This document shows, in pieces, positions 1 to 64,000 of a stretch of 64,000 nt of DNA. The notes beneath the pieces were generated by a model that worked only from the letters and a program-made list of their open reading frames with translations, was not told where the DNA came from and made no database searches. The position numbers were made by a program, and so were the translations under genes. Numbering within the stretch: the stretch's first letter is position 1; each line of letters begins with the position of its first letter. Source of the stretch: Methanobacteriota archaeon (GTDB lineage: Archaea; Halobacteriota; Bog-38; Methanoflorentales; Methanoflorentaceae); the NCBI GenBank assembly GCA_963720465.1, contig OY970393.1:2016001-2080000 (forward strand), read 5' to 3'.

Positions 1-534
1 CCCGATGTATGCGTACGCGTAAGGAACTGCGTCGCATTCTGGGCCTCCAGTTACTATTGTGGGGACGTCGAGATCCTCATAGAGCTGATATTTGACGTCT
101 GTTATGCAACTGAGGAAATCCCCAAGAATAAACAACGCCAAATCGTGCTCATTTATCAGCCCGCGCTCGCTCTTTGTCAGCTGTGCCGCGCGCCGTCCCA
201 CTCCTCGAGCCAGGCCAATGATATTCGTCTTTGCTCCATTTCTTCGGAGATACTCTGCGATATCGCACGTCGGATGGGGCATGTGGTGATAGGCGAGACT
301 CGGCGCGACAACGGCAATTTCGGTGCCTATGAGGGGTGCTCTAGTGATCGTTCCTAAGAGCTCAGCCGCTTTTTGCTCTACCGCGCTTATGTCGTCAGCC
401 GGGACGAGTATCAAGAGCACGACTTCGAGCTGCATGACGTTCTTTTGCAGAAGGTGGCCGCCGAGATCCTCAACCAGCTCCATCAACTCGTCGTGTCGGT
501 AAACGCCACCAGTGTACATGAGAGGCTCTAACAT
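1..534 (-). CDS. mmp7: methanogenesis marker protein 7 (5' part; runs off window)
   Basis: Not in ORF track. ATG at 534 reads MLEPLMYTGGVYRHDELMELVEDLGG, the typical Mmp7 N-terminus; directly follows Mmp17. Confidence 0.85.
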   Translation of the reverse strand, partial: MLEPLMYTGGVYRHDELMELVEDLGGHLLQKNVMQLEVVLLILVPADDISAVEQKAAELLGTITRAPLIGTEIAVVAPSLAYHHMPHPTCDIAEYLRRNGAKTNIIGLARGVGRRAAQLTKSERGLINEHDLALFILGDFLSCITDVKYQLYEDLDVPTIVTGGPECDAVPYAYAYIG

Positions 535-535
535 C

Positions 536-1099
536 CTATAGTCCCGCCTCTTTGAGCAACCTGCGTCCGTGATTTATCCATTCTTGTTTGACCGGCTCCT
601 CAGACGCTATGAACAGGACGTAGTCATCTGTAATATCGTGCTTTATAATCCTATAGCCTTCCGGCGCGACGCGCCGTATTGAATCGATGACTCTGCGCTT
701 CAGCTCCGTCGTGGGCTCGTAGATGGTTTCGTCGGGAATATCGTCGTCGGTCGCGACAAGGACTGTATACCGATCGAGCTGCAAAATGTTGGCCTTTCCA
801 TAACGCTCAACGAGCTTATCGAGCAGATCGTTGACGTACCGTTCGTTCTTGATATCTAACTTCAGTCCGTCGTCGGTATGCGTCATCGTAGCGACGTCGG
901 AAATCTTTATATCTGGAAGTGAGATCGCAAGCTTGCCATATAAGATGAATACGGGTTCGTCGGGATCGATGAAGATTTTGATGTTGTACAGTGATTGGGC
1001 GACGTCCAGGTCAGACAATATGTCAGACGTCAGTTCTTCAATCAAGCGCGCCCCCTGCTTATCGGGAGACTCGACTGCCACTTTTTTAGAATCGATCAT
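536..1099 (-). CDS. mmp17: methanogenesis marker protein 17
   Basis: 187 aa, IFIDPDEPVF and RVAPEGYRI motifs, position in marker cluster. Confidence 0.8.
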   Translation of the reverse strand: MIDSKKVAVESPDKQGARLIEELTSDILSDLDVAQSLYNIKIFIDPDEPVFILYGKLAISLPDIKISDVATMTHTDDGLKLDIKNERYVNDLLDKLVERYGKANILQLDRYTVLVATDDDIPDETIYEPTTELKRRVIDSIRRVAPEGYRIIKHDITDDYVLFIASEEPVKQEWINHGRRLLKEAGL

Positions 1100-1165
1100 A
1101 TCGCATGCAATCTCTTTGTAGGTGGTTCGCGCGGCGCCCGGCTGGGATTAGCTTCATCTGGGGCC

Positions 1166-2398
1166 TCATTCTACAAACCCGCTGGCGAGCAGCGCAGATC
1201 CGACTGCGCCGATATATTGTGAATATCTAGGCACCACAACGCTAACTCTGAGCACGTCTTGCATTGCTTCTACCAGACCGATGATGAGTGAGGTTCCACC
1301 GACCATGATGACGGGAGCTACAATTTCCAGCTCTTGAAGCTGCTGTTCGAAGACCTGTTCTGCGACACTGTAACAGGCCGCACTTGCAACGTCTTCTTTG
1401 CTAGCTCCGAGCGAGAGTGCGTTGACAAGGCTTTGCGTTCCGAAAACGTAACAGTAGCTGTTCATTGTCAAACGGTTATGATCTCCTTTGGACGCCAATG
1501 GCCCCAATTCACTGATGTCGACCCCTAATCGACGTGCGGTCATATCGAGAAAACGACCTGAAGCTCCGGCACAAATTCCGCCCATGGTGAAGCCGCCGGG
1601 AATGCCATCTATGACCGAAATAGCCTTGTTATCCATGCCGCCAATGTCGATGACCGTCGCAGGCCCTTTCTGTATCTCTGCGAGATAAACGGCACCCTTC
1701 GAGTTTACGGTGAGCTCTTCTTGAACGAGCGCAGCCTTCATCGCCTCTCCGACGAGCAAGCGACCGTAACCCGTAGTCCCGAGCGCCTCAATCTCAGATT
1801 TGCTCACTCCGGCCATCTTCAGCGCCGTTGTATACGCAAGTTCGGCACTGTTCAATACTTCGGTGGTGTCGACCCAGCCAACTCCTATTATCTCGTTATC
1901 TCGCATTACCACGGCTTTTGTGGTTGTCGATCCTGAGTCTATGCCGGCAGTTAATCCCGTCTGTTTTTCGCGCGCGAGCAAGGTTCGTCTCAGCGCGGTG
2001 GTTACGAGAGCTTCCATCCGCGTGAGGAGTGTTCCTGCAGTAGTCCGTTCGGTAAACGAGTAGCTGATAACTGGCAAATTGGCACGCTCATGGATATAAC
2101 GTCGCAATTCGCTTCGCGTTATTGCACCTTCTGCGCATCGAAAGCACGTAGTTATAAATACCGCGTCGACCGGGAAGCCACCGTCCACTATAGATCTGGC
2201 CCTCGCTATCATAAGCTGTAAATCAGGGCTGGCGACTTCTAGTCCCCACTCGCTTACCGCGTCTTTAATCGTGTCGGTATCTACTTCGGGATAGACTAGC
2301 TCAGCATTCACGGACGCGACAGCATTTTCAATTTCTTTTTGGATCCCGCTGTATTCGGAGCCACAGGAGAGGTGCGCTATCCTGATTTTTCGCGTCAC
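1166..2398 (-). CDS. mmp15: methanogenesis marker protein 15 (BadF/CoA-activase-type ASKHA ATPase)
   Basis: [40 protein letters not shown] motifs. Confidence 0.9.
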
Positions 2399-2853
2399 GC
2401 GAGTACCTCCGCTTTGTGCGTCAGGGACTCGCAGAAGTCGCGGATCTTTCGTACGAATACACGCGCCTCATCGTCATTCGTCGGATAGGCGAGTTCTAAG
2501 CGCGGGATATCCTTGTGACGAACGATGTACTTGACTAGTTCGTTCGTTCGGGCGCACCCCATACATCCAAATGAGTAATCGGCCTCGTGAATGATGATAG
2601 CGGCTTCAGCCTCTTCTATCAGGGGGTCAAGAAGTGCCATCCGCCCGCGCACACCAGAAGGGACGTCGACCGCCGCATACTTGAGTCCTTTCTTAGGGTC
2701 TTCTGGTGTGACGTTGATAGGTGGACTATCTATTCCGACTTCCGTTATTTTCTGTCGTATGACGCGCATCAGCGTAAGCGGCTCGTGACCGAATCGCGCG
2801 ACCAGGTCAGATAGAATCAGACTGTTTGACGGAAATATGAGTATTTTAGCCAT
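2395..2853 (-). CDS. mmp5: methanogenesis marker protein 5
   Basis: [41 protein letters not shown]; start chosen at 2853. Confidence 0.9.
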
Positions 2854-3292
2854 TGACATCCTCTTTTGACTCCTCTTCAATGATCTCGATGAAGCGGTCG
2901 ATTTTGAACTTGTCGTGCTTTTTTCGTTCTTTAGCGTCCAGTGGATCATCGATGGTCTCTAAACCATACGATATGCTCGGAAGAATGGCAGATTCCTTCT
3001 CGAGCTGGTGGAAGCCTGGTCGTGCACCGCCCCCCCTAACAGCGCGACATCTTCTTGAATCGCCTGGGGGGAACCCTCGGTCCTTGACGAAAATCCCTGA
3101 TGGATCCAGTCTCCTCAGCTCTTCTATGGTTCCATTGACCGCTTGCTCTGATCCCGTAACAATGAGCCCGAAACAAGTTTCTTTCACCACGGCGTCCGTT
3201 GATAATTCATAGGCCCGCAGTGCCAGCTCGCTGGGCAAAATGGGGCTTGAATCTGCAAGAACGACCATTTTTGTAGTCTCATCTGATACCAT
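2846..3292 (-). CDS. mmp6: methanogenesis marker protein 6
   Basis: VKETCFG, KDRGFPPGDSRRCRA, GGARPGFHQLE motifs. Confidence 0.9.
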   Translation of the reverse strand: MVSDETTKMVVLADSSPILPSELALRAYELSTDAVVKETCFGLIVTGSEQAVNGTIEELRRLDPSGIFVKDRGFPPGDSRRCRAVRGGGARPGFHQLEKESAILPSISYGLETIDDPLDAKERKKHDKFKIDRFIEIIEEESKEDVNG

Positions 3293-3357
3293 TGCACCAC
3301 TCGTTTCGTAAAGTAAGTATGTCAGCGATTAATATTATAATTATCTAGCAATATAAA

Positions 3358-4878
3358 TCACAGAGCTTCGTGAACGTATATTGTCTCGTTTTCGCGCACG
3401 TTTTGAAGAGGGCTTGTGTGCAGTATCCTCCCAACAATATTGGTGCTGTTGAACCGCTCACCGGTTGGTCCGTACTTTTCGTTATCTTCAAGTCGGACAC
3501 CGATTAGTCCAGCGTACTTGGAGGAGCGATTTGAGACACCGATTTCGGCTGCGCTCACTTTTGTCGTCGGCGTGTTTTCCGGCACAATATCAAACTTCTC
3601 TGCAGTCTGCGTGCGGAACATGATCGTCTTACCATATTTCACGTAAGCGTGCAACGAGCCCACTGGATTATCTCTCAAACCCGTAACCGTCCTCACGAAC
3701 GCTACTGTTTTAGGAGCGCGATCGTCATAAAGCTCAATTTTAACAAGCTTATCGTGTGGGACTGCAAAGGTCTTCACACTTCTGGCTTTGATAATGTCGA
3801 CCGTGTTGAGGGGCGATTGACGCACAACGACGGCGTCTTCGCCATCGTATCCTTCGCGCTCAAGAGAAATACCTAATCGATTGACCTCTTCCTCTATTGC
3901 CGCGACGCGCAAGCCCAACAACATGATGCGGGTAGGATCGGTATACACGCGCAATCTCTGCCCCGGGGTCGCGATTTTGACGAGCTCCAGCCCCTCGCTG
4001 ACATAGCCGATGACTGAATGGCTAGAATTTGAGGGCGTATCTCTCTTGTAAATAAATACGTCGCCACCGTCGTTTCCAGACGTACGCACGGTGATTGCTC
4101 CCTCGCTCCTCGCATCGAGCATTTCAAAGGGGGACGATCGACCGCGTAAGCGCGTGGAAACGACATAGGTGTTTGTTACTGCATCCACTCGATAACAGCC
4201 GTCCTTAGCAAGGGCCAAGAAGTGCTCTACGCCCTCAGACGCATCTCTCGAGAGCGTTGCTTTGAGGTAGGTGTAGACTTCCATTCCATCTTCAAGTTCG
4301 ATGTCAAAATCAGACGTCGTGAACTTGTCGGTGATATATTCGAGTCGCTCAATCGGCTCGATTCTTTGAATTTCGTCTCCGTTCTCGAGCTTTTCGAGGA
4401 CATTTCTGCCTGCGACTGCTTTTCCAACTATGGCGTTTGTTCCGTACGAGGCGGTATGCCGCTTTTTTATAAATGAAAGGTACGTATTTGTCTGATCAAA
4501 CCCGCCAAGGCTGTATGTAATATCCCAGCGCTCGTATTCTCGTTCACCGCGGTCGACCTCAAGGTCGCTTGGAACGGGGCCGGCTGATACTATCTGGGGC
4601 TGGGACCAGTGGACCTTGGTCCCAACAAATATTTTATAAGTGCGCAGCCAAAGGCGCCGGCTCGGTTCATCGACCTCAATTCTGATCTCGCCTTTGTTTG
4701 TGTAAACCGCATATTCCTTGATGACGTCTAGTTTTTGGGTTTTTCTCCCCTTTATGATGCCCACGAGCAGCCCGTCGCGGTAGGGGGTATTTGTGAGTTC
4801 AAGCGCATCGCGCAGCGTGCGGGTTGCACGATCGAGCACAACCTGTTTCCCGTCAAGAACGATGAACTTGGCGTCCAT
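3358..4878 (-). CDS. mmp3: methanogenesis marker protein 3 (cyclophilin-like repeats)
   Basis: 506 aa, GAITVRTSG and KYGPTGERFNSTNIVG motifs, follows atwA. Confidence 0.88.
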   Translation of the reverse strand: MDAKFIVLDGKQVVLDRATRTLRDALELTNTPYRDGLLVGIIKGRKTQKLDVIKEYAVYTNKGEIRIEVDEPSRRLWLRTYKIFVGTKVHWSQPQIVSAGPVPSDLEVDRGEREYERWDITYSLGGFDQTNTYLSFIKKRHTASYGTNAIVGKAVAGRNVLEKLENGDEIQRIEPIERLEYITDKFTTSDFDIELEDGMEVYTYLKATLSRDASEGVEHFLALAKDGCYRVDAVTNTYVVSTRLRGRSSPFEMLDARSEGAITVRTSGNDGGDVFIYKRDTPSNSSHSVIGYVSEGLELVKIATPGQRLRVYTDPTRIMLLGLRVAAIEEEVNRLGISLEREGYDGEDAVVVRQSPLNTVDIIKARSVKTFAVPHDKLVKIELYDDRAPKTVAFVRTVTGLRDNPVGSLHAYVKYGKTIMFRTQTAEKFDIVPENTPTTKVSAAEIGVSNRSSKYAGLIGVRLEDNEKYGPTGERFNSTNIVGRILHTSPLQNVRENETIYVHEAL

Positions 4879-4895
4879 GCCTATTATGCGTCCGT

Positions 4896-6491
4896 TCAGC
4901 TGGCCGCTTTCTCCTGCTCCGTCAGAACGTCAAGCACTTGCGCGGTCGGTCCCATGGAGATGATCTTGCCCCCGCGCAAGAGAGCGGCCCGGTCGCAGAC
5001 CTCCCGAACGAAATCGAGATCGTGCGATACAATCATAAACGTCTCGCCGATTTCCGCGCGCGCAGTCAGAATTGAGTTTGACACGTCTTTCTTGGTGATA
5101 GGATCCATCGTTCCTGTGGGTTCGTCCAGTATAACGAGGTTGGGCTCTCGAATCAGAACCTGCGCGAGAGCCACCCGATGCCGCTCTCCTTGACTCAGCT
5201 CATCCGGCACCTTAGCAAGGATGCTCTCGCTCGTCGACTCGTTAAAGCCGGCAGCGATCAAAGTTTGTACCGCTTTGTGTTCTGAAAGTTCAGCGGGAAG
5301 TTCCAAGCCTATGCTACTCGTCAGGTTATCCAAAACGTCGCGGAACGGGTAAAGGTCATATTCCTGGTAGAGTACGCCAATGTACGGCTTCGCTCTTCCT
5401 CTATTGTTGGGACCAGGCATAGTCATGTCCACCCAATCGTCGCCGATGCGCACCTGCACCTCGCCGTTCGTCGGCTCGAGCACACCTGCGATGATCTTGG
5501 AAACGCTTGTTTTTCCGGCCCCGCTTAATCCAATGAGGCCAAAGACTTCCCCTTCTTGGATATTAAACGACACGTTGCTGACGGCTCTGATTACACCGCG
5601 GTCGAGTGTCACGTATTTCTTTTCAAGCTCCGCCACTTTCACTATCGTGTCGCCAGAGGCGACCTCGTGTTTCTTTATCTCCCCGACGGTGCTCAAAAAC
5701 TCATCGATAACTTCTTTCGGCGCGCCTTCTTTTGTAACCCTCCCGTCATCAAGCAGTATCGCTCTGTCAGCTATCGATTCAATGTCTTCAGGAAGGTGCG
5801 AGGTGACCAGCACAGCCATGTCGTTCATTTTGGCTTCGTGTTGGATTATTTTGTGGATAATTTCCGCTGTCTTCCGGTCTAGGGTGCCGGTGGGTTCATC
5901 AGCGAGTAAGATGATCGGTGATCTTGCGAGTTGGCGCGCTAAAACAACCCGCTGTTTCTCTCCGCCGCTGAGATCACGCGCCATGTGCATCATTCGATGT
6001 GATAACTTCACCTGATCAATAAGTTCAGATGCTTTATAAATTGCTTCAGAATCGCCGTACCCGCGTTCTGTGAAGCTCCGCATGACGTTTTCTATCGCGC
6101 GCTCGTCGCCGTAAAGAGCGAAGGTGCGCTGTAGCATTATTGCAACGCGGCTTCTAACGTCCCGTTGCAAATCGCTCTCTTCGTCTGCCCACGCGTCAAC
6201 TCGGAAGAATTGCATCTTTCCGGCACATAGGGGACAAGGTCTTCCGACTCGACTGGGCACGTCGACGTGTCGACAGTTTCGACAATACGCGACGTTGTAA
6301 TAGATTTTGCCACTGGTTGGCTTGTACTCTTTCAATCCTCGTATGGCGTGCAGTAAGACGGTTTTTCCGGCCCCGCTCTTGCCTATGATTCCAAGTACCT
6401 CGCCCTCGTCAAGGGTGAAATTGATGCCTTTTAATATCTCAAATTCGCCGAACGTTTTGACTAAGTTTTCGACTTCTATCAAGACGGCCAT
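4896..6491 (-). CDS. atwA: methyl-coenzyme M reductase system component A2 (double ABC ATPase)
   Basis: Two Walker A (GKSGAGKT, GLSGAGKT), CxxC..CxxC zinc insert, AIMLQRTFALY, LSGGEKQR. Confidence 0.95.
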   Translation of the reverse strand: MAVLIEVENLVKTFGEFEILKGINFTLDEGEVLGIIGKSGAGKTVLLHAIRGLKEYKPTSGKIYYNVAYCRNCRHVDVPSRVGRPCPLCAGKMQFFRVDAWADEESDLQRDVRSRVAIMLQRTFALYGDERAIENVMRSFTERGYGDSEAIYKASELIDQVKLSHRMMHMARDLSGGEKQRVVLARQLARSPIILLADEPTGTLDRKTAEIIHKIIQHEAKMNDMAVLVTSHLPEDIESIADRAILLDDGRVTKEGAPKEVIDEFLSTVGEIKKHEVASGDTIVKVAELEKKYVTLDRGVIRAVSNVSFNIQEGEVFGLIGLSGAGKTSVSKIIAGVLEPTNGEVQVRIGDDWVDMTMPGPNNRGRAKPYIGVLYQEYDLYPFRDVLDNLTSSIGLELPAELSEHKAVQTLIAAGFNESTSESILAKVPDELSQGERHRVALAQVLIREPNLVILDEPTGTMDPITKKDVSNSILTARAEIGETFMIVSHDLDFVREVCDRAALLRGGKIISMGPTAQVLDVLTEQEKAAS

Positions 6492-7342
6492 TAAAGTGTT
6501 GCCTCCTTCGACCCCGTACCATTATAACTGTTATTTGTAATAATGTTTTTTAATATTCCAGGTAAGAGCGCTAAGTCTTTTATCACGAGATCGGCTGCTT
6601 CGTAGAGCGTTGCGGGACGTTCCTCTTTCTGTTGTATTGTTAAAACGCCAAGGTCCGCGGCTCTCAGCGCGGGGATATCGTTTATCCCATCGCCCACCAT
6701 CACGACGTAACGATATTCTTCCTTAAGTTCATGGACCAGTTGCTCCTTTGCGCCCGGGGTTGCGATGTCCCTGATATTCTCGTACGGAATATCAATGCGG
6801 TCAGCGAGTGCATAAAGGGTGTTTTTCGCATCACCCGAGGCTACGTAGATATCACCCCCAATACGTTTGAGCTCATCAATAACGGGACGGGCCGACTCGA
6901 AGAGTTCTCCGCAGGTGGCAAGAACGTACGGGATATTGCCTTGTTCAATATCAACGATGGCCGCAGTGCCGGTGAAGTACGACGAGCTGCAACTTTTTCT
7001 GACTTCGTCGACTACATCGACTAGATCCTTGACTCGACTCTTTGCATCACGCGCAACGGCGCGCAACACCGTTGTTTTAGCAACCGGGACGTTGGAGCAA
7101 ACAACTACAAGATCAACGTTGTAGATGTCCAAGAAATCTGCGATGGACAAGTCAGTGGGCACGCCTTCTAAGTCTTTAGGAACGTCCAGCTGAAACACCG
7201 CAAGCACGTAGTCCTGCCGCGTCCCGATGAAACTGAGGGATACTATCTGATGCAAGAGCATGTCTCCGTCAATCTCCTTCGCTACGCGATATTTCTCAAG
7301 AAGTGTGCCCGCGCAGTCGAACACAACGGCAAAACCTTTCAT
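6491..7342 (-). CDS. HAD-family hydrolase (soluble P-type ATPase-like)
   Basis: FDCAGTL, ASGD, MVGDGINDIPAL; stop overlaps atwA start. Confidence 0.85.
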   Translation of the reverse strand: MKGFAVVFDCAGTLLEKYRVAKEIDGDMLLHQIVSLSFIGTRQDYVLAVFQLDVPKDLEGVPTDLSIADFLDIYNVDLVVVCSNVPVAKTTVLRAVARDAKSRVKDLVDVVDEVRKSCSSSYFTGTAAIVDIEQGNIPYVLATCGELFESARPVIDELKRIGGDIYVASGDAKNTLYALADRIDIPYENIRDIATPGAKEQLVHELKEEYRYVVMVGDGINDIPALRAADLGVLTIQQKEERPATLYEAADLVIKDLALLPGILKNIITNNSYNGTGSKEATL

Positions 7343-7461
7343 TGGTTACCTGAAGAGCATTTGATACGAGTTGTTCGTGAGAGAATTGGCAAATCCGGAG
7401 AAATACGTGAAATAATTAATTATAGAGGGAACCTACTGCGAGTGTTACTCGTTAAGGGCAT

Positions 7462-7695
7462 TCACTTACTGCCTTCAGGGGCTAAGTCATCAGAAACTAT
7501 AATGATATCGCCAACGCTTATGATTTTCGACCACGGAACAATTGTTTCCCCTTTTAGCAAGCCTTTTGAGACATCTAATGAAATTTCCTTATTATCCCAA
7601 TTGATTAGGACATCTCTTACCTTTCCCACGTTGACCCCGCTAAGCGTCGAAACGTCTTTGTGCAATACTCCACGCGTCATAATGACACCCTTCAT
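7462..7695 (-). CDS. PRC-barrel domain protein
   Basis: G.NVGKVRDVLI...IVPWSKIISVGDIIIV pattern. Confidence 0.8.
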   Translation of the reverse strand: MKGVIMTRGVLHKDVSTLSGVNVGKVRDVLINWDNKEISLDVSKGLLKGETIVPWSKIISVGDIIIVSDDLAPEGSK

Positions 7696-7932
7696 ATATT
7701 GGACGTCGTGTTATGTATAAAAAATGTTCCTTTGAGCATCTTTAAATCAGAATACGTGCTCAAAAAAGGTAGACTTGCAAAGAGCAGTTGAGCAGTACGG
7801 CCAGCTAAGTGTGTGCAGTGTGCTCGAGCATTTTCAGAAAACTCAGGTACGCGATCGGTGTTAAAGCGTTTGGCAGCTGTCTAATGTTAGTTGAACTTTT
7901 CACAAGCAGATAGATCTGCGCCGCTGCCAGAA

Positions 7933-9744
7933 TTAGGGTCTTGCAGGTCGCTTTTCGGGTTTCTCCGCGTTGATCACGCCTTTTGCCCCGTCAACTGGTA
8001 GCTCCTGCTCCCTAATATTTAGCGGCGTCGCGTTGTACCAGAAGCTGTTGAAGAGCTCCTTTTCGATAAAAATGAACTCAGAAATGTCCGTTCTGAAGGC
8101 TGACTTGTATACCACATTATCTATGTCGCCGGTGTCGTAGATATAACTCGTTCCGAGCAGCTTGTCATCATCGGATATAAAAATTCCTGCCCCAGTCTCC
8201 GATTCAAGATGCCGAATTTCAAAATACTTCGTAAGCAGACGCGCTTCTTCGATGTTGACGCTTTCAATAGGTGCCAGCAAACGATACGTAATCTTGGGCA
8301 TCTCTCTATCCTTGATCAAATTATAGAGCCGTTTTACCCCCATACGAGTTTGGATCACGTTAAATTCATTTTTTGATCTGTCGAGCATTTCGTAGAAAGC
8401 TTTGTAGACGTTCTCCCTCTTCTTTATGACTTGGATCGTCTGCACCACTCGTCCTGCCGTCAGCTCTTGTTCTCTGTACCGCAGCTCGATTCCTGAGTGC
8501 CACATGTCTTCCATCATCGAGTGCTGCGTTTCAACGAAGCTCTGTGTATTCGTATAAATTGAATTATAGAGCTCTGCGCCCTTGTCACTAAATGAATAAA
8601 GCAGCACTTGCATAACTTGCTGATCGATGATTACCCCCGTGCTATGGACGATCTGAGGGATGTGGCGCACATCGGCACGTTCCGCGATTTCCTGCGCCGC
8701 TTGCAGATTATCCTTGTTAATCTCGGCCATTACAATCACGTCAATACCTCGTTGCCGCGCATCCTTTGGAATGAGTGGTGCGAGAATCGGCAAAGCTTCG
8801 CTTCTGATCCACAAGAATATCTCTTTGTGGGCAGTGTTTATGAGCGACGCGAAGTCTTGCACGATCTCCTGGTAGTCAGTAATGACGCGCGTGACCTCGA
8901 TAGGCTTACCCGTCTCTATCTCTTGTATCCTCAAACGGGCTTCTATCCCTTTGTCCCAGAGTGATTGAAACAGGGAACTCTGGATTTCAATAAATCCGCT
9001 GTTGTTCGACCACAGCGACGGGGTTAGTTCGACTCGCTCTAACTCGTCGAGATCCTTTGTTACGCCCGTATACATCGCCTCTTTGCAGTCTGAAATGACG
9101 ACAGCGAAATTGCTCATCATTGGTGAGTGTCGTATCTTGAAGTACTTAGAGAGCTGCTTTACTACATCGATATTGTTTGGCGTAATCGGAACCAGGATCC
9201 TTAGATCTTCGATCCTGCATTTGTGCTCATCATCTACAAAATAGTCGCAAAGCACTTTGTCCCATCGAAGGAGCCAAAACTCGGTAGAAATGATCCAGAG
9301 CCTTTTTTCTGTAGCGTGGAAGGTCTCGAGGCGCCGGTCGATAATATCGTCTTTGTCATACAGAATGATAAAACCCTCTTCGATCGGACACCATTCGATA
9401 GGCAGGCCTTGCGCTTTTGTGCGCTCAACGTCCCACAGCTCGAGCAGCGTATCTCGCGCCTCGCTGAGGCCCTGTAACTTCGCGGCCTCGTTACTAATGG
9501 CAGGATTTAGCAAGGAGGACGGATATGCAGCTACGAATGTTTCCGGATTGGTCGATATGCGCTTAGCGAGCCCTTGTTTCGAAAGCTCTAGCAGGACCTT
9601 GTTAGCACCGTGACTAGTGAGATGAAGCGATTCGGCTACTTCACCTGCAGTTCGTCGTCCGTTCTGTAGCAGATGAAGGTAAACCTTCCCGGCTTCTTTT
9701 TTGAGGCCGAACTGTGAAAAAAGACTCAATATATCCGCTGGCAT
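7933..9744 (-). CDS. TrmB-family regulator: N-terminal wHTH plus three tandem TrmB/PLD-like effector domains
   Basis: FGLKKEAGKVYLHLL..TAGEVAE HTH; repeated (K/D/E)(I/V)RH...ISD/IID...F..LW units. Confidence 0.75.
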   Translation of the reverse strand: MPADILSLFSQFGLKKEAGKVYLHLLQNGRRTAGEVAESLHLTSHGANKVLLELSKQGLAKRISTNPETFVAAYPSSLLNPAISNEAAKLQGLSEARDTLLELWDVERTKAQGLPIEWCPIEEGFIILYDKDDIIDRRLETFHATEKRLWIISTEFWLLRWDKVLCDYFVDDEHKCRIEDLRILVPITPNNIDVVKQLSKYFKIRHSPMMSNFAVVISDCKEAMYTGVTKDLDELERVELTPSLWSNNSGFIEIQSSLFQSLWDKGIEARLRIQEIETGKPIEVTRVITDYQEIVQDFASLINTAHKEIFLWIRSEALPILAPLIPKDARQRGIDVIVMAEINKDNLQAAQEIAERADVRHIPQIVHSTGVIIDQQVMQVLLYSFSDKGAELYNSIYTNTQSFVETQHSMMEDMWHSGIELRYREQELTAGRVVQTIQVIKKRENVYKAFYEMLDRSKNEFNVIQTRMGVKRLYNLIKDREMPKITYRLLAPIESVNIEEARLLTKYFEIRHLESETGAGIFISDDDKLLGTSYIYDTGDIDNVVYKSAFRTDISEFIFIEKELFNSFWYNATPLNIREQELPVDGAKGVINAEKPEKRPARP

Positions 9745-9864
9745 TCTTTACCTCTGCATCTCCAGCTCCCGGCTCTGAGCAACGAGTTATTGAAGGGTCC
9801 TAACTAACGATCGTTGCACAGCTTTGAAAACTGCCGTAACTGCTGTTAGTTGGGGGTTGGCTGG

Positions 9865-10266
9865 TTATGCGATTCTTTTTCCTGCGTTTGGCCCTGGAGC
9901 GAGGTCGTACACTTCTGTTACCTTTAGTATCGCACAGCCCTTTGCAGGCAGTTTTTCATTTCGGCTCTTGATCTTCTGTTTCATCATCTCGTAGTCAGGT
10001 CCTTCAGTCACATAGTTTGCTATGCCCTTGAGTTGATAGCCTTCATAACCCTCCCACGATGTAAGGGCAACGCTACAATTTGGCTTCTTCAGGTTGTCAG
10101 CAGTTTTGTGCCAAAAGTTGTCGCCGACGAGAATTGTTTCGGGGTCTTTTACGATGACGAATTGATTGGGTACTACGTTCGGTATACCGGCGTCGCTCAC
10201 CGTTGCGAATACTATAGTCTTCACAGCGCTAATGTTGTTGACTACCTTTTCTGGCAGGTTCGTCAT
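9865..10266 (-). CDS. pyridoxamine 5'-phosphate oxidase-like FMN-binding protein
   Basis: ATVSDAGIPNVVP, DNFWHKTADNL, GYQLKG; GGAGGTG SD before ATG 10266. Confidence 0.85.
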   Translation of the reverse strand: MTNLPEKVVNNISAVKTIVFATVSDAGIPNVVPNQFVIVKDPETILVGDNFWHKTADNLKKPNCSVALTSWEGYEGYQLKGIANYVTEGPDYEMMKQKIKSRNEKLPAKGCAILKVTEVYDLAPGPNAGKRIA

Positions 10267-10550
10267 TGAGTGCACCTCCATTTAGTATTCATTGGTAGAG
10301 CACTCAGCGATAATAAAAACCTTTCTCCGGCTCAGAGAAGGCTGAACAGCCTTTCTGAACGGTAACCAGCAACAGACGCCGCGTTGCCAGATGCGCCGCT
10401 GAAAGGCTAGATGCTAGAGAGATCGCGCATAGGCGACTCCGGTGCCGCCCACGAAATCAAATAAAGCTGCCTATGCTAGCTGGGGAACTCGCTTTGGGTG
10501 ACTATATGCTAGAAAAAATCCATATTGAATCAATCACATATGCACGGCTG

Positions 10551-11021
10551 ATGTCTAAAACGTACGTGCTTGACGCTCCAGTGTTTATTTATGGCGTTCA
10601 CGTCGTTGGCTCTATGTACACAGTTCCTGAGGTAACCCGCGAGCTGAAGAGCTCTCAAGCGACAGTGGTACTGCAAGAGTTTCTAAAGGAGGGCCTGAAA
10701 ATCGAAGAGCCGTTGAAAAAAGCAATAGACGTTGTCACGGAAAAGGCTAAGTCGACGGGTGACCATCTTAGGCTGTCTCAAGCCGATATTGACTTGCTGG
10801 CGAAGGCACTTGAAGTAAGCGGTACGCTGGTTACGGATGATTATTCCATTCAAAATGTCGCGGCGCGCCTCGGGATAGAGACGCAGCCGATCCAGCAGGC
10901 ACGCATCAAACGCGTGCTGAAATGGAGACGCAGATGTGTCGGATGTGGTCGGTTGTATGAAACGGAAACGATCTGTCCTGTCTGCGGATCTGAGGTGAGA
11001 GTTAAGCCGGTGAAGAGGTAA
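10551..11021 (+). CDS. nob1: Nob1-family PIN endonuclease (rRNA maturation)
   Basis: YVLDA, LSQADIDLLA, LVTDDYSIQNVA, C-terminal CVGC..CPVCG. Confidence 0.88.
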   Translation: MSKTYVLDAPVFIYGVHVVGSMYTVPEVTRELKSSQATVVLQEFLKEGLKIEEPLKKAIDVVTEKAKSTGDHLRLSQADIDLLAKALEVSGTLVTDDYSIQNVAARLGIETQPIQQARIKRVLKWRRRCVGCGRLYETETICPVCGSEVRVKPVKR

Positions 11022-11046
11022 CTTTGACAGGTGGAAGGATCAGAAT

Positions 11047-11640
11047 ATGAACGATTTGAACGATCTCATAAACAAAGCGCAGGAACTACGCGAGAAAGGG
11101 TTGCGTTCCGGAGAGATAGCGGACGAACTGAACATATCACGAGAAACGGCAACGTGGCTTCTCACCCGCTCCAAGAGTTCACAAGAGCCCGTGCCAAAGG
11201 ACATATACGTAAACTGGAGCGAGATTGGGCAAAAAGCAGAGAGGCTCAGATTCGTCTCGCTCGCGTTGGTCGACCTGATCTTGGAGACGGGTGATCCTGA
11301 CGTAGTAATCGGCGTCGCGCTCAGTGGACTACCTCTTGCGACGCTTGTCGCCGATGAAATCGGAGCAGAGCTCGCAGTGTTTGTTCCACAAAAACAAAAG
11401 GGATCTGAAAATGGCGGCGTTAAGGGCTCATTTAGTCAAAACTTCGCTGATATTGCGGGAAAAAGCTGTGCGATAGTCGATGATGTAATAACCACTGGAA
11501 GCACGGCGATTGAAATCATAGAGAGCATCAAAGATATGAAAGCAACGCCACTATCGGTAGCGGTTCTTATTAACAAGAAAGGGATTGATCAAGTCCAGAA
11601 CGTTCCGATCAGGTCGCTTGTTCAAATAACTATTTTCTAA
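11047..11640 (+). CDS. orotate phosphoribosyltransferase-like protein with N-terminal HTH (GfcR/PyrE-like)
   Basis: GEIADELNISRETATWL HTH; IVDDVITTGST PRPP loop. Confidence 0.85.
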   Translation: MNDLNDLINKAQELREKGLRSGEIADELNISRETATWLLTRSKSSQEPVPKDIYVNWSEIGQKAERLRFVSLALVDLILETGDPDVVIGVALSGLPLATLVADEIGAELAVFVPQKQKGSENGGVKGSFSQNFADIAGKSCAIVDDVITTGSTAIEIIESIKDMKATPLSVAVLINKKGIDQVQNVPIRSLVQITIF

Positions 11641-11662
11641 TCGTCGCGACTCGCCGCAGGAA

Positions 11663-14575
11663 GTGCAAGTGGTAACTTCTGAACTTGCTGAAATTCGAGC
11701 AATTGAGAAGAAGTGGCAGGATCGTTGGTTTCGCGATAAGATATTTGAACCAAAGAGCGCAGGGTCGAAGAAGTACTTCTTAACGACGCCGTATCCGTAC
11801 ACGAGCGGACCGCAGCACATAGGCCATACGCGGACCTATAACCTTGCTGATATTCACGCTCGGTTCATGCGAATGAACGGCCACAACGTGCTGTGGCCGA
11901 TGGCGTGGCACATCACAGGCACACCCATCTTAGCTATTAGCTCGTGCATAGAGCGTTGCGAAAGCGCCACGATAGCGCTTTATGAGAACTACGTTCGCCT
12001 CTATGAGGACGACGAGTCGCGCGTTGAGCAGATCGTCAACTCGTTTGCGGATCCTTGGAATATCGCGAACTACTTTGCAGCTATGATCGCGCCTGATTTC
12101 AAGAAGATGGGCTTCTCAATCGACTGGTCCCGGCAGTTTACCACCGGCGACCTCGTCTACAACCAGTTTATTCGATGGCAGTACGGCAAGCTGATGGAGC
12201 TAGGGCTGATCGTGCGCGGACAACACCCAGTGCTCTTCTGCACGATCGATCAAAACGCCGTCGGGGAAGACGATATCGCCGGCGGCGACGTTGAGAAGAT
12301 ATCAATCGACGACTACATCGGGATCAAGTTCTCTTTAGACGAAGCTTATGTCGTCACGGCCACGCTGCGCCCTGAAACAGTTTTTGCGGTAACAAATCTC
12401 TGGGTTGCGCCAAACGCGACCTACGTCAAAGCCTACGTCGACGGTGAGGTGTGGATCATTTCCCACCAAAGTGCCTCCAAGTTGCGCTATCAGCAGCGGG
12501 AGGTCACTATCATTGAGGAGTTCCAGGGCACCTCTCTCCTAGGGGCTCATTGCATCAGCCCTCTCGGACGTAAAATACCTGTTCTTCCGGCGTCTTTCGT
12601 CGATTCTGATCACGGTACCGGAATCGTCATGAGTGTCCCCGCTCACGCCCCCTATGATTGGGCAGCGCTGAACGACCTAAAGCAGCAAGGGAGCACAGAT
12701 TTAGACGTTGATATCTCATCGTTAAGCCGCGATATTCAAGCTATACAGCCGATATCTCTCGTCAAAATCGACGGGTACGGGGATTTTCCCGCAGCAGAGC
12801 TATGCGAGCGATACGGCGTTCGGTCTCAACTCGACGACAAGACGCTTAGCCATATTACCAACATACTTTACAGAGAGGAATTTTATACCGGGATTCTCAA
12901 GCAAGCTGCTGAGCAATTTGATGGCCGGCTAGTGCGCGACGTAAAGCAGGATATCGTTGAATTCCTCAATAGTCGAAATGCCGCGTCGAGCATTTATGAG
13001 ACCTCAACAAAAGGACTCTGTCGATGCGGAGGCCGGGTGGTTGTCGCCGTAGAGCCTGGCCAGTATTTCCTCAACTATGGCGACCCTCACTGGAAAGAAA
13101 AAGCATTCGAATTGCTTGACCAGCTTGAAATCGTACCAGAGACATACCGAGCACAGTTCGTCCAGACGTTTGAGTGGCTCGATCAACGACCGTGCGTTCG
13201 GCGTAGGGGGCTTGGGACGGAATTTCCATTCTCAACCGAGCACTGGATAATTGAGCCGCTTTCTGATTCCGTTATCTACATGGCGCTCTATACCGTCATC
13301 AAGCACATACGCGAGTGTGACCCTGAGCGGCTAACGCCAGCCTTCTTTGACCACGTTTTCCTGGGCAAGGGCGACGTTACGGACGTCTGCCAGCAAACAG
13401 GTTTGCCAGAGACGGTGATCAGAGCTGCGCGAAAAGATTTCATATACTGGTATCCGAACGATCATCGGCACACTGCTATCGCCCACATATCCAATCACCT
13501 GAGCTTCTTTTTGTTCCATCACGCGATACTGTTTCCGGAGACGTGCTGGCCAAAGATCGTCACTCTCAACGAGCTTCTCGTTCGCGAAGGGGTGAAGATG
13601 TCGAAAAGCAAGGGTAACGTAATTCCCATTGCGACAGTTCCGGAGGTCTATAGTGCAGACCTCGTGCGGCTGTGTCTGGTGTCCATTGCCGATCTGAATT
13701 CAACCGTTGACTGGACAGAAAAAGACGTCGACATGGTCAAAAAGAGGCTTCTGAGGTTTTGGCACGCGACGAAGAGGGATGTCGAAGCGGCGAGGCCGGA
13801 ATACAATGGGCAACTCTCCTTTGCGAGTCGATGGATACTCGCAGCGACTAAGGCTATGGTATCCAAAACGTCTGAAGCCGCACATCAATTCTCGTACAGA
13901 AAGTACGTCACTGAAGCGTTTTTTGAGCACTTAAACCGGGTTGAAGAGTATAAATCGATGATTTTGGACGGTAACGAGAAGCGTCGCACGCTCTGGGACG
14001 TCATCGATATATGGCTCCGTGTGCTAGCGCCAGTTGTGCCTCACATTGCTGAGGAGCTGTGGGAGAGAATGCAGAAGTCTGGTTACATTTCCCTCGCAGA
14101 ATTCCCGCTGTATAACGATCTTTATGCCGAAACACTTCTGCAAAAGGGCTTTTTAGATGAAGTGATCAGTGATATCTCAAACATACAAGCCGCAATAAAG
14201 CGGGAAACCGAATCAATTTTCATCTACCTTCCGGCTCAGTGGAAATACACCCTCTACGCCGTCGCGCGTGGGCTTGATGATCCGTCGATCAAGAACATCA
14301 TAGCCCGAGCCAAAGACGACCCCCTTCTGCGTATGTACGTAAAAGAAATCGCTCGTGTCGCACCTGATCTTGTCAAATCGCTCGCTCACGAGGCCTCATC
14401 TGCCGACGCCCTCGACTTCAAGGCCGAATCAGACGCTCTTCTCGCGGCTAAGGACTACATGACGCGAAAATTTGGGAAACACGTGTACGTCTGCGCAGAA
14501 AATGACAACGTGTACGATCCTGCGAATCGCGCGAGGCGAGCACTTCCCATGAAACCGGCAATCTACGTTGAGTAG
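11663..14575 (+). CDS. leuS: leucyl-tRNA synthetase (archaeal type)
   Basis: PYPYTSGPQHIGH, ATLRPET, GTGIVMSVPAHAPYD editing motif, KMSKS, C-terminal PMKPAIYVE. Confidence 0.95.
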   Translation: MQVVTSELAEIRAIEKKWQDRWFRDKIFEPKSAGSKKYFLTTPYPYTSGPQHIGHTRTYNLADIHARFMRMNGHNVLWPMAWHITGTPILAISSCIERCESATIALYENYVRLYEDDESRVEQIVNSFADPWNIANYFAAMIAPDFKKMGFSIDWSRQFTTGDLVYNQFIRWQYGKLMELGLIVRGQHPVLFCTIDQNAVGEDDIAGGDVEKISIDDYIGIKFSLDEAYVVTATLRPETVFAVTNLWVAPNATYVKAYVDGEVWIISHQSASKLRYQQREVTIIEEFQGTSLLGAHCISPLGRKIPVLPASFVDSDHGTGIVMSVPAHAPYDWAALNDLKQQGSTDLDVDISSLSRDIQAIQPISLVKIDGYGDFPAAELCERYGVRSQLDDKTLSHITNILYREEFYTGILKQAAEQFDGRLVRDVKQDIVEFLNSRNAASSIYETSTKGLCRCGGRVVVAVEPGQYFLNYGDPHWKEKAFELLDQLEIVPETYRAQFVQTFEWLDQRPCVRRRGLGTEFPFSTEHWIIEPLSDSVIYMALYTVIKHIRECDPERLTPAFFDHVFLGKGDVTDVCQQTGLPETVIRAARKDFIYWYPNDHRHTAIAHISNHLSFFLFHHAILFPETCWPKIVTLNELLVREGVKMSKSKGNVIPIATVPEVYSADLVRLCLVSIADLNSTVDWTEKDVDMVKKRLLRFWHATKRDVEAARPEYNGQLSFASRWILAATKAMVSKTSEAAHQFSYRKYVTEAFFEHLNRVEEYKSMILDGNEKRRTLWDVIDIWLRVLAPVVPHIAEELWERMQKSGYISLAEFPLYNDLYAETLLQKGFLDEVISDISNIQAAIKRETESIFIYLPAQWKYTLYAVARGLDDPSIKNIIARAKDDPLLRMYVKEIARVAPDLVKSLAHEASSADALDFKAESDALLAAKDYMTRKFGKHVYVCAENDNVYDPANRARRALPMKPAIYVE

Positions 14576-14593
14576 GTAGAGCTGGGGCGCAGA

Positions 14594-14923
14594 TTAGCCC
14601 CCTCTGGCGCGTTTTACTGCTTCTTGAGCCTTTTTTGCACGCTGTTTTGCTGTGTATCCGGTAGCTTTTTCCAGAAAACAGCGGAACCGCGCGTTCGTAT
14701 CGATCATTACTGCTTCGGGAACGCTGGTACTAGATTCGGTATCTACGAGCAACGTATCGGCCACACGTATCGTAATCTTTTGCAGTGCCCCGTAGCTTAA
14801 GCGGTACTCTTCGTCGCGCACGTTGATGTCGATGCCAAAGCACACCCTGAGTGCTTCGACAACCCGCTGATTGGCATCCTTCTTGAATCCTCGCTTGAAC
14901 GCATATGCTTGAATTGCAGTCAC
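14594..14923 (-). CDS. conserved archaeal hypothetical protein (DUF5611-like)
   Basis: YAFKRGF, SYGAL, FLEKATGYTAKQR. Confidence 0.75.
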   Translation of the reverse strand: MTAIQAYAFKRGFKKDANQRVVEALRVCFGIDINVRDEEYRLSYGALQKITIRVADTLLVDTESSTSVPEAVMIDTNARFRCFLEKATGYTAKQRAKKAQEAVKRARGG

Positions 14924-15106
14924 GACCTGTGGGCGATGAGACCTATACGTTCTTTGCGGCGCATTGTTTATATGCGCTCCGCAAAGGACGCGATTATCCG
15001 AGGCCGTTCTGAGACCAAGAGAAGAGTCGCGGAATGGTTAGATAAAGTATTTACTTAGTAATGGGTCATTGTTTAGAAAGTGAGCAATTATGGACGCTGA
15101 TACATT

Positions 15107-15856
15107 ATGAAAGCCGGAACGACTGACAACGAATACGTTAACATGATTATTGAAGAAGAGGTGAGTTCAAAGAACCCCACAATCCTCGAGGGATTCCCCG
15201 GAATCGGCCTCGTTGGCAACATCGTGGCCACACAAATAGCATCCGAGCTCAAAATGAAGCAGATAGGAACTATCGAATCTCGCCTATTTCCGCCCATTAC
15301 GGTGCTCTTTGATGGACTCACGCACGCCCCAGTCAGAATCTATGACGATCCTCAAAACAACTTCATCGTAGTGCTATCGGATATCCTCATTCACCCAATG
15401 ATTGCTTATGACATAGGGAAAGCAGTTATTGGCTGGGCGCAGAGCCTGAATGCGAAACTCAATATACCAATCGCCGGTATCGCTACGATGCGCGAAGAAC
15501 GCACCGTTTATGCCGCCGCGACTGGCGCCGAACAACTTGGTCTCGTGAAGGATAAAACCGAGACCTTGGTGACGGGAAGCATCTCGGGTATCGCCGGAAG
15601 CATAATGAATGAGAGTCATGTTAACAAGCTCCCGGCACTTTGCCTCTTGGGAGAAACCCAAGGCCCCACTCCCGATCCCCGCGCAGCTGCTCGAGTCATC
15701 GACGTGGTAAGCAACGTATTGAACTTGAACATCAGCACGCAGAAGCTGGTTGAGGAAGCGGACCAGATCGAAACAGAGCTACACAAGCTTGCTGAGCAGG
15801 TTCAAGGGGCAGAACAGACCGAAACGAAGGGACCAACTCAGGTCATGTACGGGTGA
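15107..15856 (+). CDS. proteasome assembly chaperone (PAC2 family)
   Basis: EGFPGIGLVGNI, CLLGET..PDPRAA motifs. Confidence 0.88.
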   Translation: MKAGTTDNEYVNMIIEEEVSSKNPTILEGFPGIGLVGNIVATQIASELKMKQIGTIESRLFPPITVLFDGLTHAPVRIYDDPQNNFIVVLSDILIHPMIAYDIGKAVIGWAQSLNAKLNIPIAGIATMREERTVYAAATGAEQLGLVKDKTETLVTGSISGIAGSIMNESHVNKLPALCLLGETQGPTPDPRAAARVIDVVSNVLNLNISTQKLVEEADQIETELHKLAEQVQGAEQTETKGPTQVMYG

Positions 15857-15860
15857 GCAC

Positions 15861-16253
15861 ATGAGACATCTAGCTTTGACCGGTATATCAAAAGAGTCAA
15901 TCGACGACCTCGAGATAAAGCGCATTAGAACTTTTGAGTTGCGCAGTGCTCATAACATCCCAATTGTTTTTGCGGCTGACGTTGGTGACGAAGTGTTTGT
16001 GACGGACACCAGTCGGCACGACCTTGCGATCGGCACGACTGGGGTTTTAGCTCGCGTGCGCAACAAAACCATTTCAATGCAAAAAGTCTCACACAGGGTG
16101 GGCGACTTCTATGAAGAACGTGAGGTTATGTCGGCCCGGGTTCAGCTCGAGCTGCGCGAACACACGTGCCGGCTGCGTGGCATTGAGGACGCAGGTCCAG
16201 GCAAGATCATCGCAGTCGAGACCGCAGAAGTAAGCCACTGTGAAGGTCGATGA
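15861..16253 (+). CDS. DUF473-family protein
   Basis: ALTGISK..IRTFELRSAHN; start chosen at ATG 15861. Confidence 0.8.
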   Translation: MRHLALTGISKESIDDLEIKRIRTFELRSAHNIPIVFAADVGDEVFVTDTSRHDLAIGTTGVLARVRNKTISMQKVSHRVGDFYEEREVMSARVQLELREHTCRLRGIEDAGPGKIIAVETAEVSHCEGR

Positions 16254-16487
16254 ACTGATCTGAGCTTAAACTGGGCTCGGCTCCGTGTAAGTTGCGCCCC
16301 ACACGAGAACGCCTTGCGATACGTGGAGGACGAAGGCATCCGTGTGCAGATGCCGGCGCTTTTTTCATTGTCTGTTGCGCTACGAGAGATGCTTCAGAGG
16401 CCGGAGTCCTGCTGCTGAAAGCGACCCGCTGCTTAGTCGCCTTATCTGACACATTTATAAGTATGAGTTGCTAGCATGGAATAAAAG

Positions 16488-16562
16488 GGGCCCGTGGCTT
16501 AGTCAGGATATAGCACCGGCCTTCTAAGCCGGTGGTCGAGGGTTCAAATCCCTCCGGGTCCG
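16488..16562 (+). tRNA. tRNA-Arg(TCT)
   Basis: Acceptor GGGCCCG/CGGGTCC, anticodon arm CCGGC-CTTCTAA-GCCGG, GGTTCAAATCC T-arm, upstream TTTATAA box, downstream T-run. Confidence 0.95.
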
Positions 16563-16837
16563 TTTTTTTCTTTGCATCTCACGCGGCCTTAGAAAACGTT
16601 TCCGAAGTTGTTGGTTGGCAATCGCTTATATTGCGAGGCGAACTTGCGCCAGCCGAACCGAAATCGGACGCGGTCAGTCAGCATTCGTTTCTCTTCTCGC
16701 GACTGGGGCTTTGGTGGCTTGAGTGTGACTTGAATGGCGATCCCGGTGCACGCCGTGAAACACCGCAAAGACTAAGTTTATCGTCGGCGAATGCCCGCTG
16801 TAGCTATGCTCGCATCGCGCTACGCTAAAGGGGAGTT

Positions 16838-18178
16838 ATGATCTTCAGCGCTGATGAAATACTCGAGACACTCGACATGATCCTCTACGAGCATCTCGAC
16901 ATACGAACAGTCACTGTAGGCATCAACTTGATGGGCTGCGTGCGAGACGACCCTAAACGAATGGCCCAAGCTGTGCACGATCGGATCGTGTCTATTGCGT
17001 CTAATTTGCGCTCAGAAGCCGATCGAGCGGTAGCGCGCTATTCGTTGCCGATAGTAAACAAGCGCATCTCGGTAACGCCTATTGGCTCCTTGATCGACGT
17101 CCATCCGCAATCTGGTCCATTGATAGCGCGCGCGATGGACGAAGCCGCGTCCGAGTTAAACGTCGACTTTATCGGAGGCTACTCGGCCCTCGTCCAGAAA
17201 GGCTTTACAATCGGGACTGAGGCACTCGTGAGTTCAATTCCGGAGGCACTGAGCACGACAGAAAAGGTGTGTGCCTCCGTGAACATCGCTACGACCAAAG
17301 CGGGCATCAACATCGATGCCGCGCTGCGAATGGGTAGAGTCATCAAGGAGCTTGCTCGCATCGATCCGCCGCTTTGCACCCGTTTGGTTACCTTTGCAAA
17401 CGCGCCGCCTGATAATCCGTTTATGGCCGGTGCTTTTCACGGCCCAGGCGAACCCGAATCGGTCGTGAACGTGGGTATATCGGGCCCAGGCGTCATTAGG
17501 GCTGTAGTGGAGCGGATGGGAGATTGTGACCTTGGTGAGCTTGCCGAGGTTGTCAAACGCGCCGCATTCAAGATAACTCGCGTGGGGGAGTTGGTAGGCA
17601 AAGAGATAGCGGCACGAATGAATGTTGATTTCGGAATTGTCGACCTTTCGTTAGCGCCTACCCCCCAGAAGGGGGACTCTGTCGCACAGATCATCGAAGC
17701 AATGGGGGTTGAGCGGTGTGGGGCGCCCGGAACGACCGCTGCACTCGCTATGCTTACTGATGCCGTCAAGAAAGGAGGCGCGATGGCGTCTTCACGCGTC
17801 GGGGGCCTCAGTGGTGCGTTCATACCGGTCAGCGAAGATGCTGGCATGGCTGAAGCAATCAGCGTCGGTGCCATTGGGCTTGAGAAACTTGAGGCAATGA
17901 CGTCTGTATGTTCGGTTGGGCTTGACATGGTGTGCATTCCTTCTGCGACACCAGCCGAGACAATCGCGGGAATAATTGCTGACGAGTGCGCGATCGGGGT
18001 CATCAACGACAAAACGACGGGTGTGCGGCTTATTCCCGTAGGAAAGGAAGGAGACATGATTGATTTCGGCGGATTGCTCGGGGCTGCGCCGGTGGTGCCA
18101 ATCAACGCATTTAGCTCCAAAAAGTTCATCAGAAGGGGCGGTTCGATTCCGGCGCCGCTTAGGAGCCTCGGGAACTAA
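16838..18178 (+). CDS. PFL-like DUF711/UPF0210 protein
   Basis: [45 protein letters not shown]. Confidence 0.9.
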
Positions 18179-18216
18179 CAAAAGCGCTCGCGCTTGCTCG
18201 TTGCAGAGCAGATTGA

Positions 18217-18304
18217 CGGGCCCGCTGGGATTTGAACCCAGGTTCTTGGATGTCTCCGCACAGGCTCCGAAGTCCAAGAGGATAGTCCACTACCCTACGA
18301 GCCC
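18217..18304 (-). tRNA. tRNA-Arg(TCG) with 15-nt canonical 37/38 intron (18252-18266)
   Basis: GGGCTCG/CGGGCCC acceptor; TTGGA-CTTCGG[AGCCTGTGCGGAGAC]A-TCCAA; CTTC/GGAG helix with GGA and ACA bulges forms a bulge-helix-bulge. Confidence 0.92.
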
Positions 18305-18438
18305 ATAGTTATCCGAAGGAGCTTATCGGTATTGAAACTAACTCGGAAAACTACAAATAAGGTGCCCTCCTTATTACTTTAGCGCATCTGGGGGGCCTGA
18401 TGGCTCAAATAAGCGCGTAAGTGTTCTGCGACCTTTTC

Positions 18439-19416
18439 ATGACGAACATCGAGACAGAGAGAAAGCTAATCGAAATCCTACGAATTCTCGACGAAACTGA
18501 TGAGGCTATCGGAGCGCGGATGATCTCCGCAAACTTAAGTCAACGAGGATACCCGATAGGAGAACGCGCCGTACGCCACTATTTGGTGCTGCTTGATTAC
18601 AAAGGCTTTACGACTAAAATCGGTAACGCAGGCAGAGTCATCACCGAAAAAGGCCTGAAAGAGTTGGATGAAGCGATAGTTGGAGATCGGGTCGGATTTG
18701 TCATAACCAAGATCGACGAGCTGGTTTACCGGACGAGTTTCGACCTGAAGCTGAGAAATGGTGACATCATAGTCAATGTCGCGACTATCGACAAGAATGA
18801 CTTCGATGTTGCAATAGAAGCGGCAGCCGAGACTATAGATAGCGGATACACTGTTAGCCCGTACGTGCGTGTTCTAGAGGAGGGGGATAAGGTTGGTGCC
18901 GTCTTCATTCCTTATGGGTCTGTAGGACTCGTGACTATGTGTAGCATGACTGTCGATGGCATCTTAATCAAGCACGGGATCCCGTCTAGCATCAAATATG
19001 GGGGGCTTCTCGGAATCAAAAACAGCCAGCCAATCGCCTACACTGATCTCATCTCATACGGCGGAACTTCGCTCGATCCGATTCAAATATTCACCGCACG
19101 ACGTATGACCTCCATTTTGGCTGCAGCACGGAGCGGAGAAGGCACGGTCCTCGCTAACGTTAGAACCGTGCCGGCTGTCGCATCTGAAAAATCCATCGAA
19201 CTGCTCTTGGACGCTAAAAAAGCAGGCATCGTCGGCTGGATCGAGAGCCCCATGCAGGAAAGTTCGCCTGGAATCTGCGCTGAAAATGACGTTGTCGAGA
19301 TCAACAATTACGCCGGAGCAAATCCAATGGCGGCACTTTATGAGCTGGAAATAGCCGTGAAGGTGCATTCGATCTCAGCTCTCATGGATGTAAAGCTCCT
19401 TAATCAACGATTGTAA
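18439..19416 (+). CDS. nrpR: nitrogen repressor NrpR (wHTH plus one DUF128/NRD domain, NrpRI-like)
   Basis: EILRIL..IGAR..ERAVRHYL; TMCSMTVDGIL; SYGGTSLDP. Confidence 0.88.
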   Translation: MTNIETERKLIEILRILDETDEAIGARMISANLSQRGYPIGERAVRHYLVLLDYKGFTTKIGNAGRVITEKGLKELDEAIVGDRVGFVITKIDELVYRTSFDLKLRNGDIIVNVATIDKNDFDVAIEAAAETIDSGYTVSPYVRVLEEGDKVGAVFIPYGSVGLVTMCSMTVDGILIKHGIPSSIKYGGLLGIKNSQPIAYTDLISYGGTSLDPIQIFTARRMTSILAAARSGEGTVLANVRTVPAVASEKSIELLLDAKKAGIVGWIESPMQESSPGICAENDVVEINNYAGANPMAALYELEIAVKVHSISALMDVKLLNQRL

Positions 19417-19481
19417 GCACCGCTGACCTGTGCTGCTTGGCGCTGCGATCAGCCTTCTCCGCAGGGTAGCGTTGGAAATGC

Positions 19482-19519
19482 TTATATTTCATTACTGCCT
19501 AAAGCGGAACGTAATTTCC
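19482..19519 (+). promoter_or_regulatory. glnA promoter TATA box and NrpR operator
   Basis: TTATATT at 19482; exact GGAA-CGTAAT-TTCC (GGAA-N6-TTCC) at 19506-19519. Confidence 0.8.
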
Positions 19520-19548
19520 TACTGAGAATTACGAACAGGAGATTTTCC

Positions 19549-20880
19549 ATGGCAGAAACGAAGGACAAAGACTATGTTGTGGCCCAAGTCGAAGAACATG
19601 GCATCAGGTTCATTCGACTCTGGTTTACGGACATCCTCGGCTCTCTGAAAAGCTTTGCAATCACAACAGACGAGCTCGAAGGGGCTCTCGATGAAGGAAT
19701 GGGCTTCGATGGCTCCTCAATCATCGGCTATCAGACGATTGAGGAGTCGGATATGATTGCGAAGCCGGATCCCAGCACGTTTGCGATATTGCCGTGGCGG
19801 CCAAAAGAAAAGGGCGTTGCGCGAGTCATCTGCGACGTGCTTGAACCGTCGGGGAAGCCGTATGAGGGGGATCCCAGGTACGTCCTCAAAAGAAATCTCC
19901 AGCGAGCAGAGAAGAAAGGCCTCACATTCAACATTGGGCCGGAACTTGAGTATTTCTATTTTGCAAACAATCAATGCGCTGATATCATTGATACCGGCGG
20001 GTACTTCGATCTTACCCCGTTGGATCAGGCGACTGATCTTCGGAGAGACACGATATTTGCGCTGCAAGACATGGGCATTCGTGTTGAGTATAGTCACCAC
20101 GAGGTTGGCCCTAGCCAACACGAGATTGATCTGCGCTACGCTGACGCTTTGACAATGTCCGACAGCGTCATGACGTACCGCCTCGTCGTTAAGGAGATCG
20201 CGCTACGGGCAGGCTACTATGCTACATTTATGCCGAAGCCCATACCTGGTGAGAACGGAAGCGGCATGCACACGCACCAATCGCTGTTTAGCGGAAAGAA
20301 GAATGCATTTTTCGACCCCAATGACGCGTACCATCTGTCAGACATGGGCAAGGGATTCATTGCTGGGCAGCTGAAACACGTTAACGAATTCTGTCTCGTC
20401 ATGAGTCAATGGGTGAACTCATACAAGCGACTGGTTCCCGGCTATGAAGCGCCTGTTTACATTTCGTGGGCGCGGCGAAATAGATCGGCACTGATACGAG
20501 TGCCAATGTATAAGCCTGGGAATGAGCTCGCAACGAGGGTAGAACTGCGTTGCCCCGATCCGGCCTGTAATCCCTATCTCACCTTTGCCGTAATGCTGGC
20601 AAGCGGGCTGGACGGAATCGAAAAGGGCTACGACCTCCCTGACCCCGTCGAGAAGGACATCTTCAAAATGACGCCGCAACAGCTCGATGCACACGGCATT
20701 GGTTCACTCCCCGAGAACTTGGGACTCGCCATAAAAGAGACCGAGAACTCAGAACTCGTGCGACGCGCACTCGGCAATCACGTCTTTGACCGTCTCATCC
20801 AACTCAAAAAGAAAGAGTGGGATGAGTATCGCATCCAGGTATCCCAGTACGAGCTCGAACGGTACCTGCCTGTTTTGTAA
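19549..20880 (+). CDS. glnA: glutamine synthetase type I
   Basis: FDGSS, GPELEYF, HHEVGPSQHE, FMPKP..ENGSGMH, YKRLVPGYEAP, RVELRCPD. Confidence 0.97.
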   Translation: MAETKDKDYVVAQVEEHGIRFIRLWFTDILGSLKSFAITTDELEGALDEGMGFDGSSIIGYQTIEESDMIAKPDPSTFAILPWRPKEKGVARVICDVLEPSGKPYEGDPRYVLKRNLQRAEKKGLTFNIGPELEYFYFANNQCADIIDTGGYFDLTPLDQATDLRRDTIFALQDMGIRVEYSHHEVGPSQHEIDLRYADALTMSDSVMTYRLVVKEIALRAGYYATFMPKPIPGENGSGMHTHQSLFSGKKNAFFDPNDAYHLSDMGKGFIAGQLKHVNEFCLVMSQWVNSYKRLVPGYEAPVYISWARRNRSALIRVPMYKPGNELATRVELRCPDPACNPYLTFAVMLASGLDGIEKGYDLPDPVEKDIFKMTPQQLDAHGIGSLPENLGLAIKETENSELVRRALGNHVFDRLIQLKKKEWDEYRIQVSQYELERYLPVL

Positions 20881-20889
20881 AGAGCGTTT

Positions 20890-20944
20890 TAGGGCGGAGA
20901 ACGCGCGGGCTGCTCCGCTCTAATCTTTTTTTGTTTTTTGCTTT
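20890..20944 (+). terminator. hairpin plus T-tract after glnA
   Basis: TAGGGCGGAG...CTCCGCTCTA followed by long T-runs. Confidence 0.6.
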
Positions 20945-21631
20945 CTATCGGACGAGATCGACCGGGATTATCTCTTCGTGAATCGCCGTCGAAAGAATAA
21001 CGCCTGCAGCGCCGAGATCTTCGAGCGTATCTAAGTCTTCACTGTTCTTTACTCCGCCGGCGACAACAACTGGATGTCCCGAAACGTCGATCACCCTCTC
21101 TATGAAATCAAAGTCGACCCCGTGCTTCGTTCCCACCAGGTCGATATTCAGCACGAGCAGTTCGCTCATCTTGTAGAGGTTCATCCTCTCGATAACCTCA
21201 AGAGGATCCCCGGAAAGTGCTGGATCGGGGGACATGGCGCTTCCCTCCCTCATGTCGATGCTGACGGCGATCCTCATCGATTGAGCTGCTCGAATCACGC
21301 CGAGGCTGCCCGTTTCGGTGCCAATTATCGCTGTATCACCAATTCGCTCAGCCTCTCGGACATCATCGAGCCGCCGGATCCCCATATCGATAAGGGTTTT
21401 TGTGCGTGCGCCTATTTGTTGGATAATGAGTGAGTTGCTACCTGACCCGAGGATCCGATCGAGATCCGCGACGTACGTCCTCCTTGGCTTAATGGCGTCA
21501 ACGACATTTAGCGGATCTGATGTCGTGCAGATCTTACTATGGCGTTCAATAGGTTCATATCGTTCTCGATCGCCTCTGTAGCCTTTTACGACGACTCCGC
21601 CCCTAATGTCCATTGCAAAGATAATATCCAT
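20945..21631 (-). CDS. HisA/HisF-related TIM-barrel protein (methanogen type)
   Basis: MDIIFAMDIRGGVVV, YVADLDRI, IIGTET, AGGVK; real start at ATG 21631 rather than 21970. Confidence 0.85.
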   Translation of the reverse strand: MDIIFAMDIRGGVVVKGYRGDRERYEPIERHSKICTTSDPLNVVDAIKPRRTYVADLDRILGSGSNSLIIQQIGARTKTLIDMGIRRLDDVREAERIGDTAIIGTETGSLGVIRAAQSMRIAVSIDMREGSAMSPDPALSGDPLEVIERMNLYKMSELLVLNIDLVGTKHGVDFDFIERVIDVSGHPVVVAGGVKNSEDLDTLEDLGAAGVILSTAIHEEIIPVDLVR

Positions 21632-21779
21632 CGGTTCACCCCTCACTAAGCATATCGTCCGCACGGGAAAAACGTATTGGTCTCGCTTTGTTTCGCTGTA
21701 GGTGCCCGGACTGCGAGACTGCGGACACATCGAAACGTCCGCGTGTCGCGGGAAGCACCGCTCATCCGAGCAAACGGGG

Positions 21780-22700
21780 TCAGAGTCGGGCCAAAAGCTC
21801 CTGTTTCTTGGCCGCGAACTCCTCCTCAGTGATAACTCCTTGCTCTTTGAGATCGGCCAAATTACCGAGCAAGGTGCACGGGTCGGCGGCCTGCAGCTGC
21901 CCTTGTCCGCTCCGTCGCGCTTCGAATGCCTCGGTGAAGCCAGCGCCGACAATGGCGATCGGAATGGCAAAAGTGGCTATGCCTAAGAACATTGCAAAGA
22001 CTGCTAAGATTCTCCCGAGCGCTGTCGTAGGGACAAGATCCCCGTAGCCTACGGTGGTTAAGGTCTGGGCCGCCCACCACCCAGCGGCAGGAATGCTTGA
22101 AAAATCGTGCGGGTCTACCGGATGCTCAATAATGAACATGAAGCTTGAGAAGGTTATCAACAAGATTATGTCGATTGCAAGCGCCGTAGCGAGTTCGTTT
22201 CTTTTCGCTTTTAGAATATCGAGAACGAAGGTGAATACACTAGAGTACGTGAGCAGTTTGAGCATGATGAGAATTATCGCGGCATCGATGATTACGTCTG
22301 CTCCGGGAAACAATGGCTTGGCATAAAAAGGCACAATGACAATCAGATTTATGAGCAGCGATGTAGTAAAAAGGCATTTTAGTCTGCCTTTGATCGGACT
22401 GCTAAACCGCGGATCTACCGTGCAAGACCACAAACGGAGTAAAAGTTCGATGGTAAAAACCACGATTGCAAAAGCAAATACTGCGTCAAAGAGCTCGTGA
22501 TATCTTTGGTATATGCTGCTGTAGCTGGCGAGTATGGCGAGGAATACGAGTAACCAGATCAGTGCTATCAAAAAGAAACGTACGCGCGTAGCTGTCGAAG
22601 CATCGCGACGGTGCGCCGCAACGACGCGGGCCTCACCTACAGGAAGAGGCTGGAAAATCGCGAATACGCGACGCTTCAGTTCTTCATTCTGCTTGGACAT
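21780..22700 (-). CDS. 6TM potassium channel (ion transport family) with C-terminal SHOCT domain
   Basis: WWAAQTLTTVGYGD filter; LADLKEQGVITEEEFAAKKQELL SHOCT motif. Confidence 0.88.
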   Translation of the reverse strand: MSKQNEELKRRVFAIFQPLPVGEARVVAAHRRDASTATRVRFFLIALIWLLVFLAILASYSSIYQRYHELFDAVFAFAIVVFTIELLLRLWSCTVDPRFSSPIKGRLKCLFTTSLLINLIVIVPFYAKPLFPGADVIIDAAIILIMLKLLTYSSVFTFVLDILKAKRNELATALAIDIILLITFSSFMFIIEHPVDPHDFSSIPAAGWWAAQTLTTVGYGDLVPTTALGRILAVFAMFLGIATFAIPIAIVGAGFTEAFEARRSGQGQLQAADPCTLLGNLADLKEQGVITEEEFAAKKQELLARL

Positions 22701-22988
22701 GCCCGGCTTCCAGGTTCTGAATCGAAATAGTGCACCCCAATAGTGAACGTCAATTTGCGTATAAATGCGTTGTGATCTTCTACGAGCGCTGTTCCGTGAT
22801 TTATAGTCGGTAGCTTGCGCCAGCTTGTCAACGTGCTCTTAGTTCCGCACGTTCTGACGATGATGAGAATCAAATCTTTAAGCTTTCGTCAGCGAAGGCG
22901 CACAAAGCTATTCAGAGATGCACGCAACCACGGAAGCCTGAGCTACTGATCAGGCGCCAGGCGGTCGCGTCACAAGGCGTTCAACAAG

Positions 22989-23056
22989 AAGTTTGCGGCC
23001 ACCACTTTGCGAGCGAGCAAGCGATTGCCACTTGCTTGACCGCTCGGAGCAAACTT
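22989..23056. repeat. nested inverted-repeat element flanked by AACAAG direct repeats (possible MITE)
   Basis: AAGTTTGC/GCAAACTT, CGAGCG/CGCTCG, AGCAAG/CTTGCT arms. Confidence 0.4.
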
Positions 23057-23595
23057 AACAAGGTCGAACGGTTGCACAATGCAGTGAAGAGGCGGGTAAA
23101 AGTAATGTGGGGGTTACACAGCGACAGATGTGCTGTGTATTTCATCAGGACTTAAGACATATTATGATTTCTTTAGGCGTAGTCAAGCGCCCGGAGGGAA
23201 AACGCAGGCCGAGGCTGTGACTATTGATTTGGATTGAGGAGAAAATAAGTGGCTGGCGGTCGACCCCGATCCCGGAAAAAAAGATTGTTTGATACTGTAG
23301 TGTCAGCATTGCACTGACGATATTGTGTGCACTCCTCAGCGCAGCAGTCACCGTCATACTCATGCTGACGCTTGACATAGTTTTCTAATAACAATTCACG
23401 AGTAGCGTACAAGAGAGCGAAATTACAAGTGCGCATCGCTAAAGATGCGTTTTCTTTTTTTTCCTAACGTGACGCATTATCACGGTAAAATAGTATGCTT
23501 AGATTGCGTGCAGTTTTTTTGGCTATGTGCAAGACGTCTGAGGAGATTCAGTTCAGGTTGTGGCACTGAATTTCCTCCGCGTGGTTATTTTGAGA

Positions 23596-24090
23596 TTAAA
23601 CTGGGAACAGCGGCGCGAAATACTTCCTATAGATTCCGAGCAAATGCTTACAATTTACAGCTTCTACGGCTTTGAAATCTAAGGTCTGGTAATCTTCTAG
23701 TTTGATTGATATTTCGAGCATCGGCTTAGGTTCTCGTCGGCGTCCAGATTCGGTCTGGAAGCTGAAGTTCTGTTTCGTAATACGCACACACTTTGCTTCG
23801 CCTTTCAGTGGCACTAGCTCAATTATCTCAGGTTCTGTTCCTTTTTCTACCTCTAAAAAGTCTTTTACTTTTATGCAATAGCCTTCCAAAAATATCCATA
23901 AATCTTCAAGCATTGTCTGGCCATCCTGTGGAGAACTTGTAATGAAGATGTCTTGGATGTCTTTAGGAAGAGGCAACTTTCGGGCTTCGCGCAAAAAGTA
24001 AGCAACCTGCTCGTTGTAAGCCCAAGCCCATATTTCCTCTAGATAACCCTTGAAGTCCTCTAAGAGTATATTTCGTTCAATTTCGTTCAT
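23596..24090 (-). CDS. AT-rich hypothetical protein
   Basis: 164-aa ORF with protein-like composition, lower GC than flanks. Confidence 0.65.
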   Translation of the reverse strand: MNEIERNILLEDFKGYLEEIWAWAYNEQVAYFLREARKLPLPKDIQDIFITSSPQDGQTMLEDLWIFLEGYCIKVKDFLEVEKGTEPEIIELVPLKGEAKCVRITKQNFSFQTESGRRREPKPMLEISIKLEDYQTLDFKAVEAVNCKHLLGIYRKYFAPLFPV

Positions 24091-24229
24091 GCTGTCTTCC
24101 AGAAGTTCTTAGAAGGCTATTAAGTATCTGCTTCTTATTCTTCTACGCAATCATTCTTTTTCACCAACCGTTTCACCAACCGCTGATTCAACAGTTACGC
24201 CAACCTGAGTCTCACCAGAGCCAATTTGA

Positions 24230-24315
24230 GGCTTTGTAAAAGAAGTGCCGTTTGTTAAAAAAGTCACGCCCCTGTTAAAAAAGTCAGCTCGTTTTCCTAC
24301 TAATTTTACAAAGCC
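24230..24315. mobile_element. 86-bp MITE, IS5 family IS903-like ends
   Basis: 12-bp perfect TIR GGCTTTGTAAAA; 9-bp TSD CCAATTTGA at 24221-24229 and 24316-24324; internal TGTTAAAAAAGTCA x2. Confidence 0.8.
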
Positions 24316-24330
24316 CCAATTTGACTAACT

Positions 24331-24362
24331 TTTATATAGAATTGAAACTAACTATAAGTTAG
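24331..24362 (+). promoter_or_regulatory. heat-shock operon TATA box and HSR1-type operator
   Basis: TTTATATA 24331-24338; CTAAC-TATAA-GTTAG (CTAAC-N5-GTTAG) at 24348-24362. Confidence 0.75.
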
Positions 24363-24403
24363 TGTTACGATCCATTCCGACCGTGACACGCCAAGAAAGA
24401 GCA

Positions 24404-25057
24404 ATGGACGAAGCAGCACTCCTTGACATTCTCGGCAATGAAAATCGCCGCAATATCCTGAAACTCCTGTCGCTGCGGCCATTTTACGTGACCGAGATTT
24501 CGGAAAGACTACGCGTGGCGCCAAAGGCTGTGATCAGCCATCTGAGCATGCTCGAGCGGGCTGGCATTATCGCGTTCTTTGTCGACGAGCGAAGGCGGAA
24601 GTACTTCCACATCGCCGACAACGTGCTGCTTGAGATTCAAATCTCTCCGTTCAGCTATGACGTCGAAACTGCGAACCCTAGACAGAAGGAACCAAGCGTC
24701 ACTGAGTTCTCAACTCCGATAGGCGAGATACAACTCAAGACGCGCAGTCTAGCCGACGTGGCTGAAACACTCGATAGCCTTAGAAGGGCAAACCGTGAAC
24801 TAATGGGCGCCCAGCGAAGGGTACAAGAGTTGATGAATGAAGTGATGGAACGTGGCGCGAGGAAAATCGACGGAATATCGCATGACTTCATTGAATATGA
24901 CATCCTTTCGCTGCTGCTAACCGGGCCGAAGACTGTCCGTCAGTTGTCAGCAGGGCTCGCGATACCTGGCCAGGTGCTGTCAGAGCGCCTACTCGACCTC
25001 GAAAAACGAGGGAAAATAAGAAGAATAGATGCCAAGACGTACTGGCTGGCGAGGTAG
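24404..25057 (+). CDS. ArsR-family heat-shock regulator (HSR1/Phr-like)
   Basis: LLDILGNENRRNILKLL..PFYVTEISE..PKAVISHL..RRKYF; heads the CDC48-Hsp20 operon. Confidence 0.85.
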   Translation: MDEAALLDILGNENRRNILKLLSLRPFYVTEISERLRVAPKAVISHLSMLERAGIIAFFVDERRRKYFHIADNVLLEIQISPFSYDVETANPRQKEPSVTEFSTPIGEIQLKTRSLADVAETLDSLRRANRELMGAQRRVQELMNEVMERGARKIDGISHDFIEYDILSLLLTGPKTVRQLSAGLAIPGQVLSERLLDLEKRGKIRRIDAKTYWLAR

Positions 25058-25111
25058 GAATGTATAAGCTCATAAACGCATCACGCGCACGAAATAGGAG
25101 ACAATCGAAAA

Positions 25112-27352
25112 ATGACAGAAGAAGTAACGCTTAAAGTCGTCGAGGCGTATCATCGCGACGCGGGAAGGGGAATCGCCCGAATCGACATGGATACCATGCG
25201 ACAACTCGGGCTCGTAAGTGGCGACATCATCGAGATAATGGGCCGCAACAGAGCAGCCGCAGTGGTGTGGCCGGCATACCCAGAGGACCGCGGCCTCGGC
25301 ATCATCAGAATCGATGGTAACATTCGCGGTAACGCACACGTTGGCATCGACGACAAAGTCGTCATTAGCAAGGCAAAATCGAATCCGGCAGTGAAGATCA
25401 CGCTGGCCCCCACCCAACCGGTGCGCATCGTCGGCGGCGAGGATTATCTCATGCGATTCCTCGAGGGGCGTCCGGTGCAGAAGGGCGAGACCCTTCGGGT
25501 CGAAATGCTGGGCAATCCGATAACTTTTGTAATCACCGCCACCCAGCCAGCAGGCATAGTTATCGCCGGGAAGAGCACGCAAATAACGCTTAAAGAAAAG
25601 CCGACGGTGGCGGCGGAACGTTCGATTTCTCACGTCACCTACGAGGATATCGGAGGCCTCAAACGCGAGCTCGCCTTGGTTCGAGAAATGATTGAGTTGC
25701 CGCTACGGCACCCAGAGCTATTCCAAAAGCTTGGCATCGATCCGCCAAAAGGCGTCTTGCTCTACGGCCCACCGGGCACGGGAAAGACACTCATTGCGAA
25801 AGCCGTCGCGAATGAGACGGACGCCTACTTCATCAACATCAGCGGCCCGGAGATAATGAGCAAGTTTTACGGTGAGAGCGAACAGCACCTCCGGGAGCTG
25901 TTCAAGGAGGCGTCGGACAATACTCCTGCGATCATTTTTATAGACGAGATTGACGCGATCGCGCCCAAGCGGAGCGAAGTAACGGGGGAGGTGGAGCGGC
26001 GCGTCGTCGCACAGCTGCTCGCGCTAATGGACGGCCTCGAGGCGCGCGGAGAGGTCGTGGTGATCGCCGCTACCAATCGTCCGGAAGGAATCGATCCCGC
26101 GCTGCGGAGGCCCGGGCGATTTGACCGAGAGATCGAAATTGGAGTGCCCGATGCGGCTGGTCGTCTCCAAATATTACAGGTGCACACGAGGGGTATGCCC
26201 ATCGCCGGCGACGTGCGCCTGGAGAACCTTGCCCGTACGACGCACGGCTTCGTCGGTGCTGACCTCGCTGCCCTATCAAAAGAAGCGGCGATGCACGCAC
26301 TTCGAAAGATCCTTCCCGAGATTGACCTTGAACAAGAGATCTCACAAGATGTGCTCGATAAGCTCCAGGTCACCGCGGAAGACTTCACGAACGTCCAGAA
26401 GAACATCGAGCCTTCCGCGATGCGCGAGGTGTTTGTTGAGGCGCCGAACGTGAAATGGCAAGACGTCGGGGGGCTTGAAGCGCCCAAACAAGAGCTGATA
26501 GAGGCCGTGGAGTGGCCAATAAAATTCGCCGACGCGTTTAGTACGATCAACACGAAGCCGCCAAAGGGGGTGTTGCTCTTCGGCCCTCCAGGCACAGGAA
26601 AGACGCTCCTAGCCAAGGCGGTCGCAACGGAAAGCGAGGCTAACTTTATTAGCATAAAGGGGCCCGAGCTTTTGAGCAAATGGGTTGGCGAGTCGGAAAA
26701 AGGCGTGCGCGAGACGTTTCGGCGCGCCAAGCAGGTCTCACCGACCATCATCCTGTTCGATGAGCTTGACGCGGTAGCACCGACAAGAGGGGCGAGTTCA
26801 GACTCGCACGTGACGGAGCGGGTAGTAAGCCAGCTGCTGACCGAGCTCGATGGCTTAGAGGAGCTTAAGGACGTGGTGGTGATCGGCGCAACGAATCGGC
26901 CCGATATGGTTGATATTGCTCTCTTGCGGCCCGGACGACTTGACAGGCTCGTGTACATACCGCCCCCAAACGTGTCGAGTCGCGCGCAGATATTTGCGAT
27001 CCACCTACGCGGAAAGCCGCTGGCAGACGACGTCGACATCGAGCAGCTTGCCAAAGAGACCGATGGATACGTTGGTGCCGATATCGAAGCAATTTGTAGA
27101 GAAGGCGCGATGCTCGCTCTCCGAGGCTTCATCCGAGACGACATGACGCCCGAGCAGGTTAAAGAAGGGGCGCCGACGATACGGATTACGAAAGCGCATC
27201 TGTACGCTGCAATCAATCGGGTCAAGCCGACGGCGTCGCGCGACATCCTTCACCAGTATGAGAAGATCGCAACGGAGTTTGCAAAGTTCTCGGTTACGGA
27301 AGAAGAGCCGAAGGAGCATGCTGCAAAGCCTGAATTTGCAGGTTATGCATGA
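25112..27352 (+). CDS. cdc48: CDC48/VAT AAA ATPase
   Basis: Two GPPGTGKT Walker A, RPGRFDRE and RPGRLDR SRH motifs. Confidence 0.95.
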
Positions 27353-27402
27353 GATGAAACACACTCACCAAAAGCGTGAATGAAGAAAAGGAGGCTTAAA
27401 AA

Positions 27403-27891
27403 ATGGCGAAAAAACGAAGGAGTTTTTTCGATGACTTTTTCGGCGAAGGATTTGAAGAGCTGATGGATCAGATGCTGCGAGACCTGCAGGAAGGGAGGCA
27501 ACCAAAACCCTTCATTTACGGGTTCTCAATGACGCAGCACCCGGGCGAAGCGCCAGAAGTGCGAGAATTCGGGAATATCCAGCCCTTTGGCAGGAGCGTC
27601 AAGATGGAGGACGAGAGAAAGCCCCTGATTGACGTTATGGAGACGACTGAAGAAGTTCACGTTATTGCCGAGATGCCCGGCGTGGATCGAACGGATGTGC
27701 AGCTCGACACCACGGAGAGCAGACTCGATATCAAAGCCCAAAACGAGTTTAGAAAATACTCTGAAAGCGTTGAACTCCCCGTCAAGGTTGACCCACACAG
27801 CGCGAAGGCAACGTACCGAAATGGCGTTCTTGAGGTGAGGCTGAAACGCGTCCAACCTGAAGAAGAGAAGTCGCACATTAGCGTCGAATGA
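27403..27891 (+). CDS. hsp20: small heat-shock protein Hsp20
   Basis: YGFSMT..EFGN, PLIDV, AEMPGV, ATYRNGVLEV. Confidence 0.92.
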   Translation: MAKKRRSFFDDFFGEGFEELMDQMLRDLQEGRQPKPFIYGFSMTQHPGEAPEVREFGNIQPFGRSVKMEDERKPLIDVMETTEEVHVIAEMPGVDRTDVQLDTTESRLDIKAQNEFRKYSESVELPVKVDPHSAKATYRNGVLEVRLKRVQPEEEKSHISVE

Positions 27892-27906
27892 AGGGGTTCA
27901 TCCTCT

Positions 27907-28557
27907 TCAAACTTCCTTTTTAATGGCATCGGGCAAGGTGCTTACGTCGCGCAGCACGAAATCGGGCTGGGCGCGGATCAGCAACTGACGCGTGGCAAAG
28001 CCGCAGAGCACCGCGGCCGTTTTTGTCCCCGCTTTTTTTCCCATAAGGATATCTTCGACCATGTCGCCCACGTAGAGCACCTCTGAGGCGACGACGCGCG
28101 CTTGTTCTATTGCCATACGCAAGGTTTCCGGCGCTGGCTTCCCGTGCTCAAATCCGACATCGTCGCCAAACAACATGGTATCGAAGTACGCCTCGATTCC
28201 TTGTTCAATGACTTCGCTCGTCACGCGCTCGCGAGACCCACCAGAGACGAGGCCAAGCTTCAAATGCCTCTTCTTCAGTTCAAGCAGAGCGTCGGCAGTA
28301 CCGTCGAACAGTACGCATTCCTTGTTGTGTCGCTCGTAGCAGTCCATCCACGCCGCGTCTGCGATTGCCCAGTCGTCTTCGCGTATCCCTAAGTACAAGT
28401 AGTAATCGTGATAGTTGGGACGACTCTCTTGGCGGAACTCTTCGAGGGTTACCTGTTGCAGGCCGAAAGCGTCCATGACGCCTAGATAGCTCTCGTACGT
28501 GGGAATGACCGAATTGTAAAGCGTCCCATCCCAGTCGAACATCACTGCTTTAAGCAC
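27907..28557 (-). CDS. HAD-superfamily IA phosphatase (Gph-like)
   Basis: FDWDGTL, GKPAP, YVGDMVEDI; 4 nt downstream of the TGT-like gene. Confidence 0.88.
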   Translation of the reverse strand: MLKAVMFDWDGTLYNSVIPTYESYLGVMDAFGLQQVTLEEFRQESRPNYHDYYLYLGIREDDWAIADAAWMDCYERHNKECVLFDGTADALLELKKRHLKLGLVSGGSRERVTSEVIEQGIEAYFDTMLFGDDVGFEHGKPAPETLRMAIEQARVVASEVLYVGDMVEDILMGKKAGTKTAAVLCGFATRQLLIRAQPDFVLRDVSTLPDAIKKEV

Positions 28558-28561
28558 GTCC

Positions 28562-29560
28562 CTACTCCCGCGGCAGTTTTTCGCTCACGATGGCATAGCA
28601 TCTCCACAGTTCTTGCTTGTCATACTCAACAAGCCGCTGTTGGGTGAGCTCTGCAATCGTATTGTTCTCGAGAGCGTCATTTATACGCGCTTCTGAAAGG
28701 CGCACCATATGAACGTTGTGTCTTGCGCGCGCTTCAGGAGAGCGCTTGAGCTCGTAGAGCACGTCAAGCGGATTCTTGCTCGAGCACAATTCGCAGGCGC
28801 ACGTCCATTCGCCGAGTTTGTCTGCTCGCACAAGCCTGCCTGAAGCCGTTAAGACAGAGCCATACGCGAGTCCTGCGATAACGGCACTCGAGCCGTCTGC
28901 TGACGTAACGTTAGCGCATGCGAGAAGCTCGAGGGCGTTGAATGAGCTGCCTCCCGAGGCGTGAAATTGCGCGTCTCCAAACTCACTTAAGAGCTGATTG
29001 TATGCGGCGAGCACCTCAAACTGTTTCACGCGATCTTCGGAGCGGAATTTCGCGAGGCGGGAAAACAGTCCAAATCCCGCTGAGAGCTTCGTCAAACCGG
29101 CATTTAAAGCTCTCTCGAATATGTAACGGGCATCGCGGAACGTACCGACCTCAAAGCCAGCGTACAACAAATCAGGTCGTTGAGCGTTCTCCTTTGCCCA
29201 CAAAGCGGCTTCTAGGCTCGTTTCGAGCGCCTTCATACGATCTGCTTTGACGCGCTTCCAGTAGGGCGTTTTGAAATCGCCGTTGACCGGAACGTTGAGT
29301 GTCATCAAACCATCGGTCTGGTCGTTTACCAGCTGTTCCTGCAATAAGAGAACCCGTTCTTTCGTTCGCAGTTCGGGCTTTTTCGAATATGGGGGTGAGA
29401 AAAAGTTGCCACTGTGAATGAAATGGTGGGGGAGGGTTGTTGGATCAGTCGCGTACGCATTTGCGAAGGTCGTGTTATCGAAGGATAACACAACGGGGTC
29501 ATTCAGCCCTCGCAGCGTCGGGACGAACGTGCGGTAGAATTGAAATGCACTGGCAGACAT
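28562..29560 (-). CDS. divergent tRNA-guanine transglycosylase-fold protein
   Basis: FHASG, TSADGSS, CACELC...HN zinc site align with TGT motifs; HSGNF and LNVP replace DSGxF and xDxP. Confidence 0.75.
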   Translation of the reverse strand: MSASAFQFYRTFVPTLRGLNDPVVLSFDNTTFANAYATDPTTLPHHFIHSGNFFSPPYSKKPELRTKERVLLLQEQLVNDQTDGLMTLNVPVNGDFKTPYWKRVKADRMKALETSLEAALWAKENAQRPDLLYAGFEVGTFRDARYIFERALNAGLTKLSAGFGLFSRLAKFRSEDRVKQFEVLAAYNQLLSEFGDAQFHASGGSSFNALELLACANVTSADGSSAVIAGLAYGSVLTASGRLVRADKLGEWTCACELCSSKNPLDVLYELKRSPEARARHNVHMVRLSEARINDALENNTIAELTQQRLVEYDKQELWRCYAIVSEKLPRE

Positions 29561-29653
29561 CGTGTCGTTTTTGTGAGAAATAGGCACGCAAGCTTTTTAA
29601 CGCACGGGTATAGCTTATATCTACTTAAATTGATATAAAAATGGTGAGGTTAC

Positions 29654-29881
29654 ATGCCAAATGGACTTATGGATTCGGAGCGAATACGCGAGATTGTGCG
29701 ATCAAGCAAAGACTACCTTCAGATTATTTATCAGAACGACACGAAACTCGTGTTAAAGGTACACAGCGATCCTGCTATTGAAGTCAAAGTTGAAGACGAA
29801 GGAACCACTCTTTCCGTCGACATAGTTGAACCCGAAAGGCTTGGCCAGTTGGTCCAGCAGTTTCGGGATCTGATGTCGTAA
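29654..29881 (+). CDS. small hypothetical protein
   Basis: 75 aa, GGTGAGG SD, divergent from the TGT-like gene. Confidence 0.65.
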   Translation: MPNGLMDSERIREIVRSSKDYLQIIYQNDTKLVLKVHSDPAIEVKVEDEGTTLSVDIVEPERLGQLVQQFRDLMS

Positions 29882-29903
29882 GCTCGGCGATGAGAGCGAT
29901 AAA

Positions 29904-30125
29904 ATGATTGGCAATGCACTTTCCGCGCTGAAGACGTTCGGTGTTGCGGCCCGCGCCCTCGATGAAGAGGGCTTGACCGTCGAAATACGCAACCGGGGCA
30001 AGCCCGCTGTTGCCATTGGGCGAAACGCCCACTCCCTAGTGCTGGACAAGGTCTATGGTCCAATAAAAGTAAAAAGCTTCAAAGAAGTCGTCGAATTAAT
30101 GGGGAAAATCGCCGCCGGAACATAG
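29904..30125 (+). CDS. small hypothetical protein
   Basis: 73 aa, co-oriented with the previous ORF. Confidence 0.6.
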   Translation: MIGNALSALKTFGVAARALDEEGLTVEIRNRGKPAVAIGRNAHSLVLDKVYGPIKVKSFKEVVELMGKIAAGT

Positions 30126-30157
30126 GAGGAGGACGGCTCACGAGACTAAGCGCTTTT

Positions 30158-30430
30158 TTGGTGTATCTCCTGGGAGCACTGCTGATAATGGCCGGCGCGT
30201 TCGTGCTTCTGTCACAATTGGGGGTCCTCGGGCTCCTCCTTAGTACCCTAAATCTTCCCGCGATCGTTCTGTTTGCACTCGTGCTCATCCTCATTGGATT
30301 CGTCCTGATCCGAGGGGCGTCACTGATCGCCTATAGCTCCAACCACCAGAAAAAAGATCGTAATGAGCTAGACTATAAGGATCTCACCTACGAAGACCAA
30401 GACCCGTGGAGGTACAAAAAGCGGGACTAG
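30158..30430 (+). CDS. small membrane protein
   Basis: Two hydrophobic helices and a charged tail. Confidence 0.6.
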   Translation: MVYLLGALLIMAGAFVLLSQLGVLGLLLSTLNLPAIVLFALVLILIGFVLIRGASLIAYSSNHQKKDRNELDYKDLTYEDQDPWRYKKRD

Positions 30431-30822
30431 TCACCGGTGAGCTTCGCGCTCTGCGGCGCGTTTATTATGTCTTCGTAGTACCTGATTCTTTCGTCGATCA
30501 CACCTTCGAATTTCCTATACTCGCGTATTACACCAATCCACATGAGCCCGTAGCATAGGGCGATCGAAATAAGAACGGTTCCCCCGGCTAGTATATAGTT
30601 GTCGCCTCGCACGAGAATGGCGTTGCCGTACAAGTATTGAGACGTGAGTACGACGTAAACAGCGAGAAGAATCCCTGCCACCCCACCCCACATCGATTTT
30701 ATGTGCCATATGTGGCGTTCGTGGCGTTTTTCCATTTTTCGAAAATCTAACTCAAGAATTCGGTTGTAGACAGCGCCCTTGTTGACTTCGACGTATTTGT
30801 TTTGTCCGCGCTGCGTGGTCAC
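30427..30822 (-). CDS. two-TM hypothetical protein
   Basis: 131 aa; GTG start overlaps the stop of the PT-repeat gene. Confidence 0.65.
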   Translation of the reverse strand: MTTQRGQNKYVEVNKGAVYNRILELDFRKMEKRHERHIWHIKSMWGGVAGILLAVYVVLTSQYLYGNAILVRGDNYILAGGTVLISIALCYGLMWIGVIREYRKFEGVIDERIRYYEDIINAPQSAKLTGD

Positions 30823-31298
30823 ATTCTCCTTGTTGTGTAATAGAAGCCAACCATAAGCCCAACCGCAATAATGCCGATTATCGCTGCGCCGACAAGTGTA
30901 GGATCAGCGCCGCCTCCCGTTTGATTGGCCGTAGGCGTTGCACTCACCACCGGCGTAGGCGTTGCACTCACCACCGGCGTAGGCGTTGCACTCACCACCG
31001 GCGTAGGCGTTGCACTCACCACCGGCGTAGGCGTTGCGGTTGGCGTAGGCGTCGCGGTTGGCGTAGGCGTTGCGGTTGGCTTAGGCGTTGCGGTTGGCGT
31101 AGGCGTTGCGGTTGGCGTAGGCGTTGCGGTTGGCGTAGGCGTCGCGGTTGGCTTAGGCGTTGCCGCTACTGCACCAGCGGCCTGTTGTGCGTGCAAAGAA
31201 AGCGCCGCTGTCGACGAAGCTACCGCTACAGCAATTAGGAAAGACAGCACTACAACGCGTGAGATGAGAATTCTGGAGCCTCCTGCTTGTAACGACAA
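30819..31298 (-). CDS. secreted Pro/Thr-repeat protein with C-terminal TM anchor
   Basis: Signal peptide, TPTATP and TPTPVVSA repeats, TM helix, basic tail. Confidence 0.75.
   Translation of the reverse strand: MSLQAGGSRILISRVVVLSFLIAVAVASSTAALSLHAQQAAGAVAATPKPTATPTPTATPTPTATPTPTATPKPTATPTPTATPTPTATPTPVVSATPTPVVSATPTPVVSATPTPVVSATPTANQTGGGADPTLVGAAIIGIIAVGLMVGFYYTTRRM
30930..31163. repeat. coding tandem repeats: 4 x 24 bp then about 7.5 x 18 bp
   Basis: CGTAGGCGTTGCACTCACCACCGG x4; CGTAGGCGTTGCGGTTGG-type units. Confidence 0.95.
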
Positions 31299-31763
31299 CT
31301 ATTGATTCCCAGCTAGTATATAAATAAGTTGTCTGCTACGACATGCTCGGGTGCTGGGCAGAGCATCGTTTCATGCGCTTCACGACCAGGGATACGAATT
31401 TCGAGTGCTTGTGGGATGTGTCTTCGCTGACGTTTGAATCTTAGTAGTCAATCGCGAACGCGTGCTCCGTCGTCTGTGTCGCCTTTCCTTCGTCGACAGT
31501 GAATTTTATCGCTATGCCCATTACTTCATATTGTCCAGCGTTTCGGGAAACAGTTTGAGAACTCTTAAATCTGGCTCGGAAAGCGTTCGATCGCTGCTGT
31601 AACCGGACGCTAATTCGGCGCTTAAATTCAGGTTAACCCCCAAGTTGGGAGGTAATACCGCTGACGCGCATTCATCAGTCCGCACTAAAGGCGCCCCGTA
31701 TGACGTGGCTATGTCGCCGCCGTTTTTCGATACCTTTAATTCGTAGGAACATAAGTGCTACTT

Positions 31764-32033
31764 ATGGACCGAGAGGTTGTTGTCTCCGTAAGCGTGCGAG
31801 CTGTTGGCCATGATCAAGAAACATCGACGCTCGAGATTGAGTTTTGCGATTCAAGCATCTACCAGTATGCTCCTGTCTCCGAAGAAATTTACAACGGTCT
31901 CATGAATTCGCTCGGGTCTAACCTCGAAAAAACTGATTTGAGGTACTTTACCGCACACATCAAGGGGAAGTATCGGCAGAAAACCATTCGGAGGTCACGG
32001 CTCAATCTCTTTAAAGGCATTTTAGACACGTAA
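31764..32033 (+). CDS. KTSC-domain protein
   Basis: S.SVRAVGHD..TLEIEF..IYQY..V..IYNGLM. Confidence 0.8.
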   Translation: MDREVVVSVSVRAVGHDQETSTLEIEFCDSSIYQYAPVSEEIYNGLMNSLGSNLEKTDLRYFTAHIKGKYRQKTIRRSRLNLFKGILDT

Positions 32034-32092
32034 GCAGTTGCGCCGTCGTCTCTGCAGTTTTGAAAGTCATCGATCGCAGCGAGTAGTCCCGC

Positions 32093-33681
32093 CTACCGGA
32101 GTGCTTTGGTCATATACGGACCTTCCCTAGCGTAGCCTTTGCTGCGATAGTACTCGCGTATCCGACCGCGCTGGTTATCGCGATCTTGCGCCTCCCGAAA
32201 TCAGCTGCGATGCATTCAGCGGTTCGAAGCAGTTCAGCCCCAAATCCGCGGTGTTGCCACTTTTCCTCGTGCCGCTCCCCAAGCGCAGCCAAGTTCCCGT
32301 ATACGTGCAGCTCTCTGATCAGCGCCGTTTCATTTGTAATCTCGGGCCTATCAGAAGTGTGCGGAATCCTTAGTCTTGCGAAGCCGATAAGGAACTCCAA
32401 ATCGCCACGTAAGCCGACGCTTGAAATAAAGTACTCAACGCCCTTACATGCCCTGTATTTTTCAATCCGTTGTTCGACGGCTTCAACGTTGGTAATGCCT
32501 TGGAGTCCAACCTCTCGACATCGTATGCAGTTACATTCGCCCCCTAGTTCGCGCAAACGCTTTTTGGCTAGTTGTCGCAAGTTGCCCTTTTTGACGCCGT
32601 CGACGATTCGGTGAGCTGGGATATCTCTCTGCACCCTCTGGAGCCTCACCCATTTGGGGACCTCTGCTTTGACTTGCGCGATCAGTTCAACGGCATCGCG
32701 AAGATCAAAGGCATCGTACTCTCCCCTTTTCCACAAGTCGTATAACGGGGTGCCCTCCGTCACAAGCGTCGGATATATCTTGAGGTAGTCCGGGCAGAAT
32801 CGTTCGTCGATGAATAAGTCTCTAAACATCTTAAGATCAGAATCAAAATCTGAGCCCGGAAGTCCGGGCATAATGTGGAACCCGACCTTCAATCCGCTAT
32901 CGCGGCACGCCCTATTTGCTTCAACAGCAGCGGCAACGCTATGTCCTCGCTCCATAGTGGCGAGGATTCGATCGGAGGTACTCTGAAGGCCGAGCTCGAC
33001 TTTAGTCGCTCCAAGGGACAACATTCCATCGACGTGATGCCGTTTTGCAAAATCTGGCCGGGTTTCAAACGTGATGCCAACGTCTCTCGTCGATGCGTGC
33101 TCATTTGCCGTGAACACCTGGTCTAATTCGTGAGACTCGCCGAGCGCGCGAGGAAAATCGTTCATTGCTTGTATGCAACGTCGCACAAACCACTCTTGAT
33201 AATCGCCGGGACGTGCGGTAAAGGTGCCCCCCATAACGATCAGTTCTGCCTTGTCAGTGGGATGTCCAGTCTGACGCAACTGGTTGAGACGGGCTTTTAC
33301 CTGCCTGTATGGATCAAACCCGTGTTGGATAGCACGCATTGCAGCGGGCTCAAGACCAGTGTAGCTTTGAGGCACGCTGAATTCAGGGCCACCGGGACAC
33401 GGCACGCATTTGCCGTGCGGACACGGATAAGGGGAAGTCATCACGGCTATGACAGCAACGCCGGAGGCCGTTCTCACGGGCTTCCGCTGTAGCACGTCGA
33501 CCACTTTACGCCGAATTGGGGCCCGTGCAGTTCCGTAGATTTGCGCGTTAGTCAGCAACGAGGACAGATGGTAGCGTCGTGCTACCGCTATTTTTGCTGC
33601 CTGCAAGTTCGCGCGCGTGACCTCGCCTGTGAGAATGCCCTCGATGATTTCCACACAGGCGTCAGTAAGTTGCTGCACCAT
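32093..33681 (-). CDS. elp3: Elp3 tRNA U34 carboxymethyl radical-SAM/KAT enzyme, 1-nt frameshift near 3' end
   Basis: CPHGKCVPC, QSYTG, ETRPD, KIYPT, RELHVYG, QHRGFG; conserved REYYR.KGY..EGPYM tail lies in another frame. Confidence 0.9.
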
Positions 33682-33775
33682 AGACGACCACTGACAGGTA
33701 ATGCGGCCGGTTAATAAAACTCTCGGTAGTCTGCTGCCTTCAGCTTAAGCGTCGTTGCAAAAAAGTTAGAGGCAT

Positions 33776-34327
33776 TTACGCTCCAAGCGAGCTCCAGAGC
33801 TCGTGGTGCGTGAAGCGACTAGGCTCCATTCGCACCGTAGGCTGAGGCGACTCGTCGGGGTATCCGCTCGGCAGCATCAGCACAGGACGAATGTCGAGTG
33901 GTATTTTCAACGCCTGAGAAACACGTTTTTCATCGAACGCACCGATCCAGCACGTTGCAATGCGCAAAGCTTCGGCCGCAAGCTGTACGTAGCAGGCGGC
34001 AATGGTGACGTCTTGGACTGCATAAAGCTCAGCACGCTGTCCATACGCTATGCGCGAGCGCGCAATATTGGCGCAGCCAACGAGCACGATCGGGGCCATC
34101 GCGATAAAGAACTGGCCGTACGCCGCCTCAGCGAGTTCGTGTTTCGTGTTAGGATCACGGACAAGAATGAAGTCCCGTGCTTGCAAGTTGCCAGCGGAAG
34201 GCGCGAGCTGGGCTGCCTTAAGAAGCTTGTCCAACAGCGCGTCGTTAATAGTCTCTCGTCCATACCGTCTCACAGAGCGCCGTCTTTGCATGACGTCCAT
34301 TATGGTGTCGTAGTCGGGGGCGACCAT
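33776..34327 (-). CDS. nitroreductase family protein
   Basis: RRSVRRY, APSAGNLQ, TCWIGAF. Confidence 0.9.
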   Translation of the reverse strand: MVAPDYDTIMDVMQRRRSVRRYGRETINDALLDKLLKAAQLAPSAGNLQARDFILVRDPNTKHELAEAAYGQFFIAMAPIVLVGCANIARSRIAYGQRAELYAVQDVTIAACYVQLAAEALRIATCWIGAFDEKRVSQALKIPLDIRPVLMLPSGYPDESPQPTVRMEPSRFTHHELWSSLGA

Positions 34328-34383
34328 GGAAAAGGGTTATTAGATCAATGCATTATTAATATAACCAAGTTTGGAGTCAGAAC

Positions 34384-34914
34384 ATGAGAATTTCGATGGA
34401 TTTGGAGCTAAAAGACACGCCAGGTCAACTTATGCACGTGTTAACTCCCATTTCCGACCTCGGCGGGAACATCACGAGCGTCGTTCACCACCACGACAAA
34501 AAAACGTTTCGTAATACCGTTCCTGTTTCTGTGATTCTTGAGATTGACGAACAGACGCTTGGGGAACTTCAGGATGGGCTTGAACAAAACGGCGTTACGA
34601 TCGTCCGGGTAGGCAAAATGAGGCTTCGGGCCACGACGCACATCTTGCTCATCGGTCACATAATTCATACCGATTTAAGGGAAACGATCGATGAAATTGA
34701 CGGTACAGGTTTTGCGGAGGTTCAAGACCTCAGTCTGTCAATGCCTGCCATCGACGGCCCGTCGTCAGCGGTTATCACAATAATGGCGACCGGAGATGAG
34801 GAACTGAAGAAGTCAATCGGGATTCTCAGACAGATCGCTGAGCGCAAGGACCTGCTCGTTATCGAACCGCTAGATGAGCGAGGATCACCGGGAGGCACGA
34901 GCAATGGGGAATAG
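34384..34914 (+). CDS. ACT-domain allosteric regulator of homoserine dehydrogenase
   Basis: ELKDTPGQL..GGNITSVVH; LIGHIIHTDL; upstream of hom. Confidence 0.85.
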   Translation: MRISMDLELKDTPGQLMHVLTPISDLGGNITSVVHHHDKKTFRNTVPVSVILEIDEQTLGELQDGLEQNGVTIVRVGKMRLRATTHILLIGHIIHTDLRETIDEIDGTGFAEVQDLSLSMPAIDGPSSAVITIMATGDEELKKSIGILRQIAERKDLLVIEPLDERGSPGGTSNGE

Positions 34915-35878
34915 TCTATCTCCCCTCACACTTTCCATCATTGGATTCGGGGCAATAGGGCAAGGAGTCGCCACCATCGTGCAAAACGTGCCTCAGATAA
35001 AAGTCGTGGCAATCGCCGATTCAAAAGGGGTTGCCCTCATGCCTGATTTAAACGACGTTCTTGCACGTAAACGAGGCGGTCAGCCCATTGCGAACTCTAA
35101 TCTGACGGCGCTCGACGTGATACGCACCATTGACCACGACGTCGTTGTGGAGGTAACTCCTACGAATATCCACGGCGGTGAACCGGGATTAACACACGTG
35201 CGAGAAGCGCTTAAAAACAAGCGAAACGTTGTTACCTCGAACAAAGGGCCACTGGTAGCCGCCTTTGATGAACTGACGCAACTTGCCGATACGAATGGGG
35301 TCGCGCTGCGGTACGAGGCGACCGTCGGCGGCGCAATGCCAATTGTTAACCTCATACGCGACACTCTCGCAGGCGCTCGAGTGCTCGACATACGGGGGGT
35401 ACTGAATGGCACGTGCAATTACATACTCACCCGAATGGCCGAGGAGGCGCTCGATTACGATCAAGTCTTGAGCGAAGCCCAGGATATGGGCATAGCGGAA
35501 GCGGATCCCACGTATGACGTAACAGGCATCGACACGGCCTGTAAGGTTGTCATCCTGGCCAATGCGTTTTTTGGTCGCAGCGCCACTTTCGAGGACGTTG
35601 ACGTAACAGGCATCGATAGCATCACGCAAGATGCGCTGCAACTAGCCCGGCAGAGAGGCTTTGCCGTGAAACTTGTAGGTGACGTCCAAGAGCTTACGGT
35701 CTCGCCCAAGCTGGTTCCGATAGGGCACCCTCTCAACGTTAGCGGCACGTTGAACGCAGCGTCAATTCTAACCGATACCGCCGGCGAAATTACCGTCGCC
35801 GGAAAAGGCGCGGGATCGATAGAGACAGCAAGCGCCATACTGAGTGACATTCTGAGTGTTATGCGAGACCGCGGTTAG
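34904..35878 (+). CDS. hom: homoserine dehydrogenase
   Basis: GFGAIG, VTSNKGP, YEATVGGAMP, LNGTCNYIL, AEADP..D. Confidence 0.95.
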   Translation: MGNSLSPLTLSIIGFGAIGQGVATIVQNVPQIKVVAIADSKGVALMPDLNDVLARKRGGQPIANSNLTALDVIRTIDHDVVVEVTPTNIHGGEPGLTHVREALKNKRNVVTSNKGPLVAAFDELTQLADTNGVALRYEATVGGAMPIVNLIRDTLAGARVLDIRGVLNGTCNYILTRMAEEALDYDQVLSEAQDMGIAEADPTYDVTGIDTACKVVILANAFFGRSATFEDVDVTGIDSITQDALQLARQRGFAVKLVGDVQELTVSPKLVPIGHPLNVSGTLNAASILTDTAGEITVAGKGAGSIETASAILSDILSVMRDRG

Positions 35879-35910
35879 CGTGTTGCAGGTAGGTCGGTTG
35901 CTCGTCAAAA

Positions 35911-37077
35911 TCACTTGTCGCTCAGACTGGACAAACTAGGCTGCTCGAGTGACGGCTGTTGCCCCCTTTTTACGAGCGAAGATATACCAATACCAGTTAA
36001 AGCTACAACGATAGCGCCAGCAATAGAAAACATGAGCAGCTGGAAGCCAGTGACGATCGGGATGCTCCGTGAAGTCTGTATAATGAGGACGTCAGTGGGA
36101 TTGAGGACAGGGACTGGCTTCCCTCCTAGGGCTAGGATGAGTATGCTAGCGCTCCACAAGATCAGACCGGTTGAAAAGATGAAGAAAGGAATCTCCAAGT
36201 ATCGCCACACGTTTTTCGCGTCGTTCAGGTAAGCGTCGATCACCCGGCCTATGCTCGCGATGACCGCTGCGGCCACATACCACCATGCGGTGGTGTTAAT
36301 AAAGGCCGCTGCGGCGAGAACTCCGCCGTAAGCAGCGACACCCAAACCTAAGGTCGTGATGATACCTTGTGCGGTCGCAATGATCGCTAAGGCGATTGCG
36401 ACTATATAGGTCACGAACGAGATACTGCCTCCGTAAAACGAAGACTTCACGCTTTGAGCAACGCCTACGAGAACGTCGTCGAGGCCAAGCCCTCGAAAGA
36501 GAAGATACACGCCAATGACTGCGCTTATCACAATCAAAGCATATTCGGGGTGCTGAGCAAGAGAGAATATCGCAAATAATAATAATATCAGTCCGACAGG
36601 TATGAAAATGGCGTTCGCAATCTTCGGATCTTCGAATAGTTTCTTGATGGTGTAATAGGTACTCTCGAGGCTTTCAGACTGGCGTATGACCACGCGCTTT
36701 ACGCCATCAAGTTTTATCCGGGATTGAACTATAGGGAGAATAAACTCGTCTTCGGCGCCGTCTGAAACGATGATAACGCTGGTCGCTTTGACCTCTTTGA
36801 GCACGAGGTCAAGCTGTTGAGACAGGATCTGATCTGATTTTAAGCCAACGTCTGTATTGCCGGATATGGACGCGATCTGAGCATCTATTCCTTGTGACTT
36901 CAAATCATCATAAACACGGATGCCTTCAAAAATGGCGTTGATATCGGAATCTTCGGGGTCGGTCAATCCGAGCTGTAACGCGGCATTCATGTCGTCAGCT
37001 CGGCCGATAATCGGACCTGGAAGGTGCGCTTTCGACCCCAGATCATCGTCACGATCAATGCACAGGACTAGTTTCAT
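35911..37077 (-). CDS. DUF373 membrane protein
   Basis: LCIDRDDDLG, DPEDSDIN, VSDGAEDE, QSESLESTYY. Confidence 0.88.
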   Translation of the reverse strand: MKLVLCIDRDDDLGSKAHLPGPIIGRADDMNAALQLGLTDPEDSDINAIFEGIRVYDDLKSQGIDAQIASISGNTDVGLKSDQILSQQLDLVLKEVKATSVIIVSDGAEDEFILPIVQSRIKLDGVKRVVIRQSESLESTYYTIKKLFEDPKIANAIFIPVGLILLLFAIFSLAQHPEYALIVISAVIGVYLLFRGLGLDDVLVGVAQSVKSSFYGGSISFVTYIVAIALAIIATAQGIITTLGLGVAAYGGVLAAAAFINTTAWWYVAAAVIASIGRVIDAYLNDAKNVWRYLEIPFFIFSTGLILWSASILILALGGKPVPVLNPTDVLIIQTSRSIPIVTGFQLLMFSIAGAIVVALTGIGISSLVKRGQQPSLEQPSLSSLSDK

Positions 37078-37104
37078 TCTTGCCTATATGGTCGTCGCTA
37101 AAGT

Positions 37105-37965
37105 CTACAGCAGCCCGGAACGCTGGAGCAAGAGGAGATCGTCGGTTTCGAGTTTTTGCCCGTCTTTAAACATTGCGTAGACCTCTTCTGCGCGTTTAAG
37201 CACGTCGACCTTCTCGCGCGATTGGCGGGCTTCTTTGGACCGTTTTTTGAGACTTGATATAATTTTGTCGTAGTCTCTTAACTCCTTTTCCATCTTGATA
37301 TACTTCTGATGCTGTTCGTCCGCACTCTCCTGTGCACGCACGAACTCCTTATGTGCGGCATCCGCCTCAGCTCGTACCTTATCTGCTTCCTTGAAGCACT
37401 TGAGCATCTTTTCGTGGCATTCCTGCGCGCGGTCTGCGTTATCCGTTAGCTCCTTGTGGAATTCACTCGCTTCGTCTCGAAGCTTCCGTGCCTTTTCCAG
37501 TGCCTCCTTGAGTTCGGCGTTATTCTCGAGCTCGACTCGCTTCTTTCTATATTCCTCCCAGAGGTGCGCAATACGTTCGACAAGCTCGCGCTCCTTTTCC
37601 GTGCTTATGACCTCGGTCTGCTGCCTAAACTCAAGATGGTCAATTTCGCGCTTGAGCTCGCCTAGCGACAGGCCGCCTGCGACTCTGAATTTTCTTTTAA
37701 TTTGGTCCGCTTTTGCGAGCAGGTTGTTTGCCGTCTCATTGAGGCTATCGCGTTTCTCCTTGTTCTCAGAAACGAGCTTGTTGTACTCATCGCGCTTGTC
37801 CTTGCTCTGTTGTGCACTATCTATCAGCGCGCGGGTCTTCGCATTCAACTCATCACGTTTCGCAGCGAATTGACTTGCTTCTGTGTTGAGCCGGTTTCGC
37901 TCAAGCTTCGAGGTGTCGGCTTCTTTTTTTAGCAGCGCTTTCTTCTCTTGTAACTCTTTCAGCAT
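37105..37965 (-). CDS. archaeal coiled-coil protein (serB-associated)
   Basis: Heptad-rich; LEFRQQT and DLLLLQR motifs. Confidence 0.85.
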   Translation of the reverse strand: MLKELQEKKALLKKEADTSKLERNRLNTEASQFAAKRDELNAKTRALIDSAQQSKDKRDEYNKLVSENKEKRDSLNETANNLLAKADQIKRKFRVAGGLSLGELKREIDHLEFRQQTEVISTEKERELVERIAHLWEEYRKKRVELENNAELKEALEKARKLRDEASEFHKELTDNADRAQECHEKMLKCFKEADKVRAEADAAHKEFVRAQESADEQHQKYIKMEKELRDYDKIISSLKKRSKEARQSREKVDVLKRAEEVYAMFKDGQKLETDDLLLLQRSGLL

Positions 37966-38647
37966 ACGCCCCTCCCCTGATTACAGGTAATATCAAGCTG
38001 AGATCCTTCTTTGTGATTATGACGTCTGAAATATCGTATAGAATTGGATTTGCGTTGAATGCTATCGAAAACCCCGAAGCTTCAAACATTGAGATGTCGT
38101 TTGCGCCGTCTCCTATAACGATGCAGTCTTTTGGTCGTATTCCCTCCCTCTTAGCAATCGCTTCCAGCGCGTCTTTTTTTGAATTTTGGCGCACTAGCGG
38201 TCCAACAACCTCGCCAGTCAAAACGCCGTCTTCTATGACGAGTTTGTTTGCCACTAGGCAGTCGATTTTGAGTTCTTGAGCTACCCTTTCGGCAACTATC
38301 GTAAAGCCTCCGGAAACCATTGCAACCTTATACTCTTTTTTCAACTCGCGTATGAGCTTTTTAGCCCCTTTCATAAGAGGGATGTTTAAGGCTACCTTGT
38401 TAACCTCCTCCACCCTGAGACCTTTTAAGAGCTTTACGCGTTCTCGTAAAGCCTCTTCAAAATCCATCTCTCCCATCATGGCGCGCTTCGTGAGCGCTGC
38501 CACGAGGTCTCCGACATTGGCAGCTTTGGCTATTTCATCGATTGCCTCAGCATCGATGAGCGTGCCATCCATATCAAAAACGATCAGTATTGCACTTCCG
38601 TTGAAAAATAATCTACCACGCGGGGAATTGATAGGCTCCGAGCTCAT
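37901..38647 (-). CDS. serB: phosphoserine phosphatase
   Basis: [27 protein letters not shown]; start uncertain. Confidence 0.9.
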
Positions 38648-39866
38648 GGCTGAAGCAGTATTCGACCTCCTGGTAGTCATTTTTAAACTCTACCACATCT
38701 TTTTTAACCTTTTCGGGTGCCTCGCCGTTCAGCACGCGCGTGATAAGGTTTGCTACGACCCGCATCTCCGCTTCTTTCATCCCGAGTCGCGCAAGCTCTT
38801 GCGTTCCAAATCGCAGTCCTGAGGGATTCTCTGGGGCATTATGATCGTCCCAGGGTAGCAGATTCTTGTTGGCAATGATGTTTGCCTTTTCCAGAGCAAC
38901 CGCCACAGAACTCGCGCGCCCCACGTCCATTACGATTTGATGGGACTCTGTGAAGTCTTTTTCAGGGCATAGCACGTTGAATCCGCTGTTGTACAGCGCC
39001 GCTCCGAGCGCCTTTGCATTTTTGATCGTCTGCTGAGCATACGCTTTCCCGAATTCGAGCATCTCGACGAGCGTGACCGCTAGCCCAGCGACGTGATGCA
39101 GGTGGTGGTTGCTTACGGTACCCGGAAACACTGCCTCATCGATCGCGTCGGCTAGCGCGTTTGTCGAAAAGATGATGCCGCCTTGAGGCCCAGGGAACGT
39201 CTTGTGTGTGGAACCAGTCATTACGTCAACACCTTCTCTAAGCGGGTCCTGAAACTGCTCGCCCGCAATGAGACCAAGAACGTGCGCAGAATCGTACACA
39301 ATTGCCGCGCCAACTTCGCGCGCGGCTTCGCGCGCGTCTTGGATTGGGTGTGGAAAGAGAAATAGACTCGCCCCAAAAAGTATGATTTTGGGTTTCTTTT
39401 CATAAATCGTAGCGATCATCGCATCGCTGTCGATATTCATCTCTTCGTAGTCGAATGGATGTTTCACAATCCTGAGATGACGGATACCCGCAACTGACTT
39501 CGCTCCGTGGCTGATGTGCCCACCGTGCGAAGTATCAAGCGCCATGAGTGCATCATTTGGGTTTGAAAGGGCAAAAAATGCGGCAATGTTTGCGTTTACG
39601 CCAGAGATAGGCTGCACGTTGACGTGCTCGGCCTTGAACAGTTTGAGAGCCAGATCTATTGCGTCCTGTTCCACTTCGTCGATATACTTGACGCCTTGAT
39701 AATACCGGTGGCCGACCGTGCCCTCGGCATATCTGTGAGCAAAGTCGGTAGCCAGAAGCTGGCGCACGGCAGGACTGGTGATGTTCTCACTTGCGATCAA
39801 AGGGAGGGATTCGCTGAACCATTTGTGGTGCTCTCTCACCGATCGCATCACGTCCTCCACGCGCAT
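38613..39866 (-). CDS. glyA: serine hydroxymethyltransferase
   Basis: [33 protein letters not shown]. Confidence 0.95.
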
Positions 39867-40021
39867 AGCATCTACAGATTATGCGTGCCTATGATAAACT
39901 TTTCTCATACGGCGCAACCCATAGCAAGATCGAATTCGAGTTTTAAGACTTGAAAAGACGTTACTATTTATATTCGGCATTTGATACGTACGTGCACTAC
40001 ACTGCCTCCTAGTGCTCTAAG

Positions 40022-41671
40022 GTGTTCGCGATTAAACCTCTGCGCAAGTCTCTACTCATTTATGTTGCGGCCACCGTGCTGCTCGTTGTCGTATACAGCT
40101 TTGTCTTCCTTTTCTTGATGGCATCTGCTGAAGGTAGATCTTATACGGCGGTTGACGCGGTATATTGGGTGATCACGACGATGACGACGCAAGGTGTGGG
40201 AGATATCGTCTTCGTGAGCAGTATCGGCAAGATATTTGCTGTGCTTGTGGAGCTCAGCGGAATCGTACTGTTCTTTGCGATCTTGATCCCCATCGTGGTC
40301 GCGCCTGTGCTGCAAAGCGTTCGAGCATCAGTGCCGACGAAGTCAAAGGCCCAGGAGCACGTTTTGATTGTCGGTTATAGTTCTATGGTAGAGACGATTA
40401 TCGAAGAGCTTCACGAGCGGGATTTACCTTACCTCGTCATCGACGGCGACCGTGACGTCGTGCAGGCATTAGTCGAGCGGAAGATTCCCTGCATCTATGG
40501 GGATCCGAGCGATGAGGTGACCCTAAAAAACGCTCAGATAGAGCGCGCAAAGAAACTCGTGCTTAATCAGAGTGACGAAAAGAATGCCATTATAGCGCTT
40601 GTTGCAAAAAAGCTGACGCGAGCGGATATTATCGGACTTGTTGAAGACATGGCGAACGCGGCGTACTTGCTCTATGCGGGTGCTGACAAAGTCGTATCAC
40701 CTAAGCAACTCCTTGGCATCGACATTGGCCATAAAGCCGCAATGCCTATAACGCACCGGCTCATTGGCACCACTCCTTTGATTGGGTCTTTGCGGATTTT
40801 TGAGCTCCCGATTCTTGGGGAAAGCGGCCTCAACGGGTCGTCTATTGAAGACGCCAAGATACGTGAGCGAACTGGAGCGACAGTAATCGCCATATGGAAG
40901 GGCGCCAAACTCAGCTTTAATCCATCTGCTTCGGAAATCATCACAGACACGACAGTCCTCTTGCTCGTCGGCACAAAAAAGCAACTAAACGCAGCAAAGG
41001 AACTCTCAATTTGTTCGCCTGATGGCGCATACTGCGCGATCAGGGGACATTATATAGTTGCAGGATACGGCGACGTCGGAAAAAGGGTGTCCAAAGTTTT
41101 GCGTTCCAACGGCATTGAACACATCATCATCGATAAGCATCAAGGCGATGTGGTTGGTAGCTCTACAGACAGGGCAATCCTAAAACAAGCGGGGATTACC
41201 GAGGCTTCTACACTTCTCGTCACGGTCAATAGTGATACGGATGCTATCTATACAACTCTCGTCGCACGAAAACTTAACCCCCAGATTGATATTATCTGTC
41301 GTGCGATACGCCCGCAAGCAGTTGAGACGTTGTATCAAGCGGGGGCAGACTATGTGCTGTCGCAGTCCGTCGTGGCTGGCCAGGTCTTGGTAAAATTTGT
41401 CGCGCCAAGGCCGCTTGGCGCACAATTGCGGGAGGTCCTGCTCTCAGAGGACATGAAGGTTCTTGAATACCCTCCTGGTCCATCCATTGCGGGAAGAAGT
41501 CTCGAGCATCTGAAGATACGATCGCGCACCGGGTGCACAGTCGTAGCCATCACGACCAGTGGGGCGACCATACCGAACCCGGATCCGCATCAAGTTATCC
41601 CTAAAGACTCTTCTCTGACCGTCATCGGTACACGGGAGCAGATACATGAGTTCAAACGCGTTTTTGGATAA
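40022..41671 (+). CDS. 2TM channel with tandem RCK (TrkA-N/C) domains
   Basis: YWVITTMTTQGVGD pore; GYS and GYGDVG Rossmann motifs; two IRxRTG TrkA-C units. Confidence 0.88.
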   Translation: MFAIKPLRKSLLIYVAATVLLVVVYSFVFLFLMASAEGRSYTAVDAVYWVITTMTTQGVGDIVFVSSIGKIFAVLVELSGIVLFFAILIPIVVAPVLQSVRASVPTKSKAQEHVLIVGYSSMVETIIEELHERDLPYLVIDGDRDVVQALVERKIPCIYGDPSDEVTLKNAQIERAKKLVLNQSDEKNAIIALVAKKLTRADIIGLVEDMANAAYLLYAGADKVVSPKQLLGIDIGHKAAMPITHRLIGTTPLIGSLRIFELPILGESGLNGSSIEDAKIRERTGATVIAIWKGAKLSFNPSASEIITDTTVLLLVGTKKQLNAAKELSICSPDGAYCAIRGHYIVAGYGDVGKRVSKVLRSNGIEHIIIDKHQGDVVGSSTDRAILKQAGITEASTLLVTVNSDTDAIYTTLVARKLNPQIDIICRAIRPQAVETLYQAGADYVLSQSVVAGQVLVKFVAPRPLGAQLREVLLSEDMKVLEYPPGPSIAGRSLEHLKIRSRTGCTVVAITTSGATIPNPDPHQVIPKDSSLTVIGTREQIHEFKRVFG

Positions 41672-41796
41672 CTCTCACGAGGATGCATTAGCAACGCTAG
41701 CACCCTAAAAAGCCGTGTTATCGAATCGAGCGACGTGCATTATCTGCGTCTGTCCGAGACAAAGAGATCGAGCTAAACTGTTCGCTTGCTTGACTC

Positions 41797-41979
41797 CTAG
41801 TGACGTCGAAGCCACGCAGCGACAAAAGTTATCACGAACAATATGACAAATATTGCCACGATAAGCTCAACGGCTCCGAATGCGAGTCCCGCTATCCCGG
41901 CCAGTCCGAGCAAGTACGCAACAGCTGCGATTATCAGAAAAATAATGGCCCAATAGACCAAAGTGCCGCGCCACGCCAT
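41797..41979 (-). CDS. DUF1328 small membrane protein
   Basis: WAIIFLIIAAVA..LG..GIAG. Confidence 0.8.
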   Translation of the reverse strand: MAWRGTLVYWAIIFLIIAAVAYLLGLAGIAGLAFGAVELIVAIFVILFVITFVAAWLRRH

Positions 41980-42095
41980 AATTACGCTTCCACTATTAAA
42001 TCCGCGAAACTGTATATAAGCATTGCCTTATCGATCTTACCTTACCACTCTTATGCGAAAGCGCGCACCCAGGAAGCAAGGATTTGTGCAACAGT

Positions 42096-43109
42096 TCACG
42101 GCACAAGCGGTGCACCGTAACTGAACTTCTCAAATTCCAAGACGTACTTCCATAGCAGTCGATCAGTGCAAGCCGCAGTGAACGACGTGCTGCCTTGAGA
42201 AAGCGAAAACTCCTTGATTTCTGAGACGACCTGCCGATCGCACTTGCCGCAGTTGTGCGGCCCGCGAGCTGTGCCCCCTCCTACGGGATCACAAATGATA
42301 GTAGCCATTTGTTTCACGCGCTTGAGAACTTCCACGGCGGTCCACAGCCAAGGAGGCCTATACAGCCTTTTTTTCCAAAGCCCCTCAACTAAGGTGCCTT
42401 TTTGCACGTTGCACAAGTTTAACGAGATTGTATCTGCGTGTGGGGCAGCGTCATGCGTAGATTGGATGGCGTCTTCCAAGGCTTCCAATTCTGTCAGGAA
42501 AGGTGGCTTCAGGAGCAGATAAGCCTTAACGGTCAGACCTTCAGAGTGCGCGACTTTGGACGCTCTGACGAAGTCACGAAACGTAAATCCCTTGTTGATA
42601 CAGCTATTCCGGATATCGTCGTTCGACGTTTCAAGACCGATCGCGACCTCAACGTGTCGATTGGATCTAACGACATCATCCAAAATCTCAGACGTCACGA
42701 ATTCCGGTCGGCTCTCAACAATGACCTTCGGCGTATCCGCTAACGCGGACAATATAGCGCCTCGCGCGTCGATCGGCATCTCTTCTTGATCGAGAAAGCT
42801 GCCTGAGGTGAAGAGCTTCACAATCTTAAACCGGGTGCCGTAGCGTGCAAGCACTTCGAACAGTTGCGTTTGAATATCCGAGCTTTGAGCGTCAGGATTC
42901 GAGTCAGCGATGTAGCCGCACATTGTACAGCCATCACGGCGCGCCCACGAGCAGCCTTTGGTCGTAAGAAGGATGGTGAGAGAGGGTACGATTTCGCCGT
43001 TGAGCAGATCCAAGCCGGTCCACGCGAATCGGTCGTGTGTGCGAGGGCCGCTTGTTTCTGATGCAGCCTGACGCGGATGACGCCTATGCGACGCTCGCCC
43101 TGTTTTCAT
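42096..43109 (-). CDS. archaeosine biosynthesis radical SAM enzyme RaSEA
   Basis: GCSW....GCTMCGY, KLFTSGSF, VESRP, YLLLKPPF, RGPHNCG; ATGA overlap with arcS. Confidence 0.88.
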   Translation of the reverse strand: MKTGRASHRRHPRQAASETSGPRTHDRFAWTGLDLLNGEIVPSLTILLTTKGCSWARRDGCTMCGYIADSNPDAQSSDIQTQLFEVLARYGTRFKIVKLFTSGSFLDQEEMPIDARGAILSALADTPKVIVESRPEFVTSEILDDVVRSNRHVEVAIGLETSNDDIRNSCINKGFTFRDFVRASKVAHSEGLTVKAYLLLKPPFLTELEALEDAIQSTHDAAPHADTISLNLCNVQKGTLVEGLWKKRLYRPPWLWTAVEVLKRVKQMATIICDPVGGGTARGPHNCGKCDRQVVSEIKEFSLSQGSTSFTAACTDRLLWKYVLEFEKFSYGAPLVP

Positions 43110-44791
43110 CGCGCATCCACGTGCCGCACAGCGACAGCGGCACCTCTTTTTGACGCTTGCATCTCCCAACCGCTCATAAGGGCTCTTCCGACTGCAATGA
43201 CGCGCTCGTTGAGCACGATCACTTCGTCGAAGGGCCGTATTCCAGGATCGGCTTTCAGCACGCCAATCGCAAAAACCGTTCCTTTCGGTACAAAGTCATC
43301 GATGTTTACGCAATATCGATTTTCGCTTGCGCGGAGATACCGTCGGGCGCCTTCGATTGTCAGGGCAAGAGTGCAGTAGGTACCTACGATGGTCGCTATG
43401 CGCGTTCCGCCGTCTGAGGCGTAGTAAGTCGGGAAAAGACCGCGGACCTTCGTCCTCTCTGCAAAAATAGCCGTCGAAGCGTGCGGGCCAAATTCATAAT
43501 CGGCGAGATCCTGTAGGTAATCAAACCGCAAATCGCGCTGCTTAGGTGAATCTTCGACTATAAGCTCCTGCGCGACCGCGCATAAGCGTTGGAGGGAAGC
43601 GGAACCCAGGATATTTTCGTCCTCGACAGTATGGGTTAGATCAACTCCGAGCGCAGCCGCCGCTTCGTCGCATACCTTTCGGTAGGGGCCACTCACGTGT
43701 GTTACCACTGTGTCGAAGGCGTTGGCCTCGAGATACTTCGTGAGACGTCCGATCACCCACTCACTCTCGTCGCACGTCCATTTGCCGGTAACCGGTATAT
43801 CGTAGTTGCTGGCAGGGTACATGATCTCGAGGCTGCGGGGAACGATGCCGATAGGCGACGTTATTATCGCCTCGTGCAGAAACTGGCGCAGTTTGCCCAA
43901 GCGATTAAGAATAATCCTGTGAGATCGTGACCGCGAGTATGGTTTGCGCGCCGAGCAGGGAAGTAGCAGGAGGATTCCATCTCTCTTATTAAGCCGCTCG
44001 ATGACGCGTTCGCCGAATCGGAGTATTTCTGGCCGATTCAGCGATTCTTGTGAACACGCGAGTAGCGTGGCCGTCCGTACGATAGGTGACCGGCGCTCAA
44101 AGTAACTATGCTCTTCATCGAGCAACCGTAGCAGCGCTGTTAGCATCGGGGCAGTTCTGCATCGTCCCTCGACGAGCTCTCGCAGAGTCCCGCGCTCGAT
44201 GTTTTCGCGCACGATACAGAGTTCAGCTTTGAGGGCGTGTCTGTTGTGCGCAGATAGTACTGTCACCCGCTGCTCTGGAGTCAGGTCCGCTACGTTGACG
44301 CCTCTGCAGGCGTCGCACAAACAATAAGAACGAGAAATCGCGTCAAACTGGCGTTCGCCTTCAGCAAAGAGGAGGTACCCCTCGCGCGCCTTGACTTCCG
44401 CCATAATTGGGTCGACGAGATCCACCCCCGCATAGACGAGCAAACTCACGTTGCCCGGGGTCGCCAACGCCGGGACATAAAGCGCTGAATCAGGATTTGT
44501 TGATTCTCTAACTCCTGTCAGCGCTTTGGTCAGGCCGCGCGGATCATCGCTAAATCTCGCAGCGCCACCAAGAATGACAACATCGGCATCAATTCGCTCT
44601 GCCCTATAATCTTCCTGATTTGTGATGACCGCCACGTCGAGCTCAGCGTTATGAATCGTCAATGCGTTGAGGAACTCAAGTTCCTCTTTGGAGTCAAAGC
44701 TAGAAGGGGTGGTAAGCTCTTCACCTCGCCACCTGAGCGTTCCGAGGCGGGCAGCTCCGTCCCGCCGTGTCACTTCAAACTGTCGCGGCAT
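43106..44791 (-). CDS. arcS: archaeosine synthase subunit ArcS
   Basis: RDGAARLG, PCSARKPYSRSRSH, TSPIGIVP, YDIPVTG.W, C-terminal PUA. Confidence 0.92.
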   Translation of the reverse strand: MPRQFEVTRRDGAARLGTLRWRGEELTTPSSFDSKEELEFLNALTIHNAELDVAVITNQEDYRAERIDADVVILGGAARFSDDPRGLTKALTGVRESTNPDSALYVPALATPGNVSLLVYAGVDLVDPIMAEVKAREGYLLFAEGERQFDAISRSYCLCDACRGVNVADLTPEQRVTVLSAHNRHALKAELCIVRENIERGTLRELVEGRCRTAPMLTALLRLLDEEHSYFERRSPIVRTATLLACSQESLNRPEILRFGERVIERLNKRDGILLLLPCSARKPYSRSRSHRIILNRLGKLRQFLHEAIITSPIGIVPRSLEIMYPASNYDIPVTGKWTCDESEWVIGRLTKYLEANAFDTVVTHVSGPYRKVCDEAAAALGVDLTHTVEDENILGSASLQRLCAVAQELIVEDSPKQRDLRFDYLQDLADYEFGPHASTAIFAERTKVRGLFPTYYASDGGTRIATIVGTYCTLALTIEGARRYLRASENRYCVNIDDFVPKGTVFAIGVLKADPGIRPFDEVIVLNERVIAVGRALMSGWEMQASKRGAAVAVRHVDAR

Positions 44792-44797
44792 GTCCTC

Positions 44798-46234
44798 TCA
44801 TAAGCGTAAGAGCGTTGCAAAGGAGCTTAATTCGGCGAGTGCGTCGCGATCCCATTCCTCATCATAGGCGAAGGTCACTTCGACATTTTTGGATTTGATA
44901 AACTCGATCAGGTTTCTCATGGCGGATTTGATTGAGGCATAGTCTGGATCTGGAACTTCAGATTGTCCAATAGGATACGTTTCGGCTAGTTCTGGTGGAT
45001 AGGGACCAAAAGGCGCTTTCATGAGCAGGGTCGTATCGAACTCGTGTTCCATAGTCCGCGTCTTCTGCCTGTTGGTCGTGATGAGCATTCGGCCGGTCAG
45101 GTCAAGTCTGCTGAGCTTTTTCACGTAGCGCGCAACTTCTGGCCGCGCGGCAGATTCTGTGCTAGTATAAATGAAAGACCGCTTCAAAGGTTCGATAGCT
45201 TCGAAGGAGGCAACGCCCTCTTGGATCGTTCGAAGGGCTTGTAGTAGCGCTGGATGTCGGCACCGCCTCTCCACGAGCTCCCAGAGTTGTCCGTCGAGTA
45301 TCGCTTGTTTGATGGTGTTGAGCTCACTAAATGAAACCCAAAGATTGTGTTCGGCAAGTTCCCGTTCCGTCAGCTTCCTATCTCCAGACGAGCAGACCGG
45401 ACACGCGCACGGCAGGTAAGCCAAATCTTTGAGCTTGTGAGTGCCACTCGGCGTCAGATAACGCCCATCTCTCGCGTAAAGCGCATAAGCTGCTGAGTCG
45501 AACAGGTCACAGCCTAACGCCACGGCGAGGGCGAACATCATGGGATGCCCTGCTCCAAACAGGTGAACAGGCTTATTCAACGCCAGTCCTGTCTTGCACG
45601 CCATAATGACGTTGCTCAGATCAGCATACCGATAGGATTCCATGAGCGGAACGACGGCACCAATAGGGTAGACGTCGGCGCTGAGCTTGCTGAGCAGCCC
45701 CGCATACCGTTCCCGCAAATCGAGGTGGGTCGAGCCTTGGATGGGCGCTGCTAAGAGCATGTCGGCGCCGCAGCACCTTGTTGCCTCTTCAATGCGTTCG
45801 AGCGTCACGTCAAGCTCCCTGAGCGCACGGTGATGTGAAACGTCTGGGGGCGTCGGGATATCAATTGGAGTTCCGATGTCCGACCCTGCATCGCGCTGGA
45901 AAGCCACTATCTCTTCTGAATGGATCTCTATGTCACCATACGTGGCGAGTTGAAACGATCCCGAATCAGTCATTATCGGCCCGTCAAATCGGAGCAAACT
46001 GTGAATCCCCGCGGAGAGCGCCGCCTCCCGCAAACGGGGACTCCGGTAAATGATATATGCGTTGGTCATGAGCGCTTCCGCTCCGAACTGGCGCATCTCG
46101 CTCGGCGCGATGAGCATTATGTTGAGATTTACAACCGGGAGTAAAGCTGGAGTTTCGATGTGGCCGTGTGGCGTATCAAGCTTGCCAATGCGCCCGAATA
46201 CGTCCTTGTGTGTGATTTCAAATCGATCAGGCAT
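44798..46234 (-). CDS. tgtA: archaeal tRNA-guanine(15) transglycosylase
   Basis: TPALLPV, MTDSGSFQ, IDIPT, QGS, HLFGAGHP, DLFDSAAY, CACPVC..HN. Confidence 0.95.
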   Translation of the reverse strand: MPDRFEITHKDVFGRIGKLDTPHGHIETPALLPVVNLNIMLIAPSEMRQFGAEALMTNAYIIYRSPRLREAALSAGIHSLLRFDGPIMTDSGSFQLATYGDIEIHSEEIVAFQRDAGSDIGTPIDIPTPPDVSHHRALRELDVTLERIEEATRCCGADMLLAAPIQGSTHLDLRERYAGLLSKLSADVYPIGAVVPLMESYRYADLSNVIMACKTGLALNKPVHLFGAGHPMMFALAVALGCDLFDSAAYALYARDGRYLTPSGTHKLKDLAYLPCACPVCSSGDRKLTERELAEHNLWVSFSELNTIKQAILDGQLWELVERRCRHPALLQALRTIQEGVASFEAIEPLKRSFIYTSTESAARPEVARYVKKLSRLDLTGRMLITTNRQKTRTMEHEFDTTLLMKAPFGPYPPELAETYPIGQSEVPDPDYASIKSAMRNLIEFIKSKNVEVTFAYDEEWDRDALAELSSFATLLRL

Positions 46235-46805
46235 CGCCACCTCGTGGCATGACGATGATCTCCCTGATCCGGGCATCAAAAAAGTTGTTCATGTGCGCAG
46301 GACGTATCACTACCGCCGTATCGGAACCGCTGCCTGTGCCGCCTACGGCGACAACGTCGGCGATAGGTATAGCCCCGGCATCAGCTGCCATAATAGCTAT
46401 CTCCACGCACACTTTGAGCCCGTGTCCAAGTAGTGAACGAAGGGCTTCTGCGATAGTCTCGACGCGCGAAACGCCGCCGAACTTCCTGGAAATACTCCTT
46501 TCGATTCCCGAAAGCACGTGTGATTGGGTCAGCACCGTGATTCCCTGCAGCTCGAGCATTTTCCGTTTTTCGGCGTCAAAACGCTGCGTGCCCTCTTGAC
46601 TGAAGCCCGTATGGTGTGTGACAACGACCAGTGCTGCTTTGTTTTCAAGCGCTTTTGCAAATTTAGTCGCGGTGGAGCCCGTCGTCCTAGCTACAACAAC
46701 TCGCTCGAGGCCGCTCCGGGTGATGTAGGCCGTGACGGCGTCGATGACATCTTCCGTGTTTTGAGGGCCGGGCCTCTCTAGATAAATGATTTGTTCTTTT
46801 CGCAT
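46227..46805 (-). CDS. pyruvate kinase C-terminal-like alpha/beta protein (MTH1675 type)
   Basis: PGPQNT, VVTHHTGF, GLKVCVEIAIMAADAG, GSDTAVV. Confidence 0.85.
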   Translation of the reverse strand: MRKEQIIYLERPGPQNTEDVIDAVTAYITRSGLERVVVARTTGSTATKFAKALENKAALVVVTHHTGFSQEGTQRFDAEKRKMLELQGITVLTQSHVLSGIERSISRKFGGVSRVETIAEALRSLLGHGLKVCVEIAIMAADAGAIPIADVVAVGGTGSGSDTAVVIRPAHMNNFFDARIREIIVMPRGGDA

Positions 46806-46845
46806 GGCGCACCTCTCTCTTGAGCCCACAAAGAGAAGCTCAGCA

Positions 46846-47415
46846 TTAGGATCCGCGCGTCTTCACCACGTCTTTAAGGATTCCGAGAGTCTCTCTCGAG
46901 AACATCTCGGCAATATCTCTTCCGATCGAAAGGCTTTCGTCTGGTTCGATGCCAAACGACGTTAGGCTTGTGATAGCGACACCTTTGGGCGTCCCGCTCG
47001 TTGTTACGTTAATCCCAAGATGCATCTTCTCGCTGGTTATGCTTGCCGTCGCGATGCTCACTGTGAGCTTCTCGTCTGCAATGTAAAGATCATCACCAGA
47101 TCTCGTAGTCTCAATACCGTACATGTTTAGCACGGCTTGCGCGGAAATAACGAGTAATCGCTGTAACAGGTAGGATATGAACATGTTTCCAGGACTGTCA
47201 AAGCGTTCAACGATGAGGTGGAGGACATCGTCGCCGGTTATTCTATTTTTTCCGCGAATATCTTCGCAGTCTTTCATGCGTTCTTCCGAGACGTCCATGC
47301 CACCCCGAAAAACGACAATGCAATCGCCGAGTGCACCATAGTTTTTGTAACCCCACAAAGGTTCTATTTGCGATCCATCGTAAAACACGGGTTCTTCTAT
47401 GACCTCAACGAGCAT
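46846..47415 (-). CDS. DUF366 protein (biotin/lipoate ligase-like fold)
   Basis: YDGSQI, RSGDDLY, KLTVSIA, HLGIN. Confidence 0.85.
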   Translation of the reverse strand: MLVEVIEEPVFYDGSQIEPLWGYKNYGALGDCIVVFRGGMDVSEERMKDCEDIRGKNRITGDDVLHLIVERFDSPGNMFISYLLQRLLVISAQAVLNMYGIETTRSGDDLYIADEKLTVSIATASITSEKMHLGINVTTSGTPKGVAITSLTSFGIEPDESLSIGRDIAEMFSRETLGILKDVVKTRGS

Positions 47416-47497
47416 ACCTCATAATCTTTTTCTGGACTTAAATAGTGATGGTTGCAAGGTTAACACATATTAAGACTTAGAAACAAACCTAGTTGTA

Positions 47498-48235
47498 GTG
47501 AAGATTATTGGCTTTTCGTCTCTAAAAGAGACGTTACTAGCATATCCTTCCATGCAACTGCTTTCGCTCTCAGGTAGTCTGTCGTTTGGAATCGGCAGGA
47601 GAACCTGCATCGGGAAGTGGAAGGCTGGTGAGTATCGTTCGTGCGATAGTGAAGAAGTCCCAGCATGCGGGAGTTGCCGTGAGTTTAATGCCTGCACAAT
47701 CTGCACCGGGACGTGCCTGAGAGACGAAAAAACGTGTCTAGAGGAGCACGCGGTATATATCGCTATGTTCAGACCCGACATTTTCAAGATCGGTGTTACG
47801 AAAGCAAGCCGCCTTAATGACCGGCTGCGAGAGCAAGGTGCAGATGTGGCTGCAGTAGCGGACTATGTCGTAGATGGCGAACTAGCGAGAAGACGCGAGC
47901 GTGAGCTGCAGAAGCGTTACGGGATCAAAGGGATAGTACGGCATTCTCAAAAAATGCTCGTTGATACTGAACTCGATTGGGCAGCTTGGGACGCGATGAA
48001 AGCTAAGATGGACATTGATGATGAAACTAAGCTCCGCTATTTTGATTTGCCGCTCTGGATGCGGCCCTTGCAGGTGAAGAATATGCTCTTGGGCAGCGTA
48101 ATTGGTGTAAAAGGGCGACTTGTCGTCTTAGAAAAAGACGCCACTCTTTACGGCTTTGACCTCAATGATATCTTAGGTGCAGAGGTGTTTCCGATTGGAA
48201 GCTCAAAGAGGCAGATATCGCTTCGCACATCCTGA
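47498..48235 (+). CDS. DUF2797 protein
   Basis: Cys-rich N-terminal half, HAVY, KIGVT..R..RLREQGA, GVKG. Confidence 0.8.
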   Translation: MKIIGFSSLKETLLAYPSMQLLSLSGSLSFGIGRRTCIGKWKAGEYRSCDSEEVPACGSCREFNACTICTGTCLRDEKTCLEEHAVYIAMFRPDIFKIGVTKASRLNDRLREQGADVAAVADYVVDGELARRRERELQKRYGIKGIVRHSQKMLVDTELDWAAWDAMKAKMDIDDETKLRYFDLPLWMRPLQVKNMLLGSVIGVKGRLVVLEKDATLYGFDLNDILGAEVFPIGSSKRQISLRTS

Positions 48236-48373
48236 GGATGCGGTCAATTCGGCCAAGCCACGCCACACGACGTTCAGGGCCGCTTGTTATATTCTGCCTT
48301 AGCTGCTTTTGCGATCACTCTGACGACCCAAGCGGATTCGAGGTAGCAAGAACAGCATACGCGCGATTCTGTC

Positions 48374-48934
48374 TCATTCTTGCTGGAAATCATCCAGTGA
48401 ATGCTGGAGCAAAGGGGAGGGGTACGTTATGTGGGCGCCATCAACCTTCGCAAAGGGGGTGAGCTCGTGGGTCGTAGAGCGAGACGCGTCCACAATATGC
48501 ACGACCTCCCACCCAAGCGTCAGAAGATAGTCAGCGATAATCCGGCGATGGCAACGCGTCCAAAGGATTTCAGCACACATTACGGCGGCGGTTTTTTTTG
48601 TGGCAAGAGAAGTAAGTTCAGCCAAGGCATCAGAAAAGGCGTCAGTTAGCGCGTAATCCGCGTAGTTCTTGAAACTTTTCACCCTCCACGCAGTGTTTGG
48701 CGAATCGTTCGACATCTGAGGTCTGAACCCCCCAAGTCCTTCTCCCATCCAGCAATATTGAATACTTGATCGCGGCAGCTCGTATTCAAGCACTTCCTTG
48801 TTGAAGTGAGGATTGGCGAGTGAGTGCGGATGGCTGCGCACGTCGATCACCGTTAAAACGGCATAATGCGACAAAATTGAAATGAATTCCTGCAGCGATC
48901 GATTCGAATGCCCCACGGAGTAGATCACCATCAT
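48374..48934 (-). CDS. DUF488 protein
   Basis: SVGHSNR, IDVR, LGG.R, MCAE...CHRRIIAD. Confidence 0.9.
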   Translation of the reverse strand: MMVIYSVGHSNRSLQEFISILSHYAVLTVIDVRSHPHSLANPHFNKEVLEYELPRSSIQYCWMGEGLGGFRPQMSNDSPNTAWRVKSFKNYADYALTDAFSDALAELTSLATKKTAAVMCAEILWTRCHRRIIADYLLTLGWEVVHIVDASRSTTHELTPFAKVDGAHITYPSPLLQHSLDDFQQE

Positions 48935-49198
48935 CGAGCTTCGCCTGTACTGCTAGTGTGCTAAATACTCTTTACATTTGCTCTTACGGCGCCAGCATTC
49001 ATTGACAGACGAACGGCAGGTCACGCACAAATCGGGCGCGCAAGCAGCCTGGTGGAGCGAGCAAATCTTATATCAGTGGCGCGCTCATCACTTGTTCAGG
49101 ACATAAACGGCTTCTAAACGCACGGAATAGTGTGAAAGCCTCTGTGCGTTGGCCGCGCGTATCCGTGAAGTCAGCAGATTGTAAAACGGGAGAAGTGT

Positions 49199-49423
49199 AT
49201 GAAGGTACCAGACACCGAAGGCAACAGGAAGAGCTGCATTTGTGATAAAGGGGATTGTCCGACGTACAACCAGAACGCGCTAACTGATACGCTTTTTTGC
49301 GCTATCGGCGCAAGTCCGAAGAATCCACGACGCGTTAAGTGTCCGTGTGACGTATGCCCCGTATGGGCAATGTTTGACCTCGGCGATGCCTACTACTGTA
49401 TAGAAGGGGCACCTAAAGAGTAA
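49199..49423 (+). CDS. DUF2769 Cys-rich small protein
   Basis: CIC..CPTY, LFCA.G, CPC..CPV, YYC..G. Confidence 0.8.
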   Translation: MKVPDTEGNRKSCICDKGDCPTYNQNALTDTLFCAIGASPKNPRRVKCPCDVCPVWAMFDLGDAYYCIEGAPKE

Positions 49424-49674
49424 CGAAGCTTTTAACGCCAAATGTCGCCGGATATTGCGCAGAGAGACCAGCGTAAGAAGCGCCTCTGACAAGACGTCTG
49501 GCGAAGATAGAAATCGACCACTTTCGTAGTGTCACCGTTGTGTTCTCTAAAAGGAGAGCCTCTTTCCGCAGTTCGGGCAGAAGTTGGCCACGTCGCAGTG
49601 AATTTTGTCGCGCGTGACAAAAAGGTTTCCTCGTTTGTAAAACCCAAAGCGCTAGGAATGTGCTCTTTTTGGTT

Positions 49675-49713
49675 GCACCAAAACCGCACCAAAACTACAC
49701 CAAAACTACACCA
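49675..49713. repeat. 11-bp tandem repeat RCACCAAAACY x3.5 at island edge
   Basis: GCACCAAAACC GCACCAAAACT ACACCAAAACT ACACCA, followed by a very AT-rich tract. Confidence 0.85.
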
Positions 49714-49774
49714 TTGAAACGTCCAATAAAATTATAGATTTATTTATATTTTAATTAATAAATAATAATTAAAT

Positions 49775-50180
49775 TCAGTTAATATTAAAATAACCCTTCT
49801 TTCTGAGGATTCCATAAATGTAATTCTCTGTTAACGGTTCTGTATAAGCGATAGCGATTAGATCTATTCCGTAGCTTTTACACAATTTCTTTTTGCATTT
49901 ATCCCTTTCTTGTAGATCTTGAAGTCCTCCGGGTCGTCCTCAGTGACTGAGTGGATAAAAATGCTGTTGTCCCCGATACTCAAAAGCAAGATTTAAAGAA
50001 GGAACAAATATGTCTCTAAACCTTCTCACCAATCAGGCCTGTTGTGTCTCAGTATTTCTTCTTCGCTACATATACGTTTAACAATTTGATGAAGAAGAGT
50101 CTCGCTAACCCATCCTTCCCCTACATCTCTAAAACCAAATTCCTGCCGAACGATATTTTCAATTTTCCTTAGAATTCCCA
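49775..50180 (-). pseudogene. PD-(D/E)XK / Vsr-like endonuclease pseudogene (C-terminal part)
   Basis: Manual translation GEGWVSETLL..RPDW*EGLE/DIFVPSLNLAFEYRGQQH..QERDKCKKKLC..IDLIAIAY, with two stops and one frameshift. Confidence 0.75.
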
Positions 50181-50423
50181 CTCCTTTCTTCCGTACAAGT
50201 CCCCCCTGACGGAAAATGAATCAAACGGGTGAAAACAGCGGTGTGACAGCTTACGTGTTGTTGTTTAGCTGCGAAATGCGCATCATTTCTAACGCACTTG
50301 GGTGAACGATTAGCCGCTGTCGTGACTCTTTTGTCTGTCGCTTTTCCTAGGAGCACGCCGTCGTCGATATAGTAATGTAGCGAAGTGTACGGCTCGGGAA
50401 GAAGGTTATGATAGCAGGCACGC

Positions 50424-50520
50424 TCATGATTATTCATACGTCCAGCTATATTCGTGCTGCTGGAGTAATCGCACCTGTATCCTTCTGATGATCCGTCGCA
50501 CCTGCTGCCGTGCGCGCGGT
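50424..50520 (-). pseudogene. 3' remnant of a paralog of ORF 52416-52670
   Basis: ARQQVRRIIRRIQVRLLQQHEYSWTYE vs ARQQLHRIIKRIQVQLLQSCEYGWAYE. Confidence 0.75.
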
Positions 50521-50527
50521 GCTGGTG

Positions 50528-50764
50528 CTATCTTTTCGGCTTTGTAGCGACAAGCGCCACGAGAGCAAGCAGTGACGCAATAATGGTCACAAGTTCCGCG
50601 TAGGCGATATCCACTGCGCCGCCCATCACATCACTCGCCGTTAAGATGATGACCCCCACGATATACACACCGATAAAGAGGGGCTGCACGTTTCTGTTGC
50701 CGCGCACTATGTAAACGAGTTGAATTATCCACCCAACAGCGATAAGGCCGAATCCGACAAGCAT
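50528..50764 (-). CDS. 3-TM small membrane protein (SemiSWEET/PQ-loop-like topology)
   Basis: 78 aa, three hydrophobic helices; family uncertain. Confidence 0.55.
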   Translation of the reverse strand: MLVGFGLIAVGWIIQLVYIVRGNRNVQPLFIGVYIVGVIILTASDVMGGAVDIAYAELVTIIASLLALVALVATKPKR

Positions 50765-50863
50765 TAAGGAACTAACCACGCACAAGCATAGGGGATAAAC
50801 GACTTTATAAGTTCCTCTTTTTCTTAACTACAAACGCTTGCTTATTCGGGCAATCTTAACGCT

Positions 50864-51314
50864 CAACGTGTGCATTTTGGTTGTCGTACTGGTAGCAAAG
50901 GGGTCGCAATTAACATCTGGATGTGCCGAGCAAGGAAACTCACGACTTTAAGCGTCGCCTTCGGTGAGATACACACCTTCGTAGATTTCAAGCACCGAAA
51001 TCGCAAGCTTCTCTGCGTCGCGTTTGCACGTCACCTGCTGCAACACTTCAAGGATCTGGCGGAGAGGTGGCTCTGCCGCATTTTTCCGCGTTTCGGCGCC
51101 CACGCGGCCCTGCTAGAATCGCAGTGACGAACGCAGCGAGGGTCTGCGCAAGTTGTTCTTTTAACTCAACGGCAAACGTTCGTAAATACGATCCTTCGAG
51201 CCGTTCGGCTCTGCCGAGACAGTAACTACACGCCGCCCCGTATATTACCACGTGCCTGAGCTGTGCCTCTCGCCGCGCTCTTTCGACTTTTTCTATTAGC
51301 TCTTCAAGTGGCAC
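50864..51314 (-). pseudogene. degraded hypothetical gene
   Basis: 88-aa ORF; protein-like sequence (LRQILEVLQQV..EKLAISVLEIY) continues in shifted frames. Confidence 0.4.
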
Positions 51315-51391
51315 GGTACGTAAGTAAGCGGCAAAGGGGTTGTAGAGCGCTTGCTGGTTCGTTTACGCAAATGAAAAAATGATCAATCAGT

Positions 51392-51634
51392 CTATCTCTT
51401 CTTTTCGCCCGTCCCGCATAAATAGTCGGCAAGCTGACTGAGCCACTGGTGGGCCACACGTGGTGTTTCTGGATCGTTCTGTCTGCGCGCAATCTCTTCA
51501 CATCTACTATTTGTCTCTTCTTCAGTTGGCAGGCATCCCTCATCAAAATCGGAGTAATCTGTTAATGCATAGCTAATCGCCTTGCTGTAGGGGTGTAGCT
51601 CAATGACCTTAAACGCGATATCCCAGAAGGGCAC
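51392..51634 (-). CDS. small hypothetical protein
   Basis: 80-aa ORF, no recognised motif. Confidence 0.4.
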   Translation of the reverse strand: MPFWDIAFKVIELHPYSKAISYALTDYSDFDEGCLPTEEETNSRCEEIARRQNDPETPRVAHQWLSQLADYLCGTGEKKR

Positions 51635-51668
51635 TTAGATGCTAGTAGCAGCCCTCATCGCGCGCTCT

Positions 51669-52215
51669 TTACTTGTTAGGGTGTTTCAGTCCCCACGGGA
51701 CCCAGATTGCGGTCTCTAATATTGCTACAACCGCAAGAGAGATGACGAACGTCCCGATGTTTTGCCAGATGCTAAAATCACTGGCATAGAAAAACAACCA
51801 GAGTCCCACGAACAGCAGCCATGCAAATGCGGTAGCGATGCTAGCAAACAGCAACAGCGAGGGTGGTGGGGCTTCCTGACCCTGCATTTTGGGTCTTTCT
51901 CTTGTTCTAGAAGCTCTTGCGCTGCCTCCGCCGCCAGCCCCAAGGACAATAAGGCCGATAACGTATCCGAGGTTATACCAAAATCCATTATTGTTGACCT
52001 GGTAAAGCACGATATTGTTGTCAAACCAACTGGCTATGAATGATAAGAAAACAATAAGACCTTGCCATAGACCAAGCCAAAAACCCGCTGGCGCCCCTGA
52101 CAGATTTCGGGTCGGTATCCCAACATGGTATACTATTATGTAGATTGCGACGGCTACTATGGCCAGCCCTATCAGGACAAAAAGTGGAATAAACTTCTTC
52201 GATTTTTTCGTCCAT
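51669..52215 (-). pseudogene. membrane protein (PAGFWLGLWQG family) frameshifted in an A6 run after codon 4
   Basis: ATG 52215 with SD; continuous frame SKKFIPLF..PAGFWLGLWQG..YQVNNNGFWYNLG begins one base out of phase. Confidence 0.7.
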
Positions 52216-52415
52216 AATCCCTCTTTTTAGCGTTCAATGCTGCTATTGCGCGTTAAGCGTTTGCCCTTTTATCGTGAATTTCACCCTTGACGACGGTGAA
52301 CCCGCAATTTTGAAAGTATTTGCGCTATCAACTCCAGAACGGGGCTTAGAATATGCTCTTAAACTAAGAGCTAAGGCGATACCAAAATGAATATGCAAAG
52401 TCGCTCGCTTCGCGC

Positions 52416-52670
52416 TCATGATTGTTCATATGCCCAGCCGTATTCGCAGCTTTGAAGCAATTGCACTTGTATCCTTTTGATAATTCGGTGCAACTGCTGA
52501 CGTGCACTGTCGGGTAACCAGCCATCGTGAACGCGGTCTTGCAGGTACTGACAAGCTTCCCAACTGGTCGAGCACTTCCCCAAAAGTTTTTCAGCAGCTG
52601 TATCGGCATAGTCGTTTTTGTAGTCCGCGATTTCAAGGATGAGTTCATCGACCTCAACGAAATCGTTCAT
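52416..52670 (-). CDS. small helical hypothetical protein
   Basis: 84 aa; supported by the diverged paralogous remnant at 50424. Confidence 0.7.
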   Translation of the reverse strand: MNDFVEVDELILEIADYKNDYADTAAEKLLGKCSTSWEACQYLQDRVHDGWLPDSARQQLHRIIKRIQVQLLQSCEYGWAYEQS

Positions 52671-52750
52671 GGGGCAAAATGTGGATCGTATCTGGGTAAT
52701 TGTTAGCTAAAAGTAGAGTGAAAGTGTGGTAGTGTTATAACAAGATGCAA

Positions 52751-52840
52751 CTAAGGCGGTTGACCGCCCCACTTACTTCTTATAAGGGGGGATATTTGGC
52801 CAAGCATCGACCCATGCAATGGGGGCGGTCACAGCCTTAG
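52751..52840. repeat. 90-bp element with ~20-bp imperfect terminal inverted repeats (MITE-like)
   Basis: CTAAGGCGGTTGACCGCCCC ... GGGGGCGGTCACAGCCTTAG. Confidence 0.6.
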
Positions 52841-52926
52841 AACTACTAAACCGAGGCATCCTATAGGTATAGCTAAAACCTATCTGAAGTTTTATTACAA
52901 ATTTCGTACGTTACGGCGGGTTGTAG

Positions 52927-52958
52927 AAAAAAAAGTGGGGGAGTGACGCAACTCCCTT
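52927..52958 (-). terminator. hairpin plus T8 terminator
   Basis: GGGAGT-TGCGTC-ACTCCC then TTTTTTTT on the minus strand, just after ORF 52968. Confidence 0.65.
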
Positions 52959-52967
52959 AACCAAATC

Positions 52968-53711
52968 TCATTTCGCATGCGGGAACGTGAGCACGACGCT
53001 GCTACAGACGATTGTGGCAGAGGCCTGTCCCGCGCCAGCAGCGGGATACTGCCCAGTATCGACTTGAGCGCCGCCACCGCCATAGTACGGACCGACAGAG
53101 TCTCCGGAAAATACCTGCCCCACTGTGGTGTGCCAGGTCTGTGTTATGGTGGCTGTCTTCACTTGTGGGTTATTGCCGTACACACTAGAATTCGCGGGAT
53201 TCATCGCGTAGACACCCCAGAGCGCTTCCGCGAAAGTGTCCTGGTTGCCCTTCGCTTGGATGAAGTATTGCACAGTCACGGTAACTGTGCACGGCATATC
53301 TTTGACGGTGGCCCAGGTCGAGCCACTCGGGAGCTTGAGCTGCCACCACATTCCCACTCCTGCTTCGCTCACACCGGCTTGCGTTTGCGTCGTGTGTATC
53401 GACGAGTAAGCGGTACCGATGCTAGTTATCTCGAAGTGCGTTATGTGTCTCCCCGAATAAGCATAGAAATCCGTGTACTTATTATTGAACTGCAACGGCA
53501 CGTATGTATACGTCGCTCCTTGTCTGTAGTTCACTACAACGGCCGGCGGCTCTGATAGAGCGGCGGCATTCTGGGCCTTCACGACACCTGCAGCGCTCAG
53601 CGCCGATGCAGTGGGTTGCGCGGCAGCCGTTTGCGTCGTTGCGACGCCTGTAGCACTCAGCACGGAAACGGCCATTATGGCGATAAGGAGCAATGCTAAA
53701 TATTTTTTCAT
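52968..53711 (-). CDS. secreted beta-rich hypothetical protein
   Basis: GGAGG SD, MKKYLALLLIA signal peptide, Ala/Thr linker, own TATA box and terminator. Confidence 0.8.
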   Translation of the reverse strand: MKKYLALLLIAIMAVSVLSATGVATTQTAAAQPTASALSAAGVVKAQNAAALSEPPAVVVNYRQGATYTYVPLQFNNKYTDFYAYSGRHITHFEITSIGTAYSSIHTTQTQAGVSEAGVGMWWQLKLPSGSTWATVKDMPCTVTVTVQYFIQAKGNQDTFAEALWGVYAMNPANSSVYGNNPQVKTATITQTWHTTVGQVFSGDSVGPYYGGGGAQVDTGQYPAAGAGQASATIVCSSVVLTFPHAK

Positions 53712-53829
53712 GATGTAACCTCCCTTTCGAATTGGTGGTGGCCGTGATGCCGCCATTTATTAAGACCTATTAGTTTGCGCCGGCTTTGCTATAAAGGTTT
53801 TTGTAATTGATTCGTGTTAGAGCAAAGAG

Positions 53830-54156
53830 GTGCGCCCACAGGTTGTTGTGGCTATGTTGCCGTTGCTTGACGGGCGACCCGAGGAAGAGGCCGTGTTCAA
53901 ACAGCTATTGTTCCAGCGGTGGCTCAAACAGAATGAAATTCGATTGCTGCTGAGCAACGTTCATATCGTCAACGGTGACTTACGCAAATTCGCCGAGCAG
54001 CACTCAGACGTCATTCAATGGGAGCACTCAAATCGTGCCTACATCCTCACACACGGCGTATCGGGAGTTGACTGGCGATTTTACAAGCATCCGCTTCCGG
54101 ATTCGGTTTATGCCGTCTATATGGAGTACTGGGGAGACGTGAGCTTAAAAATCTGA
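53830..54156 (+). CDS. hypothetical protein
   Basis: 108-aa ORF, protein-like composition. Confidence 0.5.
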   Translation: MRPQVVVAMLPLLDGRPEEEAVFKQLLFQRWLKQNEIRLLLSNVHIVNGDLRKFAEQHSDVIQWEHSNRAYILTHGVSGVDWRFYKHPLPDSVYAVYMEYWGDVSLKI

Positions 54157-54673
54157 GCTAGGCTCACTCAGTTTCTCGAGACGCGCTAGTGATTTGTCAA
54201 TCACCGCAGCTCGAACGCGCTGAAAGTGAAAGAAAAAAAGAAGAAGGACTGTAAAGCCCTTCACGACCCCTGCAACGCTTAAGCTCCTGTATCAGGTTCC
54301 GCACCTGCGGGTAGAGCTGACCCTGCGCCGCGCTACTTGCGCCGCAACTTCTTCGACTTCGTTATTGAAATCCGTAAAAATCCTTTTTGCGTCGCTTGCG
54401 AGTTTCACGCCCCATCTGATTTTCCGTTATCGAAAAGCCATTTGGAGGTTTGTACCGTTGACACGACTTCGTTCTCTACTCTAGGCCAGCGCCTTTTCAG
54501 CACATCAAAGCGAGCTAGCCAATAGTTTCCAACTTCGTCTGTGCGTCCCCAAATCATTCTAGTTCTTCCTCGTTCTTGCTCGAAATACACTAAGAGAAAA
54601 AAATGGCGAATGCGCCACAATTAGCCCGCGCTTTGCCTGGTTCGCTCGCGGTATTGCGTAAGCGCACCCCAAT

Positions 54674-55879
54674 CTAGCGAAGCTCCTCGTACACCTCGTC
54701 GAGGTTTATCCCAGCAATCGTCTTTTCGCTATAGAACAGCTTCTTCTCTCGAACGGCGGTCTGCAGTTGTGCATTCGAAATGCCGTTTTGCAGCGCCAGG
54801 TACGCTTCCATGAATGCCGCGAGGTCATCAGCTGCTTTGACCAGTTCTCCGTCGACCGGGTTGTAGCGGTCACGGTTGTACGACGCGGTTATCTCATCAG
54901 AGGTTGTGTGGCGGACCTGCCCGTCAATCGTCACCTTTGAGACAAACTCATCTTCAGTAAACATCCGCATCTCGGGCTGCCACGCCTTTGGAATGAGCTC
55001 TGGCGCGTAAATTCTACGCTCCATCTCTTCCCGTTCAAAGTCCTTCAAGAAGCGATCCAGGCCCGTGGCCGCCCTCTTGACGGGGCTGATAATGTCCTTG
55101 GTGAGGACTTCGGGCAGGTCGTGGAACAGCCCGGTGAAGTAGTTGTTCACACAGCGCTTGGGACACGCGCCGATCTCAAGTGAGAACAGGTACGAGAGGA
55201 TCGCCACGATGAGCATGTGGCCGAGCACCGAGGTCCGCGGGACTCGGAAGAGCTGCCCCCATCGCACTTGAAATCGCAGGCGCCCGCACAAATCGACAAA
55301 GCTCCGATAGGTTGGGAAAAGGGCGAGGTAGCGCAGTCCTTCGACGTCAGCGAGCGCCTCCTGGCGCCTCTGCAATCCCCGCCGGATCTCGTCAATCTCG
55401 TAATCGCCCGTATTTTCGCGTTCGATGATGTCAAACTCCCACTTGGTCGCGTAGAAGTGGGCCGCGTCGAGCACTTTCCTGCTGGCGGTGTTCGAAGGGT
55501 GGAACAGATATGTTTCAAACCGTTTGTCGAGCCCGTTTAGATCGGCTATAAGGGGCTGAAAGCGCGCGTAGACCTCGCTCTTTAGCTCATTATACGTCTC
55601 GTCGTTTGCCTTGATCTTCTCGAAGATCTGGGGCTTCAAGTCGGTGAGGGTGAGGCGCTCGAAGTACTCGAACAAGCCACCCTCGATGACCTCGATCCAG
55701 CTGAAGTCGCTGCTGTGTTCGGCGAACTTGCCGAGCACGTAGGTGATGGCCATCTTGTGTCCCTGCTTGTCGAGTTCGGTCAACGGGACGGGACACAGCT
55801 TGTCGTTCCAGCGGCGCATTTCAGCAGCTTGAAAAAGCTCGATGAGGAGGGCTTTGCCTACCATGCTAGCTTGTTTCAA
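54674..55879 (-). CDS. tandem HD-domain phosphohydrolase (YfbR-like)
   Basis: MRRWND..H in the N-half; RW..SVLGH, FHDLPE..DI.SPVK, KAADDLAA in the C-half; GGAGTGA SD plus TTG. Confidence 0.85.
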   Translation of the reverse strand: MKQASMVGKALLIELFQAAEMRRWNDKLCPVPLTELDKQGHKMAITYVLGKFAEHSSDFSWIEVIEGGLFEYFERLTLTDLKPQIFEKIKANDETYNELKSEVYARFQPLIADLNGLDKRFETYLFHPSNTASRKVLDAAHFYATKWEFDIIERENTGDYEIDEIRRGLQRRQEALADVEGLRYLALFPTYRSFVDLCGRLRFQVRWGQLFRVPRTSVLGHMLIVAILSYLFSLEIGACPKRCVNNYFTGLFHDLPEVLTKDIISPVKRAATGLDRFLKDFEREEMERRIYAPELIPKAWQPEMRMFTEDEFVSKVTIDGQVRHTTSDEITASYNRDRYNPVDGELVKAADDLAAFMEAYLALQNGISNAQLQTAVREKKLFYSEKTIAGINLDEVYEELR

Positions 55880-56924
55880 TCACTCCTGTTAAAAGCTTTC
55901 ACCTGTGAAGTGATTGGTGAGTGCTCATTTTTGAAATCGCCGTATGACTATAGAGGGATTTTGATGGAGGCAAACGACGTGCACCTTACGGCCTATAAGG
56001 ACCTGCCAAACTGGCGGTGGGAGTTCGTGAGTTCATCTGCGTCACCTAATGTCGTTTGCTGCCGGTTGACTTTGAGGGATTGGAGGAAATAGGTGAGCTG
56101 TGCGTGAAGAGCCTGGAAGAACGCTTGGAGCTCGTGGAGACGTTGCCGAAGTACGAATCGATTACCGTTGACGAAGCATCTTTGGATGAGACCTAGTGTC
56201 GTTAGAGATTAGCTGGAATCATTGGTCATAAACGTTTAATTGGGACTGCGGTTCATCTTCGACAAGGTCTCGCATTAATTTTGGCGCACGAAGACTCTGA
56301 GAGTCTGCGAGTTGGGAAGTTGCCGCAAAGAAAACTGCCAACACGCTTGATAGCAGCAGCTTTCCCGCTCACGTGAGATCATAGCCGCGATGCGTTTGCA
56401 GAACAATGCCTACTCTTAGAGATCTCGAAGTCGCGCGTAGAGTCGTGGTCCTGCCATAAGAGATCCTCTTTAGGCACTTTAACATCAATTATCCGGTCTG
56501 CTGTCAACTTGAGCTGATTGTGTTAGTCTGTCGCGACGTTGACGAAATCTTTAGCATAGGAGCAGATGCCCCCTTTTCAGGGGCATCAACGTCAATGGCC
56601 ACGTCCTTACGTTTTCAAAAACGTTGAGCTACGATTTTTCTCAGGTTAAAAGATCAAATGCTGAGCATCAAGGGTTCCGACTCGGATCCCGCCTTTAGTT
56701 TTCGATTTAGGCGCGAGCAGGGCATAATGAATGGAGGCGAAAGGTTTACGGTCAGACGAACATGACTTTTATAGCTTAGTTAGCCGAGAAGCTCAACCCC
56801 CCTTGATTCTGACAAGTTTATGAATAAGCTCACTTTTTCACAAATATTAGATATTTAGATATAATAAGAAAAGTTAAATGAAAATAATACGATTGTTTGA
56901 CGGCATATTCGCGAGGTCTAAGCG

Positions 56925-58766
56925 ATGATTGAAGCTCTTGCGACATTAGGTCAGTATTCTATAGCTCAGCGGGAAGGCACTGACGAAAGCCATTTGCAAA
57001 CTTTGGTTGATGATCCTAAAACCTCAACAAGGTACAAGCACGTTTTATTTGTTACATTCGATGCGGCCAAAGACTACAGCTTTACCGGAGTCGAGTATGA
57101 GGAGTACTCAAAAGAGAAGATCTGCGAGTATCTCTACAAGAAAGGTGCTCCCAACGGGCCGGATGTCACGCCGACGGCAAGGGTTGCCGCAAAAATCGAA
57201 AAAACCTTTGATAATAAGATCGCGAAATGGTTTGAAAACGCATTGGATGACGATCTCGTGCGGCAGGATCAAACAAATTACGCATTCTTGCTCAAGCTCT
57301 CCAATGCTATAGAGCGTGAGCATGATCGCATTCTTGCTGAGCTCACAGCAAAGTTTGATGCTATCGAGAAAAAAGACCGCGTCATCATTTCGATCCTCAT
57401 CGAGAACGACCCGATCGGGAGGTACGTCGGGGATTTTCCGATATTCAGACAGATCGTTTCGAAAAAAGGCGTAGAGGCCTACTATAAGAGGTACGGCTTC
57501 GAGTCGGTAGCCTATGACCAAACGTGTTCCGTCTGCAAAACGGTCACTCCAGAGGTGTATGGATTTGCCAGCACTTTTGCATTCTACAACGTCGACAAGC
57601 CCGGATTCGTCAGCAGCGGGTTCGACCAATCAAAAGCTTGGAAAAATTACCCCGTCTGCGAGCGCTGCGCGTTGATTTTGGAAGAAGGTCGAAAGTTCCT
57701 CGAGCGCGATTTTGCCTTTCGGATGTACAATTTGAACTATTTCATCATTCCAAAGCCTTTGTTTGACCGCGATAGCGGCGAGGTGATCAAAAAATTCCTT
57801 TATTATAAGCGTGATTTTCGGTCACTGAGCCCCAAGAACAAGCGCATGGTGGACGCGCGAGAGGACGACATCCTGAACTATCTGTCCGAGCAGCATAACT
57901 TTTTTAACAACAACTTCCTGTTTTATGAAAAATCCAACGCCGCCTTTCGAATCCTCCTCTACATCGAAGACGTCCTCCCGTCTCACATCCGACGAATGTT
58001 TGAGGCCAAGGCGGTCGTTGACGAAAAATCTATGTTCAAAGCTGCAGGCAAGGACGGCGAGAGCTTGCTCTTCGACTTCCGGGCAGTGAACCACTTCTTC
58101 TGGGGTTCAGATAAGCGGAAGCACTTCTTAGAAGTTATTGATAGCATTTTTACCTCGAGGCAGGTTGACTATTCATTCTTGATTCGGTCGATAATCAACA
58201 AGATCCGCGACGACTACGCTCGAGGCAACTATACAAAATATTCAACGCTGCGCGGCATACAGCTCCTACTCTTTTTGCACGAGATGGATCTGCTGAAGCG
58301 ATATGAAGGTGATGGGCCAATGAAAGAAACGACAATTTTTGATGTGGACGATTCGAATCCCGTCGTCGACGCCGTGAATACATTGTTCGACGAATTTCCC
58401 GACTTCTTTGATACCAACGCAAAACGGGCGGTTTTCTTAGAAGGAGTCCTGACTGAGAAGCTGTTGCGTGTGCAGTACATGGAAAGAGGCGGAGCCACCC
58501 CTTTTAAGTCAAAGCTTAACTCTCTCAATCTGGATGAGCGTCTCCTTAAGAAACTGCTGCCGCAAATCCAAAACAAGTTTCAGGAATATGGAAAGGACTA
58601 CTATCGCACGCTGGAGAAGCTGCTAGCCGAGCATATGGTAAAAGCAGGCACAAACTGGAGGATGACTCCGGATGAGATAAGCTTCTACTTTGTCATGGGA
58701 ATGAACCTCTCAGACTACGTTAAAGGCAGCCCTGCTGCATCTGTGGAAGGTGATACAGATGGATGA
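56925..58766 (+). CDS. cas8b: type I-B Cas8b (Csh1/TM1802 family)
   Basis: CSVC..FYNVDKPGF..WKNYPVC..C; YFIIP; FYFVMGM; first gene of the Cascade operon. Confidence 0.9.
   Translation: MIEALATLGQYSIAQREGTDESHLQTLVDDPKTSTRYKHVLFVTFDAAKDYSFTGVEYEEYSKEKICEYLYKKGAPNGPDVTPTARVAAKIEKTFDNKIAKWFENALDDDLVRQDQTNYAFLLKLSNAIEREHDRILAELTAKFDAIEKKDRVIISILIENDPIGRYVGDFPIFRQIVSKKGVEAYYKRYGFESVAYDQTCSVCKTVTPEVYGFASTFAFYNVDKPGFVSSGFDQSKAWKNYPVCERCALILEEGRKFLERDFAFRMYNLNYFIIPKPLFDRDSGEVIKKFLYYKRDFRSLSPKNKRMVDAREDDILNYLSEQHNFFNNNFLFYEKSNAAFRILLYIEDVLPSHIRRMFEAKAVVDEKSMFKAAGKDGESLLFDFRAVNHFFWGSDKRKHFLEVIDSIFTSRQVDYSFLIRSIINKIRDDYARGNYTKYSTLRGIQLLLFLHEMDLLKRYEGDGPMKETTIFDVDDSNPVVDAVNTLFDEFPDFFDTNAKRAVFLEGVLTEKLLRVQYMERGGATPFKSKLNSLNLDERLLKKLLPQIQNKFQEYGKDYYRTLEKLLAEHMVKAGTNWRMTPDEISFYFVMGMNLSDYVKGSPAASVEGDTDG
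58320..58766 (+). CDS. cas11: putative Cas11 small subunit from an in-frame internal start in cas8b
   Basis: GAAGGTGAT SD at 58305-58313, in-frame ATG 58320, helical 148-aa domain. Confidence 0.6.
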   Translation: MKETTIFDVDDSNPVVDAVNTLFDEFPDFFDTNAKRAVFLEGVLTEKLLRVQYMERGGATPFKSKLNSLNLDERLLKKLLPQIQNKFQEYGKDYYRTLEKLLAEHMVKAGTNWRMTPDEISFYFVMGMNLSDYVKGSPAASVEGDTDG

Positions 58767-59754
58767 TTACGTAAAGAACAGGTCTGAAATTATTTTTTTG
58801 TACGACGTCAAAGACGCAAACCCGAATGGCGATCCGCTTGACGAGAACCGTCCGCGGATCGACGAAGAGACTGGCATTAATCTGGTCACCGACGTCCGGC
58901 TTAAGCGGACGATCAGGGACTACTTGCACAACTTTAAGGACGAAGAAATATTCGTCAGGGAAATTGAGTATGGTGACGGTTACATCCAGGATGCAAAGCA
59001 GCGCGCTGAGGATTTCCTCCCCGCCGACACGAGCATGCCGGCAGGTCTTAATGAAAAGAAGAAGGTAATCGACGAGGGTGTGTTGCGCGCATGCATCGAC
59101 GTGCGGCTGTTTGGGGCCACGATACCGATCAGCTCGACAAAATCGACGAAAGGCGCTGACGAAGAAAAAAAGGGAGCGATCACCCACACGGGTCCAGTGC
59201 AGTTCAAAATCGGCCGGTCAATGCACAAAGTATACGTTAAGCATTTTAGGGGCACGGGGGCGTTTGCGTCCGGCAAAGGCGCGACACAAAAGACGTTCAG
59301 GGAAGAGGACTTTCTGCCCTATTCACTGATCAACTTCTATGGCATCATCAACGAGAACGTGGCGCCTGAGACGCGGCTCACCGAGCGCGATGTCAACGCG
59401 CTGGTGGACGCTATGTGGAACGGCACCAAGAACCTCATCTCACGGTCGAAAGCAGGGCAAGTCCCGCGGCTGCTCGTAAAAGTGAATTACCGGACCCGTA
59501 ACTACCACATCGGCGACCTCAACTCTGGCATCAAGCTTGTTTCAGAGCTGGACGATGAGGTAATACGTGACATCTCGGAAGTACAGCTTGACGTCGACGA
59601 GTTTATAGCCGCGTTGCTGCGTCACAAAGAGACCATTGAAAGTATACAGCATAAGGTCGATCCGAAAGTTAGGCTGCTGCACAATGGCGCTGAAATGACA
59701 TTCGAGGCGTGCCTGGATCAAGCCGGCGTTGCTCACTCTGCGCTCAGCTTCTGA
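58759..59754 (+). CDS. cas7: type I-B Cas7 (Csh2)
   Basis: NPNGDP..NRPR, VTDVRLKRTIRDY, DVRLFG, TGPVQF, SRSK.GQ.PR. Confidence 0.95.
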   Translation: MDDYVKNRSEIIFLYDVKDANPNGDPLDENRPRIDEETGINLVTDVRLKRTIRDYLHNFKDEEIFVREIEYGDGYIQDAKQRAEDFLPADTSMPAGLNEKKKVIDEGVLRACIDVRLFGATIPISSTKSTKGADEEKKGAITHTGPVQFKIGRSMHKVYVKHFRGTGAFASGKGATQKTFREEDFLPYSLINFYGIINENVAPETRLTERDVNALVDAMWNGTKNLISRSKAGQVPRLLVKVNYRTRNYHIGDLNSGIKLVSELDDEVIRDISEVQLDVDEFIAALLRHKETIESIQHKVDPKVRLLHNGAEMTFEACLDQAGVAHSALSF

Positions 59755-59762
59755 GGGACGGC

Positions 59763-60467
59763 ATGCAGCCCGTGATCGCATTTGATCTCTGGGGAGACTA
59801 CGCACATTTTCGCAAGTACTTCACAACAACGTCACCCCTCACCTTCTTACTACCCCCTCGAACGGTGTTAATGGGGCTCATAGGGGCTGTCTGCGGGCTC
59901 AAAAAAGAGGAGTACATTAAAACCTTCGCAGGCGACCAGGCACGATTAGCCGTCTCGATATGCCTTCCAGCGAGGAAGGTCAGGTTGGTAGAAAACTTCA
60001 TTGACACTAAAACTGCGCTCCTTATGGGCAAAATCAAGAACCGCACCCAGATAAGGCTTGAGCTCGTTAAAAACCCGCGGTATCGCGTTTACGTGAGCCT
60101 GAAAAACAAGGCACTGCACGATCTGTTGAAGGAGATGCTCGTCGCCCACAAATGTGTCTATACGCCGTATCTTGGAATCAGCGAACTCATCGCAAATTTT
60201 TCCTACGTCGGCGAGTACGCTGCGGAAGCGCGAGCGCCAGACAAACACGTGAATATCGTCACCGCGCTGAACGCTGACCTCATTCGGGACCTCACCATTG
60301 AGGATAATAAAGAGTACTTCTCAGAGGTGATGCCGTGCGACATGGCGGAAGACCGATCTGTCACGCGGTATTCTAAGATCGTGTACGAACGCAACGGGCA
60401 GGCAGTCAAAGCCCACGTTACCGAATGTCTGGAACTTGAAAAAGGCGAATTCATTGCGTTCATGTGA
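59763..60467 (+). CDS. cas5: type I-B Cas5
   Basis: FDLWGDYAHFRK..TSPLT..PPRT..GLIGA; YTPYLG. Confidence 0.95.
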   Translation: MQPVIAFDLWGDYAHFRKYFTTTSPLTFLLPPRTVLMGLIGAVCGLKKEEYIKTFAGDQARLAVSICLPARKVRLVENFIDTKTALLMGKIKNRTQIRLELVKNPRYRVYVSLKNKALHDLLKEMLVAHKCVYTPYLGISELIANFSYVGEYAAEARAPDKHVNIVTALNADLIRDLTIEDNKEYFSEVMPCDMAEDRSVTRYSKIVYERNGQAVKAHVTECLELEKGEFIAFM

Positions 60468-62847
60468 ACTCCTCTCCCATCCTAAAAAAACGCTGCTTGA
60501 ACACCTCGGCCAGGTCTCGCAAACGTGTCGCGAGACTGCCGCCTCAAAAGAAATCCGCTACAGCGATCTCGGGCTGACGCGTGACTTATTCACGCGCTTT
60601 ATGGAAACAGTCGGAGCGGCACACGACTTTGGCAAGTCGACACGCTATTTTCAAGAGTATCTGCGCGCCGCCGATGATCCGCGCTATACAAAACCCGCAG
60701 AAGCAAATCACGGCGTCATATCAGCGATATTCACCTACCACGCCGTAAAAACGGTCATCGGCGGCACGGATGGCGACGTCGCCGCTTATCTCCCGTACAT
60801 CGGCTTTCTCATCGTGAAGCGGCACCATGGGAATCTTAAGAACGCTAAGGATGAGATTCTGGACGCGGTTCATCCCGACAGCATCGATCGTGTAACAAAC
60901 CAAATCAACAGCATCGACCACGACAGGGTGCAAGGTCTCTACGACGCACTCGTTCTAGGCTTACGCGCCGATGTTTTTTTGCAGGAGCACCGCGCCGTCA
61001 TAAGCCAGCTCAACGAGGATAAGTTCGTTTTTGACGGATGGTTGGGTGCGTACCCGACTCCCGCCGTCTGCATTCTCATGTTGATGAGCTATTCTATACT
61101 AATCAGCGCCGACAAAGCAGAGGCATCGGGCACGAGCGTGCAGCGCTGCGAAGAGGCGCTCGCCGAAGACCTCGTCGAGGTTTATCGGCAGGCGAAGGGG
61201 TATGACGAGGCTGTAACCGACATTGACGGCATGAGAAACGCCATCTACGCGGCGGTATCGGCGTCGATCACTTCGGTGGACCTGGCGACGAAGATCATGT
61301 CCATCACAGCGCCAACCGGCACTGGTAAGACGCTCACTGCGCTCTCGGCAGCGCTGAAGCTCCGCCATATGGTGCACGCTGCGCACGGTTATTATCCGCG
61401 CATCATCTACTGTTTGCCGTTTCTGTCGATCATCGATCAAAACTTCGGCGTTCTTGAAGACGTGTTAACCTGCAATGACATTCCCATAACGAACGACGTG
61501 TTATTGAAACATCACCACCTAGCGGAGGCCTTCTACACGACGCGCGACAATGAATTTGAATCGGATCGGGCCCAGTTCTTGATCGAGGGCTGGGATTCTG
61601 AGATCATCGTCACCACTTTTGTACAGTTCTTTCACTCACTCTTTACGAACAAGAACCGCTCGCTCCGGAAGTTTCACAACATAGTTAACTCGATCATCAT
61701 CTTGGACGAGGTGCAGGCGATCCCTCATAAATATTGGAAGCTCCTGAACGATTTTCTTCGGACCCTCGGGCACATTTTCGCAACATATATCATCTTGGTA
61801 ACTGCAACCCAGCCGCTCATTTTTGAGGGCGACGTAGTCGAGTTGCTGACTGATCGATCTGCATATTTTGAAAAGCTCAATCGTGTGCATCTTTATCCGC
61901 ACGTCAGCGCTTCGTGTACTTTTGCCGAGTTTACCGACACAGTGCAAGCAGATATTGCGCAACACCCAACGAGCAGCTTCCTGATCGTGTTAAACACGAT
62001 CAACTGCGCTCGCGAGATGTATGCGAGCTTGCAGGAGTACGATGACGGTGACACCGTGTACTACTACCTAAGCACGCATGTCACACCGCACGAACGGTTC
62101 CAGCGAATACGCGACATTAAGCGCGGCATAAAACGTGCAGTTATCGTGAGCACCCAACTTGTCGAGGCCGGCGTGGACATCGATGTCGACGTCGTCTACC
62201 GGGACTTCGCGCCACTAGACTCCATCAACCAAGTGAGTGGCCGGTGCAACAGGAACGATCGGAGTGACACACGCGGTATTGTAAACTTATACGTCGTGAA
62301 TGACAAAAAAAAGGACGTTTACAGATACATTTATTCAGGATTGCCTGTAGACAAGACGCGCGAGGTTTTTAAAGCCTACGAAGACGGCGCAACAGCGCAA
62401 CGTGGAATACAGGAAACCTATTTTTTGGACCTCATAAACCGCTATTTCGCAAAGATCAAAGGGGGGCTTTCTGAAGACGAGTCGAAAGAGCTGCTTCAGT
62501 CCATCAAAAAGCTGGAGTTCGACGACGTATCCCACGAGTTTAGGCTGATCGACGAAAAAGGATATGAGAAGTTCGACCTCTTCGTTGAACTCAACGATCA
62601 TGCTGTTAAGACGTGGGAGCGCTACATGCGCGTTCGAAGCGTGGAAAACCCGTTTGAGCGGCGGAGGGCTTTCCTACAAATCAAGCGTGAGTTTTATGAC
62701 TACGTCATTTCCGTACCCGCTCGTGAGGTTTCGAACGACGTTAGGGATTTCGCGTACATAGGAAAGCTTCCTTATGAGCGCCTCGACACGTACTACGATA
62801 AGGCGACGGGCTTTAAACCTCGGTCACACGGAGTTATGATCCTGTGA
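60454..62847 (+). CDS. cas3: Cas3 HD nuclease/helicase
   Basis: SHP..LLEH, HDFGK, RHHG, APTGTGKT, DEVQ, TAT, STQLVEAGVD, QVSGRCNR; start uncertain (60436 or 60454). Confidence 0.95.
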   Translation: MRSCELLSHPKKTLLEHLGQVSQTCRETAASKEIRYSDLGLTRDLFTRFMETVGAAHDFGKSTRYFQEYLRAADDPRYTKPAEANHGVISAIFTYHAVKTVIGGTDGDVAAYLPYIGFLIVKRHHGNLKNAKDEILDAVHPDSIDRVTNQINSIDHDRVQGLYDALVLGLRADVFLQEHRAVISQLNEDKFVFDGWLGAYPTPAVCILMLMSYSILISADKAEASGTSVQRCEEALAEDLVEVYRQAKGYDEAVTDIDGMRNAIYAAVSASITSVDLATKIMSITAPTGTGKTLTALSAALKLRHMVHAAHGYYPRIIYCLPFLSIIDQNFGVLEDVLTCNDIPITNDVLLKHHHLAEAFYTTRDNEFESDRAQFLIEGWDSEIIVTTFVQFFHSLFTNKNRSLRKFHNIVNSIIILDEVQAIPHKYWKLLNDFLRTLGHIFATYIILVTATQPLIFEGDVVELLTDRSAYFEKLNRVHLYPHVSASCTFAEFTDTVQADIAQHPTSSFLIVLNTINCAREMYASLQEYDDGDTVYYYLSTHVTPHERFQRIRDIKRGIKRAVIVSTQLVEAGVDIDVDVVYRDFAPLDSINQVSGRCNRNDRSDTRGIVNLYVVNDKKKDVYRYIYSGLPVDKTREVFKAYEDGATAQRGIQETYFLDLINRYFAKIKGGLSEDESKELLQSIKKLEFDDVSHEFRLIDEKGYEKFDLFVELNDHAVKTWERYMRVRSVENPFERRRAFLQIKREFYDYVISVPAREVSNDVRDFAYIGKLPYERLDTYYDKATGFKPRSHGVMIL

Positions 62848-63500
62848 AATTGAGAGTGTTTACGCTCCGAGTGCTTACCGACGCTCCGATTAACGCGACT
62901 GCGGCACAGTTACGGGGGTTTTTTGCCGCTAAATTCAACGATTTTCAGTTGTTGCACCATCACAACGCGGACAAGGTGATCTACGATTACCCCCGAGTGC
63001 AGTACAAAGTCGTTGATGGTCGGCATCTCGTCCTCGGCATCGATGAGGGAGCAGATGTGCTCGAGGAGATCTATGATCGATACGCGTCACTCCGTCTCGG
63101 GTCAACGACCTACAACGTCATCGGTCAGGAGTTTGGCGTCAAGGAGTGTGAGCTCTCTATCTCCGACGAATATTGTGCGTATACCTTTAAAACACCGTGG
63201 CTAGCGTTAAACCAGACTAACTACTTGAGGTTCTATGCGTGTAAGAACAGGACGGAACGATTCGAACTGTTGTCGCGAACGCTCATCGGTAACCTTCTCT
63301 CGATATCGAAATCCTTCGGGTATACCGTACCGCAGCGCATTGAAGCGGTCGTCCATGTCAACGCCGTAAAAACACGGCTCAAGAGCGTGAGTATTATGGC
63401 GTTCCGTGGAAGCTTCACGACGAACTTTGAGATTCCGGAGCTGTTAGGAGTCGGCAAGTCGGTATCGAGAGGTTATGGGGCGGTACAGAAATGCAACTAG
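62844..63500 (+). CDS. cas6: Cas6 (Cas6b-type) endoribonuclease
   Basis: LRGFF, HHH..YDYPRVQYK, TPWLALNQ.N, GVGKSVSRGYG G-loop. Confidence 0.9.
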   Translation: MKLRVFTLRVLTDAPINATAAQLRGFFAAKFNDFQLLHHHNADKVIYDYPRVQYKVVDGRHLVLGIDEGADVLEEIYDRYASLRLGSTTYNVIGQEFGVKECELSISDEYCAYTFKTPWLALNQTNYLRFYACKNRTERFELLSRTLIGNLLSISKSFGYTVPQRIEAVVHVNAVKTRLKSVSIMAFRGSFTTNFEIPELLGVGKSVSRGYGAVQKCN

Positions 63501-64000
63501 TCCTCAACACGCGTGGCGCCTTCTTGAAGAAGAAGGGTGATGGCTTTGTGATAAAAAATGGGGAGAAATCATACGAGGTAGCGGCACGCAAGGTAGAAAG
63601 CATTCTGATAACGACGTCCGCGACTATCACCACTGATGCCATCAAGTGTGCGATGGAGAACAACATAGACGTTGTGTTTTTAGACCACTTTGGCGACCCC
63701 TTCGGCAGGGTGTGGCACTGTAAACTGGGAAGCACAACCCTCATCAGACGTCGGCAGCTCGAAACGTCCATGAAACCGCGTGGGTTACGGATGGCGCGCG
63801 GCTGGGCCCTCACCAAGATTGAAAACCAAGCGCGGTATCTCAAAGAGCTCAAGAAGAACCACCCCCCGATACAGTCGGACTTACATAAGTATATAGAGCA
63901 GCTCGAGCAATTGAGCGAGAAGATGGCCTCCGTTGGAGGGACGATTGATAAAAATCGCGGCAAAATCATGGGCCTCGAGGGATCGGCGTCGCGACTGTAC
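63491..64000 (+). CDS. cas1: Cas1 (5' part; runs off window)
   Basis: Not in ORF track. MQLVLNTRGAFLKKKG..ITTDAI..NIDVVFLD.FGDPFGR..IMGLEG. Confidence 0.92.
   Translation, partial: MQLVLNTRGAFLKKKGDGFVIKNGEKSYEVAARKVESILITTSATITTDAIKCAMENNIDVVFLDHFGDPFGRVWHCKLGSTTLIRRRQLETSMKPRGLRMARGWALTKIENQARYLKELKKNHPPIQSDLHKYIEQLEQLSEKMASVGGTIDKNRGKIMGLEGSASRLY

Follow-up and report, generated by a model that had tools for sequence, protein, structure and literature searches.

A TGT-like gene located in the window, as we call the whole 64,000-nucleotide stretch of archaeal DNA analysed here, encodes a protein that, judged by its sequence, belongs to a separate and undescribed family of the TGT superfamily, hereafter the HSGN family. 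We regard it as an evenly balanced possibility that this gene specifies an active enzyme working on the N-glycosidic bond of a non-guanine base in a polynucleotide, as the pattern of its pocket residues suggests. To our knowledge, the characterised members of the superfamily either swap guanine for a 7-deazaguanine (TGT, ArcTGT, QTRT1, DpdA) or act on the product of that swap (ArcS). The features of the locus are listed in Table 1.

Table 1. Features of the TGT-like locus, in window coordinates; residue equivalences are predicted.
Feature	Position	Strand	Basis
TGT-like gene, 332 aa, 'HSGN' family	28562..29560	-	ORF, fold model, profile alignment
HAD-IA phosphatase gene, 216 aa	27907..28557	-	HAD_2 8.6e-34, HAD-SF-IA models
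Divergent intergenic region, A+T-rich, TATA-like stretches	29561..29653	.	Sequence, RNA-library contig ends
Three small ORFs, 75, 73 and 90 aa, the last hydrophobic	29654..30430	+	Divergent neighbours
H49-S50-G51-N52, in place of canonical D-S-G-G/S	29405..29416	-	hhalign pairing
N89, in place of the guanine Watson-Crick-edge Asp of xDxP (IDIP)	29294..29296	-	hhalign pairing
E137, in place of the Gln of IQGS	29150..29152	-	hhalign pairing
H200-A-S202-G203, paired with HLFG	28952..28963	-	hhalign pairing
S220-A-D222-G223-S224, D222 matching the second D of DLFDS	28889..28903	-	Profile alignments
Putative zinc site C254-x-C256-x-x-C259 ... H281-N282	28715..28801	-	Aligned with CxCxxC..HN of ArcTGT

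The AF2 model of the TGT-like protein reached a pLDDT of 92.0 and a pTM of 0.91, and superseded an earlier run based on 36 close sequences, in which the N-terminus was poor (pLDDT 73.7, residues 11-56 low). According to VIA-align, the model matches ArcTGT 1j2b_A with Z 27.0 over 300 of 332 residues (rmsd 3.1 A), and QTRT1 and Z. mobilis TGT with Z 24-26 over 285-302 residues; towards bacterial TGT and QTRT1/QTRT2, sequence likeness was detected in the zinc region only (E about 0.01). The initial annotation had matched the protein motif by motif to the canonical tgtA of the window, which was reproduced by profile-profile alignment with hhalign, where the family alignment (A2, 21 sequences) was paired with 18 canonical archaeal TGT/TGT-like proteins, including the window tgtA, at a probability of 99.8% and E 1.2e-27 over 269 columns. 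Among PDB entries, the family profile matched ArcTGT 1iq8 at 1.1e-9 and DpdA 7ui4 at 3.3e-6, making ArcTGT/TgtA (1iq8, 1j2b) the closest match in both structure and sequence and DpdA the second-best profile match. This likeness to TGTs is far above chance. The protein contains the whole catalytic TIM barrel with the inserted zinc subdomain, that is, the (beta/alpha)8 architecture of the superfamily. It has the H-x-x-G strand and the CxCxxC..H zinc subdomain in common with ArcTGT, along with a nucleophile Asp positioned at the end of the same strand. However, the C1/C2/PUA tRNA-binding domains of ArcTGT (493-582 aa) are absent, and the long C-terminal extension is missing as originally described (332 aa vs 493 aa), with the model covering ArcTGT residues 13-358 only.

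None of the curated models accommodates the window protein. PF01702 (TGT) scored 13.6 bits (E 0.035) on its C-terminal 60 residues only, against a gathering cut-off of 26.3, and returned tgtA and arcS as the sole matches in a scan of the own genome; TIGR00432 (TgtA) gave 20.3 bits vs a cut-off of 350, NF040592 (ArcS) 17.9 bits vs 440, and there was no match to TIGR00430 at E up to 1 or to the PADLOC DpdA models at E up to 0.1. As for distant family members, two of 12 barely passed PF01702 (29.4 and 26.7 bits), five further distant-locus ORFs scored 31.4-36.9 bits, and the PADLOC DpdA models produced weak matches only. A quick tree, built without bacterial TGT, QTRT1/2 and validated DpdA sequences, split off the family by a branch 1.5 in length (SH-aLRT 100), and ArcS grouped with the canonical rows on a long branch, apart from the family. 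The profile searches and tree proposed with the initial annotation thus left no characterised subfamily that fits. A literature search, with most subscription journals outside its coverage, found no description of an HSGN TGT-like family.

Like the HSGN proteins, and at a similar size, DpdA (7ui4) consists of the catalytic domain alone, with no PUA, and its nucleophile strand, G-V-T-S-I-D-S-T-T-P, is comparable to G-[AV]-T-S-x-D-G-S-T-P in the family. A DpdA-like insertion precedes the zinc motif in some distant members, and the short TGT-like proteins examined have a basic pI, as in the family. According to the available part of PMC10164549, DpdA retains D95, D130 and D256, whereas the HSGN family retains one Asp; furthermore, no dpdB, dpdC or preQ0-synthesis genes lie beside the window gene or the distant members. 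A defence or phage origin was considered and rejected, the window protein having no PADLOC or PHROG match; no relative was found in viral contigs with the A3 patterns.

The accessible portions of previous studies assign three catalytic Asp residues: the nucleophile (Zm D280, P. horikoshii D249, DpdA D256; PMC10164549, PMC5699537), the general acid/base of the DSG motif (Zm D102, Ph D95, DpdA D95; PMC10164549) and the residue at the guanine N1/N2 edge (Zm D156, DpdA D130; PMC10164549). All three are described there as invariant in TGT and DpdA, and D95A and D256A as abolishing exchange (PMC10164549). We paired residues with hhalign, verified the codon coordinates and counted them over 112 family members with identity down to 24-32%; the equivalences and the pocket geometry given here are predictions from sequence profiles and the model. 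D222 aligns to the nucleophile in the family profile and is present in 112/112, as are S220, G223 and S224, so that the DS of ArcTGT at the nucleophile reads DGS. The probable zinc ligands are similarly kept (C254 in 111/112; C256, C259 and H281 in 112/112), in line with the initial annotation, which had both nucleophile and zinc site preserved. The column of the general acid/base Asp, D in 18/18 canonical sequences, is occupied by His49 (H49 and N52 each 111/112, with one gap), and that of the guanine N1/N2-edge Asp, again D in 18/18, by Asn89 (N in 111/112, S in 1/112). The family has thus settled on His for the general acid/base Asp and on Asn for the guanine-reading one; N52, S202, G223 and S224, which are predicted to surround the pocket, are conserved with them. 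H200, S202 and G203 occur in 112/112, Ser replacing the stacking Phe of HLFG in the canonical archaeal enzymes, and position 137 is E in 73 members, Q in 36, P in two and Y in one. The proposal that three base-reading residues had changed therefore stands for His49 and Asn89 but not for Glu137, which is confined to the methanogen clade, and the DSG Asp, to which base reading had been assigned, acts rather as general acid/base in the available text of PMC10164549. Random variation at these positions or loss of the nucleophile had been named as evidence against a changed specificity; neither was observed for H49, N89 and D222 (111-112/112).

Members are scarce: 1.84 billion representatives yielded 28 clusters. 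The family is core to one class of peat methanogens, being present in 21/24 genomes (the three genomes without it are 61, 67 and 86% complete), and the named members beyond this class are mostly from Asgard archaea. Within a 401-genome sample of the phylum, the full-length family occurs in the methanogen class only; the patterns in the genome-contig scan were those particular to the methanogen clade. The median dN/dS was 0.17 (81/120 sequence pairs with dS between 0.05 and 2.5). RNA-library contigs from four runs of four studies cover the gene, which is no proof of transcription or strand. The view that the gene has changed its function rather than decayed was borne out by the near-invariant pocket at 24-32% identity, this dN/dS, the RNA-library contigs and the lack of a characterised subfamily into which the protein falls. 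Family members are basic, with median pI values of 8.8 and 9.1 vs 5.5-6.2 for the ArcTGT catalytic domains examined, and the window protein itself has a pI of 7.0.

In the proposed mechanism, a nucleotide of the polynucleotide would be flipped into the barrel, and Asp222 would attack C1' to form a covalent ribosyl-enzyme intermediate, while His49 would protonate the leaving base and deprotonate the incoming base or water. The base recognised by Asn89, Glu/Gln137, Asn52 and Ser202 would be neither guanine nor 7-deazaguanine; the carboxylate acceptor pair for the guanine N1-H/N2-H edge would be gone, and the second half-reaction would bring in either a replacement base (exchange) or water (glycosylase). 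A polynucleotide substrate is suggested by the fact that every structural relative acts on tRNA or DNA, together with the basic family pI, itself a weak sign, and the lack of a pathway cluster; RNA is somewhat more likely than DNA. Since loss of the acid/base Asp kills the canonical enzymes, as the available part of PMC10164549 describes, activity here would depend on His being able to take its place. We suggest tentatively, as a possibility short of an even chance, that the family may be the first TGT-fold enzyme to excise or exchange a non-guanine base in RNA or DNA, with an Asp nucleophile and a His acid/base, thereby writing or erasing an undescribed modification common to Asgard archaea and one peat-methanogen class.

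The alternative that survives best, although unlikely, is that the protein binds a tRNA or rRNA nucleotide and modifies the base in place, leaving the glycosidic bond unbroken and possibly using a metal. ArcS sets the example, as its TGT-related domain has a chemistry other than guanine exchange, and its gene lies in the same window. The invariant H49, H200 and D222 could form a His-His-Asp site, and two Asp residues required for exchange in canonical enzymes, according to the accessible text of PMC10164549, are absent from the family. On the other hand, the residue that is never lost is the presumed covalent nucleophile, placed in an S-x-D-G-S strand end like the DxFDS of the exchangers, the ArcS-type extra domain is absent, no RaSEA-like partner is adjacent to the TGT-like gene or in its neighbourhood, and the NCBIfam ArcS score falls far below its cut-off. 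Archaeosine had been considered to be already covered by tgtA-arcS-RaSEA, and all three exceed their model cut-offs in the window: the canonical tgtA, which the own genome thus carries besides the TGT-like gene, reached 568 bits (cut-off 350), arcS 564 bits (440) and RaSEA 360 bits (212).

The neighbours of the TGT-like gene in the window comprise the HAD gene, HSP20, CDC48 and the small ORFs. The order first described for this locus was found again: the TGT-like ORF ends four nucleotides upstream of the HAD gene (TAG, ggac, GTG, with a GGAG-like stretch before the GTG), and three small genes diverge from it. An alternative start of the TGT-like ORF at the GTG at 29587 is unlikely. The RNA-library contigs span the TGT-like/HAD junction in 4/4 runs, and the two genes are probably co-transcribed. 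The contigs end at 29357-29578 (3/4 at 29545-29578) and restart at 29655-29740, several of them carrying adapter letters as loose ends at the intergenic breaks. The three small ORFs matched no Pfam or NCBIfam family, are kept in syntenic loci of the methanogen clade only and have no counterparts beside distant family members; they may putatively belong to the feature. The HAD product satisfies TIGR01549 (HAD-SF-IA-v1, 43.1 bits, cut-off 23.3) and TIGR01509 (v3, 42.9 bits, cut-off 29.4) and begins with MLKAVMFDWDGTL, which holds the DxDGT motif I of HAD-IA enzymes; no HAD equivalog cut-off was reached (PpaX 104 bits vs 218).

This arrangement underlies a second alternative, which we consider quite unlikely, namely that the TGT-like enzyme acts on the base of a free NMP or dNMP, with the HAD dephosphorylating the product or supplying the substrate. 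The 4-nt gap and SD-like stretch suggest translational coupling, the RNA-library contigs run unbroken over the junction, capped IA-type HADs such as this one usually take small-molecule substrates, and the HAD gene adjoins the TGT-like gene in 20/20 clade loci. In addition, L033, a distant member, has a HAD gene beside it, and in one other distant lineage (L030, L043) a NUDIX hydrolase gene lies directly upstream; such neighbours could point to a mononucleotide substrate. However, the 20 loci all belong to a single clade that shares synteny across all 12 genes of the neighbourhood, and are therefore not independent; an orthologue of the HAD (47-49% identity) stands beside TatC in 4/4 genomes of a sister family without the TGT-like gene; and neither a HAD nor a NUDIX gene is nearby in 5/7 distant lineages. 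The coupling of the HAD as base supplier or recycler, put forward in the initial annotation, was accordingly not supported in that form: a HAD is nearby in only 1/7 distant lineages, and the one in L033 is of a different type and divergently placed. The window HAD has no relative at 1e-6 among 144 neighbour ORFs, and blastp clustering of these ORFs (19 distant loci) with 12 window proteins gave no cross-lineage family. Pfam was run on 100/144 of them, after setting aside 17 ORFs of other loci and all those of L024, L026 and L036, which nearly duplicate L023, L025 and L035; 13 re-run at loose thresholds showed nothing consistent. The Helarchaeota-type downstream ORF (224-244 aa) had no Pfam match and only sub-threshold rows in the ESM Atlas, and neither it nor the L033 downstream ORF showed HAD motifs by eye. 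The family gene stands alone among varied housekeeping neighbours, with no pathway cluster; the HAD is most likely not an obligate partner, and a TGT-HAD "system" is weakly supported. We know of no TGT-fold enzyme acting on free nucleotides. Replacement of CobT, in which a phosphatase would act after base exchange on NaMN, was rejected because archaeal CobT (TIGR00303, 285 bits, cut-off 240) is encoded in the own genome, as is CobS; PF02277 did not match in this genome, although the model also missed the control genomes M. acetivorans and H. volcanii.

It is improbable, too, that the protein works on DNA as a TGT-fold glycosylase that removes uracil or some other base altered by deamination or damage, replacing a missing UDG superfamily. 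Asp222 would then be a nucleophile or water activator, and His49, Asn89 and Phe53, which may resemble the residue set of uracil-DNA glycosylase, would act as its His, Asn and Phe. PF03167 (UDG) was found in 0/24 class genomes, one of them the closed own genome of 2.31 Mb, but in 150/177 other sampled genomes of the phylum (150/201 overall; controls 13/14), and it is to this UDG-less class that the full-length family is restricted within the phylum sample. No ExoIII-family gene was found in the own genome, the basic family pI would suit DNA, DpdA demonstrates that the TGT fold can work on DNA, and a MutY-like glycosylase gene lies 2 kb from the TGT-like gene in one Asgard lineage. Nevertheless, the anti-correlation rests on one lineage and hence one evolutionary event, giving it no statistical weight, and three other UDG-less families (0/3, 0/7 and 0/2) are also without the TGT-like gene. 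Repair of dU and hypoxanthine can moreover be covered in the own genome by four HhH-GPD genes and a homologue of Endonuclease Q (E 6e-93 to PfuEndoQ 5zb8). An 'AP_endonuc_2' neighbour in L030 was rejected as Endo IV, being of the sugar-phosphate epimerase type, and so gives no repair link. If true, a uracil or deaminated-base DNA glycosylase of a sixth fold would explain how the class manages without UDG.

A non-catalytic, RNA-binding subunit paired with ArcTGT or another enzyme is highly improbable. A precedent is QTRT2, a paralogue that has retained the TGT fold and the zinc site but whose active site is altered and no longer catalytic; QTRT1/QTRT2 heterodimer entries are among the structural matches, and two catalytic Asp are missing in the HSGN family. 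On the other side, the seven pocket residues invariant at 24-32% identity indicate a working rather than degraded pocket, and the nucleophile Asp is kept throughout. A complex prediction of tgtA(1-360) with the TGT-like protein (score 0.00, mark 0.32) carries no weight either way as to binding.

The Pfam and NCBIfam models miss the branch of the window protein, although some distant members pass PF01702. Because the family consists of small, soluble, single-domain proteins, the N-glycosidic activity proposed here is directly testable at the bench. With the nucleophile and zinc site kept, His and Asn fixed at the other two Asp positions, and purifying selection in two distant archaeal groups, the HSGN family is a tangible candidate for a base specificity, or a reaction, that is new to the TGT fold. 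It could thus point to an RNA or DNA modification or repair activity not yet known, which would concern Asgard archaea and globally important peat methanogens.

Single-sequence searches barely detected the kinship of the TGT-like protein with the TGT superfamily: it scored 13.6 bits against the Pfam TGT model (E 0.035; cut-off 26.3) and 20.3 bits against the TgtA model (cut-off 350), phmmer gave an E value of 0.0068 to ArcTGT 1iq8, and the BLASTP match to the window's own tgtA (E 0.004) covered the zinc region only. A PF01702 scan of its own genome retrieved tgtA and arcS only, and not the TGT-like gene. By profiles and structure comparison, the protein is without doubt a TGT relative. The family profile, built from 21 sequences, matched 1iq8 at 1.1e-9 and DpdA 7ui4 at 3.3e-6, and hhalign of the family against 18 canonical archaeal TGT and TGT-like sequences gave a probability of 99.8% (E 1.2e-27, 269 columns). 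The AlphaFold2 model built on a 46-sequence alignment reached a pLDDT of 92.0 and a pTM of 0.91 (an earlier run on 36 close sequences gave a pLDDT of 73.7 with a poor N-terminus), and VIA-align placed it on ArcTGT 1j2b_A with Z 27.0 (300 residues aligned, rmsd 3.1 Å) and on human and mouse QTRT1 and Z. mobilis TGT with Z 24-26. The model matches ArcTGT residues 13-358, and the protein as predicted is the catalytic barrel plus the zinc subdomain and nothing more.

Model matches to mmp3, MCR component A2 and methanogenesis marker 15 in the window indicate a methanogen source, and its genome is a single contig of 2.31 Mb. The TGT-like gene, the HAD gene and the small ORFs were re-derived exactly where the initial annotation had put them. 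The TGT-like ORF is unlikely to start further upstream, at the GTG of position 29587, because homologues begin at the ATG, TATA-like A+T-rich stretches lie 45-60 nt 5' of this ATG, and RNA-library contigs end at 29545-29578 in three of four runs. The HAD start codon is preceded by a GGAG-like stretch, and the protein scores above HAD-IA subfamily cut-offs but passed no substrate-level model; the three small ORFs matched none of the family models searched. The window also holds a type I-B CRISPR-Cas effector set and a repeat protein that is fast-evolving yet conserved over the methanogen clade (37-95% identity), the plus-strand ORFs overlapping the latter being repeat artefacts.

Coordinates of genes in the window and at other genome or metagenome loci (L-numbers)
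Feature	Position	Strand	Description
TGT-like gene	29560 (ATG) to 28562	-	332-aa ORF
HAD gene	28557-27907	-	216 aa; GTG start 4 nt past the TGT-like TAG
Three small ORFs	29654-30430	+	75, 73 and 90 aa; divergent, upstream of the TGT-like gene
Repeat protein	30819-31298	-	159 aa; mainly TPTA/TPVVSA repeats, hydrophobic C-terminal anchor
tgtA, arcS, RaSEA	42096-46279		Each above its equivalog cut-off
Type I-B effector set	56925-62847	+	cas8b/csh1, cas7/csh2, cas5b, cas3
Endonuclease Q homologue	L085:1492-2889	-	Own genome; E 6e-93 to PfuEndoQ 5zb8
Split family gene	L043:830-1758	+	Overlapping ORFs 830-1207 and 1183-1758
224-244-aa ORF	L023:~8924-9658	+	Overlaps or directly follows the TGT-like gene in L023-L027
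Short TGT-like gene	L064:3450-4484	-	Found with L064:4624-7452(-)

In the hhalign comparison, H49-S-G-N52 pairs with D-S-G-S of canonical TGTs. The IDIP Asp is matched by N89 and the IQGS Gln by E137; H200-A-S202-G aligns to H-L-F-G, T-S220-A-D222-G to D-L-F-D-S, and CxCxxC..HN to its canonical equivalent, which reproduces the motif pairing proposed in the initial annotation. In DpdA, D95 acts as general acid/base, D130 contacts the Watson-Crick edge and the nucleophile is D256; these three aspartates are reported to be invariant across TGT and DpdA, and alanine at D95 or D256 to abolish exchange (PMC10164549). For P. horikoshii ArcTGT, the corresponding residues given are D95 and D249 (PMC5699537). 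D222 aligns with the latter in the family-profile alignment. Read through this pairing and the published roles, the HSGN family has kept only the predicted nucleophile of the three "universal" aspartates and has exchanged the remaining two.

Close relatives of the TGT-like protein comprise 55 proteins at 57-95% identity. When 1.84 billion representatives were searched exhaustively with the family profile, only 28 proteins came back at E <= 0.001, including distant relatives of 289-438 aa; the weakest rows were a repeat protein with no relation to the family and three ordinary TGT/DpdA-like proteins, whose motifs read DSGGF and DSxDSS. Two more searches, both word-indexed and with alignments of distant members as queries, added about 60 sequences. 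Conservation was read from an alignment of 112 sequences, each 280 aa or longer: 69 distant ones and 43 from the methanogen clade, that of the window among them. Five fragments or weak matches had been excluded. D222, G223, S224, S220, S202, H200, G203, W101 and R278 are each present in 112/112, as are C256, C259 and H281; C254 is found in 111/112, as are H49, G51 and N52 (one gap each) and N89 (one Ser). The initial annotation had proposed that three base-reading residues are changed. This holds family-wide for His49 and Asn89 (111/112 each), but the change of Gln to Glu is not a family trait, since position 137 is mixed (E 73, Q 36, P 2, Y 1 of 112).

The median pairwise dN/dS within the clade is 0.17 for the TGT-like gene and 0.10 for the HAD gene (16 sequences; of their 120 pairs, the 81 with dS between 0.05 and 2.5). 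The near-invariance of nucleophile and replacements, together with the former value, bears out the earlier suggestion of changed function rather than decay. Metatranscriptome contigs from four runs of four studies, which derive from a ~97%-identical relative, span HSP20, HAD and the TGT-like gene unbroken. They end at 29357-29578 and resume at 29655-29740; the small ORFs lie on separate contigs in all four runs, with an intergenic gap towards the TGT-like contigs, and several contigs have adapter letters at loose ends. These contigs hint at, but do not prove, real transcripts and co-transcription of the TGT-like gene with HAD. Taken together, conservation, selection and the RNA-library contigs point to a protein that is conserved, under selection and probably expressed, with a deliberately different pocket.

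The TGT-like gene is present in 21 of 24 species genomes of the window's class (one family, two genera), and the three genomes without it are 61, 67 and 86% complete. Across the 401-genome phylum sample, full-length family matches occur only in the window's own family, the remaining matches being ArcTGT, ArcS or 342-345-aa proteins with canonical motifs. The 20 clade loci come from contigs labelled as peat, fen or bog methanogen MAGs, with one labelled bacterial. Bacterial names (Acidiferrales, Deferrimicrobium) are attached to two family members, locus L021 and protein record P0098; since L021 keeps the archaeal gene order in full, CDC48 and Elp3 included, its DNA is probably archaeal and mis-binned. 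Labels on the distant branch are overwhelmingly of Asgard archaea: 11 of 34 matches were named in the first of the two word-indexed searches (Helarchaeota 6; Promethearchaeota, Lokiarchaeota, Hodarchaeota, Bathyarchaeota and one bacterial label, 1 each) and 11 of 39 in the second (Promethearchaeota 4, Lokiarchaeota 2, Sigynarchaeum 2; Hodarchaeota, Bathyarchaeota and "archaeon", 1 each). No HSGN-family relatives were found in the viral contigs searched. A quick ML tree with 65 rows separates the 46 family rows from all others by a branch of length 1.5 (SH-aLRT 100); the others are ArcS, ArcTGT (8 rows) and short TGT-like proteins (10 rows). The methanogen clade forms a long branch (1.09) that this tree does not place firmly among the Asgard-type rows. 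Several families of the phylum (L059-L070) carry the short TGT-like genes (342-345 aa, basic pI), whose fully canonical motifs are DSGGF, LDxP, HVxGLGG, DxFDSS and CxCPxC..HN. In two such loci the next gene encodes an 884-942-aa protein with a weak TGT match and DUF6884, which may form with it an archaeal DpdA-like pair.

As for function, we see an even chance that the protein is an active enzyme cleaving the N-glycosidic bond of a non-guanine base through covalent Asp222. Asp222 would form the covalent intermediate while the bond breaks, with His49 as proton shuttle. Guanine would no longer fit the specificity pocket; Asn89 would offer one donor and one acceptor where the canonical Asp gives two acceptors, position 137, where Glu or Gln is allowed, would probably accept a hydrogen bond, Ser202 would stand in place of a stacking hydrophobic residue, and Asn52 would bring an extra polar group. 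ArcS-like in-place chemistry, possibly metal-assisted, is unlikely.

A nucleotide-level pathway shared with HAD is quite unlikely. HAD adjoins the TGT-like gene in 20/20 clade loci, but these are collinear throughout (ArsR, CDC48, HSP20, HAD, TGT-like gene, three small ORFs, membrane protein, PT-rich protein, orf92, Elp3) and thus amount to one observation. HAD orthologues of 47-49% identity occur in 4/4 genomes of another family of the phylum, in which no TGT-like family member was found in the 401-genome sample; there the gene adjoins TatC, opposite an IOR-alpha-like operon. The 19 metagenome loci of distant members form seven sequence and context groups, with a HAD of a different kind, divergently placed, in one (L033), a NUDIX hydrolase 55 nt upstream in another (L030, L043), and Tsr3 with a MutY-like glycosylase, SCP2 with giant surface proteins, a RuBisCO-like gene, GH9, DUF362 or toxin-antitoxin genes in the rest; none of the neighbour families compared was common to two groups. 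The proposed conserved TGT-HAD system therefore comes down to one operon in one clade. With HAD found elsewhere alone and no neighbours shared among distant groups, the TGT-like gene behaves as a solitary one, as many RNA-modification and repair genes do. In the Helarchaeota-type loci L023-L027, Tsr3 and the MutY-like glycosylase lie upstream of the TGT-like gene, and the conserved 224-244-aa ORF beside it matched no family; the split gene of L043 reflects either a frameshift or a sequencing error.

For the proposed glycosidic-bond-cleaving enzyme, fold precedents, the basic family pI and the solitary gene context favour a polynucleotide substrate, RNA or DNA, with exchange or hydrolysis as the reaction. 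That it is a DNA glycosylase replacing an absent UDG superfamily seems improbable. PF03167 is found in 0/24 genomes of the window's class, compared with 150/177 other sampled phylum genomes (150/201 overall) and 13/14 control genomes, and a search of its own genome found no ExoIII-family genes; the kept Asp with His, Asn and an aromatic residue presumably resembles the uracil-DNA glycosylase residue set. However, the coincidence of UDG absence with the TGT-like gene represents one lineage, three other families without UDG also lack the gene, and its own genome encodes an Endonuclease Q homologue and four HhH-GPD genes. An inert subunit like QTRT2 is highly improbable, the nucleophile being kept in every aligned sequence.

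The TGT-like protein descends from TGT/DpdA enzymes and would work like them. From every characterised TGT subfamily, however, it differs in scores, in two of three defining aspartates, in accessory domains and in genomic partners, which places it outside them as first suggested. Literature searches, with scant coverage of subscription journals, found nothing on the HSGN family.
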